From: Candidatus Methylomirabilis sp.
Lineage (GTDB): Bacteria > Methylomirabilota > Methylomirabilia > Methylomirabilales > Methylomirabilaceae
NCBI GenBank assembly: GCA_041498975.1
Contig: JBGQJI010000008.1
Coordinates: 1 to 34,581 of the forward strand
Direction of reading: 5' to 3'
Length of the DNA stretch: 34,581 nucleotides
Positions 1 to 34,581 of this stretch are shown piece after piece. The notes under the pieces were generated by a model. The model did not search any database. It saw nothing but the letters and a program-made list of their open reading frames with translations, and had not been told where the DNA came from. Each line of letters opens with the position of its first letter. The first letter of the stretch is position 1. Made by a program: the position numbers and the translations under genes.

Positions 1-1
1 C

Positions 2-388
2 CTGCTGGAACGGGCAAGCGACGACCAACTGCGCGGGGTCCTGGCCCACGAGGTGGCGCACGCGGACCTCGGCCACGTCGCGAAAGCCCAGGCGCTCGGG
101 ACCGGCTTGAACATCGGCATGATTCTCCTCGATCAATTCATGCCAGGCTCGAGCAAGATCACGCCCTTGGTAGCCGACCTGGGGGTGATGCGGCCTTTCA
201 GCCGCAACGAGGAGTACGAGGCAGACGCCCACGGGGTTGACATCCTCCAACGCGCGGGCTACAACGGCAAACAGATCATGAGCGGCACGCTGACCTGGCT
301 GCTGCAGACCTCGGGTCCGAGCGGAGGGTTTCTCGCAACGCACCCGGGCACGGAAGATCGGATACAACGAGTCCATAATCTGCCCTAG
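2..388 (+). CDS. M48 family zinc metallopeptidase, 5'-truncated by the window edge
   Basis: Frame from nt 2 reads LLERASDDQLRGVLAHEVAH (HExxH), then FSRNEEYEAD and FLATHP..EDRI, all typical M48 motifs; TAG ends at 388. Confidence 0.9.
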   Translation: MLERASDDQLRGVLAHEVAHADLGHVAKAQALGTGLNIGMILLDQFMPGSSKITPLVADLGVMRPFSRNEEYEADAHGVDILQRAGYNGKQIMSGTLTWLLQTSGPSGGFLATHPGTEDRIQRVHNLP

Positions 389-607
389 TCTGTTGCACTC
401 GAGATCTAGAGTAGGCAAGGATTTTCGAGCCTTCCTCTGGAGGTGAATCAGTCAGCCAACTCTCTCGCCAGAAAGAAGCCTGCGCTATTTATTGAATATC
501 GCATAATTCAGTGATATCTTTGGATTCAGAACAAGCCTGCAAGCCGCAGCTTGTGGGCAAGGCACCGCTGAATGCGCCGCAGCGAGTAGGCCTCCCGGAG
601 CGCCTGG

Positions 608-766
608 ATGGAGGCGGGGTTCCCGCTCGTGATCCTGCTCGAGGTTATTCCGGTCCGGTGGTGGCAGAACCTGCTCTACAACCAGCGGGCGCCGAGTATC
701 CGGGCGGCGCTCCTCTTCAAGCCCAGCGTGATCGTCACGGCCGTGCCGTATCACCTGGAGCGATAG
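608..766 (+). pseudogene. C-terminal remnant of a KimA/YdaO-like APC-family permease
   Basis: Manual translation MEAGFPLVILLEVIPVRWWQNLLYNQRAPSIRAALLFKPSVIVTAVPYHLER* resembles the YdaO/KimA tail (..PEF.P..WW..LLHNQ.A..I.A.LLF...V.VT.VPYHL); the transmembrane part is absent. Confidence 0.7.
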
Positions 767-780
767 GGAGAGTTTACCAG

Positions 781-1356
781 ATGGTCCACATGCTCCTGGG
801 TCAGGCTCTGGTTGTTGGGGCGCTCTTCGTGTACGCGAGCTTCTTTGAATGGACTCTGCACCGGTTCGTGATGCACCGTGTCTTGTTGATCTCGTATCCT
901 TTCCGGAGCCATACGCTGACCCACCATCGGGACTTCCGCAGCGATGCCAGTTATCACCTGCGCCCCAACCAGAGCTATGACAGCTTGACGTTCGCCTGGT
1001 GGAACGCCCCGCTCCTGATTGCGTTGCACGTCCCGGTGTTGTGGGGCGTGGAGATACTGAGCGGTGTGCCAGTGCTGTGGGCTGGTGTGGCGACCTTCGG
1101 CCTCTACTATTTTTTCTATGAGTACGGCCACTGGTGTATGCACGTGCGGAAGAAGCGGTGGATCGAAAGGACCAAGATCTTCCGGTGGTTGGATGCTCAC
1201 CATCGCGGGCACCACCGGCTGCACGCGACGAACCTCAACGTGGTTTTCCCCTTTGCGGACTACGTCTTTCGGACGCGCCATCGCTTCGAGTGGGAACGTG
1301 AGGAGGGGAGTCTCCGTCCCGCCGACGATCCTTCCGGACACCGCGGTCGAGAATGA
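781..1356 (+). CDS. Fatty acid hydroxylase / sterol desaturase family membrane protein
   Basis: His boxes EWTLHRFVMH, HTLTHH, YEYGHWCMH and HHRGHH with hydrophobic segments; ATG 781 follows GGGAG. The extension back to 511 overlaps the KimA remnant. Confidence 0.85.
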   Translation: MVHMLLGQALVVGALFVYASFFEWTLHRFVMHRVLLISYPFRSHTLTHHRDFRSDASYHLRPNQSYDSLTFAWWNAPLLIALHVPVLWGVEILSGVPVLWAGVATFGLYYFFYEYGHWCMHVRKKRWIERTKIFRWLDAHHRGHHRLHATNLNVVFPFADYVFRTRHRFEWEREEGSLRPADDPSGHRGRE

Positions 1357-1967
1357 AGTCGTGCAGATCCCCCGTCGCGGATGGTCAGGCCGCGGCCCGG
1401 AACCGCGCATCGTTCACGGCGACCGGACGTATGCCAGGGATCTGCGCTGGACGAGTCAGCGCGCCCTAGGCAGCGCGGTCTTCGTGGCCCGCTACGTCCG
1501 CAGCACGCGGCGCCGAAGATTTGCGACTACGACTCCGCAGAATCAAGCATCTGGAAGCTAAATCGTGTCCGGTACCGTGTTTTGTTGGTCCCTTTTTGGG
1601 GAATGGCCCCCGGTGCGGCAGGAGCTAGCAGCTTCGGACGACGTGCAGACACCGTAAGGAGGGATCTCCTTTGACAGCTCACAAACGGCTGCGTCCCGCA
1701 TTAATGAGGCGGCGCAGGCAGGCGGCAGGCGGGTCCCGGACCGGCGCGCCACTGGACAGATGCGTCTCGGCGGGGGGCGGTGTCCGATTCCTCCCCTATT
1801 GGGGGGTTGGCTCAGTGGGAAGGCGCGGGAATCGGACTCCACGGGAGCGGGAACCACAACGGCCAGAGGGAGCGCCCACCAAGTCCATGCTGGATCGAAA
1901 GGGCTTGGAGGTCGTCGCTTGCAAGACGGGGCACACCTGAAGCGACCGCACTAAATGGTGTTACATC

Positions 1968-2047
1968 GTCATTGCGAGCGACTCCAAGGAGCGAAGCAAT
2001 CTCGCCTTCTTGAGATTGCTTCAGTCACTTCGTTCCTTCGCAATGAC
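1968..2047. repeat. REP-like nested palindromic element (GTCATTGCGAG...GAAGCAATCTC...GAGATTGCTTC...TCGCAATGAC)
   Basis: Outer IR GTCATTGCGA 1968-1977 / TCGCAATGAC 2038-2047; inner IR GAAGCAATCTC 1993-2003 / GAGATTGCTTC 2012-2022. Confidence 0.8.
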
Positions 2048-2132
2048 ACCCTATTTAATGCGTTTGTATTAGTCCTGCAGCGGCAGGGGACCTCCACCAT
2101 CCGTGGACGCCCCCACTCCGCCCGCAAGTGGT

Positions 2133-2588
2133 TTACTTGTAGTAGCCGACCGCACAGACCTGATCGCCAACCTTGGTGACGAAGCTCACCTTCTGAACCG
2201 GCTCCGTGCCGGCGGTCCGCGGCCACATGTAGTTGACCTCGCTGATCTTACCCTCCTGGGCGACCTTGTACATCTCCGCGCCGAGCGCCTTGCCGACCTT
2301 GTCCTTCAGGTCCTTGAGGCTCTTGCCCACGAGCGACGGGTGGGCGGTGAAATTGCCGTCGGGGCCGCCGCAGAACGGATACAGATCCCGGTCCTTGAAT
2401 CCCCCTTCGCCCTTGGCGAACATGGCCAGGGCCTTGGCCTTGTCCGCCTTGATTGCAACCACTGCTTTCTCCAGCATGGCTTTGGCTTCGGCGGCAGTGC
2501 CAAACTCGGCGGCGATCGCCGTCGCGACACCGACCACGGCCATGACAAACAGGGCGGCAGCAAGAACGAAGCTCAGCTTCTTCATCAT
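2133..2588 (-). CDS. Secreted stand-alone single Cache domain protein
   Basis: Signal peptide, then EAKAMLEKAV..F.DRDLYPF..AHP.LVGK.L.DLKD..GK..V.Y.WP..K.SFV..VGYY; GGAGG RBS. Confidence 0.88.
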   Translation of the reverse strand: MMKKLSFVLAAALFVMAVVGVATAIAAEFGTAAEAKAMLEKAVVAIKADKAKALAMFAKGEGGFKDRDLYPFCGGPDGNFTAHPSLVGKSLKDLKDKVGKALGAEMYKVAQEGKISEVNYMWPRTAGTEPVQKVSFVTKVGDQVCAVGYYK

Positions 2589-2690
2589 CGTTTCCTCCCT
2601 CGATCATTGCATTGAGTTAGCTAGGCGTCGTGGATAGCTCCCCGATCGCTCCACCGATTCCCACGACGAATCGGTGCGGCGGTAGACCAC

Positions 2691-2720
2691 AGGCTATCAA
2701 GATGCGCCGCTGCTTGTCAA
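2691..2720 (-). promoter_or_regulatory. Putative sigma70 promoter for the Cache gene
   Basis: Minus strand TTGACA-N18-TAGCCT with a TGn extension. Confidence 0.45.
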
Positions 2721-2975
2721 TGGCTGATTGAGTTGGTACATAACCCTGAATCCTGCATCAACAGCTACGAGCTTCCACCTCTGGGATTGCCGCTTCGGGC
2801 TGCTGCAGTCGCTTCAGCACTGTGACAGCTCTCCGCTGCCTCGACGCCTCCGTCCGACATTTCCCCGAATGACAACGTCTTCGTGCACTATCTTGCGATT
2901 TCCAAAACCGGATTCCTGTCCCTCAACGCGGGGCAAGGTCGGGGCGCGGAGAAGAGCAAGGCACCGTGGGGCAGC

Positions 2976-4595
2976 TCAAAGGCCCCGTCGGGAGGAGAAG
3001 AGCGGCAGCGGGCGACCGTCCATGGAGCCCGGCGGGGCCACGCCGGCGGCGACGAGAAATGTCGGTGCGAGGTCGAGGATGCTGTGACCGACGAATTGGA
3101 CTCCTGCCGGGATTCCTTGCCCCCTCGCGATCACAAAGCCCCTGGGTGTATGGGTGCCTGTTCGTATGTCTTGGTTCCGCAGACGCAGTCGGCCGAAGCG
3201 CGGCGATTCCAGTTCATTCCAGGGCTGCTCTGTGTTCCACAACACCGTCAGGTCCGGCAACTGGTCCAGGAACGGGCCGTGAAAGAGTTCGCGGGGCTTG
3301 GTGACTTGACGGACGACGGGGTAGTCGCTGTCCGGGGCCTGGAGCTCGAGCAGCGCCTTGGCGAGGTCGTCGCAGACGGCATCGTACTCTTCGGGTCGGA
3401 CGGTGCCGTCGGGTTCGCGGTTACGGAGGTTCAATCGAATGGCGCCGACAGCATCCCCGTTAGGGACCGTGAAAGCCCGCATGCCCGCCCACTTCCGATT
3501 GCCAGCGTACCACTTTGAAACCAGATCATCCTGCAGGCGCTTCGGCAGCATTGACTTGAGTCGATACTGCAGTGCGCCCGAGAGTCCAACCCGGAGCAGC
3601 CGGTACGGATTGAGGTGACCTGTTCTGACTTGCAGAGCCGCCGGCGGGGAAGCCCCGTAGCCCAGCAAATCGAGAATCTCCTGCAGGTTCCAGGTCGCGT
3701 GGTAGAGCGGGCCCATCCCGTGTGCGGCGAAAACGAACGTTGTCACCCCCAATCCCGCCTGCTCTACCGCAGCGCCAATCTCGGCGTCGATCGCCTGGTA
3801 CACCGTGAGGAGGGTCTCCGCGAGCCCCAGCGGGTCTGCCTCCGGATGGGCGGGATTGTCTTCGTCGAACCAGTGCCAATAGAGGTGGCCCGCGCAGTGG
3901 GCCTCCGAAAAGACGGCTAACAGGACCTCCCAATCTTGGCGGCGCATCAGGTCGCGTATCAACTGGCCACGCAGGCGGATGCCAGCCAGGAGGCGAGGCC
4001 GGAGCTTCGCGAGCCCGCGAGCCCGGCGGGCCGATACAGGACCGCAGTCGCCAACGGGGTGGCGGCCGTACCGGGACAGGACCTCGCCCATGAGCGATGC
4101 TGGGACGGATGTGGTCGGGTGAGAGGTCGCGTCGTGGACATGCCAGTACGCGAGCTGGAAGCCATGAAGCTTCTCGCTCACAGCAAAGTGGGGGGCGTCC
4201 AGCACCCCCACACATCGGCCGGCATGGCTCAATAAGTCCCAGAACGGGGGAGATGACAAGGCCACATCTGTCACGCGACGCAATCGCAGCGTTCCGGGCA
4301 CCAGTTGGATGTAAAAGTATCTCTCCAATCTGCCCGGGTTCAGGCCCGTAATCAGGGAGGGCCAGGCCGTATCCGGAAATTGCGCCGCTGTTGAGTGGAA
4401 CTCCCCGGATGCCCCCTCATCCATGAGACGGCGGAAGGTCGGCAAGAGGCCCCCCGTTGCCCACCGTCGGATGAGCCTCCACTCAGCGGCGTCCAGGCCT
4501 AACAGCAACAGCCGATCCCGCTTAGGGTTGTCCTTCAAATGACTATCCTCTCCAAGCTTTTCGTATGATTGAACCCCCGGAGGTGCCGCCACCAT
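2976..4595 (-). CDS. Alkaline phosphatase superfamily type I phosphodiesterase/nucleotide pyrophosphatase-like protein
   Basis: LLLGLDAAEW, AWPSLITG.NPG, H.AGH.YW, AAHGMG, TGTH.PRG and ILDLAPT...MDGR motifs. Confidence 0.85.
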   Translation of the reverse strand: MVAAPPGVQSYEKLGEDSHLKDNPKRDRLLLLGLDAAEWRLIRRWATGGLLPTFRRLMDEGASGEFHSTAAQFPDTAWPSLITGLNPGRLERYFYIQLVPGTLRLRRVTDVALSSPPFWDLLSHAGRCVGVLDAPHFAVSEKLHGFQLAYWHVHDATSHPTTSVPASLMGEVLSRYGRHPVGDCGPVSARRARGLAKLRPRLLAGIRLRGQLIRDLMRRQDWEVLLAVFSEAHCAGHLYWHWFDEDNPAHPEADPLGLAETLLTVYQAIDAEIGAAVEQAGLGVTTFVFAAHGMGPLYHATWNLQEILDLLGYGASPPAALQVRTGHLNPYRLLRVGLSGALQYRLKSMLPKRLQDDLVSKWYAGNRKWAGMRAFTVPNGDAVGAIRLNLRNREPDGTVRPEEYDAVCDDLAKALLELQAPDSDYPVVRQVTKPRELFHGPFLDQLPDLTVLWNTEQPWNELESPRFGRLRLRNQDIRTGTHTPRGFVIARGQGIPAGVQFVGHSILDLAPTFLVAAGVAPPGSMDGRPLPLFSSRRGL

Positions 4596-4660
4596 CTTCG
4601 AGCAATTTCAGGACGAATGATAACAGCAGACGAGCAACATCTCAAACACCTTAATTCTAT

Positions 4661-4885
4661 TCAATACTCGGAGTCAACAATTTCGATGTCTCCCTGGATT
4701 GTGCCGTGGTCCCACATAAGCGTGTGGTGGGGCAGGCACAGCGTGTTCATCGTGCCTGCCTGCACCTGCGATGCGACCTTCAATAGCAGTTCCTCTAGCG
4801 CGTCCGTCCGTTCCCTCTCGTATTTGTCTGGCGGTTTGAACTCGGTAGGAGCGGAATTGGGGCGTAGTCGCGGCACGTCAAGCAT
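4661..4885 (-). CDS. Small hypothetical protein (74 aa)
   Basis: ATG preceded by GGGGGAGAG; co-oriented upstream of the AlkP gene; no family recognised. Confidence 0.45.
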   Translation of the reverse strand: MLDVPRLRPNSAPTEFKPPDKYERERTDALEELLLKVASQVQAGTMNTLCLPHHTLMWDHGTIQGDIEIVDSEY

Positions 4886-5079
4886 TTCTCTCCCCCGGGA
4901 TCACGCCACTAGAGCCCACACCCCGTAACCTTGCTCCTGGCAAGCCAGGACGACCTCAACTGCCGCAACATAAGCCCTTAATCTCGCCTTGCCTATGCGA
5001 AAGGTGCTTTTGGATCACATCTATCTGACAGCATAGCGAAAGGGTGTCGCAACGCAGGGGCCATCAGTCCAAGAGATCA

Positions 5080-5371
5080 AGCGAATCTATCGCAGCATTC
5101 TACGCCGACATCGTTGCCGACGGCCATGGCAGTCGCGTGTTGATCGTGACGATTTCGGAGTTCGGCTGCCGAGGTTATGAAAACGCCGACCGAGGAACGG
5201 ATCACGGCTTAGGCTCCTTCGCGTTTGCTGTTGGCGATCCCGTCAAAGGAGGGATCTGCGGCGCCTACCCGAGCCTTGACGACGACAAGCGGGACAGCCA
5301 TCGCGAACTTCATCGAAGCTGATCCAGTGCCCATTGTCGGAGGAACCCACCCGCTGCTCAACTTCGTGTGA
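5080..5371 (+). pseudogene. DUF1501 family C-terminal remnant with an internal deletion/frameshift
   Basis: VLIVTISEFGCRGYENADRGTDHG...VGDPVKGGICGAYPSLDD in one frame, then IANFIEADPVPIVGGTHPLLNFV* (TGA 5369-5371) in another; the N-terminus is absent. Confidence 0.75.
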
Positions 5372-5515
5372 GGGCAAATCCAGAAAGCTTTGCCTAACCT
5401 ACGATTCCGATTCTCTGAGACCCAAGACTTCTTTCAGCTAGCGAGAGCCCAGAGAGTCGTTTGGCCACAATCCGACCAAGGCCCGCTTTGCTGCGCTCCC
5501 CCACAGCTTGACAGA

Positions 5516-6319
5516 TCATTTCGTGGTGGACGATGGGACGGGAACATTGAAGGTCAGCCCCATCGTGATTACCCAGTCAGGAGCCCCGCTGCTGATGCCT
5601 CTCCTGATCCCGGCGTCGATAAGGACTTTCGACGATGGCGGCTGCCAGATGAAGCCGAGGAGGGCGGAGTTGTTGGCGACCTTCCCTTTGGCGGTCTCCC
5701 CGTTGACTTCTCCCACCATCCTGAAGTCCCGAAGAACGGGAAGTTCAACAATCACTCCCCAGACGGCGAATGGGTTCGCCCCCGCCCTGCCCACGCCTCC
5801 TCCGAAGTTCACATGGTACGCGTAAGGGGCAAGTCGCCCGCTCATAATCCCGATTGCTTCGAAGCCGAGGCTCCCCTCCCCATGAACTGTCGAGGGCAGG
5901 AGCGGTCCCGCCTCGACCGCAAATCCGACCCCCTCCTTTTCCTGCAGGACGCCCTCCTTCACGATCGCCTTCAGGAATAGTCCCGGGTCAACGAGCTGGA
6001 CCCCTTCATCGGAAGGCTTCGCAACCTGAAATTCCCCCACCACCTCCAGGTCCTTGATGATGCCATAGTTCAGGACCACCTTGGGGGCGATGAAGGTGTT
6101 TCCCCGGTGCGCTCGCTCCAGGTTGAAATACCCGAGCTCGATCTCCATCTCCTTGGGTTCGGCCACGGCGGCATCAGTCGAGACAAAGGGCCGGTATCCC
6201 CAAGCGGCAGAAGCACAGAGAGGCAACATAAACGCCAGCAGCAAGTTCCACCTCTTGAGGAAGGGACGCAGTCTCTTCAAGTCAACACATCTTTTCAAGC
6301 TGCAGCCCTTGTCATCCAT
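5516..6319 (-). CDS. Putative outer-membrane beta-barrel / transporter-like protein
   Basis: Signal peptide (ASAAWG), RPFVSTDA start, alternating hydrophobic strands, C-terminal DAGI..G..GAPDW..TMGLTF; start codon uncertain. Confidence 0.7.
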   Translation of the reverse strand: MDDKGCSLKRCVDLKRLRPFLKRWNLLLAFMLPLCASAAWGYRPFVSTDAAVAEPKEMEIELGYFNLERAHRGNTFIAPKVVLNYGIIKDLEVVGEFQVAKPSDEGVQLVDPGLFLKAIVKEGVLQEKEGVGFAVEAGPLLPSTVHGEGSLGFEAIGIMSGRLAPYAYHVNFGGGVGRAGANPFAVWGVIVELPVLRDFRMVGEVNGETAKGKVANNSALLGFIWQPPSSKVLIDAGIRRGISSGAPDWVITMGLTFNVPVPSSTTK

Positions 6320-6360
6320 CGCCTCCCAGCGACTGACGTTTCGAATAGCTCGGCCTGTCC

Positions 6361-7350
6361 TTACGGCTGCACCTCGTACACGCGCAACTCCGCTCCTTGA
6401 CTTCCGCGGCGTGGAACCGCGAGATACAGACGATTCAGTTCAGGCACAAAAAGCGACGTGCGGGCACCCGACGCGGTTGGGATCTTCGCGATCCTCCTGT
6501 AGTGGTCGGCATCGCCCTGCTCGAACACGTCAATGAAACCCTCGCCGCAGGACACATAGATGCGGCGGCGTGCAGGATCATAGAAGATGTCATCGGCGTC
6601 TCCCGCACTGTCCAGCCTGACAACAACTTTGCCCGACTTCGTGTCATGCACAACAAGGCGAGGGGGCTTCCGAACACCGACGAATAAACGATGGTTGGTC
6701 TCATCCAGGGCCATTGGAAAGTTGGCTTGGCCGTCCTTGAGCGGCCACGTGGCAATCACGGCACGTCGTTCGCGGTCAACAACCGCGATATGTCTCGCCG
6801 TCGGGACATTCACGAAGATTCTCGGCCCTGACTTCTCCAACTGAAACGACTCGGGATGACCCTGAAGCGTGATCTCGCCCAGGCGTGTGCCACTCGTTGC
6901 CTCGAGGATGCCGAGCGCGCCCTTGCCGTAACCAACATCGATCTGGTTGCTGACGGCATCGTAACGAATATTGTCAGCATCACCAGAAAATCTTACGGTA
7001 GCGTCGAGAGCGAACGAGTCTCCATTGAAAATCTTTACCGCACCGCTCTGTCCGTTTGTCACGAAAATCTTATTGGATTCAGGGATGAAAATGACACCCT
7101 GCGGCTCATGGAATCCACTGATCGTGCGGATGTGTGTGCCCGCATGCAAATCGAGGACTTCCACGGTGTCGTTGCCGAGCGCTGCAATGAACAGCCGGCG
7201 GCCTTTCAGGTCAACCGCAAGATGATCGATCCGCCCCTTGACGTTCGGCAATGGGATGGTTTGCACCAGCCGGAGCGACGTACGTTCTTGGGCTTGAGCG
7301 ATGATTATCGGCGCGGCAAGCGCAATGAGGAGCAGAAGGAATCTTTTCAA
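6361..7350 (-). CDS. YncE-like beta-propeller exported protein
   Basis: GRIDHLAVD..RRLF, EPQG, DADNIRYD, HPESFQLE, NFPMALD and DADDIFYD repeats; TTG start at 7350 after GGAGG; signal peptide. Confidence 0.88.
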   Translation of the reverse strand: MKRFLLLLIALAAPIIIAQAQERTSLRLVQTIPLPNVKGRIDHLAVDLKGRRLFIAALGNDTVEVLDLHAGTHIRTISGFHEPQGVIFIPESNKIFVTNGQSGAVKIFNGDSFALDATVRFSGDADNIRYDAVSNQIDVGYGKGALGILEATSGTRLGEITLQGHPESFQLEKSGPRIFVNVPTARHIAVVDRERRAVIATWPLKDGQANFPMALDETNHRLFVGVRKPPRLVVHDTKSGKVVVRLDSAGDADDIFYDPARRRIYVSCGEGFIDVFEQGDADHYRRIAKIPTASGARTSLFVPELNRLYLAVPRRGSQGAELRVYEVQP

Positions 7351-7430
7351 CCTCCATCCTCCAGGGCATTCTCCCAGGCCAACTTCAGCCGGGAACTCCG
7401 CTGATATACACAATCAGCGTCGGGTAGCTA

Positions 7431-8375
7431 TTATGAGGAGCCGAGCGACCGAGTTGACTCGTGTTGTGAGTCGAGTGCAGCTTTCAACCCTCTGGCGAGG
7501 GCGCTGGTTGGGCCGGTGCCCCAGTAGTGCAGGAAGATCACGCGTGGCGATTCCATCGTCATGTGTTGATGAATGGCGACCACGTTGATTCCCGCTCGGC
7601 GCAACGCCTTGAGCACCGGCTGAAGCTCACTCTCGGACATCGCGAAATCGCCATCGACTACCGCCTGATCATCACTTCCAACGAAGGCGGCCCATGTGTT
7701 CACACCCATCGCGTTGCCGACGTCGTAGCCGTCCATCTTTGTGGTTCGACCGATGGTGATTTTGAATACCCCATTGGCCATCTCGCCTTTCACGCCGAGG
7801 ACATCTTCAATCTTCTTGGGATCCAGGGAAGTCTTGGCGGGATCAAGACCATCATGAGGAATCTTCCCTTTGCCGCCACTGGTTTCCCTGATCTTGGCGA
7901 ACACTTTCCCAACCGCCGCGGCCAGCTTTTCCTCGTTATCCAAACCACCGATGTGCATGAAGATGATCTTCGGGGAATCCCAGAAGAAATGGTTGTGTAG
8001 GGCGGTGACGTCGAGACCATTCTCCAGCGCCACATCCATGACGAGATTGACCTGCTCCTCGAGCAAGACCATATCACCCATCACCATCGTCCGATCCCCG
8101 ACCGCCTGAAATGCCGCCCATGAGGTGAGCCCCATGGGCGGCGTCATCTTCACGCCCGCCACGGTGACGTTGAGATCGGTCCGCGGAACGCTGACTCTAA
8201 ACACGCCCTCTTTTGTGTTGAGTTGTCCCTTCACACGTGTCAGTCGTTCGATATGGGCAGTGTCGAGCCCTGCCTGCCCCCTTGGCCCCGCCATCCCGGG
8301 CACCACGCTCCAAACGAGCCAGATGCCTGCAGAGACAAGGATTACGATGATAAGGTGTATCCGGTTGATCTTCAT
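7431..8375 (-). CDS. Tandem DUF1259 (LppY/LpqO-like) exported protein
   Basis: Two repeats of WAAF..GD.....E...V..AL...G..V.A.H(N/Q)H..SP.....H; ATG 8375 after AGGAGA. Confidence 0.88.
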   Translation of the reverse strand: MKINRIHLIIVILVSAGIWLVWSVVPGMAGPRGQAGLDTAHIERLTRVKGQLNTKEGVFRVSVPRTDLNVTVAGVKMTPPMGLTSWAAFQAVGDRTMVMGDMVLLEEQVNLVMDVALENGLDVTALHNHFFWDSPKIIFMHIGGLDNEEKLAAAVGKVFAKIRETSGGKGKIPHDGLDPAKTSLDPKKIEDVLGVKGEMANGVFKITIGRTTKMDGYDVGNAMGVNTWAAFVGSDDQAVVDGDFAMSESELQPVLKALRRAGINVVAIHQHMTMESPRVIFLHYWGTGPTSALARGLKAALDSQHESTRSLGSS

Positions 8376-8520
8376 GTCCAATCTCCTTCTCGTGTTCAAG
8401 TTGTCCGTTGAGTCTATGCGAGGGGTATTCTGCGCTAGGGGTGTGAACCCCTCCTGGTCGTCTATCTGACTCGCTGTTCCACACTCCGTCTCGTCAACAG
8501 CCTGTCATAGCCCCCTGTCC

Positions 8521-9708
8521 TCACATCGATGCCCGTTCATACAAAGCTTCAGGGTCTCTGACCATGATGGCAAACGCCAGGGCGGCTGCCACCATGAGGA
8601 AAGCCATCAGGCCGAAGGCCGGGGAGTAGCCGAAGGAGGCGATGAGGAAACCGGCCAGGATCGGCCCCAACGCCTCGCCAATATCCCAGATGGTGCCGAA
8701 GGTCCCCATCGCGGAACCCATCCGACCAGCCTTGACCAGATCCGCCACCAGTGCTGTGGTGGAAGGCGTGACGACGGCCACCCCTATGCCGAAGACGGCT
8801 GAGACCGGGAAGAGTACCCAGAGTGAGCTGAGTGTGGGGATCACCGGTAGCGAGGCCGCACAAAGAGAAAGGCCGGCCAGGATCATCGGCTTCCGACCGA
8901 GACGGTCGGAAAGCCGCCCAGAGAGAGGCTTGGCAATCATGGTCGTGCCGAGCTGAACCCCCATCACAAGGGCGATCTGGGCATCGTTCAGACCGACCCC
9001 CTTGGCATAGAGCGGGAAGAACCCGAGGAACGCGCCATAGCCCACATACATGGCCGCTTCCAGCATCGAGGCAACCAACACGGCTTGGCTCGAGAGAACC
9101 TCGCGAATTCCGCTCCAGAAATGTCGCGAACGGGCGTCGAGCGTTGAGCCACCGATGCCGGGCCTCTCATCCTCTGGCAGGCAAAGAACGATCAGGAGTG
9201 GGAGCGTGCCGAGGATCCCAACGGTCAGATAGGTCCTCGGATAGCTGGCCGTGTAGAAGAGCAGCAACCCTCCGAGAAGGGGGCCCAAGGTGGAACCCAT
9301 ATCCCCCGCTGCCGCGAACCAGCCGAGCTTCTCGCCGCGCCCGCGCTGGGAGAGGTCGGCCACATAGGCCGAAGCGACCGGCGAGAAGATTGCCGTCGCA
9401 AAGCCATGGAGGAAGCGCAGCGCCAGGAGCGCCCCCGGCGTGTGGACCATGGGGTAGAGGAACGGGGGCACGGCGAAGGACAGACACCCCAGCAGCATCA
9501 TGCGCTTGCGGCCGAGCACATCCGAGAGGGCTCCCGCCGGAAGCTTGATGACAATCCCCGTGATGGTCGAGGCCGCCACGATCAGGCCGATCGCCTCCGG
9601 CGCGGCCCCCATGTCCTGGGCGAAGCGCGGGAGGACCGGGCTGCGCGCCATCTGATAGCCGAATCGGGCCATGAAGCCTGCCAGCACTAGGATAGTAAAT
9701 GGGGTCAT
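8521..9708 (-). CDS. MFS transporter
   Basis: About 12 TM segments; MFS motif A twice (GALSDVLGRKR, GRLSDRLGRKP). Confidence 0.93.
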   Translation of the reverse strand: MTPFTILVLAGFMARFGYQMARSPVLPRFAQDMGAAPEAIGLIVAASTITGIVIKLPAGALSDVLGRKRMMLLGCLSFAVPPFLYPMVHTPGALLALRFLHGFATAIFSPVASAYVADLSQRGRGEKLGWFAAAGDMGSTLGPLLGGLLLFYTASYPRTYLTVGILGTLPLLIVLCLPEDERPGIGGSTLDARSRHFWSGIREVLSSQAVLVASMLEAAMYVGYGAFLGFFPLYAKGVGLNDAQIALVMGVQLGTTMIAKPLSGRLSDRLGRKPMILAGLSLCAASLPVIPTLSSLWVLFPVSAVFGIGVAVVTPSTTALVADLVKAGRMGSAMGTFGTIWDIGEALGPILAGFLIASFGYSPAFGLMAFLMVAAALAFAIMVRDPEALYERASM

Positions 9709-9818
9709 CGTAGCGGGCCCTTCGAACGATAACCTTCTACTCCTAGGCCGTCAGGCGGTAGAAGAGCCACGATCGGTCAACGGAGTCCCAATTACGCATC
9801 GTTGTTAGCTCGATCAAC

Positions 9819-10409
9819 TCACTTCGCATGATCGTGGTAGAGACGCGCGACGTTCTTCCAGCGGATGTTTTCCATGAACGCTTCTACGTACGCCGCGGCG
9901 CTCGCCCCATAGTCCATGTGATAAGAGTGCTCGTACATATCCAGGACAAGGATGGGCACGCCGCCGGCGAGGTTACAACTATGGTCGGCGGCCCATTGAT
10001 TGACCAGCCGTGCGTCCCGACGGGAGTAGGTAAGCAGGACCCAGCCCGACCCACCTCCGAGCGCTTTGCCCATGGCCACGAACTCGCCCCGCCACCGCTC
10101 GACACTCCCGAAGTCCCTGATGAGGACTTCCCTCAGCGCTTTGTCCGGCTCCCCTTCCGCGCCCAAGCTGTCGAAGTACAGCTCATGCAAGACCATCGAA
10201 CTCGCGGCGATCAACTCCTCCCGCTTCAGGCCATTGATGGCGAACACGGGCACTGAGGCAAAGTCGAGCGATGCGAGTTGGGCCGTGATCGCATTGAGGC
10301 GTTTGACCGCGCCGCCATAATTGTTCTCGTAATGACTGACAATCAGCTTCTCTGATAGCCCCTTTAGCCGCTTCGGATCGCATGACAGCGGATTCATTGT
10401 ATAGGTCAT
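9819..10409 (-). CDS. chrC: Fe/Mn superoxide dismutase, ChrC type
   Basis: SHYENNYGGAVKRLN, KREELIA.SMVLHELYF, GGSGW and LDMYEHSYH.DYG; located in the chr cluster. Confidence 0.88.
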   Translation of the reverse strand: MTYTMNPLSCDPKRLKGLSEKLIVSHYENNYGGAVKRLNAITAQLASLDFASVPVFAINGLKREELIAASSMVLHELYFDSLGAEGEPDKALREVLIRDFGSVERWRGEFVAMGKALGGGSGWVLLTYSRRDARLVNQWAADHSCNLAGGVPILVLDMYEHSYHMDYGASAAAYVEAFMENIRWKNVARLYHDHAK

Positions 10410-10488
10410 CGCAGTCCACCCTCATCAACGGGTATCACGTCGAGATATCGTTCTCGACGTCGGAAAAATCTGGCGACGCCACGGCCTC

Positions 10489-11202
10489 TTATTTGCCTAG
10501 GGGCACCCCACGGACCATCAAGTCATCGAAGGCAGTGATCGAATCGGCTTTCGTCCACAACCCGACCTGCCCCGACCGAAACCGAGAGTCACGATGATTG
10601 ATCAGAAGCTGGCCGTCAAGCCATCCTTGGATCTGATCGCCAGCGACCACGACACGCAATGTATGCCACTGGCCGAGTGCCGGTGGTCGCACTCTTGCGG
10701 TGGCAAGCTGGTGACGCCCCCGGTCGTAATAATACAACCTGAAATTGTTTTCGAGGGCGTTAGCCCTGATGACGTAGTACCGCCCTTCGGAAAATCGAAA
10801 GACGATACCGCCCGATGCGTCTTCGCGACCCGAAATCGGCTTAAATCGCATCGAGACGTCAACGTCCGCGTAAGGCCCGGCTGGTGCAACGATCACGTTG
10901 AACGCATTCACCACGGCACGTTGGACAAGCACGTGTTTGCCGCTCGGCGCGTCGGGAGTTTCCTCAACTGTCCATCGGCCATCCACAGTTGTCCACCCTT
11001 GTGTACTCTTCTGCTCAAAATCAAAGCGCGTCGGCGGTATATTCTCAGGCAGCTTGAGTTCAGCGACGTTCGCCATCGGTCTTCCCTCATTGCCGTATCC
11101 AGACCATTCGAACACGTCGAAAAGCCCGATTAAGCTGAGCAAGCCGAGCCCACCCAATGTGAGCCCGATTACTTGACGGCCCGACAACTTGATCCACTGC
11201 AT
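10489..11202 (-). CDS. Membrane-anchored DUF1080/concanavalin-like beta-sandwich protein
   Basis: N-terminal TM; GREDASGGIVFR..YY.RANALENN, WHTLRV, D..F.SGQVGLWTKADS.T.FDDL. Confidence 0.75.
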   Translation of the reverse strand: MQWIKLSGRQVIGLTLGGLGLLSLIGLFDVFEWSGYGNEGRPMANVAELKLPENIPPTRFDFEQKSTQGWTTVDGRWTVEETPDAPSGKHVLVQRAVVNAFNVIVAPAGPYADVDVSMRFKPISGREDASGGIVFRFSEGRYYVIRANALENNFRLYYYDRGRHQLATARVRPPALGQWHTLRVVVAGDQIQGWLDGQLLINHRDSRFRSGQVGLWTKADSITAFDDLMVRGVPLGK

Positions 11203-11216
11203 AGTATACTGACCTC

Positions 11217-11735
11217 CTAATCCAACTTCTCAGAGACCGTCTTCCACTCGTCGCCCTTCACCAGCGTGATCTCGGCAGTAGGATGCCCATCTCTGAGCGT
11301 CGGCGTGATACTCACCGCATGGTATCCCTTATTCGCCTTCACTGCTGTGGCGACGGCTGCGTGGAGCGACCGCTTCGCCTTCGCCATCGCCTCACTCTCC
11401 GTCTTGGCAGCCGCGAGGTCCCCGCCACCCGTAATCGCCTCGACCTTTGAGATCTTCCCGGTCTTGTGGTTCACGATAACCTCCGAGAACTTGTCCCCCT
11501 TCATCGTATAGACCGAGAGTTGGAGCTTACCGTCCTCTAGCTCAAACTTTCCCGAAATGGGTTTGCCTTCACGCTCGCTGGCCAAGAGCCCCTTTTCTAA
11601 AGTCACCTTGGCATCTTTGAGCGCCTTGGCGAGTTCGGCGTGTTTCTTGTCGCCATAGTTCTGCGCCCACACCGCCTGACCTCCCAACAGCCAAGCAACC
11701 GCAACAATCAGCGCGAATGCCACGACCTTTCTCAT
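11217..11735 (-). CDS. Exported PepSY-like domain protein
   Basis: Signal peptide (AVWA); KV.LE.GL.AS..EG.PISGKFE.EDGKLQLSVYT; ATG 11735 after AAGGAGG. Confidence 0.72.
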   Translation of the reverse strand: MRKVVAFALIVAVAWLLGGQAVWAQNYGDKKHAELAKALKDAKVTLEKGLLASEREGKPISGKFELEDGKLQLSVYTMKGDKFSEVIVNHKTGKISKVEAITGGGDLAAAKTESEAMAKAKRSLHAAVATAVKANKGYHAVSITPTLRDGHPTAEITLVKGDEWKTVSEKLD

Positions 11736-11791
11736 TTCAGTGCCCTCCTTTATCGCTGAGCTTATGCTCGATTTCCATCCCATGCTTCTTC

Positions 11792-12973
11792 TTACTTGAC
11801 AAAGACCCACGTCGGCTTCAAGAGCGGGAATGCGATCAACCCGATAACCGCCGTCACCGCTACCAGGACAGGGTTACTGATCTTCCAGCGGGCGAGCGCC
11901 ACGAGGCTCAGTAGGCCGACAAGGGCCGTGAGCCAGTCGCCGATGGCGATCTTCCCAAGCAGGACGGAGGCCCCCAGGATCGTGCCGATAGCGGCCGCAT
12001 ACGCTCCCTTGACGAAGCCCTGAACATTGCGGTTTGCCCGATGGCGGATGAGGATGGGAGCCACGATGAGGACCAAGAGGAAGGATGGCAGGAAGATCCC
12101 CACCGTTGAAACAAGGGAACCCCAGAACCCCGCGACGAGGTACCCCACGAACGTGGCGGTGATCACCACCGGCCCTGGACTGAGCATCCCCATGGCCACC
12201 GCGACCAGGAACTGTCGCTCGTTTAGCCAGCCGGTCTGCTGGACCAGACCCTTTTCCAGAAACGGAACAATGACCAGGCCGCTCCCGAACGTCAGGGATC
12301 CTGCTTTCAGAAAAAAAACGAGCAGCTTTCCCAGCATCCAGGCCGACAAGCCCTTGGAGACCCCGGCGCTCATCGGCAATACAGCCAGGAGGGGCAACGA
12401 CGGGAAGCCTCCTGCCCGCAACAGCGTCCCGTAGTAGAGGATCCCGACTATGCCGGATACGACGAATAGCAGGGCCACTTCAGCCTGGAGGGCCACCGTC
12501 ACGGCCAGGCACGCGCCCGCGATAGCCCACTGCATGACGTCCTCCATTCCCAGCTTGGCCAGCCGGTAGCACGAGTAGAGGATCAGGGCGATCACGGCGG
12601 GGCTCACGCCATAGAAGATCGCGCGCACGGGAGGCAGGTCACCGAAATGGACGTACAACGCGCCCAGGCTGGCTACGATGACGAAATTGGGGAAGATGAA
12701 TGCCCAACCGCCGGCCCATGCCCCCCAAAATCCCCCTCGGAGATAGGAGATGAAGATCCCCACCTGGATGGCCAGGGGCCCCGGAAGGGACTGGCACACG
12801 GCGATCCCTTCACGAAGTTCGCCCCTTGTTACCCACTTCCGCTCCTCGACCAGTTCTTTTTCCATCTGCCCGCAGAGGGCGACGGGTCCTCCAAACCCGA
12901 GCGCACCAAGGCGTAAGTAATACCGAACGAGATCCCAAACCCGCACCTCGGGAGCTATGCCGTCGCGTCCCAT
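11792..12973 (-). CDS. chrA: Long-chain chromate efflux transporter (CHR family)
   Basis: LGALGFGGP, CQSLPGP, GSLTFGSG and GMLSPGPV in two homologous halves. Confidence 0.95.
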   Translation of the reverse strand: MGRDGIAPEVRVWDLVRYYLRLGALGFGGPVALCGQMEKELVEERKWVTRGELREGIAVCQSLPGPLAIQVGIFISYLRGGFWGAWAGGWAFIFPNFVIVASLGALYVHFGDLPPVRAIFYGVSPAVIALILYSCYRLAKLGMEDVMQWAIAGACLAVTVALQAEVALLFVVSGIVGILYYGTLLRAGGFPSLPLLAVLPMSAGVSKGLSAWMLGKLLVFFLKAGSLTFGSGLVIVPFLEKGLVQQTGWLNERQFLVAVAMGMLSPGPVVITATFVGYLVAGFWGSLVSTVGIFLPSFLLVLIVAPILIRHRANRNVQGFVKGAYAAAIGTILGASVLLGKIAIGDWLTALVGLLSLVALARWKISNPVLVAVTAVIGLIAFPLLKPTWVFVK

Positions 12974-13040
12974 CCATCACCTCCCATGTCCCTTTGATTC
13001 AGGCGACAGGTCTCTTCATCCGCTGCTCCATGCATCCGTT

Positions 13041-14054
13041 TCAGCGTCTGGCCCGCGGCCGGCGCTGCAATGTCGTGCTGCTCCCAAAGCTCGCATACAG
13101 GGCATCGAATATGAGAAGTCCCTGCTCCAACAGAGCATGATCATCCGCGATGGCCGCCGCCAACCCCCTGATGACCGCATCCACGCCTTTGGCCTCCTCG
13201 CTGTTGAACTTGGCATCCTTCAGATCGGCGTCGTGGACGATCCCGGCCACGGTCCTCAAGGTTCTATCCTTCAAGCCAAAGCGCTTGAGCAAGGTCTCGA
13301 AGGTGCAATCCTCGCCCTGGTGGCCCAACTCGGCGCCCAAATAGTCAAATGGGATTCCTCCTTTGATCTTTTCAGGCTCCCGGGCGAAAGCGAAGTGAGC
13401 CTTCGGGTCGATGAAGCGGCGGATCGCCCATGCCGTCGCGATTCGATCCACGTGAGGCCGAGGTCTGGTGACCCAAGTCTTGCCACGGAAAGCCTCTGGC
13501 TGCAGCAACTTCCACTCCTCCACGGCTGACGGTCCTTTTGTTCCCAAGAGCTGGCGAAACGTCGTCCAGCATTGCTTGATCGCTTCTTCAGCCTCCCGCC
13601 GCCCGGCCGCATGAAAGTAATCGATCTCTCTTAGCTCCGCCAACTGTTTCTCGAGGGCTTTCAGCTCATCGGCTAACACCACTGCCTGATGGGGCACTCT
13701 TTTTTGAAGACCGCTCTTTCGGCGCTCCTGCCAAGCCCGAGCCTGCTTTGCCAACTCCATGTAGTCCTCATCCCGGGAACGGCGGAAAAGGTCCGCCGCC
13801 TCGTCATCGGAGAGATTTTCAATCTGCTCCACCTTGAGCAGGGTCGCGTCCCCCCCGGCCCGCTGGATCTCCTGGCACAGCCATTGGGTGATCTCGTATC
13901 GCTCTTCGCCGAACGGGAGAAGGTAAACCGAGTTCCTGAAAGAGACCGCCCCAAGCTTCTTCAGCCTTCGCCACATCCTCACTCGGCTGCTTCCGGCTTG
14001 CGGTGGCAGCGAGTAAATCAATACCAACCATTTGTAATGGGCTACTTGTTTCAT
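13041..14054 (-). CDS. chrB: Chromate resistance regulator ChrB
   Basis: WLVLIYSLP..RVR.WRRLKKLGA, WVTRPRPHVDR.ATAW.IRRFID, H.GE.CTFE and IVHDADLKD; start 14054 chosen because the promoter lies within the longer ORF. Confidence 0.93.
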   Translation of the reverse strand: MKQVAHYKWLVLIYSLPPQAGSSRVRMWRRLKKLGAVSFRNSVYLLPFGEERYEITQWLCQEIQRAGGDATLLKVEQIENLSDDEAADLFRRSRDEDYMELAKQARAWQERRKSGLQKRVPHQAVVLADELKALEKQLAELREIDYFHAAGRREAEEAIKQCWTTFRQLLGTKGPSAVEEWKLLQPEAFRGKTWVTRPRPHVDRIATAWAIRRFIDPKAHFAFAREPEKIKGGIPFDYLGAELGHQGEDCTFETLLKRFGLKDRTLRTVAGIVHDADLKDAKFNSEEAKGVDAVIRGLAAAIADDHALLEQGLLIFDALYASFGSSTTLQRRPRARR

Positions 14055-14075
14055 CGGCTCCAACGCCTTGTTGCG

Positions 14076-14124
14076 TGTAATGTCTGTTACAACAAACTCT
14101 ATTATTTGTTGCATTCCAAGTCAA
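14076..14124 (-). promoter_or_regulatory. chr operon sigma70 promoter with overlapping inverted repeats (probable ChrB operator)
   Basis: Minus strand TTGACT(14124-14119)-N17-TAGAGT(14101-14096); IRs TGTAA-N6-TTACA (14076-14091) and CAACAAA-N8-TTTGTTG (14090-14111). Confidence 0.65.
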
Positions 14125-14271
14125 GTACAAATACTTGGAAAGGGAACAGCCGAAGGTGAAAATGAAAATGCTGGAGAGGCGGGAGAGCATCTTTACCTGT
14201 GGCGCTTTTTGGCAACAATACGTATACTACGGATACCGATCCCGAAGAGTCTTGCCATAGAAGGCCTGATG

Positions 14272-14588
14272 GAGGTAGGCTCAAAGGGTGTGTAAACGAG
14301 TGAAGGCGGTGCATCTTTCGGTTCGGCCACGAACCGCGGGCGTGGGAGCGCTCGAGAAAGGAGACACCGCCCTTGAAGGAGTAGAGTACCGAGTCGGTCG
14401 CGGAGTCGAGCCCGGCATGTGAGCACCTGGAGGCATTTGCGCGGCATGGGGTCCAAGCGCTGTTGCAACGGGTGTTGAAGGAGGAAGTCGAGGCGCTGTT
14501 GGGGCGGAAACGCTATGAGCGCCGCGAGAGCATCGATGCCTCGGTCGACTATCGCAAGGGCCACGGTCAGCCGCGGCGCCTGGGCTGA
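14272..14588 (+). mobile_element. IS256-family remnant (left end plus inactivated transposase N-terminus)
   Basis: End-like GAGGTAGGCTCAAAGGGTGTGTAAAC; AAGGAG RBS; TTG 14373 reads LKE*STES...LEAFARHGVQALLQRVLKEEVEALLGRKRYERR...YRKGHGQPRRLG*, matching the IS256 E.E....LGR..YER...YRNG pattern with an internal stop. Confidence 0.75.
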
Positions 14589-14590
14589 CC

Positions 14591-14625
14591 CCATGCCTGC
14601 CCCTCGTGCCGAGGGGCAGGCATGG
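14591..14625. repeat. Perfect 16-bp inverted repeat
   Basis: CCATGCCTGCCCCTCG-TGC-CGAGGGGCAGGCATGG. Confidence 0.85.
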
Positions 14626-14732
14626 CAGTGCTGGTCGCTGCACCAAGACTCTTCTCGGTCTCGCCGATCCGAGTCGTGCAACGGTCTGCGCAGGCGACTC
14701 CTAGAGACTCGGGCCGAGGAGGAGTGACACTC

Positions 14733-15764
14733 ATGTCGATGAACTCCAACGCGGACCACCATCAGCCGTCCGGCGCGCCTGGACACAAGCACGATCATCC
14801 GCACGACCACCGCCACGGGATCATCGATCCGGCCATTGCGAGCACGGCTCGTGGAATGTGGGCCCTGAAGTGGTCGTTCTTCGGCCTGCTCGCGACCGCG
14901 CTGCTCCAGGTGGGCGTCGTGGCGATCTCGGGGAGCGTCGCGCTGTTGGCCGACACCATTCATAACTTTGCCGACGCGGCCACCGCCATCCCCCTCGGGA
15001 TCGCCTTTGCCTTCGCTCGGCTGAAGCCGAGCCGCCGCTTCCCCTACGGGTATGGGCGCGTGGAGGATCTGGCCGGCGTGCTCATCGTGCTGACCATCTT
15101 GGCCACAGCGTTGGTCGCCGGCTATGAGTCAGTGGTGCGCCTCCTTCGCCCCGAGCCGATGGGGCACCTCTGGGCGGTTGCCGGCGCGTCCGTGCTGGGC
15201 TTTTTGGGCAACGAGGCGGTGGCGCTCTTTCGGATTCGGGTCGGCCGCGACATTGGTAGCGCCGCCCTGGTGGTAGATGGTTACCACGCGCGAGCCGACG
15301 GCCTGACCAGCCTGGCCGTGCTGGGCGGCGTGGCCGGCGCCTGGCTCGGGTATCCACAAGCGGACCCGGTGATCGGGCTACTCATTACGATGGCGATCCT
15401 TCACCTCGTCTGGCAATCCGCCGGCGCTGTCTTCACCCGGATGCTCGATGGCGTGGACCCCCAGGTGCTGGATGCGGTCGAGCATGCCGCGAAGCACGTC
15501 CCGGGAGTGCATGATGTGGCCGAGATCCGCGCTCGCTGGATCGGCCATCGCCTCGCTCTCGAACTGAACGTGGCAGTCAACCCGGACCTCAGCGTGACTG
15601 GGGGTCACGAAGTGGCGAAAGAAGTCCGACACCAGATCTTGCACCACGTCCCCCACGTGTCGGCCGTCACAATACACGTAGACCCGACCACGCAACTCGG
15701 GGAAGCGTACCATCGGGTAGACGTCCACGCCCATGATGGGCTGCCCGTCCATTCGCACAACTAG
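14733..15764 (+). CDS. Cation diffusion facilitator (CDF) metal transporter with His-rich termini
   Basis: SGSVALLADTIHNFAD, PSRRFPYGYGRVEDLAG, GYHARADG and VTIHVDP; ATG 14733 after GGAGGAG. Confidence 0.93.
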   Translation: MSMNSNADHHQPSGAPGHKHDHPHDHRHGIIDPAIASTARGMWALKWSFFGLLATALLQVGVVAISGSVALLADTIHNFADAATAIPLGIAFAFARLKPSRRFPYGYGRVEDLAGVLIVLTILATALVAGYESVVRLLRPEPMGHLWAVAGASVLGFLGNEAVALFRIRVGRDIGSAALVVDGYHARADGLTSLAVLGGVAGAWLGYPQADPVIGLLITMAILHLVWQSAGAVFTRMLDGVDPQVLDAVEHAAKHVPGVHDVAEIRARWIGHRLALELNVAVNPDLSVTGGHEVAKEVRHQILHHVPHVSAVTIHVDPTTQLGEAYHRVDVHAHDGLPVHSHN

Positions 15765-15806
15765 ACAAGGGAGTAGGGATTCCCTTTGAGAAAGGGAAGG
15801 AGAATA

Positions 15807-15887
15807 ATGCTGCTCGCTGTTGGCCTCGCCATGGGGCTGATCGTCGCCTTGGTCGGGCTCACTGTCGGTCGGGCCTTCCTTGATTAA
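15807..15887 (+). CDS. Putative 26-aa single-TM small protein
   Basis: AAGGAG RBS, then MLLAVGLAMGLIVALVGLTVGRAFLD*. Confidence 0.4.
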   Translation: MLLAVGLAMGLIVALVGLTVGRAFLD

Positions 15888-15968
15888 GGCGCGATAGCAT
15901 GATCGTCCAGACCGTTCGGGATCCCCGTGCTGATCTTGTTTCCCCACTTCTTGACCAAACCTCGCCTG

Positions 15969-16772
15969 ATGAAGCTCACGGCTAACGGCATCGAGATCCA
16001 CTACACCATCGAGGGAGAGGGCCCTGTGGTAACCATGAGCCATTCCCTCGGATGCAACCTGTCCATGTGGGATGAGCAGGCCCTGGCGCTCAGCACTCGC
16101 TACCGCGTCCTCAGGTACGACACGCGGGGCCATGGCCAGACCAGCGCCCCGTCAGGTCCCTACACTCTCGAGCAGATGGCGGACGACCTGCACGGGCTCC
16201 TCACCGGCGTCGGCATTACAGAGACCCACTTCGTAGGAATTTCGATGGGCGGAATGATCGGCCAGGTCTTCGCGCTCAAGCACCCCCAGATACTCCGGAG
16301 CCTGGTCCTATGCGATACGACAAGCCGCTACCCGCCTGACATAAGGTCAGCCTGGGAGGAGCGGATCCTCACTGTGGTAGCAAGAGGGATGGAGCCGATG
16401 GTCGAGCCCACGCTCCTGAAGTGGTTCACCCCACCATTCCGAAAGCAGCGCCAGGATGTCATGGACCAGGTGCGCGCCATGCTTCGCAACACACCGTCCA
16501 AGGGGTATATCGGCTGCTGCCACGCCATCCCGAGGATCAATACTACCGAACGCCTCTGCGAGGTCCGGTGCCCGGCGCTGGTGATCGTGGGCGAGGAGGA
16601 TCCGGGCACGCCTGTCGCGATGGCTCGCACGATTCACGCCGCTCTGCCGACGGCTGAGCTAGCCATCCTGCGCTCGGCCTCGCACCTCTCCAACCTGGAG
16701 CAGCCGGAGGAATTTAACAAGGTCCTGCTCGGCTTCCTTGACAAAGTCACAGGTAGGAGCATCACGAAATGA
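15969..16772 (+). CDS. pcaD: 3-oxoadipate enol-lactonase-like alpha/beta hydrolase
   Basis: SHSLG..LSMWD.Q, RYDTRGHG, GISMGGMIG nucleophile elbow, GEED.GTP and SHLSNLEQP. Confidence 0.85.
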   Translation: MKLTANGIEIHYTIEGEGPVVTMSHSLGCNLSMWDEQALALSTRYRVLRYDTRGHGQTSAPSGPYTLEQMADDLHGLLTGVGITETHFVGISMGGMIGQVFALKHPQILRSLVLCDTTSRYPPDIRSAWEERILTVVARGMEPMVEPTLLKWFTPPFRKQRQDVMDQVRAMLRNTPSKGYIGCCHAIPRINTTERLCEVRCPALVIVGEEDPGTPVAMARTIHAALPTAELAILRSASHLSNLEQPEEFNKVLLGFLDKVTGRSITK

Positions 16773-17557
16773 GCCGCCACGCGTATCCTTCAGGCCCATC
16801 GGACGAGCCGCCGGTCCCCGAACCCACATATGCCGAGCGCGCCCGGACCCTCGTCTATCTGGGGCGGGTGGGGACACTCTCCACCCTGTCGCGCCAGCAT
16901 CCCGGGCACCCGTTCGGCTCCGTCATGCCGTATGCGCTGGATGACCGGGGCCGCCCGCTCTTCCTGATCAGCACCATGGCGATGCACACGCAGAACCTCC
17001 AGGCCGATCGCCGCACGAGCCTCTTCGTGACCCAACCAGACTGGTCAGGTGACCCACTTGCGGCCGGACGCGTGACGCTGATGGGAGAAGCGAGGCTCTT
17101 ATCAGGCGGAGAACCTGCGGAGGCACGAAAGGCATATCTCGCGCGTCACGCGAATGCCGCCTATTGGGTGGACTTCGAGGACTTCGGCTTCTATCGGCTG
17201 GAGGTGGCCGACCTCTATTTCGTCGGCGGCTTCGCTGCGATGGACTGGGTGTCGGCGGAACAATATCTGGCGGCTCGCCCGGACCCTCTAGCCGACGCGG
17301 CGGCCGGGATCATTGAGCACATGAACCGAGACCATGCCGACGCCCTGATCACCCTGGCCCGGGTCCTGACTGGCGCGGAGGCCGACCAGGCGATCATGAC
17401 CTCGGTGGACCGTCTCGGGTTCAAGCTCCGGATCACAAGCGGCCCGCGCCTGCATGGCGCCCGCATCCCTTTCCCTCGCGAAGTCACCACTGCTGAAGAT
17501 TGCCGCGCCGTCTTCATCGAAATGCTGCGCGCCGCCCGCCAGCGTGTTTCCCGTTAA
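16769..17557 (+). CDS. HugZ-like split-barrel (PNPOx-like) protein with C-terminal DUF2470
   Basis: G.LST.S..GHPFGS, LIS.MA.HT.NL, YFVGGF and IIEHMNRDHADA; ATGA overlap with the upstream gene. Confidence 0.88.
   Translation: MSRHAYPSGPSDEPPVPEPTYAERARTLVYLGRVGTLSTLSRQHPGHPFGSVMPYALDDRGRPLFLISTMAMHTQNLQADRRTSLFVTQPDWSGDPLAAGRVTLMGEARLLSGGEPAEARKAYLARHANAAYWVDFEDFGFYRLEVADLYFVGGFAAMDWVSAEQYLAARPDPLADAAAGIIEHMNRDHADALITLARVLTGAEADQAIMTSVDRLGFKLRITSGPRLHGARIPFPREVTTAEDCRAVFIEMLRAARQRVSR
17372..17539 (+). repeat. Direct repeat copy 1 (3' end of the hugZ-like gene)
   Basis: 168-bp ungapped match to 22539-22706; 19 mismatches by manual count. Confidence 0.92.
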
Positions 17558-17590
17558 GTGCGTATCCGATCCTGCCTTGCGACTTCCTCC

Positions 17591-17619
17591 TTGACAGGTG
17601 CATGAAAGCAAGCTATCAA
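17591..17619 (+). promoter_or_regulatory. Putative sigma70 promoter for the R-M operon
   Basis: TTGACA-N17-TATCAA. Confidence 0.55.
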
Positions 17620-17791
17620 CCAATCCTGAGGGTATTCCTCGGGAGCACGGACAGCGGCCTATCACCGTCAGAGGCCGTGAGTTTCTGACGTATCTTACTC
17701 GTATGGGCCGAAGCCTCAACAAAGCAGGCTAGGCATCGACTTTGTGCTGGGCGCTTTGAAATGGTCGCCACTCGGTAGGAGGATTAGAAGG

Positions 17792-19474
17792 ATGCCGGTG
17801 TTACAATTCAAAGGGAAGACCGCCATCGAGTGCTATCACCACACCATTCCGCACCACACACTCGATTTTGATGAGAAGCTGTCGGTGATTGGGAAAGGAG
17901 AGAAGCCGCGCCTGGACCGCAACCTGATCATCGAAGGGGACAACCTCTTGGCCCTGAAAGCCCTTCTCCCTACCCATGCCGGCCAGATCAAGTGCATGTA
18001 TATCGATCCCCCCTACAACACCGGAAACGAAGGGTGGATCTACAACGACAATCTTACCCAGCCACAATTCAAAGAGTGGATCGGCGAGACCGTCGGAAAG
18101 GAAGGCGAGGACGCCACCCGCCATGACAAGTGGTGTTGCATGATGTACCCTCGCCTACAACTCCTGAAGGAGTTCCTTCGCGACGATGGAGCCATCTTCA
18201 TTAGCATCGACGACAACGAGGTCCAACACCTCCGCATGATGATGGATGAGATTTTTGGAGAGAATAATTTCATCGCCACTATTATTTGGCAGAAGATATA
18301 CTCGCCGAAGAGCTCCGCCAAATTCTTCTCAGAGAACCACGACTACCTGGTTGCGTATGCCAGAAGCCGTCAAGAATGGGATCGGAAACTCCTTCCGCGC
18401 ACAGAGGAGCAAAATGAACGGTATGACAATCCAGATAACGACCATCGTGGTCCCTGGAAGCCAAGCGGCTTGGATGCTAGGAATCCTTACAGCAAGGGGC
18501 GTTATACGATCAAATGTCCGGGCGGGCGAGTGATCCCCGGCCCGCCCGCTGGTGCCTATTGGCGTTATTCAGAGGAAAGGCTGAAGGCTTTGGACCGAGA
18601 TGGCCGGATTTCGTGGGGTAAGGATGGCAACAATGTGCCGGCGATCAAGCGTTTCCTGTCGGAGGTTAAGCAGGGAATCGTGCCCCAGACGATCTGGGGA
18701 TACGATGAGGTTGGGCATACACAGGACGCCAAGAAGGAGTACGTGGAAATCCTGAATGCAGAGGAAATCTTTACAACACCAAAGCCCGTAGCTTTAATCA
18801 AGCGGGTTGTCCAACTATCAACGGAGGCGGAGGATGTCATCCTCGACTCCTTCGCTGGGTCTGGCACAGCCGCCCATGCAGTGCTTGCCCTTAACAAAGA
18901 AGATGGCGGGAATCGGAGGTTCATCCTCGTTCAGATGCCTTATGACACCAAGGACAATGAGAAGGAGAAGTTCAATATCTGCCAGAGGATCACGGCGGAG
19001 CGAGTCAGACGGGTGATTCAGGGATACACCTTTACGAAGCGCGGCGGCAATGTCGGAGAGAAGAAGGAGAAGGTTGAAGGCCTAGCCGGGTCATTTACCT
19101 ATGCCCGAGTCGGCCCGCCGTTGTTCGGCGAGTATCGTAACCTGGGTGCGAAATTGCCCGCATACGACGAATTGGCCAAGTACATCTTCTATACTGAGAC
19201 GAGCCGAGATTTCGACCGTAAGGGGATGAATGAGAAGACCGGCAAGATCGGCGAGCATGCGGGAACCAGCTACTACCTACTCTATACGCCAAACAAGAAG
19301 AAGGATCGGGCGTTAGATCTAGAGTGGCTCAAATCGCTAGGAAAGACGGAGAAGAGCCGGAGCCTGGTGATATACTGCGAGAAGATCTGGGTCCACCGCG
19401 ACGATCTGGCGAAGTATGAGATGGACACAAATCGGACGGTCCGACCGATGCTTGTGCCGTTCAATTTGAAGTAA
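17792..19474 (+). CDS. mod: Type III restriction-modification methyltransferase (Mod)
   Basis: IEGDNL.ALK, YIDPPYNTG, IFISIDDNE, FTTPKP..LI and LDSFAGSGT (beta-class amino-MTase); ATG 17792 after AGGAGG. Confidence 0.93.
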   Translation: MPVLQFKGKTAIECYHHTIPHHTLDFDEKLSVIGKGEKPRLDRNLIIEGDNLLALKALLPTHAGQIKCMYIDPPYNTGNEGWIYNDNLTQPQFKEWIGETVGKEGEDATRHDKWCCMMYPRLQLLKEFLRDDGAIFISIDDNEVQHLRMMMDEIFGENNFIATIIWQKIYSPKSSAKFFSENHDYLVAYARSRQEWDRKLLPRTEEQNERYDNPDNDHRGPWKPSGLDARNPYSKGRYTIKCPGGRVIPGPPAGAYWRYSEERLKALDRDGRISWGKDGNNVPAIKRFLSEVKQGIVPQTIWGYDEVGHTQDAKKEYVEILNAEEIFTTPKPVALIKRVVQLSTEAEDVILDSFAGSGTAAHAVLALNKEDGGNRRFILVQMPYDTKDNEKEKFNICQRITAERVRRVIQGYTFTKRGGNVGEKKEKVEGLAGSFTYARVGPPLFGEYRNLGAKLPAYDELAKYIFYTETSRDFDRKGMNEKTGKIGEHAGTSYYLLYTPNKKKDRALDLEWLKSLGKTEKSRSLVIYCEKIWVHRDDLAKYEMDTNRTVRPMLVPFNLK

Positions 19475-19489
19475 CAAGGAGACACACGT

Positions 19490-19714
19490 ATGCCGAAGAG
19501 GAGCTATACCGGAATTTTGGAAAAGGAAGGCGATCTCTACGTAGCTCTGTGCCCAGAGCTTGATGTGGCCAGTCAAGGAGCAACAGTGGAAGAGGCAACC
19601 GCCAATCTCAAGGAAGCGGTGGAATTATTCCTGGAGTGTGCGGATCCCGAAGAAATCAAACAGCGACTGCACAGCGAGGTATTTGTAACAAGATTCGAAG
19701 CGGCGCATGGCTAG
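19490..19714 (+). CDS. hicB: HicB family antitoxin (short form, no DNA-binding domain)
   Basis: YVALCPELDVASQG.TVEEA.ANLKEAVELFLE; AAGGAG RBS. Confidence 0.92.
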   Translation: MPKRSYTGILEKEGDLYVALCPELDVASQGATVEEATANLKEAVELFLECADPEEIKQRLHSEVFVTRFEAAHG

Positions 19715-19928
19715 GCTTCGGGTCCTGTCGGGGCGGGAAGTTTGCCACATTCTCGAGGAACACGGATTCATTGAAGTGAGAAGGCGAGGAAGTCATGTCG
19801 TCATGCAGCGTCGGACACAGACAGGAACCGTGACCGTCCCGGTGCCTGATCATCCTGAGTTGAAAATGGGCACCCTCCTGTCGATCATCCGGCAGAGCGG
19901 TCTTTCTCGCGCGGAATTCGAGTCCTGA
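19707..19928 (+). CDS. hicA: HicA family mRNA interferase toxin
   Basis: LSGREV..IL..HGF..VRRRGSH....VPVP.H.EL..GTL.SIIRQSG. Confidence 0.93.
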   Translation: MARLRVLSGREVCHILEEHGFIEVRRRGSHVVMQRRTQTGTVTVPVPDHPELKMGTLLSIIRQSGLSRAEFES

Positions 19929-19941
19929 ATAGCGAGGCCCG

Positions 19942-22494
19942 ATGCAACTCAAGCGGTATCAGGGACGCGTTGTCCAGGAGGTGAAAATCTTCTTGGGAAC
20001 CCTCGCCGCGCAGCAAACGGCGGGAAACAAGAGGTATGCGGCATTGGAGGCCTGGGACGAGGCCAGGAAACAACTATCTCTTCCGGGACAGTATCACCCG
20101 CGCCGAAACGGTCTTGCTAAGGACCTGCCAATCTTCTGCATCAAAGTACCCACTGGCGGCGGAAAGACCTTGCTAGCCACCCAGATTCTCGGTCTGGTTC
20201 ATCAGACGATTCTCAAGAACCGCAATGGAACAGGGCTGGTGCTCTGGGTGGTCCCCAGCGACCAGATCTACAAGGACACGCTCAAGGCGCTACGTGATCG
20301 CAGGCACTTCTACCGAGAATCGCTGGAATTCGCCCTTTCTCGCCGCATCGAGGTCTGGGAGAAGCACGAGATTGCTCGACTGACGCCCGGCCAATTGCGC
20401 AGCAACCTGAACATATTGCTGTTGAAGCTCGCGAGCACTAATCGCGAGACCAGGGAACAACTCAAGTTCTTCCGTGACAGCGGCGGCAATATCGTCCAGC
20501 ACTTCCCTCCTGAGAACGAGCCGGAGCAACACAAAACACTTAAGGCCCGGATCCCAAACCTGGATATGCTGGCCGAAAACGAGGCGCGGGGCGAATACCT
20601 CGTCAAAACCTCGCTCGGCAATTTGGTCCGGCTGTGCGAGCCCGCGGTGATCCTGGATGAGGGGCACAAGGCGACCAGTGCCCTGGCTCGACAGACCATC
20701 GAGGGGTTTAACGCTTCCATTGTGATCGAACTTTCGGCCACCCCGCCGAAAGAAGCCAACGTCTTGGTGCGGGTTTCTGGAAAGGAACTTCTCGAAGAGG
20801 AGATGATCAAGCTCCCTATCAACATCGCCAACTCCAACCAGAAATCCTGGAAAGATTGTCTCACCCAGGCAAGAGACAAGCGTGAGGAGCTGTCAAGACT
20901 GGCAGCAGACCATTTCAAGGCGAACGGGAAGAGCATTCGCCCTATCGTACTGGTCCAGGTCGAGCGGACAGGCAGAGACCAACGGGATGCCGGGTTTGTT
21001 CACAGCGAGGACGTTAAGGAACATCTAATGCAGCGGCTGAGTATCCACGAATCGGCCGTCAAAATTAAAACCTCCGAGAAGGATGACATCGAGGGAATTG
21101 ACCTCTTAGCCGAAGGCTGCCCCGTGGAGTGGATCATCACCAAGGCCGCCTTGCAGGAGGGGTGGGACTGCCCGTTTGCCTACATCCTCGTTTCCCTCAC
21201 CAATACGGGAAGTCAACAGAGTATGACCCAGCTTGTGGGGCGGGTGCTGCGCCAGCCTTACGTGGAGAGGACGCGATTTGACGAGCTGAATGAAAGCTAT
21301 GTGTTCTGTTTGCGCCGCAAGGCGGCGGACATCACACGCGAGGTGAAGAAGGCGCTGGAACAAGAAGGTTACGAAGGAGAGGCGGCCAGCGTGGTGGACC
21401 GCAGCGAGGCTGACAGCAAGCTAGACGAAAGGCGCGAGGCGTCCATACGTCCTGAGTTTCTGCGGTACTATCGGAAACCCTTCCAGGGGAAAATCTACCT
21501 TCCTCGATTCTGCGTCAAGCGGGGGAGTGAATATGACGTCCTGGATTATTTCCGACATCTAATCAGCCAAGTGGACATCGCGCGGTTTGATTACAGCCGC
21601 GTGGACTGGAATATGTCGCAGGAGCTCGCGGCGGCGAGGGATTCCCTCTACAGACTGACGCTTGAACAGAGCAACCTTGAGCGTGTAGAGGAACGCGAAG
21701 TGGCTGTGCTGGAGACGGACGATCAGGTGAAGGCGTGGCTCGTGGCCAGCCTGCCCTTTGATTACTTCAGCCACAAACAGCTTCGTGACGTGGTAGGTCG
21801 CGTAATGGAGCGTCTGGTCGAGGTCAACCCGAGTCTCCCCGGCCGTCTTGGGTTGGTCAAGTTCCTGGTTCGTGACAAGATCGTCGGGCTAGTCGAACGC
21901 GAAACGGATCGCCAGACGCAGGCGGCGTTCGAGGACCACTTTACGAACAAACGGCTCTGCTTCTATCTCGAGTGCATAGAAGGGCGGTTTGAGATTCCGC
22001 AAAAGGTGCCGATCCATGCGACTCGCAGGTTAGTCCATGACAACAACGAGCCGGTGCAGCGCTCGCTGTTTGACTATGTGCCGGACGACTTCAACGAGTA
22101 CGAGAAGTCCGTGGCGCTCTACCTCGACAATCGCCCTGAGGTCCTGTGGTGGTATCGCAATCTTGTCGGCCCTCAGCACTTCTCGATTCAGGGGTATAAG
22201 CGGAACAAAGTCTATCCGGATTTCGTCGTCCAACAAGGTCGGGGCAAGAGTCCAGTTGCCTCAGTGGTAGTTGTGGAGAGCAAGGGCAAGCATCTCAAGG
22301 GGAACGAGGATACAACCTATAAGCGATCTGTTGCAGAGTATTTCGGGAAAATCGGTCGCAAGATTTCTTGGCAAAAGCTCGGGGAGGATTTCAAAGACCA
22401 GACATTCCGCTTTCAGGTCCTGGACGAGGGTGAGTACGAGGATCGAGATTGGCGGGATGATCTGAAAAGGCTCCTCGAGGAATCTGGAAGTTGA
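19942..22494 (+). CDS. res: Type III restriction endonuclease (Res): SF2 helicase plus PD-(D/E)xK nuclease
   Basis: VPTGGGKT, LDEGH, ELSATP, ALQEGWDCP, QLVGRVLRQP and C-terminal YPDFV...VESKG. Confidence 0.92.
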   Translation: MQLKRYQGRVVQEVKIFLGTLAAQQTAGNKRYAALEAWDEARKQLSLPGQYHPRRNGLAKDLPIFCIKVPTGGGKTLLATQILGLVHQTILKNRNGTGLVLWVVPSDQIYKDTLKALRDRRHFYRESLEFALSRRIEVWEKHEIARLTPGQLRSNLNILLLKLASTNRETREQLKFFRDSGGNIVQHFPPENEPEQHKTLKARIPNLDMLAENEARGEYLVKTSLGNLVRLCEPAVILDEGHKATSALARQTIEGFNASIVIELSATPPKEANVLVRVSGKELLEEEMIKLPINIANSNQKSWKDCLTQARDKREELSRLAADHFKANGKSIRPIVLVQVERTGRDQRDAGFVHSEDVKEHLMQRLSIHESAVKIKTSEKDDIEGIDLLAEGCPVEWIITKAALQEGWDCPFAYILVSLTNTGSQQSMTQLVGRVLRQPYVERTRFDELNESYVFCLRRKAADITREVKKALEQEGYEGEAASVVDRSEADSKLDERREASIRPEFLRYYRKPFQGKIYLPRFCVKRGSEYDVLDYFRHLISQVDIARFDYSRVDWNMSQELAAARDSLYRLTLEQSNLERVEEREVAVLETDDQVKAWLVASLPFDYFSHKQLRDVVGRVMERLVEVNPSLPGRLGLVKFLVRDKIVGLVERETDRQTQAAFEDHFTNKRLCFYLECIEGRFEIPQKVPIHATRRLVHDNNEPVQRSLFDYVPDDFNEYEKSVALYLDNRPEVLWWYRNLVGPQHFSIQGYKRNKVYPDFVVQQGRGKSPVASVVVVESKGKHLKGNEDTTYKRSVAEYFGKIGRKISWQKLGEDFKDQTFRFQVLDEGEYEDRDWRDDLKRLLEESGS

Positions 22495-22538
22495 GGATGG
22501 GCAAGTAGCCTTCCTTACTGGGGTTAAAGATTTTGGCC

Positions 22539-22715
22539 GGTGCTCCGGCCGACGAGGCATCTATGATCTCGGTGGGCCGCCTCGGGTTCAAGCTTCGGAT
22601 CACAAGCGGCCCGCGCCTGCATGGTGCCCGCATCCCTTTCCCTCGCGAAGTCACCACGGCTGAGGAGTGCCGCGCCGTCTTCATCGAGATGCTTCGCGCC
22701 GCCCGCATAGGCTAG
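22539..22715 (+). pseudogene. Direct repeat copy 2: orphan 3' fragment of the hugZ-like gene
   Basis: Reads GAPADEASMISVGRLGFKLRITSGPRLHGARIPFPREVTTAEECRAVFIEMLRAARIG*, versus the C-terminus of the 16769-17557 product. Confidence 0.9.
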
Positions 22716-22810
22716 TAACTCAGAATCGCCGGACAGGGATTTCCCCTTCCGCAAGGTCACTCGAACATCCGGATTGATTCTTCGGCACGCCAAGGATCCT
22801 GAAATCCGTA

Positions 22811-22843
22811 GCGTTCATCCTTCAACAGGCTCAGGACGAACGC
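22811..22843. repeat. REP-like palindromic element
   Basis: GCGTTCATCCTTCAACAGGCTCAGGACGAACGC: imperfect hairpin of the widespread CCTTCGACAGGCTCAGGA type. Confidence 0.6.
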
Positions 22844-23017
22844 GATTGTAGAGACATTTGAGGGTTATTGGACGTTCAGGCGTAACTTAGTGGTGGGTTG
22901 GCGGAGCACACTCCGGAAAGCACTGCCAGTGCGGGCTGAACCTCGGACCCGTTCCTGCAACCCCCCTTTATCGTTCCACTCAGGACCGGGGGGGGTGTCC
23001 AGGAGCTCCACCGCGCG

Positions 23018-23614
23018 TTACGCGAAGGGGGAGTGGCCGCCTCCCTTGGAGGGCTGGTAGTACGGATTGCTGCCCCCGGCATGGTCGGTGGAGTCGATGA
23101 TCTGGCGGATCTCGGGGACCGCTTCCTTGATCATCACCTCGATCCCCTGTTTCAGGGTCACGTCAGCCATCCCGCATCCCTGGCAGCCGCCGCCGAGGGC
23201 GATGTAGGCGATGTCGTCCTTCACGTCGAGGAGCGTCACGTGACCGCCATGCATGGCCACGCCAGGATTGACCTGGGTGTCGAGCACCTGCTGAACGGCT
23301 GCCGCCTTGGGGTCGGTCCACCCAGCATTCGGGTTGTCGATCTTAAAACCGCTTTCGGTGATACCCTCAACAAAGTCTATAGTCGCGCCCTGCAGCTTGA
23401 GCGCGCTCTCGGGATCGACGAACACCTTGAAACCGCCAGCGTCGATCACACTGTCCTCGGCCCCTTTGTCTTCCTCTCCCTCGAACCCGAGCTGGTACTG
23501 GAGGCTGCCGGGGCCGCCCCCTGTAACCGCCACGCGCAGTCCTAGACCCTGCTGACCCTCGGCCTCCAAGAGCCCAAGGATTCTCTTTTTTGCCGAATCA
23601 GTGACGTTAAGCAT
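23018..23614 (-). CDS. nfuA: Fe-S cluster carrier NfuA (degenerate A-type domain plus NifU C-terminal domain)
   Basis: LRVAV.GGG, GATIDF...GFKIDNPN, NPGVA.HGG.V, LGGGCQGC and D.TDH..G.NPYY. Confidence 0.92.
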   Translation of the reverse strand: MLNVTDSAKKRILGLLEAEGQQGLGLRVAVTGGGPGSLQYQLGFEGEEDKGAEDSVIDAGGFKVFVDPESALKLQGATIDFVEGITESGFKIDNPNAGWTDPKAAAVQQVLDTQVNPGVAMHGGHVTLLDVKDDIAYIALGGGCQGCGMADVTLKQGIEVMIKEAVPEIRQIIDSTDHAGGSNPYYQPSKGGGHSPFA

Positions 23615-23752
23615 TTTTCCTCCTGCTGGGGCTCGTTCGCCCCGTCATTTCAATTCCAACGTTTTCACAGAGAGCAATACGCCTGGATCCGATACACAAC
23701 CAGCATGCGATCGCTTTTCTCCATTCAAGATCGAAGGCTCACTGCTACTTCC

Positions 23753-23781
23753 ATCGTAGGCTTTAAGGCAGGGGCTGTCAA
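23753..23781 (-). promoter_or_regulatory. Putative sigma70 promoter for nfuA
   Basis: Minus strand TTGACA-N17-TACGAT. Confidence 0.55.
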
Positions 23782-23814
23782 CCTGAACTCGCGCTCGGGG
23801 GCTTGTCAAGACCT

Positions 23815-25062
23815 TCAGAGGGCCTCAGGGAGTGGGGTGATGATGAACGTGAGTCGCCGGTGTGCTGCACGCAGCGCCGCCTCGACGCGCTCCGGGGTCT
23901 CGTCTCGAGCGAAGATGAACCCCAGGTACTTCATCCCCTCCGGCAGGGGGACGACCTCTTGCCCAATCGGGATGGTGATCTTGATCTCCTCGATCCCCGG
24001 GACCCGCTCGGCCTCCTCACGCCCCCGCACCTCCTGAAGGATCCCCGATTGCGGGATCGGGATCATCATGACGCCCGCGGGCTTGCGGTCGCGCTGCATG
24101 GAGACGATTTCCACTCCCAGGGCATGGCGGATGATCAGCTCTTCCAGCGACATGCCCGTGCCGAAGCGGAGCGTCCGGGAGCAAAGCCCGCCGATGGAAC
24201 GGGCGGCCACCTCGACGATCCAAGGCCCGTGCTCGTTGACCCGTAGCTCGGCGTGCACCGGCCCCTCCCGGAGCCCAAGGGCTTGTGCTGCGGCTGCCGT
24301 GCAGTCCGCGATCGCTGCCTGGGTCGTCGCGGGCAGACGGGAGGGTGTGACATAGATCGTCTCCTCGAAGAACGGCCCATCCAGAGGATCCGGCTTGTCG
24401 AAGAGAGCCAGCACCTGCAGGTCCCCCTTGACGAGGAGCCCTTCCAGCGCTACTTCCGTTCCCGGAACGAACTCCTCCACAAGAATTTGACGGGCCCCCT
24501 CGCCCATGGCGACAACCTCCGGAGTTCGCAGGATGGTCCCGATCCGGCGGAAGGCGTTCACGAACTGCGCGGGATCATCGGCGCGGATTACCCCCCGGCT
24601 GCCTGCGAGGATCGTTGGCTTGAGGACCACGGGGTATGGCACCGTGTCAGCCACAAGCGCCGGGTCGTCGTCAAGCGAGAAGAGCCAGTAGCGCGGGCTA
24701 GGGACGCCAGCCTGGGTCAGGAGCTTTCGCATGACGGACTTGTTCAGGGCGGCCTTTGCGGACTCGACAGAGTTAGATGGAAGCCCCAGCGCCTCGGCGA
24801 TCGCCGCGCCGGCCACGGTCGTCAGATCGTCCACAGGCACGACACCATCGATGGGATGAGGACGAGCAAACTCGGCAACCTCGAGGGCGGCCACGTCGGG
24901 CTTCATGAAGTCGATCGTCAGCAGGCCATCCGGAACTTTGTCTTGAAGTACATTCCGGCGATCCGATGCTACCACGACATCGACCCCAAGCCGATGCGCG
25001 GCTTCCATGAAGGCTTCGGTGCGGTAGGTGGTGGTAGGAATGAGCAAGAGGAGTCGCGACAT
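23815..25062 (-). CDS. ATP-grasp domain protein (L-amino-acid ligase-like)
   Basis: NK..MR..L..AGVP.P, YPVVLKP...GSRGVIR, LVEEFVPG.EVALEG and GPVHAELR...EVAARSIGG. Confidence 0.9.
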   Translation of the reverse strand: MSRLLLLIPTTTYRTEAFMEAAHRLGVDVVVASDRRNVLQDKVPDGLLTIDFMKPDVAALEVAEFARPHPIDGVVPVDDLTTVAGAAIAEALGLPSNSVESAKAALNKSVMRKLLTQAGVPSPRYWLFSLDDDPALVADTVPYPVVLKPTILAGSRGVIRADDPAQFVNAFRRIGTILRTPEVVAMGEGARQILVEEFVPGTEVALEGLLVKGDLQVLALFDKPDPLDGPFFEETIYVTPSRLPATTQAAIADCTAAAAQALGLREGPVHAELRVNEHGPWIVEVAARSIGGLCSRTLRFGTGMSLEELIIRHALGVEIVSMQRDRKPAGVMMIPIPQSGILQEVRGREEAERVPGIEEIKITIPIGQEVVPLPEGMKYLGFIFARDETPERVEAALRAAHRRLTFIITPLPEAL

Positions 25063-25074
25063 CTTGGCCTCTAT

Positions 25075-25182
25075 CTAGTGCCGTTCCAACCTCATCTGCT
25101 TAACGACACAATGACCAGCAGGCCTCTGAACCGCTCGTCGCATAGTTTTGCCATTTGTCCGAACAAGTTGGAACGGCACTAG
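25075..25182. mobile_element. 108-bp MITE-like element with 16-bp terminal inverted repeats
   Basis: CTAGTGCCGTTCCAAC (25075-25090) and GTTGGAACGGCACTAG (25167-25182); CTAG at both ends. Confidence 0.78.
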
Positions 25183-25859
25183 CTGCCCGACTGGCGTGCC
25201 CGATGGTATCCCTCCAGCTCGCGGTTGGCCCTGACGACAATGGCGAGCTTGCTCATCACTTCGGAGACCTTGAGGCCGGGGATGGCAACGTAGAGTTCGT
25301 CGTCGCCGAGTCCCGTATAGACTCGGTTGCCGATGCAGCCGAAGCTGATAGTGGCTCGATCTGCCTGCATCGTCTCTGGTAACATCGCGCAGGTTGGGCG
25401 CGGTCTCACTGCCACCTCAGGACCGATCCCAGCCAAGCGGGCGGCCTCGACCACGAGCATCACCTGCTTGGCTCGGCCTCGCACCAGGACCACATCCGGG
25501 TCGAAAGGCGCCCCGGGAAACGGCCCGTACATCGCCACGCCGAACGGTCCCGTCCGACGCGGGATGCTGGGAACCTCTTCCATCTTCAAATACTCGAGCT
25601 GGATCATGGCCTTCACAAGACCTTCCATCTCTTTGGCTTTCCCGACTGGCAGGTCCACGCCGTGCGTGTACGCCCCGATCGGGCAGTTGTAGTGATCTGC
25701 TGCCTCAGTGTAGAAGACCTTCCCCTCGGCAGCCAATTTCCAATAGCTGCACCCTGCCGGGCCGGCGGCTCCCACATGGGGGACACCGGGCGGTGCTACC
25801 GGGCGGAACGCGATGGCGACCGGAGCAAGGCTAAGGGCGAGGAGTTCCTGAAAGCTCAT
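25179..25859 (-). CDS. DUF169 family Cys-containing protein
   Basis: PVAIAF, GCSYW, NCPIG, DPDVVL.....QVM, RPTCA, SFGCIGNR.YT.L.DDEL; GGAGG RBS. Confidence 0.85.
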   Translation of the reverse strand: MSFQELLALSLAPVAIAFRPVAPPGVPHVGAAGPAGCSYWKLAAEGKVFYTEAADHYNCPIGAYTHGVDLPVGKAKEMEGLVKAMIQLEYLKMEEVPSIPRRTGPFGVAMYGPFPGAPFDPDVVLVRGRAKQVMLVVEAARLAGIGPEVAVRPRPTCAMLPETMQADRATISFGCIGNRVYTGLGDDELYVAIPGLKVSEVMSKLAIVVRANRELEGYHRARQSGS

Positions 25860-27388
25860 GGAATATCCTCCTGGACACTAGACTCCTGCATGTATGTGGG
25901 TTTGAGAGGGCCGAACTGGCCCTCGGTGGGTTCCGCTCAGCAAAACCAGGATTCGGTGAGTCGGGGCGGACGGTTCCCCTCACCTACCGGAGAGAGCGAG
26001 ACCGCCGGGACCTGTTGTCTCCCTGCCACGGTATAGGCGACCTCCCGAATTCTTTGAAACGTGACTCGTGGGTCCTCGGCAGCTCTGACGGCCTCCTCCA
26101 CGAGTCCGCTGACAACCTTGTGTAGCTCATCCATTCGCGTGTCCGGGTGGGTCCAGCGATACATGAATGACGCCTGATCCAACGCTCCCAGAAACGGCCG
26201 GATTGCGACTTGTTCAAGCAGCGCGGAACCGGGGGGGACCAGCAGCCGGATCGCAAACTGCACCGGGTCCACATGATCGACGAGATCCTCCGTCTGGACG
26301 AAATCGAGGATGTCCAGGTACTCTTCAATGGTCGTCCACGGGGTAAAGGGGACCCATGTGGGCCGTAGGGCAAAGCCGGCGTCCCGGACGATTCGAATCG
26401 CCTCGAACACGTCGGCCCTGGTGTGGCCCTTTTCCAGGTTGGCCAGCACCGTGTCGCTGAGCGACTCCACCGCGCTGACCATGAACACGCAGCCGAGCGC
26501 CCCGAGTTCGGGGAAGAGCGCCCGGCGCTTCAGGATATGCTCGACCTTGGCGGTGAAATCGAAGGTCAGTTCCGGAAACTCCCGGTGCATAGAGCGGACG
26601 ACGTTGAGGGAATGGCCGGGCCCATTCAGGAAGTCGGGGTCGCCAAACGTGATGTGGGTTGCGCCAGACCGGACCAGACGCCGGATGTCCTCGAGGACGA
26701 TCTCCTGGGGGACCACGAAGAATCGGCCTCCATAGACAGGCGGGATGGGACAGTGGAGGCACATATGGAGGCAGCCCCGACTTGCCTCGACGTATCCCGC
26801 CAGCGCCCGGCTGCCATTACGCTCGAGGTGGGCGTACTCCTCCAGAGCCGGCAGCCGGCCCCGGCTCGGAATCGGGAAGGGTAGCCGCTTGAGGAACGGT
26901 GCTGAGGGCTGGCCCCGCCTCCACACACCTTCGACAGCGGAAGAACGACCTGCCTCCAATGCTTGGACAAGACTGACCAGCGGCGTCTCGAACTCGCCCC
27001 CGATCACCGAATCCGCGATATGGTCGAGCAGGTAGTCGGCGTTCAGCGAGGCGTAGAGCCCGTAGAGGCAGATTTGGCAGGTCGGATTGACCTGACGGAC
27101 CTGCTCGGCCACCCGGATCCCCAGCCGCAGCGCCGTGTGCATCGGGACCGAGACCCCCACAAAGCTGGCCCGCGCCACTCTCCTTACATCGAAGCTCTCG
27201 ACGGAGATGTCGAGCGCGTCAGGCGCGTACCCTGCACGCTCGAGGAACCCGAGCGGAGACGCGACGCCAAGGGGCTGGTGGCCGAGCTCATAGCAGGAGA
27301 TGAGCAGGATCGATCCCGGCTCCCGTAGACGCATCGCGCGGTTACAATCAGTTGTGATAACGTGTGTTAGTACTGGCAAAGCGACCAT
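25856..27388 (-). CDS. CUAEP-tail radical SAM selenoprotein (B12-binding-like N-terminus; TGA 25939-25937 read as Sec)
   Basis: EASRGCLHMCLHC (CxxxCxxC) and HITFGDPDF; readthrough gives PPRLTESWFC-U-AEPTEGQFGPLKPTYMQESSVQEDIP*, with the true stop overlapping the DUF169 ATG (ATGA); start is 27388 or 27334. Confidence 0.88.
25906..25924 (-). promoter_or_regulatory. Bacterial SECIS-like stem-loop
   Basis: Starts 12 nt after the UGA: GAGGGCC-AGUUC-GGCCCUC; apical loop 19 nt from the UGA with G at loop position 2. Confidence 0.72.
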
Positions 27389-27420
27389 CCTTGCTCACTT
27401 GAATACCGTTCCTATCAAGC

Positions 27421-27449
27421 AGTATTGCAGCAGAGGGTGGACTCGTCAA
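27421..27449 (-). promoter_or_regulatory. Putative sigma70 promoter for the radical SAM operon
   Basis: Minus strand TTGACG-N17-AATACT with a TGn extension. Confidence 0.45.
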
Positions 27450-27459
27450 GGTCCGATGC

Positions 27460-27978
27460 TTATGGCACGTCAACGAGATAGCCCGAGATGGTCCACTCGA
27501 TCTGCGCGGGTCCGTTCGGTGTGTCGCGATTGATAATCAGCGCGACTTGCTTTCCGGGGTCCGCGTAGAGCTTCACGGCATGAGTGCCCGTCCAGACGAG
27601 CCCCGACGGGCCGAACGATATAGGGGTCATCGACAGGTAAAAGTCGATGAAGTCGGAGCCGATTGGGGGCTGGATGCGAGTCTCCAGGGTCTGCCCAGTC
27701 CTGGAGATAGCGTGGACGGAAATGGATTCGATCACCAGCCGTTTGCCAGCCGGCACCGTAAAACCTTTCCCGCCATTAAATGAAAGGTCGTCAAGGGTGA
27801 AGAACTCCTTGGCGATGAACGGTGTCCGGGCCCGATGGTCGACGTCGCGCACCGGGACGGGCGCGGTTGGCGTATTGACGACTTTTACGTCCTGGACGGC
27901 TGCGCAGCCGCTTAGCAAAAGGGCGCCAATGAGGCTCGCGAGGATCGCAGCCGGCATCTGATTCCTAACCTGATCCAT
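27460..27978 (-). CDS. Hypothetical lipoprotein
   Basis: GGAGGAGG RBS before ATG 27978; hydrophobic signal with lipobox LSGC; beta-rich body (TVPAGKRLVIE.IS, ISGYLVD). Confidence 0.7.
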   Translation of the reverse strand: MDQVRNQMPAAILASLIGALLLSGCAAVQDVKVVNTPTAPVPVRDVDHRARTPFIAKEFFTLDDLSFNGGKGFTVPAGKRLVIESISVHAISRTGQTLETRIQPPIGSDFIDFYLSMTPISFGPSGLVWTGTHAVKLYADPGKQVALIINRDTPNGPAQIEWTISGYLVDVP

Positions 27979-28111
27979 TCTTCCTCCTCCAATCAGCTTT
28001 AGGTCCGGATTTCGCGCCTTCCATGTGTCGGCGGATATGCGACGGTGCCAGCGGAAATGCTGAGGGAAAATCCGTCGATCCAATGGGGGGATATCGAAGG
28101 CAGGGCACCTG

Positions 28112-28480
28112 TTAAATGCGAACTGCGATCACCACAGCCTCCGTCCGCTTGAGTTTGGACCGGAGGTCGATCAACCTTTTTAACAAGCCGTATTTGCGCT
28201 TGATGAGCTGATTGACCCATTCTGCCTCATCTGCGTCTATCAGGCGGGCTTCGCCGTCCTGCCAGGAACCAAGGAGATTTCCTCGCACATCGGAGGGGAC
28301 GACGCGCACGTGGGGGTTATTGCGGATACGCTTGACCTTGGCGCTCTGGGCCGGCGTGCGCATATACAGCACACCCTGGTCCTCGACAAACCAGAGGGGA
28401 GTCCGAACCGCCAGTCCGCTTTTCCTGTATGTCTCAAGATTCACGTACTTTTGCTTGGAAAATTGTGCCAGTGGATGCAT
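28112..28480 (-). CDS. PPOX-class (putative F420/flavin-binding) split-barrel oxidoreductase
   Basis: KYVNLETYRKSG.AV.TP.WF, SAKVKRIRNNP.V.V.P.D.RG and KRKYG. Confidence 0.88.
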   Translation of the reverse strand: MHPLAQFSKQKYVNLETYRKSGLAVRTPLWFVEDQGVLYMRTPAQSAKVKRIRNNPHVRVVPSDVRGNLLGSWQDGEARLIDADEAEWVNQLIKRKYGLLKRLIDLRSKLKRTEAVVIAVRI

Positions 28481-28639
28481 GGCGCAACGAAGCCTTTGCG
28501 CGCTGGATGCGCGACACTTCTTTGCTCAGTTTTCAGGTCCCGCGCGGACCTTCTCCTGCATCGGAAGTAAACAGATCCTGCCTTTCAGCCATCCCATTGT
28601 ACACGCCTCAACGGCGGGCTGCTTATTCGCTCAGAGCAG

Positions 28640-30373
28640 CTAAAAGGCGTCCGGAGCCGAGGCGATGGCTTCGAGGTCGGCTCTCGTGTACGAGCCCAAG
28701 GCCCTGAAATTAAGCTCCGTGTAGTTTTTGATCCACCGCATCGCGATTTTCACCGCCTTGTGGTACCGCTCCTCGGCCTTCGCGTACGCCGACTCACTGT
28801 TCGGGTCACCCTTCTTTACTGTCGCCTGTAGCTGCGCCAGAATGTCCCGCCCCTCTTCCTGCAGCAGCTTCTTCACCAGAGGGAAATCGTGCACGAGAGA
28901 CGGGGTGTGCGTATCCCTGGCATGGTGCCGGGTCCTCTGTGCGATTTGGGCCACCGAAATGCGACCTGTCGCCAGATCTTCCATCAACGCGGGATGGATG
29001 CCCGGTTTGCCGGCCAGGCTGTCGATCCCTTTGGCGCCCCTGCCATTCAACCACCCCTCAAGATATTCGATCAGCATTCTGGCGTTTCGGCGTGTCCCCT
29101 CGACGGTGATCGGGCCATCGGGGACTCTGATCTCGATGGGATAATTGTCCGGGTTGGCCATCTCTGGCGTCGGCTTCCAGCCGGAGGCAAGCAGTTCCTT
29201 GAAGGGATCTGCGGCCGGTTTCATATGAAAGATATGAGCGACCCAGCCCCTGATGAACCCTTGCCGGGCCTCCCAGACCTTATCCGCCCTGATGGCCTCC
29301 GCCGCCACCCGATTGACCTCAGGATTATTACTGGGCAACGGCGTGGCCATGCCGCCGATGGGGACGGCCCCCCTCTTCAGGCAGATCGCCACCAGGCGCC
29401 TGAAGATATTTGCCAGAAATGGGGTCGTCTTGATGTCGATGCCGAACCGATCCGGCCACACGGATTTGGGGTCCGCCATCACGAACTCATAGATGCTGGC
29501 CTGGAAATCCCAGCGCGCGGCGTTCAGCCCGCCCGCGTAGGGCCCCAGGGCATACAGCATCTCTTCCATCTCATACGCCGCGGGCAGCGATTCGATCAGG
29601 TGAATGGCACTGATGACGGCGTTGCCGAGGAAATCCAGGTGATCGCGGCTGGCGTCAAAGAAGTCTCGCCAGAAGGCCGCCTCTTCGGCCGATTCCAGCT
29701 TCGGGAGGTAGAAGTAAATCCCCTGGCCGCGTTCGGCCTGCGCCCGACCGGCGTAGAAGAAGGTCAGAGCGGTGCCGAGGATGCTGGCGGGGATAGGCGC
29801 TCCATCGACGGTGACCTCAGGCTCATCCAGATGGAGGCCACGCTCCCTGTGCATGAAGAAGGGGAGTTCGCCCTCGGCGATCCTGTACTCCTTGCCCTTC
29901 TGCGGATCGGAGAAGGTGAGCGTACGATTGACGGCAGCCAGGCGGTTCTTGGTGGCTCTTACCGTATCGATAAACCGATGCCCGGCGGAATCTTCATCAT
30001 CGTCCAGATCGCCCTCGGCTCTGGTACCCTCCGGCCCCGGATTGAGCGCATTGATGAACATGGCCGTGATCGAGGCCGGGCCCGATATCTCGATCCCCGG
30101 CTTGAGCAAGTCTTCGGGCACCGGAGGAACCCCCCAGTTCCCCGTGTTGATGTCACTGAGGGGAAGGTGCGTCGGCAGGATCCCCTGCTCATGAGTCCTC
30201 TTGAGCACCTGAGCGCGTCGAGCACGCAGCAGATAGATCCGAGGCGTGAATCGATCGTGCAGACGCAACAGATACTCCATGAACGCCGGGGTAAACAGCT
30301 CCGCAGCCCCTTCCACCGGCGCAAAACGGACTCGTCCCATACTCGACATTCCTGAAGCTACCTTCGCACCCAC
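28640..30373 (-). CDS. Malate synthase-like protein (divergent)
   Basis: EISGP, DDEDS, HRERGLHLDE, YFYLPKLE..EEA, LIES.PA..EMEE.LY.L, GLNAARWDF, IGGMA, GWVAH and LMEDLAT. Confidence 0.85.
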   Translation of the reverse strand: MGAKVASGMSSMGRVRFAPVEGAAELFTPAFMEYLLRLHDRFTPRIYLLRARRAQVLKRTHEQGILPTHLPLSDINTGNWGVPPVPEDLLKPGIEISGPASITAMFINALNPGPEGTRAEGDLDDDEDSAGHRFIDTVRATKNRLAAVNRTLTFSDPQKGKEYRIAEGELPFFMHRERGLHLDEPEVTVDGAPIPASILGTALTFFYAGRAQAERGQGIYFYLPKLESAEEAAFWRDFFDASRDHLDFLGNAVISAIHLIESLPAAYEMEEMLYALGPYAGGLNAARWDFQASIYEFVMADPKSVWPDRFGIDIKTTPFLANIFRRLVAICLKRGAVPIGGMATPLPSNNPEVNRVAAEAIRADKVWEARQGFIRGWVAHIFHMKPAADPFKELLASGWKPTPEMANPDNYPIEIRVPDGPITVEGTRRNARMLIEYLEGWLNGRGAKGIDSLAGKPGIHPALMEDLATGRISVAQIAQRTRHHARDTHTPSLVHDFPLVKKLLQEEGRDILAQLQATVKKGDPNSESAYAKAEERYHKAVKIAMRWIKNYTELNFRALGSYTRADLEAIASAPDAF

Positions 30374-30553
30374 GTGAATCTCCTTCCCTCCTATTCCGAC
30401 AAAGGGATGTGATGGTTGGTTGGATTGCCCAGGAGTCCTCGCACCGCGTGGAATCGATCCGATTTGGTTTCGCCGACGTGATGAAACACCGATCGAGGGG
30501 TGGGATGCCCCGGAACGCCACCAATGTGCTCCGTGCCTCCCAATCTTAGCCTC

Positions 30554-30581
30554 AGTCTAGCTTGCTTTCTCCCTCTGTCAA
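30554..30581 (-). promoter_or_regulatory. Putative sigma70 promoter upstream of the malate synthase gene
   Basis: Minus strand TTGACA-N16-TAGACT. Confidence 0.55.
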
Positions 30582-30642
30582 GAAAAACGTCACCAAAGCC
30601 GGAGCTTGAAACCGACCTTGCGAGCTCCGGCATCTGTTGTGC

Positions 30643-32775
30643 TCAGCCCCCCACCGAAGGCTTCGCAACGGAGGCATTGCGGCGCGACCACTGCACCGCC
30701 GTTATGAACACCCCACAAACCACACCGGCGGCGTCGCCGTAGCCCCAGGGGAAGATCATCGCCAAGGCGCCGGCCAACAGCACGCCGCGCTCCCACCAGC
30801 GGGCCGGGGCCACCAGGTAGCCCATGATCGCCGCGCCTAACAGCGTGACGCCGATAAAAGCCGTCAGGCTAGAGAGGGCGATCTGCAGCCAGCTTCCCTC
30901 CATCAGCAACCCCCGCTCGTAGACGAACAGGTAGGGGACCACAAAGCCTGAAATCGCCAACTTGCATGCAGTCCAGGCGGTCTTGCTCGGGTCGGCCTGG
31001 GCGATGCCCGCGCCCGCCAAGGCTGCCAGGGCCACCGGCGGCGTCAGATCGGCAAAGAGTCCGAAGTAGAAAACAAACATATGAGACACCAATGGAGGGA
31101 CGCCCATCTGCGCCAAGGCCGGCGCTGCCATAGCGGCCGTGACCACATAGGTCGGGATGGTCGGCAGCCCGGTCCCCAGGACGATGGAGGCGATCATGGT
31201 GAAGAACAGCGCGAGGAAGAGATTCCCCCCTGCCAGCGACACGATGGCCGAGGCCAGTTTGGCCCCCATACCCGTCTGCGTGGCCACGCCGATGACAAAA
31301 CCAATCACCGCACAGGCCATGGCCACGCCGAGGGCGCTACGCGTTCCGTGCTCCAGGCTGGTCAGCATCTGCCGCACCGGCGCGCGGCTGACGGGCTTCC
31401 ACACCGCCCACATCAGCAGCCACCCAACCGGCACCAAAGCCGTCTCCGGCTTCGCGGCATTCAGGGACACGCACAGGGTTAGGGCCCCGCCCAACGACAG
31501 GATGCGAACCGGCAGGCTCGCCTGAGCGGAGAAGATGGCTTTGACCAGGATGATCGCCACCGTCAGCAAGATGCCGATGAAGCCGGCGTAGAGCGGCGTA
31601 TAGCCCGAAAACAGCAGGTATGTCAGGACTCCCAGGGGTAACAGCAGATAGCCGCGCGCTCTCAACACTTCCCAGAACCTTGGCAACTCCTGGCGCGGCA
31701 GTCCCTTGAGCCCCAGACGGCCAGCCTCCTGGTGCACCTGAACGCCAACGGCCAGGAAGTAGAGGATGGCGGGAATGGTGGCCGCCTTGGCGATGGTGAA
31801 ATATGGCACTCCGAGAGTGTCGGCCATAATGAACGCCACTGCCCCCATGACCGGGGGCATGATCTGCCCCCCCATCGAGGCGGTCGATTCGACCGCCGCG
31901 GCAAACTGAGGGGTGAAGCCGGTGCGCTTCATCAGCGGAATGGTAAAGGAGCCGATGGTGACCACGTTGGCGATGGCGCTGCCGTTGAGCATACCGAACA
32001 GCGCCGAACTGATGATGCCGACCTTGGCGGAGCCGCCTTTGGTGTGCCCCACTAGGGACAGGGCCAGATCTGAGAACAGGCTGATCATGCCGGCCTGCTC
32101 CAGGAAGGCGCCGAATAACACGAACAGGAAGATGTAGGTCGCGCTGACTCCAAGGGCGATCCCGAAAATCCCCTCCGTGGTGAGGTACGTATAGTCAAGG
32201 ATATCCAGGACACCATAGCCACGGTGTGCGATGACATTTGGCAACCACGGTCCCAGGTAGGCATAGGCCAGGAACCCCAGGGCCAGGATCGACAGCTCCG
32301 CGCCCAGGGCCCGCCGGCTGCCCTCCAGGATGAGCAGGCTGGTCAGCGCCCCCATCGCCAGATCCACGTTGCTGGGGGTGCCGGCCCGCAACACGAGATC
32401 GCGGTAGAAGATCGGGATGTAAAGGGCGCCACACGCCCCCAGCACCGCCAGGAGCAGGTCCCACCAGGGGACGCGCTGCTCCCCCACGCCGGGCCGCTGG
32501 CGGAACGGGTAGAGCAGGAATGTGAGCGCGAGGATGAAAGCCAGATGGACGGCGCGCTGCACATGCGCGTTGAGAAGGCCGAAGCCGGCCGTGTAGAGCT
32601 GGTAAAGCGCCAGGGAGAGCGCCACGGCAAAAACCAGCCGCCGGCTTATCCCTGCCAGTGGCCGAAACCGAAACTCGGCGTCGTACCTGGCGAGCGTGGT
32701 GTCCACATCGACAGGGTCAACCTTTGCGGGCGTTTGCGGCTTCTGCGTATGCTTAGGGGCGTCGTGGCTTTCCAT
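30643..32775 (-). CDS. TRAP transporter fused permease (4TM/12TM, TAXI-associated)
   Basis: EGIFG.ALGVSATYIFLF, GSAIANVVT.GSFTIPLMK, GGQIMPPVMGA and ADLTPPVALAA. Confidence 0.94.
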   Translation of the reverse strand: MESHDAPKHTQKPQTPAKVDPVDVDTTLARYDAEFRFRPLAGISRRLVFAVALSLALYQLYTAGFGLLNAHVQRAVHLAFILALTFLLYPFRQRPGVGEQRVPWWDLLLAVLGACGALYIPIFYRDLVLRAGTPSNVDLAMGALTSLLILEGSRRALGAELSILALGFLAYAYLGPWLPNVIAHRGYGVLDILDYTYLTTEGIFGIALGVSATYIFLFVLFGAFLEQAGMISLFSDLALSLVGHTKGGSAKVGIISSALFGMLNGSAIANVVTIGSFTIPLMKRTGFTPQFAAAVESTASMGGQIMPPVMGAVAFIMADTLGVPYFTIAKAATIPAILYFLAVGVQVHQEAGRLGLKGLPRQELPRFWEVLRARGYLLLPLGVLTYLLFSGYTPLYAGFIGILLTVAIILVKAIFSAQASLPVRILSLGGALTLCVSLNAAKPETALVPVGWLLMWAVWKPVSRAPVRQMLTSLEHGTRSALGVAMACAVIGFVIGVATQTGMGAKLASAIVSLAGGNLFLALFFTMIASIVLGTGLPTIPTYVVTAAMAAPALAQMGVPPLVSHMFVFYFGLFADLTPPVALAALAGAGIAQADPSKTAWTACKLAISGFVVPYLFVYERGLLMEGSWLQIALSSLTAFIGVTLLGAAIMGYLVAPARWWERGVLLAGALAMIFPWGYGDAAGVVCGVFITAVQWSRRNASVAKPSVGG

Positions 32776-32807
32776 ACACCCTCTCTGCAGAAGAGACGAA
32801 GAGAGAT

Positions 32808-32839
32808 GAAAGAAAAGAGGCGAGCTCGCACTCGCCTCT
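32808..32839 (-). terminator. Intrinsic terminator-like hairpin between the SBP and permease genes
   Basis: AGAGGCGAG-TGCGAG-CTCGCCTCT followed by TTTCTTTC on the minus strand. Confidence 0.65.
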
Positions 32840-32869
32840 GATGTTCTTACTGGAAGGCTATGGCGGGCG

Positions 32870-33835
32870 TTATCTCAGGACCTTCTTCTCCCGATAGAAC
32901 CGCTCCGCTCCAGGATGGAGCGGTATCGGCAGACCGACGGTGGCGGTGGCCAGTTGGATCTCCTTCGCCGCCACGTGGGCCAGCACCAGGCGGTCCAGGT
33001 TCTCGAAGATCGCCCTGGTCAGCTCATAGACCACTTTTTCATCCAGATCGTCCCGGGTAATGAGGAAGTTAGGGATGGCGACAGACTTTACCGGCGCATC
33101 CTGGTTCTTGTACGTCCCTTTGGGAATGGCCGTCGGAGAGAAAAAGGGATGAGTGGCCGTGAGGGTCTTTACCACGGTCTCCTCAATCGGCACCACCGCG
33201 ATCCCCTGGCTGAAGGCCAGATCCAGCACGCTGGGGTTGGGCAACCCGGAGCTGACCAGGGTGGCGTCGATGGCGCGGTTCTTGAGCTGGTCTACCGACT
33301 CGACGAAGCTGAGATAGTCGGTCCGCCCGAAGTCTTTGTAGCTCATGCCGGCCGCCTCCAAGATCTGCCGGGCGTTGATTTCCGTCCCGCTCCCGGGCGC
33401 GCCCACGGAGACCTTTTTCCCTCTCAGGTCGGCGAGGCTGCTGATACCGCTGTCCTTACGGGCGACGATCTGAATGATATTCGGGTAGAGGTCGGCCACA
33501 ACCCGCAGCTTGGTAAGCGGCTTGGTGAAGCCCCCCAGGGAGTCCCCCTTGTAGGCAAAGGCCAGCGTATCCCCGAGCACCAGGGCGAGGTCGCTCTTGC
33601 CTTCCTGGACCTGTATACAATTCACCTTGGAAGCGGCGGTCGTCTGCGCAGAGGCGTTGTAGCCCGTCAGTTTCTTGTTGAAGATATCGGCCATCGCCGC
33701 ACCGATCGGGAAATAGGCCCCACCAGTGCCGCCGGTAGCGATAGAGATGAACTGCACCGCGCCGCTTGTCGCCATCGTGCTGCAGACGACCGCAACGCCG
33801 GCCAGCAGCGTGAACAGTCTGAATCTCTTCGCCAT
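32870..33835 (-). CDS. TAXI family TRAP solute-binding protein
   Basis: IATGGTGGAYFPIG, T.AS..N, DLRGKKVSVGAPGSGTE and PLHPGA.RFY. Confidence 0.95.
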   Translation of the reverse strand: MAKRFRLFTLLAGVAVVCSTMATSGAVQFISIATGGTGGAYFPIGAAMADIFNKKLTGYNASAQTTAASKVNCIQVQEGKSDLALVLGDTLAFAYKGDSLGGFTKPLTKLRVVADLYPNIIQIVARKDSGISSLADLRGKKVSVGAPGSGTEINARQILEAAGMSYKDFGRTDYLSFVESVDQLKNRAIDATLVSSGLPNPSVLDLAFSQGIAVVPIEETVVKTLTATHPFFSPTAIPKGTYKNQDAPVKSVAIPNFLITRDDLDEKVVYELTRAIFENLDRLVLAHVAAKEIQLATATVGLPIPLHPGAERFYREKKVLR

Positions 33836-33849
33836 ACGGCCTCCACCAT

Positions 33850-34401
33850 TTACGGACGATCGGCCGGCACGTCACGCCTCGGCCGCAAGAGAATGGCCTG
33901 TTCCCCGGCGATCTCCAGCAGCGAGACGCGCACAGCGCCGCTTTCCAGCCAGTGGGGCGAGAGCGGGCTCAGGCTGATCGGCAGGGAGTCCAGCTCCAGG
34001 CTAACCGGCTCATAGACCAGCCAGCCCTGCTCCATCCGGAAACCATCGCCTTCCCGCTGACGATCCGGCGTCCCTGCGCCGTATCCGTGCGTAGCGCTGC
34101 TCAGGAGGCGCAGCCGACCGCCTGGCGTGACCTGGAATGCCTCGCGCCACTGAAAATGCTCGACGGAGTGCTCCCAGGCCAGCGTAAAATTCCCATCCTT
34201 TTCGACCGGTACTGTCTGCAGGAGTCGGGGCGGATGGGTCTGCGTCCAGATCTGCAACTCGCTGGCGCCCATTACTTCTTTCGGCACCAGCAGGATCCCC
34301 GCGCAAAGAACCATCCCAAGGGTCAACACGGTCTCTCGCACCTCAAGAAAGATCCGAGTCTTCCCCCGCGCCACTGTCGAAATCAACGTGACACTCCCCA
34401 A
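33850..34401 (-). CDS. DUF1850 family protein (TAXI-TRAP associated)
   Basis: FTL.W.HSVE...W.E.F and YGAG.P motifs; adjacent to the TAXI SBP; start uncertain. Confidence 0.8.
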   Translation of the reverse strand: MGSVTLISTVARGKTRIFLEVRETVLTLGMVLCAGILLVPKEVMGASELQIWTQTHPPRLLQTVPVEKDGNFTLAWEHSVEHFQWREAFQVTPGGRLRLLSSATHGYGAGTPDRQREGDGFRMEQGWLVYEPVSLELDSLPISLSPLSPHWLESGAVRVSLLEIAGEQAILLRPRRDVPADRP

Positions 34402-34441
34402 GGCCAGGTCAGCTCCGTCGCAGGGGGGAGAGAAATCTTGG

Positions 34442-34581
34442 CTACTTCACTGCGCCGGTGGTCATGCCCGAAATGAAATAATCGAGGGACAGCGCGTAGA
34501 GGATCACCACCGGGATCGACCCTATTATCGCAGACGCCATGAGCGGCCCCCAGAAATATACGTCCCCGCGGACCATGTCCA
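34442..34581 (-). CDS. Carbohydrate ABC transporter permease, C-terminal part only
   Basis: Manual translation DMVRGDVYFWGPLMASAIIGSIPVVILYALSLDYFISGMTTGAVK* matches a MalG-type C-terminus. Confidence 0.85.
   Translation of the reverse strand, partial: DMVRGDVYFWGPLMASAIIGSIPVVILYALSLDYFISGMTTGAVK

Follow-up and report, generated by a model that had tools for sequence, protein, structure and literature searches.

A selenocysteine-tailed radical SAM enzyme related to ArsL and its recurrent gene neighbours suggest an uncharacterised pathway in Candidatus Methylomirabilis and other bacteria

Introduction

The radical SAM enzyme ArsL moves the aminocarboxypropyl group of SAM onto As(III) held by its cysteine tail, which itself binds no cluster (bioRxiv 10.1101/2024.02.01.577332). 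The three cysteines of the tail motif RCCLKC (CCxxC) bind As(III), as described in that preprint and in a second (bioRxiv 10.1101/2024.02.01.577332; 10.64898/2026.04.29.721666); the latter proposes that a nucleophile attacks the Fe-bound aminocarboxypropyl group. A selenoprotein family with a CUAEP/CCAEP tail, NF040546, is already curated and already in print and is not new in itself; the only paper that we found to name it calls it uncharacterised (Haft preprint). An annotated member is present in cultured Thermomicrobium roseum DSM 5159.

Here we describe a locus of Candidatus Methylomirabilis sp. in which a member of NF040546 is accompanied by DUF169, ATP-grasp and NfuA-like genes. The window, i.e. 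the whole stretch of DNA analysed, comprises 34,581 nt, and four co-oriented minus-strand ORFs span its positions 23018..27388 (ORF list and translations; Table 1). A preliminary description had read these as four co-oriented genes of one pathway and had given the chemistry of ArsL in agreement with the published account (bioRxiv 10.1101/2024.02.01.577332); all four ORFs are real.

Table 1. Features of the locus, in coordinates of the window
Feature	Coordinates	Strand	Description
Promoter-like site 5' of radical SAM gene	27449..27421	-	consensus match only
Radical SAM ORF up to TGA	27388..25937	-	483 aa
CUAEP/CCAEP-tail radical SAM selenoprotein, with read-through	25859..27388	-	510 aa, U484
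In-frame TGA	25939..25937	-	Sec U484, directly after C483
SECIS-like hairpin	25906..25924	-	7-bp stem, loop AGUUC, starts 13 nt past UGA
DUF169 protein	25859..25179	-	226 aa; PF02596
Palindromic element	25075..25182	.	108 nt; in DUF169/ATP-grasp spacer
L-amino-acid-ligase-type ATP-grasp	25062..23815	-	415 aa; ATP-grasp_4, LAL_C2, ATPgrasp_N
Promoter-like site 5' of nfuA	23781..23753	-	10/12 positions; consensus match only
NfuA-like Fe-S carrier	23614..23018	-	198 aa; A-type domain and Nfu domain with CxxC

Results

The radical SAM protein belongs to NF040546, which it matches at 715.9 bits (cutoff 500) over model positions 1-467 of 468; because the model begins at residue 27 of the protein, translation may start at M1 or at M19. 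The Pfam Radical_SAM match lies above its cutoff and the B12-binding match just under it (31.3 vs. 32.1 bits); the cluster motif CX3CX2C, at C206/C210/C213, is present in all 72 aligned CUAEP sequences; and Foldseek assigns a class-B radical SAM fold, with matches to OxsB, AprD4, TsrM and MgmA. MiaB and RimO are also found among the fold matches. Three cysteines are family-specific in the CUAEP alignment (C32, 71/72; C300, 69/72; C107, 58/72), and C32, H37, H84 and H212 are specific to the CUAEP family as compared with the ArsL family; the first three of these would line a would-be cobalamin pocket of the N-terminal domain. The C-terminal tail is modelled with pLDDT <50. Identity among CUAEP relatives is 52-73% and largely tracks phyla on the tree, a high, phylum-following conservation that looks more like that of a housekeeping gene than that of an antibiotic cluster.

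If the in-frame TGA is read as Sec, the frame gains 26 codons; its stop is then another TGA (25858..25856) that overlaps with the ATG of DUF169 (25859..25857), and the ATGA overlap that the preliminary description had noted on read-through is present at 25859..25856. The read-through tail, WFCUAEPTEGQFGPL, contains the motif C-[U/C]-A-E-P, found likewise in 71 of 80 related loci; across these 80 loci the UGA position is occupied by TGA with a conserved in-frame tail in 48 and by Cys in 23. Of 120 database relatives, 98 stop exactly at the Cys before the UGA and 22 go on as C-[AS]-E-P. The hairpin downstream of the UGA follows the same division: in 49 Sec forms 85.7% of cells are paired (240/245 for the inner five pairs) and 49 cells have changed on both sides, a number reached in 0 of 500 shuffles, whereas the 23 Cys forms, with 42.2% paired, do not exceed the controls. 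A covarying stem of 5-7 bp after the TGA is present only in the 49 Sec forms and absent from the 23 Cys forms. Bacterial SECIS elements of the fdhF type are the closest known comparison: like them, the hairpin lies shortly after the UGA, has G and U in its apical loop and covaries; unlike them, it matches no Rfam model at gathering score, and its binding by SelB is only putative. No selA, selB, selC or selD occurs within the window. By comparison of sequences, the UGA at 25939..25937 is a genuine Sec codon; the Cys orthologues, the conserved tail past the TGA and the covarying hairpin confined to Sec forms agree with how it had been read at the outset.

The second-best NCBIfam family for the protein is NF040542 (ArsL, RCCLKC-tail), at 335.6 bits against a cutoff of 450; the next family scores 51.7 bits. 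Alignment with an RCCLKC-tail protein gives 38% identity over residues 26-423 (E 1e-101), and in five of five ArsL-family sequences the CC of RCCLKC lies opposite the Cys-Sec pair in the alignment; the suspected relationship to ArsL is borne out by these values. Membership of the ArsL family is ruled out by the sub-cutoff score and the lack of an RCCLKC tail. In a quick tree, 72 CUAEP rows split from five RCCLKC rows with 100% SH-aLRT and a long branch between them, and the CUAEP enzyme is a sister of the ArsL family. Both have a two-domain architecture, CX3CX2C and a tail with a vicinal pair, which in ArsL is the arsenite-binding CC; the CUAEP tail, however, is ~60 residues longer and reads C-U-A-E-P with Sec rather than C-C-L-K-C, with Pro at the position of the third ArsL Cys (CUAEP vs. 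CCLKC), and CUAEP loci have DUF169 and Nfu partners instead of ars genes.

At 38% identity, SAM may not be cleaved in the manner of ArsL. In one such scenario, a 5'-deoxyadenosyl radical modifies an amino acid or a ligase-made dipeptide, and the Cys-Sec tail is not a substrate binder but a redox or hydrogen-donating arm, as is the C-terminal Cys-Sec arm of mammalian thioredoxin reductase. CX3CX2C and the class-B fold are common to users of this radical, and the score below the ArsL cutoff, the missing third tail Cys, the low model confidence of the tail and the lack of metalloid context point the same way; but ArsL is by far the nearest characterised relative (the family after it being that at 51.7 bits), and the vicinal pair sits at the ArsL substrate-binding position. 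We regard this scenario as a somewhat unlikely one.

The preliminary description had also proposed a metalloid substrate, for which we find no contextual support: ars genes (arsM, arsQ, arsN or other) surround the ArsL-family gene in five of five loci examined, whereas neither the 29 window proteins nor the 96 neighbours taken from 30 partner-less CUAEP loci include any ars gene, and specifically any ArsM, ArsR, ArsN, aquaporin or Acr3. With the CUAEP family unaccompanied by ars genes, arsenic as its substrate is unsupported. A tail that binds arsenite, methylarsenite or antimonite and gives an arsinothricin-like amino acid, and from it a peptide antibiotic, would have a precedent in ArsL and a counterpart in those ArsL-family loci that carry an ATP-grasp gene of their own; CU motifs have been reported for proteins that handle organometals (Haft preprint), and DUF169 occurs with MerR in a Nitrospina hgcA-like neighbourhood, according to a figure legend. 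Set against the missing genes, and against an inheritance that largely tracks phyla, such a route appears improbable.

The DUF169 protein (PF02596, 83 bits; gathering score 27) holds exactly four cysteines, in keeping with the four Cys motifs noted earlier, at positions 37, 59, 157 and 175; none of the four varies in 19 orthologues, and neither do H56, H66 and H219. Its AF2 model, at pLDDT 94, has no relative among solved structures. In one sequence, P0123, DUF169 is fused in frame to the radical SAM protein, a fusion that would speak for the module but may stem from a sequencing error. The spacer between DUF169 and the ATP-grasp gene measures 116 nt and contains an inverted repeat (25075-25111 / 25146-25182), whose arms match perfectly over the outer 16 nt and at 73% over 37 nt, and the DUF169 stop TAG falls within one arm. 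Excision of the element with one terminal CTAG copy leaves 12 nt; nine related loci have DUF169 and then ATP-grasp, and there the spacer is 4-19 nt in seven and 95 and 296 nt in the other two, lengths that depend on our choice of start codons. Relative to these loci the element is an insertion. The residual spacer of about 12 nt given earlier stands, and the element has the terminal repeats and the insertion pattern of a MITE; the label itself is putative, the two arms being the sole matches in a search of the 34.6-kb window. The element folds as RNA at -55.8 kcal/mol (z -4.3) and matches no Rfam family. It is a MITE-like element or else a structured RNA of the intergenic spacer.

The ATP-grasp protein scores above the Pfam cutoffs for ATP-grasp_4 (119.4 bits), LAL_C2 (66.5) and ATPgrasp_N (58.1), and among solved structures it is closest to the L-amino acid ligase BL00235 (3VOT, E 1.6e-43), with BacD second. 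By its domain set and this match it can be assigned to the L-amino-acid-ligase type, in line with the ligase role first ascribed to it. BacD and DdaF couple a warhead amino acid with another that serves as its carrier. The window protein has the same Pfam domain set as BL00235/3VOT, BacD and DdaF and aligns with them over its whole length, but falls far under every equivalog cutoff, and its substrates are only putative. In 31 of the 80 loci the radical SAM gene has an orthologue of 435-623 bits as its neighbour; such pairs occur in Nitrospirota, Acidobacteriota, Planctomycetota and Rokubacteria/Methylomirabilota, with varying order and orientation. Merged radical SAM/ATP-grasp ORFs display the same adjacency in further sequences. 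In P0126, the ligase and a sulfite reductase form a single ORF, one sequence that may be a merged gene call. A parallel case is offered by ArsL-family plasmid loci, four of five of which contain a gene with an ATP-grasp_4 domain (LAL_C2 above cutoff in one of three scanned); at 70-86 bits against the window protein these are not orthologous: the ArsL loci have, independently, an ATP-grasp of their own that shares its Pfam type with that of the window.

The NfuA-like protein resembles NfuA in having an A-type domain (PF01521, Fe-S_biosyn, 52.6 bits) and an Nfu domain (PF01106, NifU, 81 bits) with a CxxC, CQGC in the translation; unlike NfuA, it lies below the equivalog cutoffs (TIGR03341, 127.7 vs. 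269.35; NF008392, 103.9 vs. 268). Its gene had been credited with a promoter of its own and thought perhaps incidental. A promoter-like site does lie 5' of nfuA, as another does 5' of the radical SAM gene, but because two are seen where 1.1 are expected, both are consensus matches only. That nfuA is incidental is contradicted by 18 of the 44 informative loci, i.e. those of the 80 in which the radical SAM gene is flanked by 3 kb or more on each side, where an Nfu-type carrier is encoded within 2.5 kb of that gene. Over all 80 loci an Nfu-type gene adjoins it in 25, with varied architecture (an A-type domain only, NifU only, or Nfu_N+NifU), a variety that points to a dedicated copy and not to a housekeeping one. 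It is the commonest partner in Acidobacteriota (7/7) and Poribacteria (4/4).

NfuA re-supplies the sacrificed cluster of LipA, and a comparable insertion of sulfur or selenium is conceivable here: an auxiliary cluster, or a persulfide or selenide on the tail, would be consumed and then regenerated by the Nfu-type carrier (with DUF169), and the ATP-grasp enzyme would act on the resulting thio- or seleno-amino acid. The frequency of the Nfu-type partner, the extra cysteines C32, C300 and C107, the MiaB and RimO fold matches and the joined ligase and sulfite reductase would fit; yet there is no supporting sign of a second cluster, the tail of ArsL binds none, and P0126 is a single sequence. We hold this combined route to be unlikely.

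Among the 44 informative loci, 20 have the ATP-grasp gene, 14 DUF169, 18 an Nfu-type gene and 29 at least one of the three, with gene orders and orientations that differ; the clustering of the radical SAM gene with ATP-grasp and DUF169, by which the preliminary description had proposed to judge itself, is seen across phyla. The other 15, including all six Gemmatimonadota and all four Chloroflexota, have none, nor does the Thermomicrobium roseum gene; yet iron and Fe-S genes lie beside the radical SAM gene even in two partner-less loci (L058 and L080). DUF169 and Nfu for the most part replace one another from phylum to phylum, so the composition of the module varies. Consistent linkage to ars, sel, exporter or self-resistance genes is seen neither in the window nor among the 96 neighbours from the 30 partner-less loci. 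The partner-less loci and the variation by phylum would suit a radical SAM gene that travels with Fe-S maturation genes next to an unrelated ligase and DUF169; the ATP-grasp orthologues that adjoin it across phyla in differing order and orientation, the ATGA overlap and the merged ORFs make the absence of a common pathway very unlikely.

Discussion

We tentatively favour the view that the four genes form one module centred on an ArsL-like radical SAM selenoenzyme, which transfers an aminocarboxypropyl group to a soft atom on its Cys-Sec tail ahead of ligation into a dipeptide; this is the reading to which we give most weight, by analogy with ArsL, while short of an even chance. The enzyme would cleave SAM at the gamma-carbon and pass the 3-amino-3-carboxypropyl group either to the Cys-Sec pair itself or to a soft nucleophile that this pair holds, possibly with help from C32, H37 and H84. 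The product would be a gamma-heteroatom 2-aminobutyrate amino acid, which the ATP-grasp ligase would couple to a second amino acid to give a dipeptide. The Nfu carrier would load or repair the 4Fe-4S cluster, and DUF169, translationally coupled to the radical SAM enzyme, would be its metal- or cluster-binding accessory. The heteroatom is less likely to be arsenic than in the case of ArsL, and a sulfur or selenium species is just as possible.

We did not find this neighbourhood of radical SAM, ATP-grasp, DUF169 and Nfu genes in the published literature. The pathway is undescribed, and its chemistry is what we infer; the recurrence of the grouping in several phyla suggests an uncharacterised pathway for an unusual amino acid or dipeptide.

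Results

The radical SAM gene carries the signs of a selenoprotein gene

The module comprises four co-oriented genes encoding a radical SAM protein, a DUF169 protein, an ATP-grasp protein and an NfuA-like protein. When the TGA that ends the radical SAM frame is read as selenocysteine (Sec), the frame gains 26 codons and reaches a second TGA, which shares an ATGA overlap with the DUF169 start; the ORFs and frames of the window thus bear out both the co-orientation and an overlap that exists only on UGA read-through, as the preliminary description had proposed. Three upstream genes (a 207-aa ORF, a PPOX-class protein and a malate-synthase-like protein) were considered as further members and left out because they are not conserved beside the family.

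Features of the module and of other window regions mentioned in the text
Feature	Position in window	Strand	Remark
Radical SAM gene	27388..25937	minus	483 codons up to TGA
TGA read as Sec	25939..25937
Hairpin	25924..25906		begins 13 nt past TGA
DUF169 gene	25859..25179	minus
Palindrome	25075-25182		108 nt
ATP-grasp gene	25062..23815	minus
NfuA-like gene	23614..23018	minus
Type III restriction-modification pair	17744-22494		opposite strand to module
N6/N4 DNA methylase	17744-19474
res-subunit helicase/endonuclease	19942-22494
CDF transporter	14622-15764
Chromate resistance pair	11792-14114
chrB-like	13041-14114
chrA	11792-12973
Superoxide dismutase	9819-10409

In NCBIfam, the read-through protein scores 715.9 bits against NF040546 (cutoff 500), the “CUAEP/CCAEP-tail radical SAM (seleno)protein” family. 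Among its best 120 database relatives, 98 stop exactly at the Cys preceding the TGA position and 22 go on with C-[AS]-E-P. We obtained 80 genomic loci with a family alignment, out of at least 585 confirmed genomic relatives: in 48 of them the Sec position is TGA, with a conserved AEPTxxQ tail continuing in frame, and in 23 it is Cys, while nine are not scorable, mostly owing to a contig end; all 20 scorable Nitrospirota loci have the Cys form. Across 49 Sec forms, 85.7% of the 343 cells of the hairpin downstream of the TGA are paired (240/245 for the inner five pairs), and GC/AU and CG/UA exchanges have changed both sides in 49 cells; none of 500 shuffles reached these values, and slid controls gave 21–58%. 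In the Cys forms (n = 23), by contrast, only 42.2% of cells in the same columns are paired, no better than their own controls. Taken together, the codon position, the tail and the hairpin are the classical sequence signs of a bacterial selenoprotein gene; given the Cys orthologues, the conserved tail and a covarying hairpin confined to Sec forms, we take the proposed Sec codon to be genuine. Rfam gave no match at gathering score anywhere in the window. One Planctomycetota CUAEP member (locus L031, 4595-6019) has the tail W-F-U-U-A-E-P, with two consecutive TGA codons where others have C-U or C-C.

The palindrome between the DUF169 and ATP-grasp genes folds strongly (z −4.3), provides the DUF169 stop codon and occurs as a single copy within the 34.6-kb window. 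Most orthologous loci lack it, seven of nine having a spacer of 4–19 nt; on this comparison it is an insertion, and it may be a MITE.

The CUAEP family is a sister of the ArsL family

The CUAEP selenoprotein family itself is known but uncharacterised: one preprint, in its available text, mentions both the family and the CU motif with that status (bioRxiv 10.1101/2022.07.06.499078), and a full-text literature search for “CUAEP” returned no other relevant paper. It spans at least eight phyla, with 52–73% identity across phyla among the relatives listed, and residues specific to it are nearly invariant in 72 sequences (C32, H37 and H84 in 71 each, H212 in 72, C300 in 69). An AF2 model of the radical SAM protein (pLDDT 73) has class-B radical SAM architecture, like OxsB, AprD4, TsrM and MgmA; its C-terminal tail is of low confidence. 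A cultured organism, Thermomicrobium roseum DSM 5159, has an annotated CUAEP/CCAEP-tail gene on its megaplasmid (locus L081; NC_011961.1, 796591-798027), with the annotation ending at the Sec position and with genes for a PLP aminotransferase and an MFS transporter on either side.

The relationship to ArsL put forward in the preliminary description proved right. The second-best NCBIfam family for the window protein is that of ArsL (NF040542; 335.6 bits, the next family scoring 51.7); its residues 26–423 share 38% identity with an RCCLKC-tail protein encoded on a Bacillus cereus plasmid (E 1e-101); and a joint alignment places its Cys-Sec pair over the CC of RCCLKC in five of five sequences, whereas the position of the third tail Cys of ArsL is Pro in the CUAEP protein. 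In a tree from a quick search, 72 CUAEP and five RCCLKC sequences separate at 100% SH-aLRT, and the CUAEP part largely tracks phyla. As its ArsL score lies below the family cutoff of 450 bits, the window protein is by this measure not an ArsL family member. As far as the available text of two preprints goes, ArsL converts SAM into methylthioadenosine and an aminocarboxypropyl species, is described as the sole canonical-fold radical SAM enzyme known to do so, and binds arsenite through a Cys tail that is required for product formation and dispensable for SAM cleavage (bioRxiv 10.1101/2024.02.01.577332; 10.64898/2026.04.29.721666). The window radical SAM protein plausibly works in an ArsL-like manner.

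Ligase, DUF169 and Nfu genes recur beside CUAEP genes

With the window proteins as queries, we scanned the 80 loci as stop-to-stop ORFs and counted a partner when it lay within 2.5 kb and reached 300 bits (ATP-grasp), 90 bits (DUF169) or 70 bits (Nfu). The clustering is conserved: at least one partner is present in 29 of the 44 loci that have 3 kb or more to either side, and the pattern varies with phylum.

Partners found near CUAEP radical SAM genes (phylum rows cover the loci that have 3 kb or more to either side)
Set	Loci	ATP-grasp	DUF169	Nfu-type	At least one	None	ATP-grasp + DUF169	ATP-grasp + Nfu	All three
All loci	80	31	24	25	46	34	15	19	5
At least 3 kb both sides	44	20	14	18	29	15	10	13	4
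Nitrospirota	11	9	8	2
Acidobacteriota	7	6	0	7
Planctomycetota	9	2	6	2
Poribacteria	4	0	0	4
Gemmatimonadota	6	0	0	0
Chloroflexota	4	0	0	0
Rokubacteria, Methylomirabilia, Clostridia-labelled	1 each	every one		every one				every one

Gene orders include rSAM-DUF169-ligase, ligase-rSAM-Nfu, rSAM-Nfu-ligase, rSAM-Nfu-DUF169-ligase and convergent forms, and orientations vary; because of these differences the linkage is not one single inherited block. Neighbours at partner-less loci are heterogeneous and share no theme, and at two such loci (L058 and L080) other iron or Fe-S genes directly adjoin the radical SAM gene. As Nfu-type carriers recur and iron or Fe-S genes occur even there, nfuA belongs to the pattern and is not the incidental neighbour it had been thought it might be. 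The plasmid collection, including the T. roseum megaplasmid, contains no orthologue of the ligase (best ATP-grasp match 130 bits) or of DUF169 (no match).

Two further gene sets were seen at these loci. In 11 Nitrospirota loci (L003, L007, L014, L015, L022, L036, L039, L053, L065, L071 and L077), the radical SAM gene is followed ~1.4–2.5 kb downstream by a conserved ORF of ~135 aa, without a Pfam or NCBIfam match and convergent to the ATP-grasp gene. In five Planctomycetota loci (L010, L011, L024, L032 and L035; DUF169 present in four), three co-directional genes come after the radical SAM gene: one for a 165-aa protein, one for a LysA-like PLP decarboxylase that scores below equivalog cutoffs, and one for a protein with an FGE-sulfatase domain.

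The partner proteins

The window ATP-grasp protein has the Pfam domain set of L-amino-acid ligases, and its closest solved relatives are the L-amino acid ligase BL00235 (3VOT; E 1.6e-43) and then BacD, which supports its predicted assignment as an amino-acid ligase. DUF169 orthologues share 47–64% identity, and four Cys and three His are invariant among them. A confident DUF169 model (pLDDT 94) found no solved structural relative in a fold search (best E 0.17), a sequence search of the PDB found none either, and an Atlas search returned DUF169 clusters only. The available excerpts of literature mentioning DUF169 give it no function; they do place a DUF169 gene of Nitrospina next to MerR and an hgcA-like gene. 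Nfu partners comprise A-type plus NifU (the window architecture), Nfu_N plus NifU, NifU alone and the A-type domain alone.

Longer proteins containing the ATP-grasp sequence (13 database matches, five also with a radical SAM domain) were considered as Rosetta-stone fusions and rejected. For P0129, P0131 and P0133, the junction peptides have 5-mers in common with the +2-shifted reading of the tail DNA in 42, 6 and 12 loci, respectively, against a single true-frame match for P0131 and none for P0129 and P0133, and P0135 and P0136 contain long Arg/Pro-rich stretches; these ORFs are therefore counted as frameshifted merges that show adjacency only. Of three longer DUF169 proteins, P0124 and P0125 likewise look frameshifted, and P0123 (757 aa) is a clean in-frame radical SAM-DUF169 protein. 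P0126 (1176 aa) combines a ligase orthologue (59% identity) with a PSP1-like domain and with domains of ferredoxin sulfite reductase. Either P0123 or P0126 could be a merged gene call.

ArsL-family loci also carry an ATP-grasp gene

Plasmid records matching the radical SAM protein (n = 38) comprise the T. roseum CUAEP gene, 36 ArsL/RCCLKC-tail genes and one weak match. Four of five ArsL-family loci examined contain an ATP-grasp gene (plasmids of Bacillus cereus, L082; Alicyclobacillus, L083; Priestia, L084; and Pantoea, L086), among arsM, MFS, aquaporin, CobW-like GTPase, arsN and arsR genes; the fifth, the arsQLM locus of Pseudomonas, is without an ATP-grasp gene. All three ligases scanned (B. 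cereus, Alicyclobacillus and Pantoea) have an ATP-grasp_4 domain, and LAL_C2 passes its cutoff in the B. cereus ligase, narrowly misses it in that of Alicyclobacillus and is undetected in that of Pantoea. The B. cereus and Pantoea ligases are mutually orthologous (223 bits) and distant from the window ligase (86 and 70 bits, respectively). A small CMD-family gene lies just before the ligase gene in three of the four loci, and an unannotated 91-aa ORF takes its place in Pantoea.

Discussion

Our analysis upholds the preliminary interpretation in part. Its kinship with ArsL, its Sec codon, its type of ligase and the conservation of the cluster are borne out; its metalloid substrate is unsupported, and its doubt about nfuA did not stand. 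The window contains no ars gene, sel gene or tRNA, and no ars family occurs among 96 neighbours in 30 partner-less loci, which leaves a metalloid substrate unsupported. Given the 52–73% identity across phyla and a tree that largely follows them, the family looks more like one with a conserved cellular function than like a resistance island or an antibiotic cluster. Chromate, CDF, MFS, SOD, restriction-modification and TRAP genes are present elsewhere in the window; the chrA/chrB-like pair has the CDF transporter and superoxide dismutase genes nearby, and the type III restriction-modification pair, just upstream of the module, lies in DNA of lower GC (0.53–0.57).

Two sister radical SAM families are each joined to an ATP-grasp ligase of similar kind, and no other indirect argument for the ligase taking the radical SAM product is as strong. 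We propose that the radical SAM protein would transfer an aminocarboxypropyl group onto a soft atom at the Cys-Sec tail, that the ATP-grasp enzyme would ligate the transfer product into a dipeptide, and that Nfu and DUF169 would serve as cluster or metal accessories, a mechanism we put forward tentatively and rate somewhat short of probable. The ArsL loci with their own ligase suggest that amino acids of the arsinothricin type may occur in peptide form as well; our literature search found no paper tying arsinothricin or aminocarboxypropyl radical SAM chemistry to an ATP-grasp enzyme, and neither the module nor its counterpart in ArsL loci appears to have been described. A broader reading, which we consider rather unlikely, is that CUAEP proteins are a second and far wider aminocarboxypropyl-transferring branch in which the tail forms a C-Se, C-S or C-metalloid bond, a dedicated ligase yields a dipeptide and DUF169 is a new metal-handling partner.

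In conclusion, the CUAEP family is the closest sister of ArsL, far more widespread and a selenoprotein family, and its linkage to an amino-acid ligase, an Fe-S carrier and DUF169 offers concrete substrates and partners to test; the Cys-form orthologues of Nitrospira make Sec machinery unnecessary, and the T. roseum member is directly accessible in a cultured organism. A first function for DUF169 could come from work on this module. If the broader reading is true, Nitrospirota, Acidobacteriota, Planctomycetota, Rokubacteria and others would make a novel organo-chalcogen or organo-metalloid metabolite.

Follow-up and report, generated by a model that had tools for sequence, protein, structure and literature searches.

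A Probable Selenoprotein of the CUAEP/CCAEP-Tail Radical SAM Family in Candidatus Methylomirabilis

Introduction

Does a radical SAM gene of Candidatus Methylomirabilis sp. end at the in-frame TGA where its protein is annotated to stop, or is this codon read as selenocysteine, and what might the enzyme use such a residue for? The gene lies on the minus strand of a stretch of DNA of 34,581 nucleotides, referred to below as the window (GenBank assembly GCA_041498975.1, contig JBGQJI010000008.1, positions 1 to 34,581). An initial annotation had proposed that the UGA is recoded. The analysis makes it very probable that the product is a member of family NF040546 with SECIS-driven insertion of selenocysteine. 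By analogy, the residue may contribute to a soft ligand site in an enzyme acting within a gene cassette.

Reading Frame, Protein and Family Membership

Under translation table 11, the ORF (25937..27388, minus strand) encodes 483 amino acids and ends in ESWFC at the TGA at 25939-25937. As the initial annotation had described, the frame goes on after this codon for 26 sense codons (A-E-P-T-E-G-Q-F-G-P-L-K-P-T-Y-M-Q-E-S-S-V-Q-E-D-I-P) until it reaches a second TGA, at 25858-25856. The features of the gene are the following:

25856..27388, minus strand: predicted coding sequence of the CUAEP-tail radical SAM selenoprotein, 510 amino acids with U484 (NF040546 match and tail motif)
25937..25939, minus strand: in-frame UGA, predicted to encode selenocysteine U484 (Cys/TGA alternation in homologues)
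25906..25924, minus strand: putative bacterial SECIS hairpin, 7-bp stem and 5-nt loop AGUUC, over codons E-G-Q-F-G-P-L
25856..25858, minus strand: predicted true stop codon TGA, overlapping the ATG of the DUF169 gene (25857-25859) as ATGA

The window's own entry in the protein collection is 483 amino acids long and ends at WFC, in keeping with the earlier claim that standard annotation truncates this protein. Corrected, the protein would gain 27 residues over the gene call, which leaves out the part with what is likely the catalytic Cys–Sec pair. The start codon is ambiguous (ATG 27388 or ATG 27334, the latter corresponding to M19), and the N-termini of the homologues divide into those with about 10–13 and those with about 29–30 residues ahead of the SCYELGHQP motif.

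The N-terminal domain of the protein is a Rossmann fold resembling a B12 domain, the radical SAM core carries the motif C206-x3-C210-x2-C213 (C206-L-H-M-C210-L-H-C213; Pfam PF04055, 48.3 bits), and the tail reads W-F-C483-U484-A-E-P-T. The AF2 model has a mean pLDDT of 88.7, with residues 1-14 and 498-511 below 50 and the tail at only 66-82.

The existence of a radical SAM family with CUAEP or CCAEP tails, mentioned in the initial annotation, is borne out by NCBIfam NF040546, "CUAEP/CCAEP-tail radical SAM (seleno)protein", which gives the protein an equivalog-level match of 716.1 bits (cut-off 500; profile positions 1-467 of 468, residues 27-493). A six-frame search of the genome gives the same profile at 709.8 bits with one TGA inside the match. 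The gene is a member of an already curated family, and since the selenocysteine tail is also curated in NF040546, the original proposal is right but concerns a family that was already known. The W-F-C-U-A-E-P tail, the radical SAM motif and the B12-like N-terminal domain are all shared, and nothing defining differs; the local particulars are the presence of both a DUF169 and an NfuA-type gene at the locus and a repeat of about 108 nt before the ATP-grasp gene.

NF040546 is found above its cut-off in 176 of the 251 genomes of the phylum Methylomirabilota, and 560 cluster representatives are retrieved from a global protein library at E <= 1e-30. A full-text literature search returned the family in one preprint only (Haft, bioRxiv 10.1101/2022.07.06.499078), the available part of which deals with it in one sentence, as uncharacterised, and the search gave no direct selenium evidence for any member.

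Alternation of TGA and Cysteine Codons in Homologues

In 98 of the 120 homologues listed, the sequence ends precisely with W[FY]C, and the other 22 read W[FY]CC-x-EP and go on, so the cysteine predicted for this position in some homologues is indeed there. At the DNA level, the corresponding codon in 76 loci from several phyla is TGA in 27 and TGY (Cys) in 49. Within the phylum, both the TGA and the C-terminal motif are present in 30/30 loci; the motif was also found in 76 of 80 loci from other species, while at least three of the four loci without it have a match that ends before the tail, two of these at or near the end of the locus.

The sequence past the UGA is conserved as coding sequence. 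A-E-P-T-x-x-Q is kept in the Sec and Cys forms alike, and across the 30 phylum loci (alignment A1) all differences in the four codons next to the UGA (Ala, Glu, Pro, Thr) are confined to synonymous third positions. The extension of 26 codons in this gene is the longest among these loci (range 14-26). The family tree requires at least six switches between Sec and Cys, at least three of them forced by well-supported branches.

A Candidate SECIS Hairpin

The perfect 7-bp stem with loop AGUUC reported in the initial annotation is seen at 25906-25924, where the 5´ arm GAGGGCC (25924-25918), the loop (25917-25913) and the 3´ arm GGCCCUC (25912-25906) follow one another. The hairpin begins exactly 12 nt past the UGA, its loop lies 19 nt from it, and its minimum free energy (MFE) is -15.5 kcal/mol. 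In the available part of PMC13188914, which gives the bacterial SECIS consensus of Zhang and Gladyshev, the constraints are a loop of 3-9 nt on a stem of 4-16 bp, a G in loop positions 1-2, a UGA–loop spacing of 16-37 nt and an MFE of -7.5 kcal/mol or lower. The hairpin satisfies all four, with G at loop position 2 and U next, which agrees with the earlier expectation of an early loop G. When 25700-26100 was compared with Rfam at E <= 10, the one match was a chance, snoRNA-like one (14.6 bits), and no curated family covered the hairpin.

Judged by the single sequence, the evidence against chance is weak, with equally good or better folds in 12 of 200 dinucleotide shuffles (z -1.88). A comparable hairpin follows 1221 of 69042 window positions (~1.8%). 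However, the window has 20 open frames of at least 200 codons with TGA as their terminator, and just one of them, the selenoprotein frame, is followed by such a hairpin.

Comparison between genomes places the hairpin far beyond chance. The hairpin is present in 30/30 phylum TGA forms; in the set from several phyla it accompanies 27/27 TGA forms versus 3/49 Cys forms, with thresholds for this count that were set after the Sec forms had been seen. The mean MFE is -12.9 kcal/mol in TGA forms versus -6.0 kcal/mol in Cys forms. In 47 distinct sequences, 92.7% of the cells are paired (maximum in slid controls, 64.5%), five of the seven stem pairs have double-sided compensatory changes, and 38 compensatory cells are observed against 10.8 +/- 2.4 after shuffling, a value matched in 0/500 shuffles; the stem pairs were counted on a covariance-model alignment, that is, one fitted to the model's own structure. 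The ungapped MAFFT alignment A1, which misaligns the 3´ arms of sequences with 4-nt loops relative to those with 5-nt loops, was not the basis for these pairs, and alignment A4, which holds Sec and Cys forms together, was excluded from the pair counts.

The 3´ arm is read in two frames, as G-Q-F-G-P-L with the 5-nt loop and as G-Q-L-A-L with the 4-nt loop, which argues that the RNA, rather than the peptide, is conserved there. The loop (A)GUU arises from Gln-Phe/Leu codons. As the Gln is invariant in 16 aligned Cys forms too, with Phe or Leu as the usual next residue, the element sits on a peptide constraint that was already there.

The same data bear on the reading that the UGA is a genuine stop, with a protein ending in WFC and the hairpin as an intergenic structure that stabilises or attenuates the mRNA. 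Gene callers do terminate the protein at WFC, the fold of the single sequence is non-significant and the DUF169 gene follows closely behind. However, a stop would leave unaccounted for the 26 open codons and their synonymous pattern of change, the Cys-form homologues that read straight past the position, and the curated NF040546 profile, which extends nine residues beyond the UGA. Furthermore, there is no U-run 3´ of the hairpin, and the structure is lost where the codon is TGY. A genuine stop is thus very improbable.

Selenocysteine Machinery

The prediction that the genome encodes selA, selB, selC and selD is supported by the same assembly, which contains selA (594.8 bits), selB (378.4 bits) and selD (398.6 bits), each above its curated cut-off, and a tRNA-Sec (71.4 bits, also above cut-off) that ARAGORN reports as tRNA-SeC with anticodon tca (UCA). 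These genes are located on contigs C23, C73 and C199, apart from the contig of the radical SAM gene, so their co-occurrence with it depends on binning; the assembly has 241 contigs, is 84.9% complete and shows 0.4% contamination. The selD gene itself has one in-frame TGA, at a G-A-G-U-A-C-K site. The fold of the selD SECIS is unlike that of the radical SAM hairpin, so that comparing the two was uninformative.

A conserved downstream frame would be expected equally if the UGA were read through by a near-cognate Trp or Cys tRNA, or under a reassigned code, instead of as selenocysteine. Yet TGA terminates 20 of the 46 open frames of at least 200 codons in the window, so the codon is not reassigned. 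The complete Sec machinery in the assembly, the co-varying, consensus-conforming SECIS at the right distance and the use of cysteine as the alternative residue, a classical Sec/Cys pair, also speak against read-through of this kind, which is scarcely credible.

Taken with the homologues, the conserved hairpin and the sel genes, the UGA almost certainly encodes selenocysteine, as the initial annotation had proposed. In the mechanism envisaged, the UGA at 25939-25937 would be bypassed as a stop because the hairpin 12 nt on serves as a bacterial SECIS, bringing SelB-GTP-Sec-tRNA(Sec) to the ribosome. Selenocysteine would be inserted at residue 484, and translation would continue for 26 codons to the TGA that overlaps the DUF169 start.

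Relation to ArsL and Class B Enzymes

The closest characterised relative of the protein is ArsL, whose model NF040542 is the second-best profile match (335.8 bits, residues 27-433); the next model scores 51.8, and the ArsL cut-off of 450 is not reached. Proteins with a KRCC[IL]KC tail are 33-36% identical to the selenoprotein, and their CC aligns with C483-U484. The domains are arranged in the same order in both groups, which also share two vicinal Cys positions close to the C-terminus. A defining trait of ArsL is the cleavage of SAM into methylthioadenosine and a 3-amino-3-carboxypropyl species. According to the accessible parts of two preprints (bioRxiv 10.1101/2024.02.01.577332; 10.64898/2026.04.29.721666), the C-terminal RCCLKC cysteines of ArsL bind the substrate As(III) for C–As bond formation.

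However, the two types differ in several respects. The ArsL tail, R-C-C-L-K-C, has three cysteines, whereas C-U-A-E-P-T has no third tail Cys and only the vicinal pair is aligned. The CUAEP protein has about 40 extra residues before the tail. Cys32 is invariant in the CUAEP family only: it is Cys in 77 of the 79 family sequences having a residue there and T, A or S in four ArsL-type proteins. ArsL is accompanied by ArsM and ArsQ, while an ATP-grasp ligase together with either Nfu or DUF169 is encoded beside the CUAEP protein; no Pfam or NCBIfam match to arsM (methyltransferase)- or arsQ (permease)-type genes was found among the scanned window genes.

Among 101 distinct family sequences, C206, C210, C213 and C483 are Cys in all 101, C300 in 96, C107 in 92 and C104 in 70. 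Outside CxxxCxxC, only C32, C483 and U/C484 are near-invariant.

At the level of fold, the protein resembles the class B enzymes OxsB (5ul3), AprD4 (6fd2), TsrM (6wtf) and MgmA (9ccb), with Foldseek E-values of 2e-18 to 1e-15 and TMq of 0.54-0.64. These structures are only 13-19% identical to it, and none has a Cys–Sec or Cys–Cys tail; 9ccb is the sole PDB match by sequence (E 9.6e-10). PDB 9ccb had been considered as ArsL and was rejected, being MgmA, and no ArsL structure was found in the PDB sequence or fold searches.

The product is predicted to be a class-B-like radical SAM enzyme, with a B12-domain fold and CxxxCxxC, in which the Cys483–Sec484 pair, probably with Cys32, may form a putative soft thiolate/selenolate site at the radical SAM active site. 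By analogy with the RCCLKC cysteines of ArsL, such a site would hold a substrate atom or carry out redox chemistry.

It has to be weighed whether the chemistry is instead that of an ordinary 5´-deoxyadenosyl radical, possibly in a cobalamin-dependent alkylation, with the Cys–Sec pair as a redox selenenylsulfide that delivers electrons or an H atom and is not a substrate site. The class B enzymes named above as nearest folds would suit this reading, as would the Pfam B12-binding match (PF02310, 31.4 bits) and the occurrence of Sec in redox motifs in most known selenoproteins, as stated in the available part of PMC13188914. That match, however, falls slightly under its cut-off of 32.1, the score of the ArsL model is six times that of the best class-B methylase model, and the CU dyad is discussed as a heavy-atom-binding motif in the portion available of bioRxiv 10.1101/2022.07.06.499078. 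Such a redox role is possible, although the soft thiolate/selenolate site is preferred.

A bolder form of the soft-site reading can be formulated by analogy: Cys32, Cys483 and Sec484 would constitute a three-ligand thiolate/selenolate site at the radical SAM cluster that binds a soft atom, either a metalloid or a chalcogen. In an ArsL-like reaction, this atom would receive the 3-amino-3-carboxypropyl group of SAM, and the conserved L-amino-acid ligase would then incorporate the unusual amino acid so formed into a dipeptide. This version is doubtful. If true, it would point to an unrecognised pathway for organo-metalloid or organo-chalcogen amino acids that is widespread in four phyla (Methylomirabilota, Nitrospirota, Acidobacteriota and Planctomycetota) and in which Nfu and DUF169 are alternative helpers.

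The Gene Cassette

The enzyme would act in a conserved cassette, where its partners would be an ATP-grasp enzyme of the L-amino-acid-ligase type together with the Fe-S carrier Nfu, DUF169 or both. Three genes follow the selenoprotein gene on the same strand:

25179..25859, minus strand: DUF169 (COG2043) gene, 226 amino acids (PF02596, 83 bits); start overlaps the selenoprotein stop
23815..25062, minus strand: ATP-grasp enzyme of L-amino-acid-ligase type, 415 amino acids (ATP-grasp_4, LAL_C2, ATPgrasp_N)
23018..23614, minus strand: NfuA-like Fe-S cluster carrier, 198 amino acids (A-type domain and NifU domain)

The ATP-grasp gene is the family's most conserved neighbour: of 76 loci, 54 carry it alongside in the same orientation and one more in the opposite orientation (55/76), and it is found at 17 of 29 phylum loci. 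Its product matches the L-amino acid ligase of PDB 3vot at 1.6e-43 and BacD at about 4e-18.

The other two partners are divided between the forms. A NifU-domain gene adjoins 24/27 Sec forms versus 5/49 Cys forms (29/76 overall) and 20/29 other phylum loci, whereas DUF169 adjoins 36/49 Cys forms versus 2/27 Sec forms (38/76 in all) and 2/29 other phylum loci. For DUF169, no PDB relative was found by sequence. Its literature context is anecdotal in the accessible portions of the sources: in Nitrospina it lies next to HgcAB, and it co-occurs weakly with YedE.

A dedicated Nfu carrier next door would be explained if the tail ligated or fed an auxiliary Fe-S cluster serving as a sacrificial source of sulfur or selenium, as in LipA or MiaB. 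Besides the adjacency of Nfu/NifU to most Sec-form and phylum loci, the presence of MiaB and RimO among the structural neighbours is in line with this proposal. Nevertheless, the Nitrospirota Cys forms are mostly without Nfu and have DUF169 in its place, and truncation of the ArsL tail left the Fe/S content unchanged, according to the part of the ArsL literature available. A full set of ligands for an auxiliary cluster is not evident, since so few positions outside CxxxCxxC are near-invariant. A Cys triad in the N-terminal domain was considered as the site of such a cluster and was weakened by the limited conservation of C104. A sacrificial cluster is accordingly rather improbable, and the preferred reading remains a soft site formed by the Cys–Sec pair.

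The enzyme family is very common, and its sole studied relative forms a carbon–arsenic bond. Handles on its chemistry are provided by the invariance of Cys32, by the changes between Sec and Cys along the tree and by the split between Nfu and DUF169 as partners.

Other Elements of the Locus

Two further elements lie close to the cassette:

25075..25182, no strand assigned: repeat element of about 108 nt, with perfect inverted repeats of 16 nt at its ends, inserted between the genes for DUF169 and the ATP-grasp enzyme
27460..28083, minus strand: upstream gene, 207 amino acids (no Pfam or NCBIfam match)

The repeat element is not part of the radical SAM system: its 16-mer has 109 copies in the genome, with 0 for the reversed control. 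The 207-amino-acid gene was considered as a member of the system and set aside, being present at its own locus only and absent at 105 other loci (0/76 plus the 29 of the phylum); judging from this distribution, it probably lies outside the system. The Atlas gives only unnamed hypothetical clusters for it. Finally, an ATG22/MFS-type transporter adjoins 8 of the 76 loci.

Reading Frame and Gene Product

Under translation table 11, the minus-strand open reading frame at 25937..27388 encodes 483 aa ending in L-T-E-S-W-F-C, before a TGA at 25939-25937. When this TGA is read as selenocysteine (Sec, U), 26 further codons follow (A-E-P-T-E-G-Q-F-G-P-L-K-P-T-Y-M-Q-E-S-S-V-Q-E-D-I-P) up to a second TGA at 25858-25856, which shares ATGA with the ATG of the next gene. 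The initial annotation had described the WFC stop, the A-E-P continuation, the ATGA overlap and a 7-bp stem with loop AGUUC 12 nt past the UGA, all of which are present at the positions it gave. Its proposal of a CUAEP/CCAEP-tail radical SAM (rSAM) family also holds: the read-through protein matches NCBIfam NF040546, "CUAEP/CCAEP-tail radical SAM (seleno)protein", an equivalog model with a cut-off of 500, over residues 27-493, i.e., beyond the UGA.

25937..27388 (to the UGA; predicted true stop 25858-25856), minus strand: rSAM selenoprotein gene, NF040546 716.1 bits
25924-25906, minus strand: candidate SECIS hairpin, perfect 7-bp stem GAGGGCC/GGCCCUC, loop AGUUC, minimum free energy (MFE) -15.5 kcal/mol

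The gene belongs to an already known family; the observation is confirmed and its interpretation as Sec is supported. In the literature covered by a search for family name and accession, NF040546 is named once, as an uncharacterised CU-motif selenoprotein, in a single sentence of a preprint (10.1101/2022.07.06.499078). The same search detects neither name nor accession in the 2026 prokaryotic selenoproteome review (PMC13188914).

Pfam detects Radical_SAM in the read-through protein, with a B12-binding domain slightly under its cut-off. The AlphaFold2 model (63-sequence alignment) has a mean pLDDT of 88.7 and a pTM of 0.88, with moderate confidence in the tail near the Cys-Sec pair (pLDDT blocks 82 and 66) and disorder in the first 14 and last 14 residues. 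Among solved structures, the model's fold is closest to class-B radical SAM enzymes (OxsB, AprD4, TsrM and MgmA), with MiaB and RimO next. The start codon is ambiguous (ATG 27388 or ATG 27334).

Sec/Cys Exchange and Continued Translation

Among the best 120 database homologues, 98 stop exactly at W[FY]C, while 22 carry W[FY]-C-C-x-E-P followed by 15-35 more residues. Family loci from one-genome-per-species collections (80 loci from Nitrospirota, Methylomirabilota, Acidobacteriota, Planctomycetota and others) were also examined as DNA. The tail motif is found in 76, with TGA at the Sec codon in 27 and TGT or TGC in 49. Cysteine at the UGA position, the check suggested in the initial annotation, is thus found in both sets. 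Of the four loci lacking the motif, at least three have a match that ends before the tail, in two cases at or near the end of the locus.

In Methylomirabilota, 176 of 251 genomes match NF040546 above cut-off (173 of 246 without five unpublished genomes, G034, G044, G075, G216 and G217, of which three are positive and which bear on this tally alone). Exactly one in-frame TGA is present in 148 of the best 150 phylum matches; the remaining two break off ahead of the tail, at profile positions 455 and 435, and one of these adjoins a contig end. Some genomes of the phylum (G112, G246 and G038) carry two full-length copies of the gene, with one TGA in each.

The A-E-P-T-x-x-Q following the UGA is kept in all 30 phylum loci and likewise in the Cys forms. 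In the alignment of the hairpin region (A1), the codons for Ala, Glu, Pro and Thr differ between loci at synonymous third positions only. This conserved frame past the UGA contradicts the reading of the codon as a true stop.

The Probable SECIS Hairpin

The hairpin at 25924-25906 begins twelve nucleotides 3' of the UGA. Alone it is unremarkable, since 12 of 200 shuffles fold equally well; 1.8% of all window positions precede a hairpin of that kind. Of the window's 20 long open frames with a TGA stop, however, the rSAM frame alone is followed by such a hairpin. By criteria chosen after the Sec forms had been seen (stem of at least 5 bp, loop of 3-5 nt, 11-15 nt past the codon), the hairpin is present in 30/30 TGA forms of the phylum and 27/27 of the other collection, against 3/49 Cys forms. 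The loop begins 19-21 nt past the UGA in TGA forms, and the mean MFE is -12.9 kcal/mol in TGA forms versus -6.0 in Cys forms.

The hairpin's loss in the Cys forms again contradicts a true stop, and equally a UGA read through as something other than Sec. A further argument against non-Sec read-through is that TGA serves as an ordinary stop codon, ending 20 of 46 long window frames.

All 57 TGA-bearing loci were aligned with a covariance model derived from 20 sequences, and counts were made on 47 distinct rows. In this alignment, whose fitting to the model somewhat favours the structure, 92.7% of cells are paired (64.5% at most in slid controls) and two-sided changes occur at five of the seven pairs. 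Compensatory cells number 38, compared with 10.8 +/- 2.4 in shuffles, none of 500 reaching 38. The identical 3' arm is read as G-P-L after a 5-nt loop or A-L after a 4-nt loop, so that its nucleotides are conserved across two reading frames; this is evidence independent of the model-fitted alignment. The loop (A)GUU is formed by Gln-Phe/Leu codons; the Gln is also invariant in 16 aligned Cys forms, where the next residue is usually Phe or Leu. The hairpin conforms to the bacterial SECIS constraints given in the review (PMC13188914).

Selenocysteine Machinery

The Sec machinery predicted by the initial annotation is encoded in the same assembly (241 contigs, 84.9% complete, 0.4% contamination): selA (594.8 bits), selB (378.4), selD and, near selB on one contig, a tRNA-Sec with anticodon UCA.

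L008 (locus on contig C199 of the window's own genome, G000), 1054-1980, minus strand: selD, 398.6 bits, in-frame TGA at the conserved G-A-G-U-A-C-K site

Given this TGA, the selenophosphate synthetase is itself a selenoprotein. The Cys/Sec pair, the downstream translation, the RNA element and the machinery are four independent lines that all agree on Sec, as first interpreted; judging from these comparisons, UGA 25939-25937 is almost certainly recoded as selenocysteine.

Phylogeny and Distribution

The family tree comprises 101 distinct sequences (445 residues, up to and including Cys483), with five exact duplicates and the four loci without the motif left out; the alignment ends at Cys483, so the Sec/Cys position lies outside the tree data. 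At least six Sec/Cys changes are needed on this tree, at least three of them forced by well-supported branches. Nitrospirota form a single all-Cys clade (42 rows, support 100), and lone Cys forms are nested within Sec clades. Within the genus to which the window belongs, the gene is accessory, being found in only four of 19 other genomes and absent from one complete single-contig genome.

Conserved Gene Neighbourhood

Along the minus strand, a 207-aa gene with no family match comes first, then the rSAM gene and DUF169, whose start overlaps the rSAM stop codon. A repeat of roughly 108 nt, an ATP-grasp gene and the gene for an NfuA-like Fe-S carrier follow. The ATP-grasp enzyme is of the L-amino-acid-ligase type (best PDB relative 3vot, 1.6e-43, then BacD). 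In 54 of the 55 loci with an ATP-grasp match, this gene directly follows or precedes the rSAM gene in the same orientation.

Neighbour matches at family loci (1.5-kb flanks for the 29 other phylum loci)
Neighbour; all 76 loci; Sec forms; Cys forms; 29 other phylum loci
ATP-grasp; 55/76; 21/27; 34/49; 17/29
NifU domain (NifU/Nfu); 29/76; 24/27; 5/49; 20/29
DUF169; 38/76; 2/27; 36/49; 2/29

The split between Nfu and DUF169 tracks the tree (Nitrospirota versus the rest) and therefore gives no independent evidence of a link to Sec. Unusually, both helper genes occur in the window.

Relation to ArsL and Possible Chemistry

What makes the finding valuable is the chemistry, still open, of a very widespread enzyme, rather than the recoding event. 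An exhaustive search of 1.84 billion representatives returned 8468 proteins at E <= 0.001 and 560 at E <= 1e-30. The best 150 of the 8468 comprise 41 CCxEP tails, 40 W[FY]C ends, seven variant CC tails, five ArsL-type KRCC[IL]KC tails, two other C ends and 55 sequences that are fragments or have none of these tails.

The second-best model for the protein is the arsinothricin enzyme ArsL (NF040542, 335.8 bits; the third reaches only 51.8). Four of the five proteins with the ArsL-type tail share 33-36% identity with the window's protein, their CC aligning with C483-U484. As described in two preprints (10.1101/2024.02.01.577332, 10.64898/2026.04.29.721666), ArsL breaks the C-gamma-S bond of SAM and couples the 3-amino-3-carboxypropyl group to As(III) held by three tail cysteines. 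The third tail cysteine of ArsL is missing from the CUAEP family, which has instead a near-invariant Cys32 in S-C-Y-E-L-G-H-Q-P (Cys in 77 of the 79 family sequences with a residue there; T/A/S in ArsL types). ArsL proper was rejected by score, tail and neighbours.

By analogy, our preferred though tentative proposal is that Cys32, Cys483 and Sec484 might form a soft three-ligand site that presents a substrate atom for a reaction like that of ArsL; the ATP-grasp ligase would then use the resulting product. Canonical 5'-deoxyadenosyl chemistry, possibly cobalamin-dependent, is about as probable, and the Cys-Sec pair would in that case be a redox dyad. Less probable is an auxiliary-cluster or sulfur-donor role, because no complete additional set of Cys ligands is conserved.

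Flanking Genes and Repeats

28640-34401, minus strand, upstream: malate-synthase-like gene, fused TRAP (DctM) permease, TAXI-type solute receptor (NMT1_3), DUF1850
25075-25182: dispersed repeat, about 108 nt, intergenic, bounded by perfect 16-nt terminal inverted repeats
17744-22494, plus strand: N6/N4 DNA methylase (576 aa), then ResIII/DEAD helicase-type protein (850 aa)
L124 (family locus), 4326-5246, minus strand: selD, with five more loci
L111 (family locus), 8161-9525, minus strand: transporter, with seven more loci

Comparison of neighbours across loci rejected the 207-aa gene, a PNPOx-like gene and the upstream malate synthase as conserved partners; malate synthase gives a hit at L024 only among the 29 other phylum loci and at 0/76 in the other collection. 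A mostly Blastocatellia clade has selD (334.9 bits) some 4 kb upstream of the rSAM gene, in 6/76 loci. An ATG22/MFS-type transporter is found directly downstream in 8/76. The methylase and helicase-type genes are likely a restriction-modification pair adjoining the cassette. The element at 25075-25182 is a dispersed MITE- or REP-like repeat, its 16-mer (at most one mismatch) having 48 + 61 copies in the genome (reversed control 0), often as +/- pairs 92-101 nt apart.
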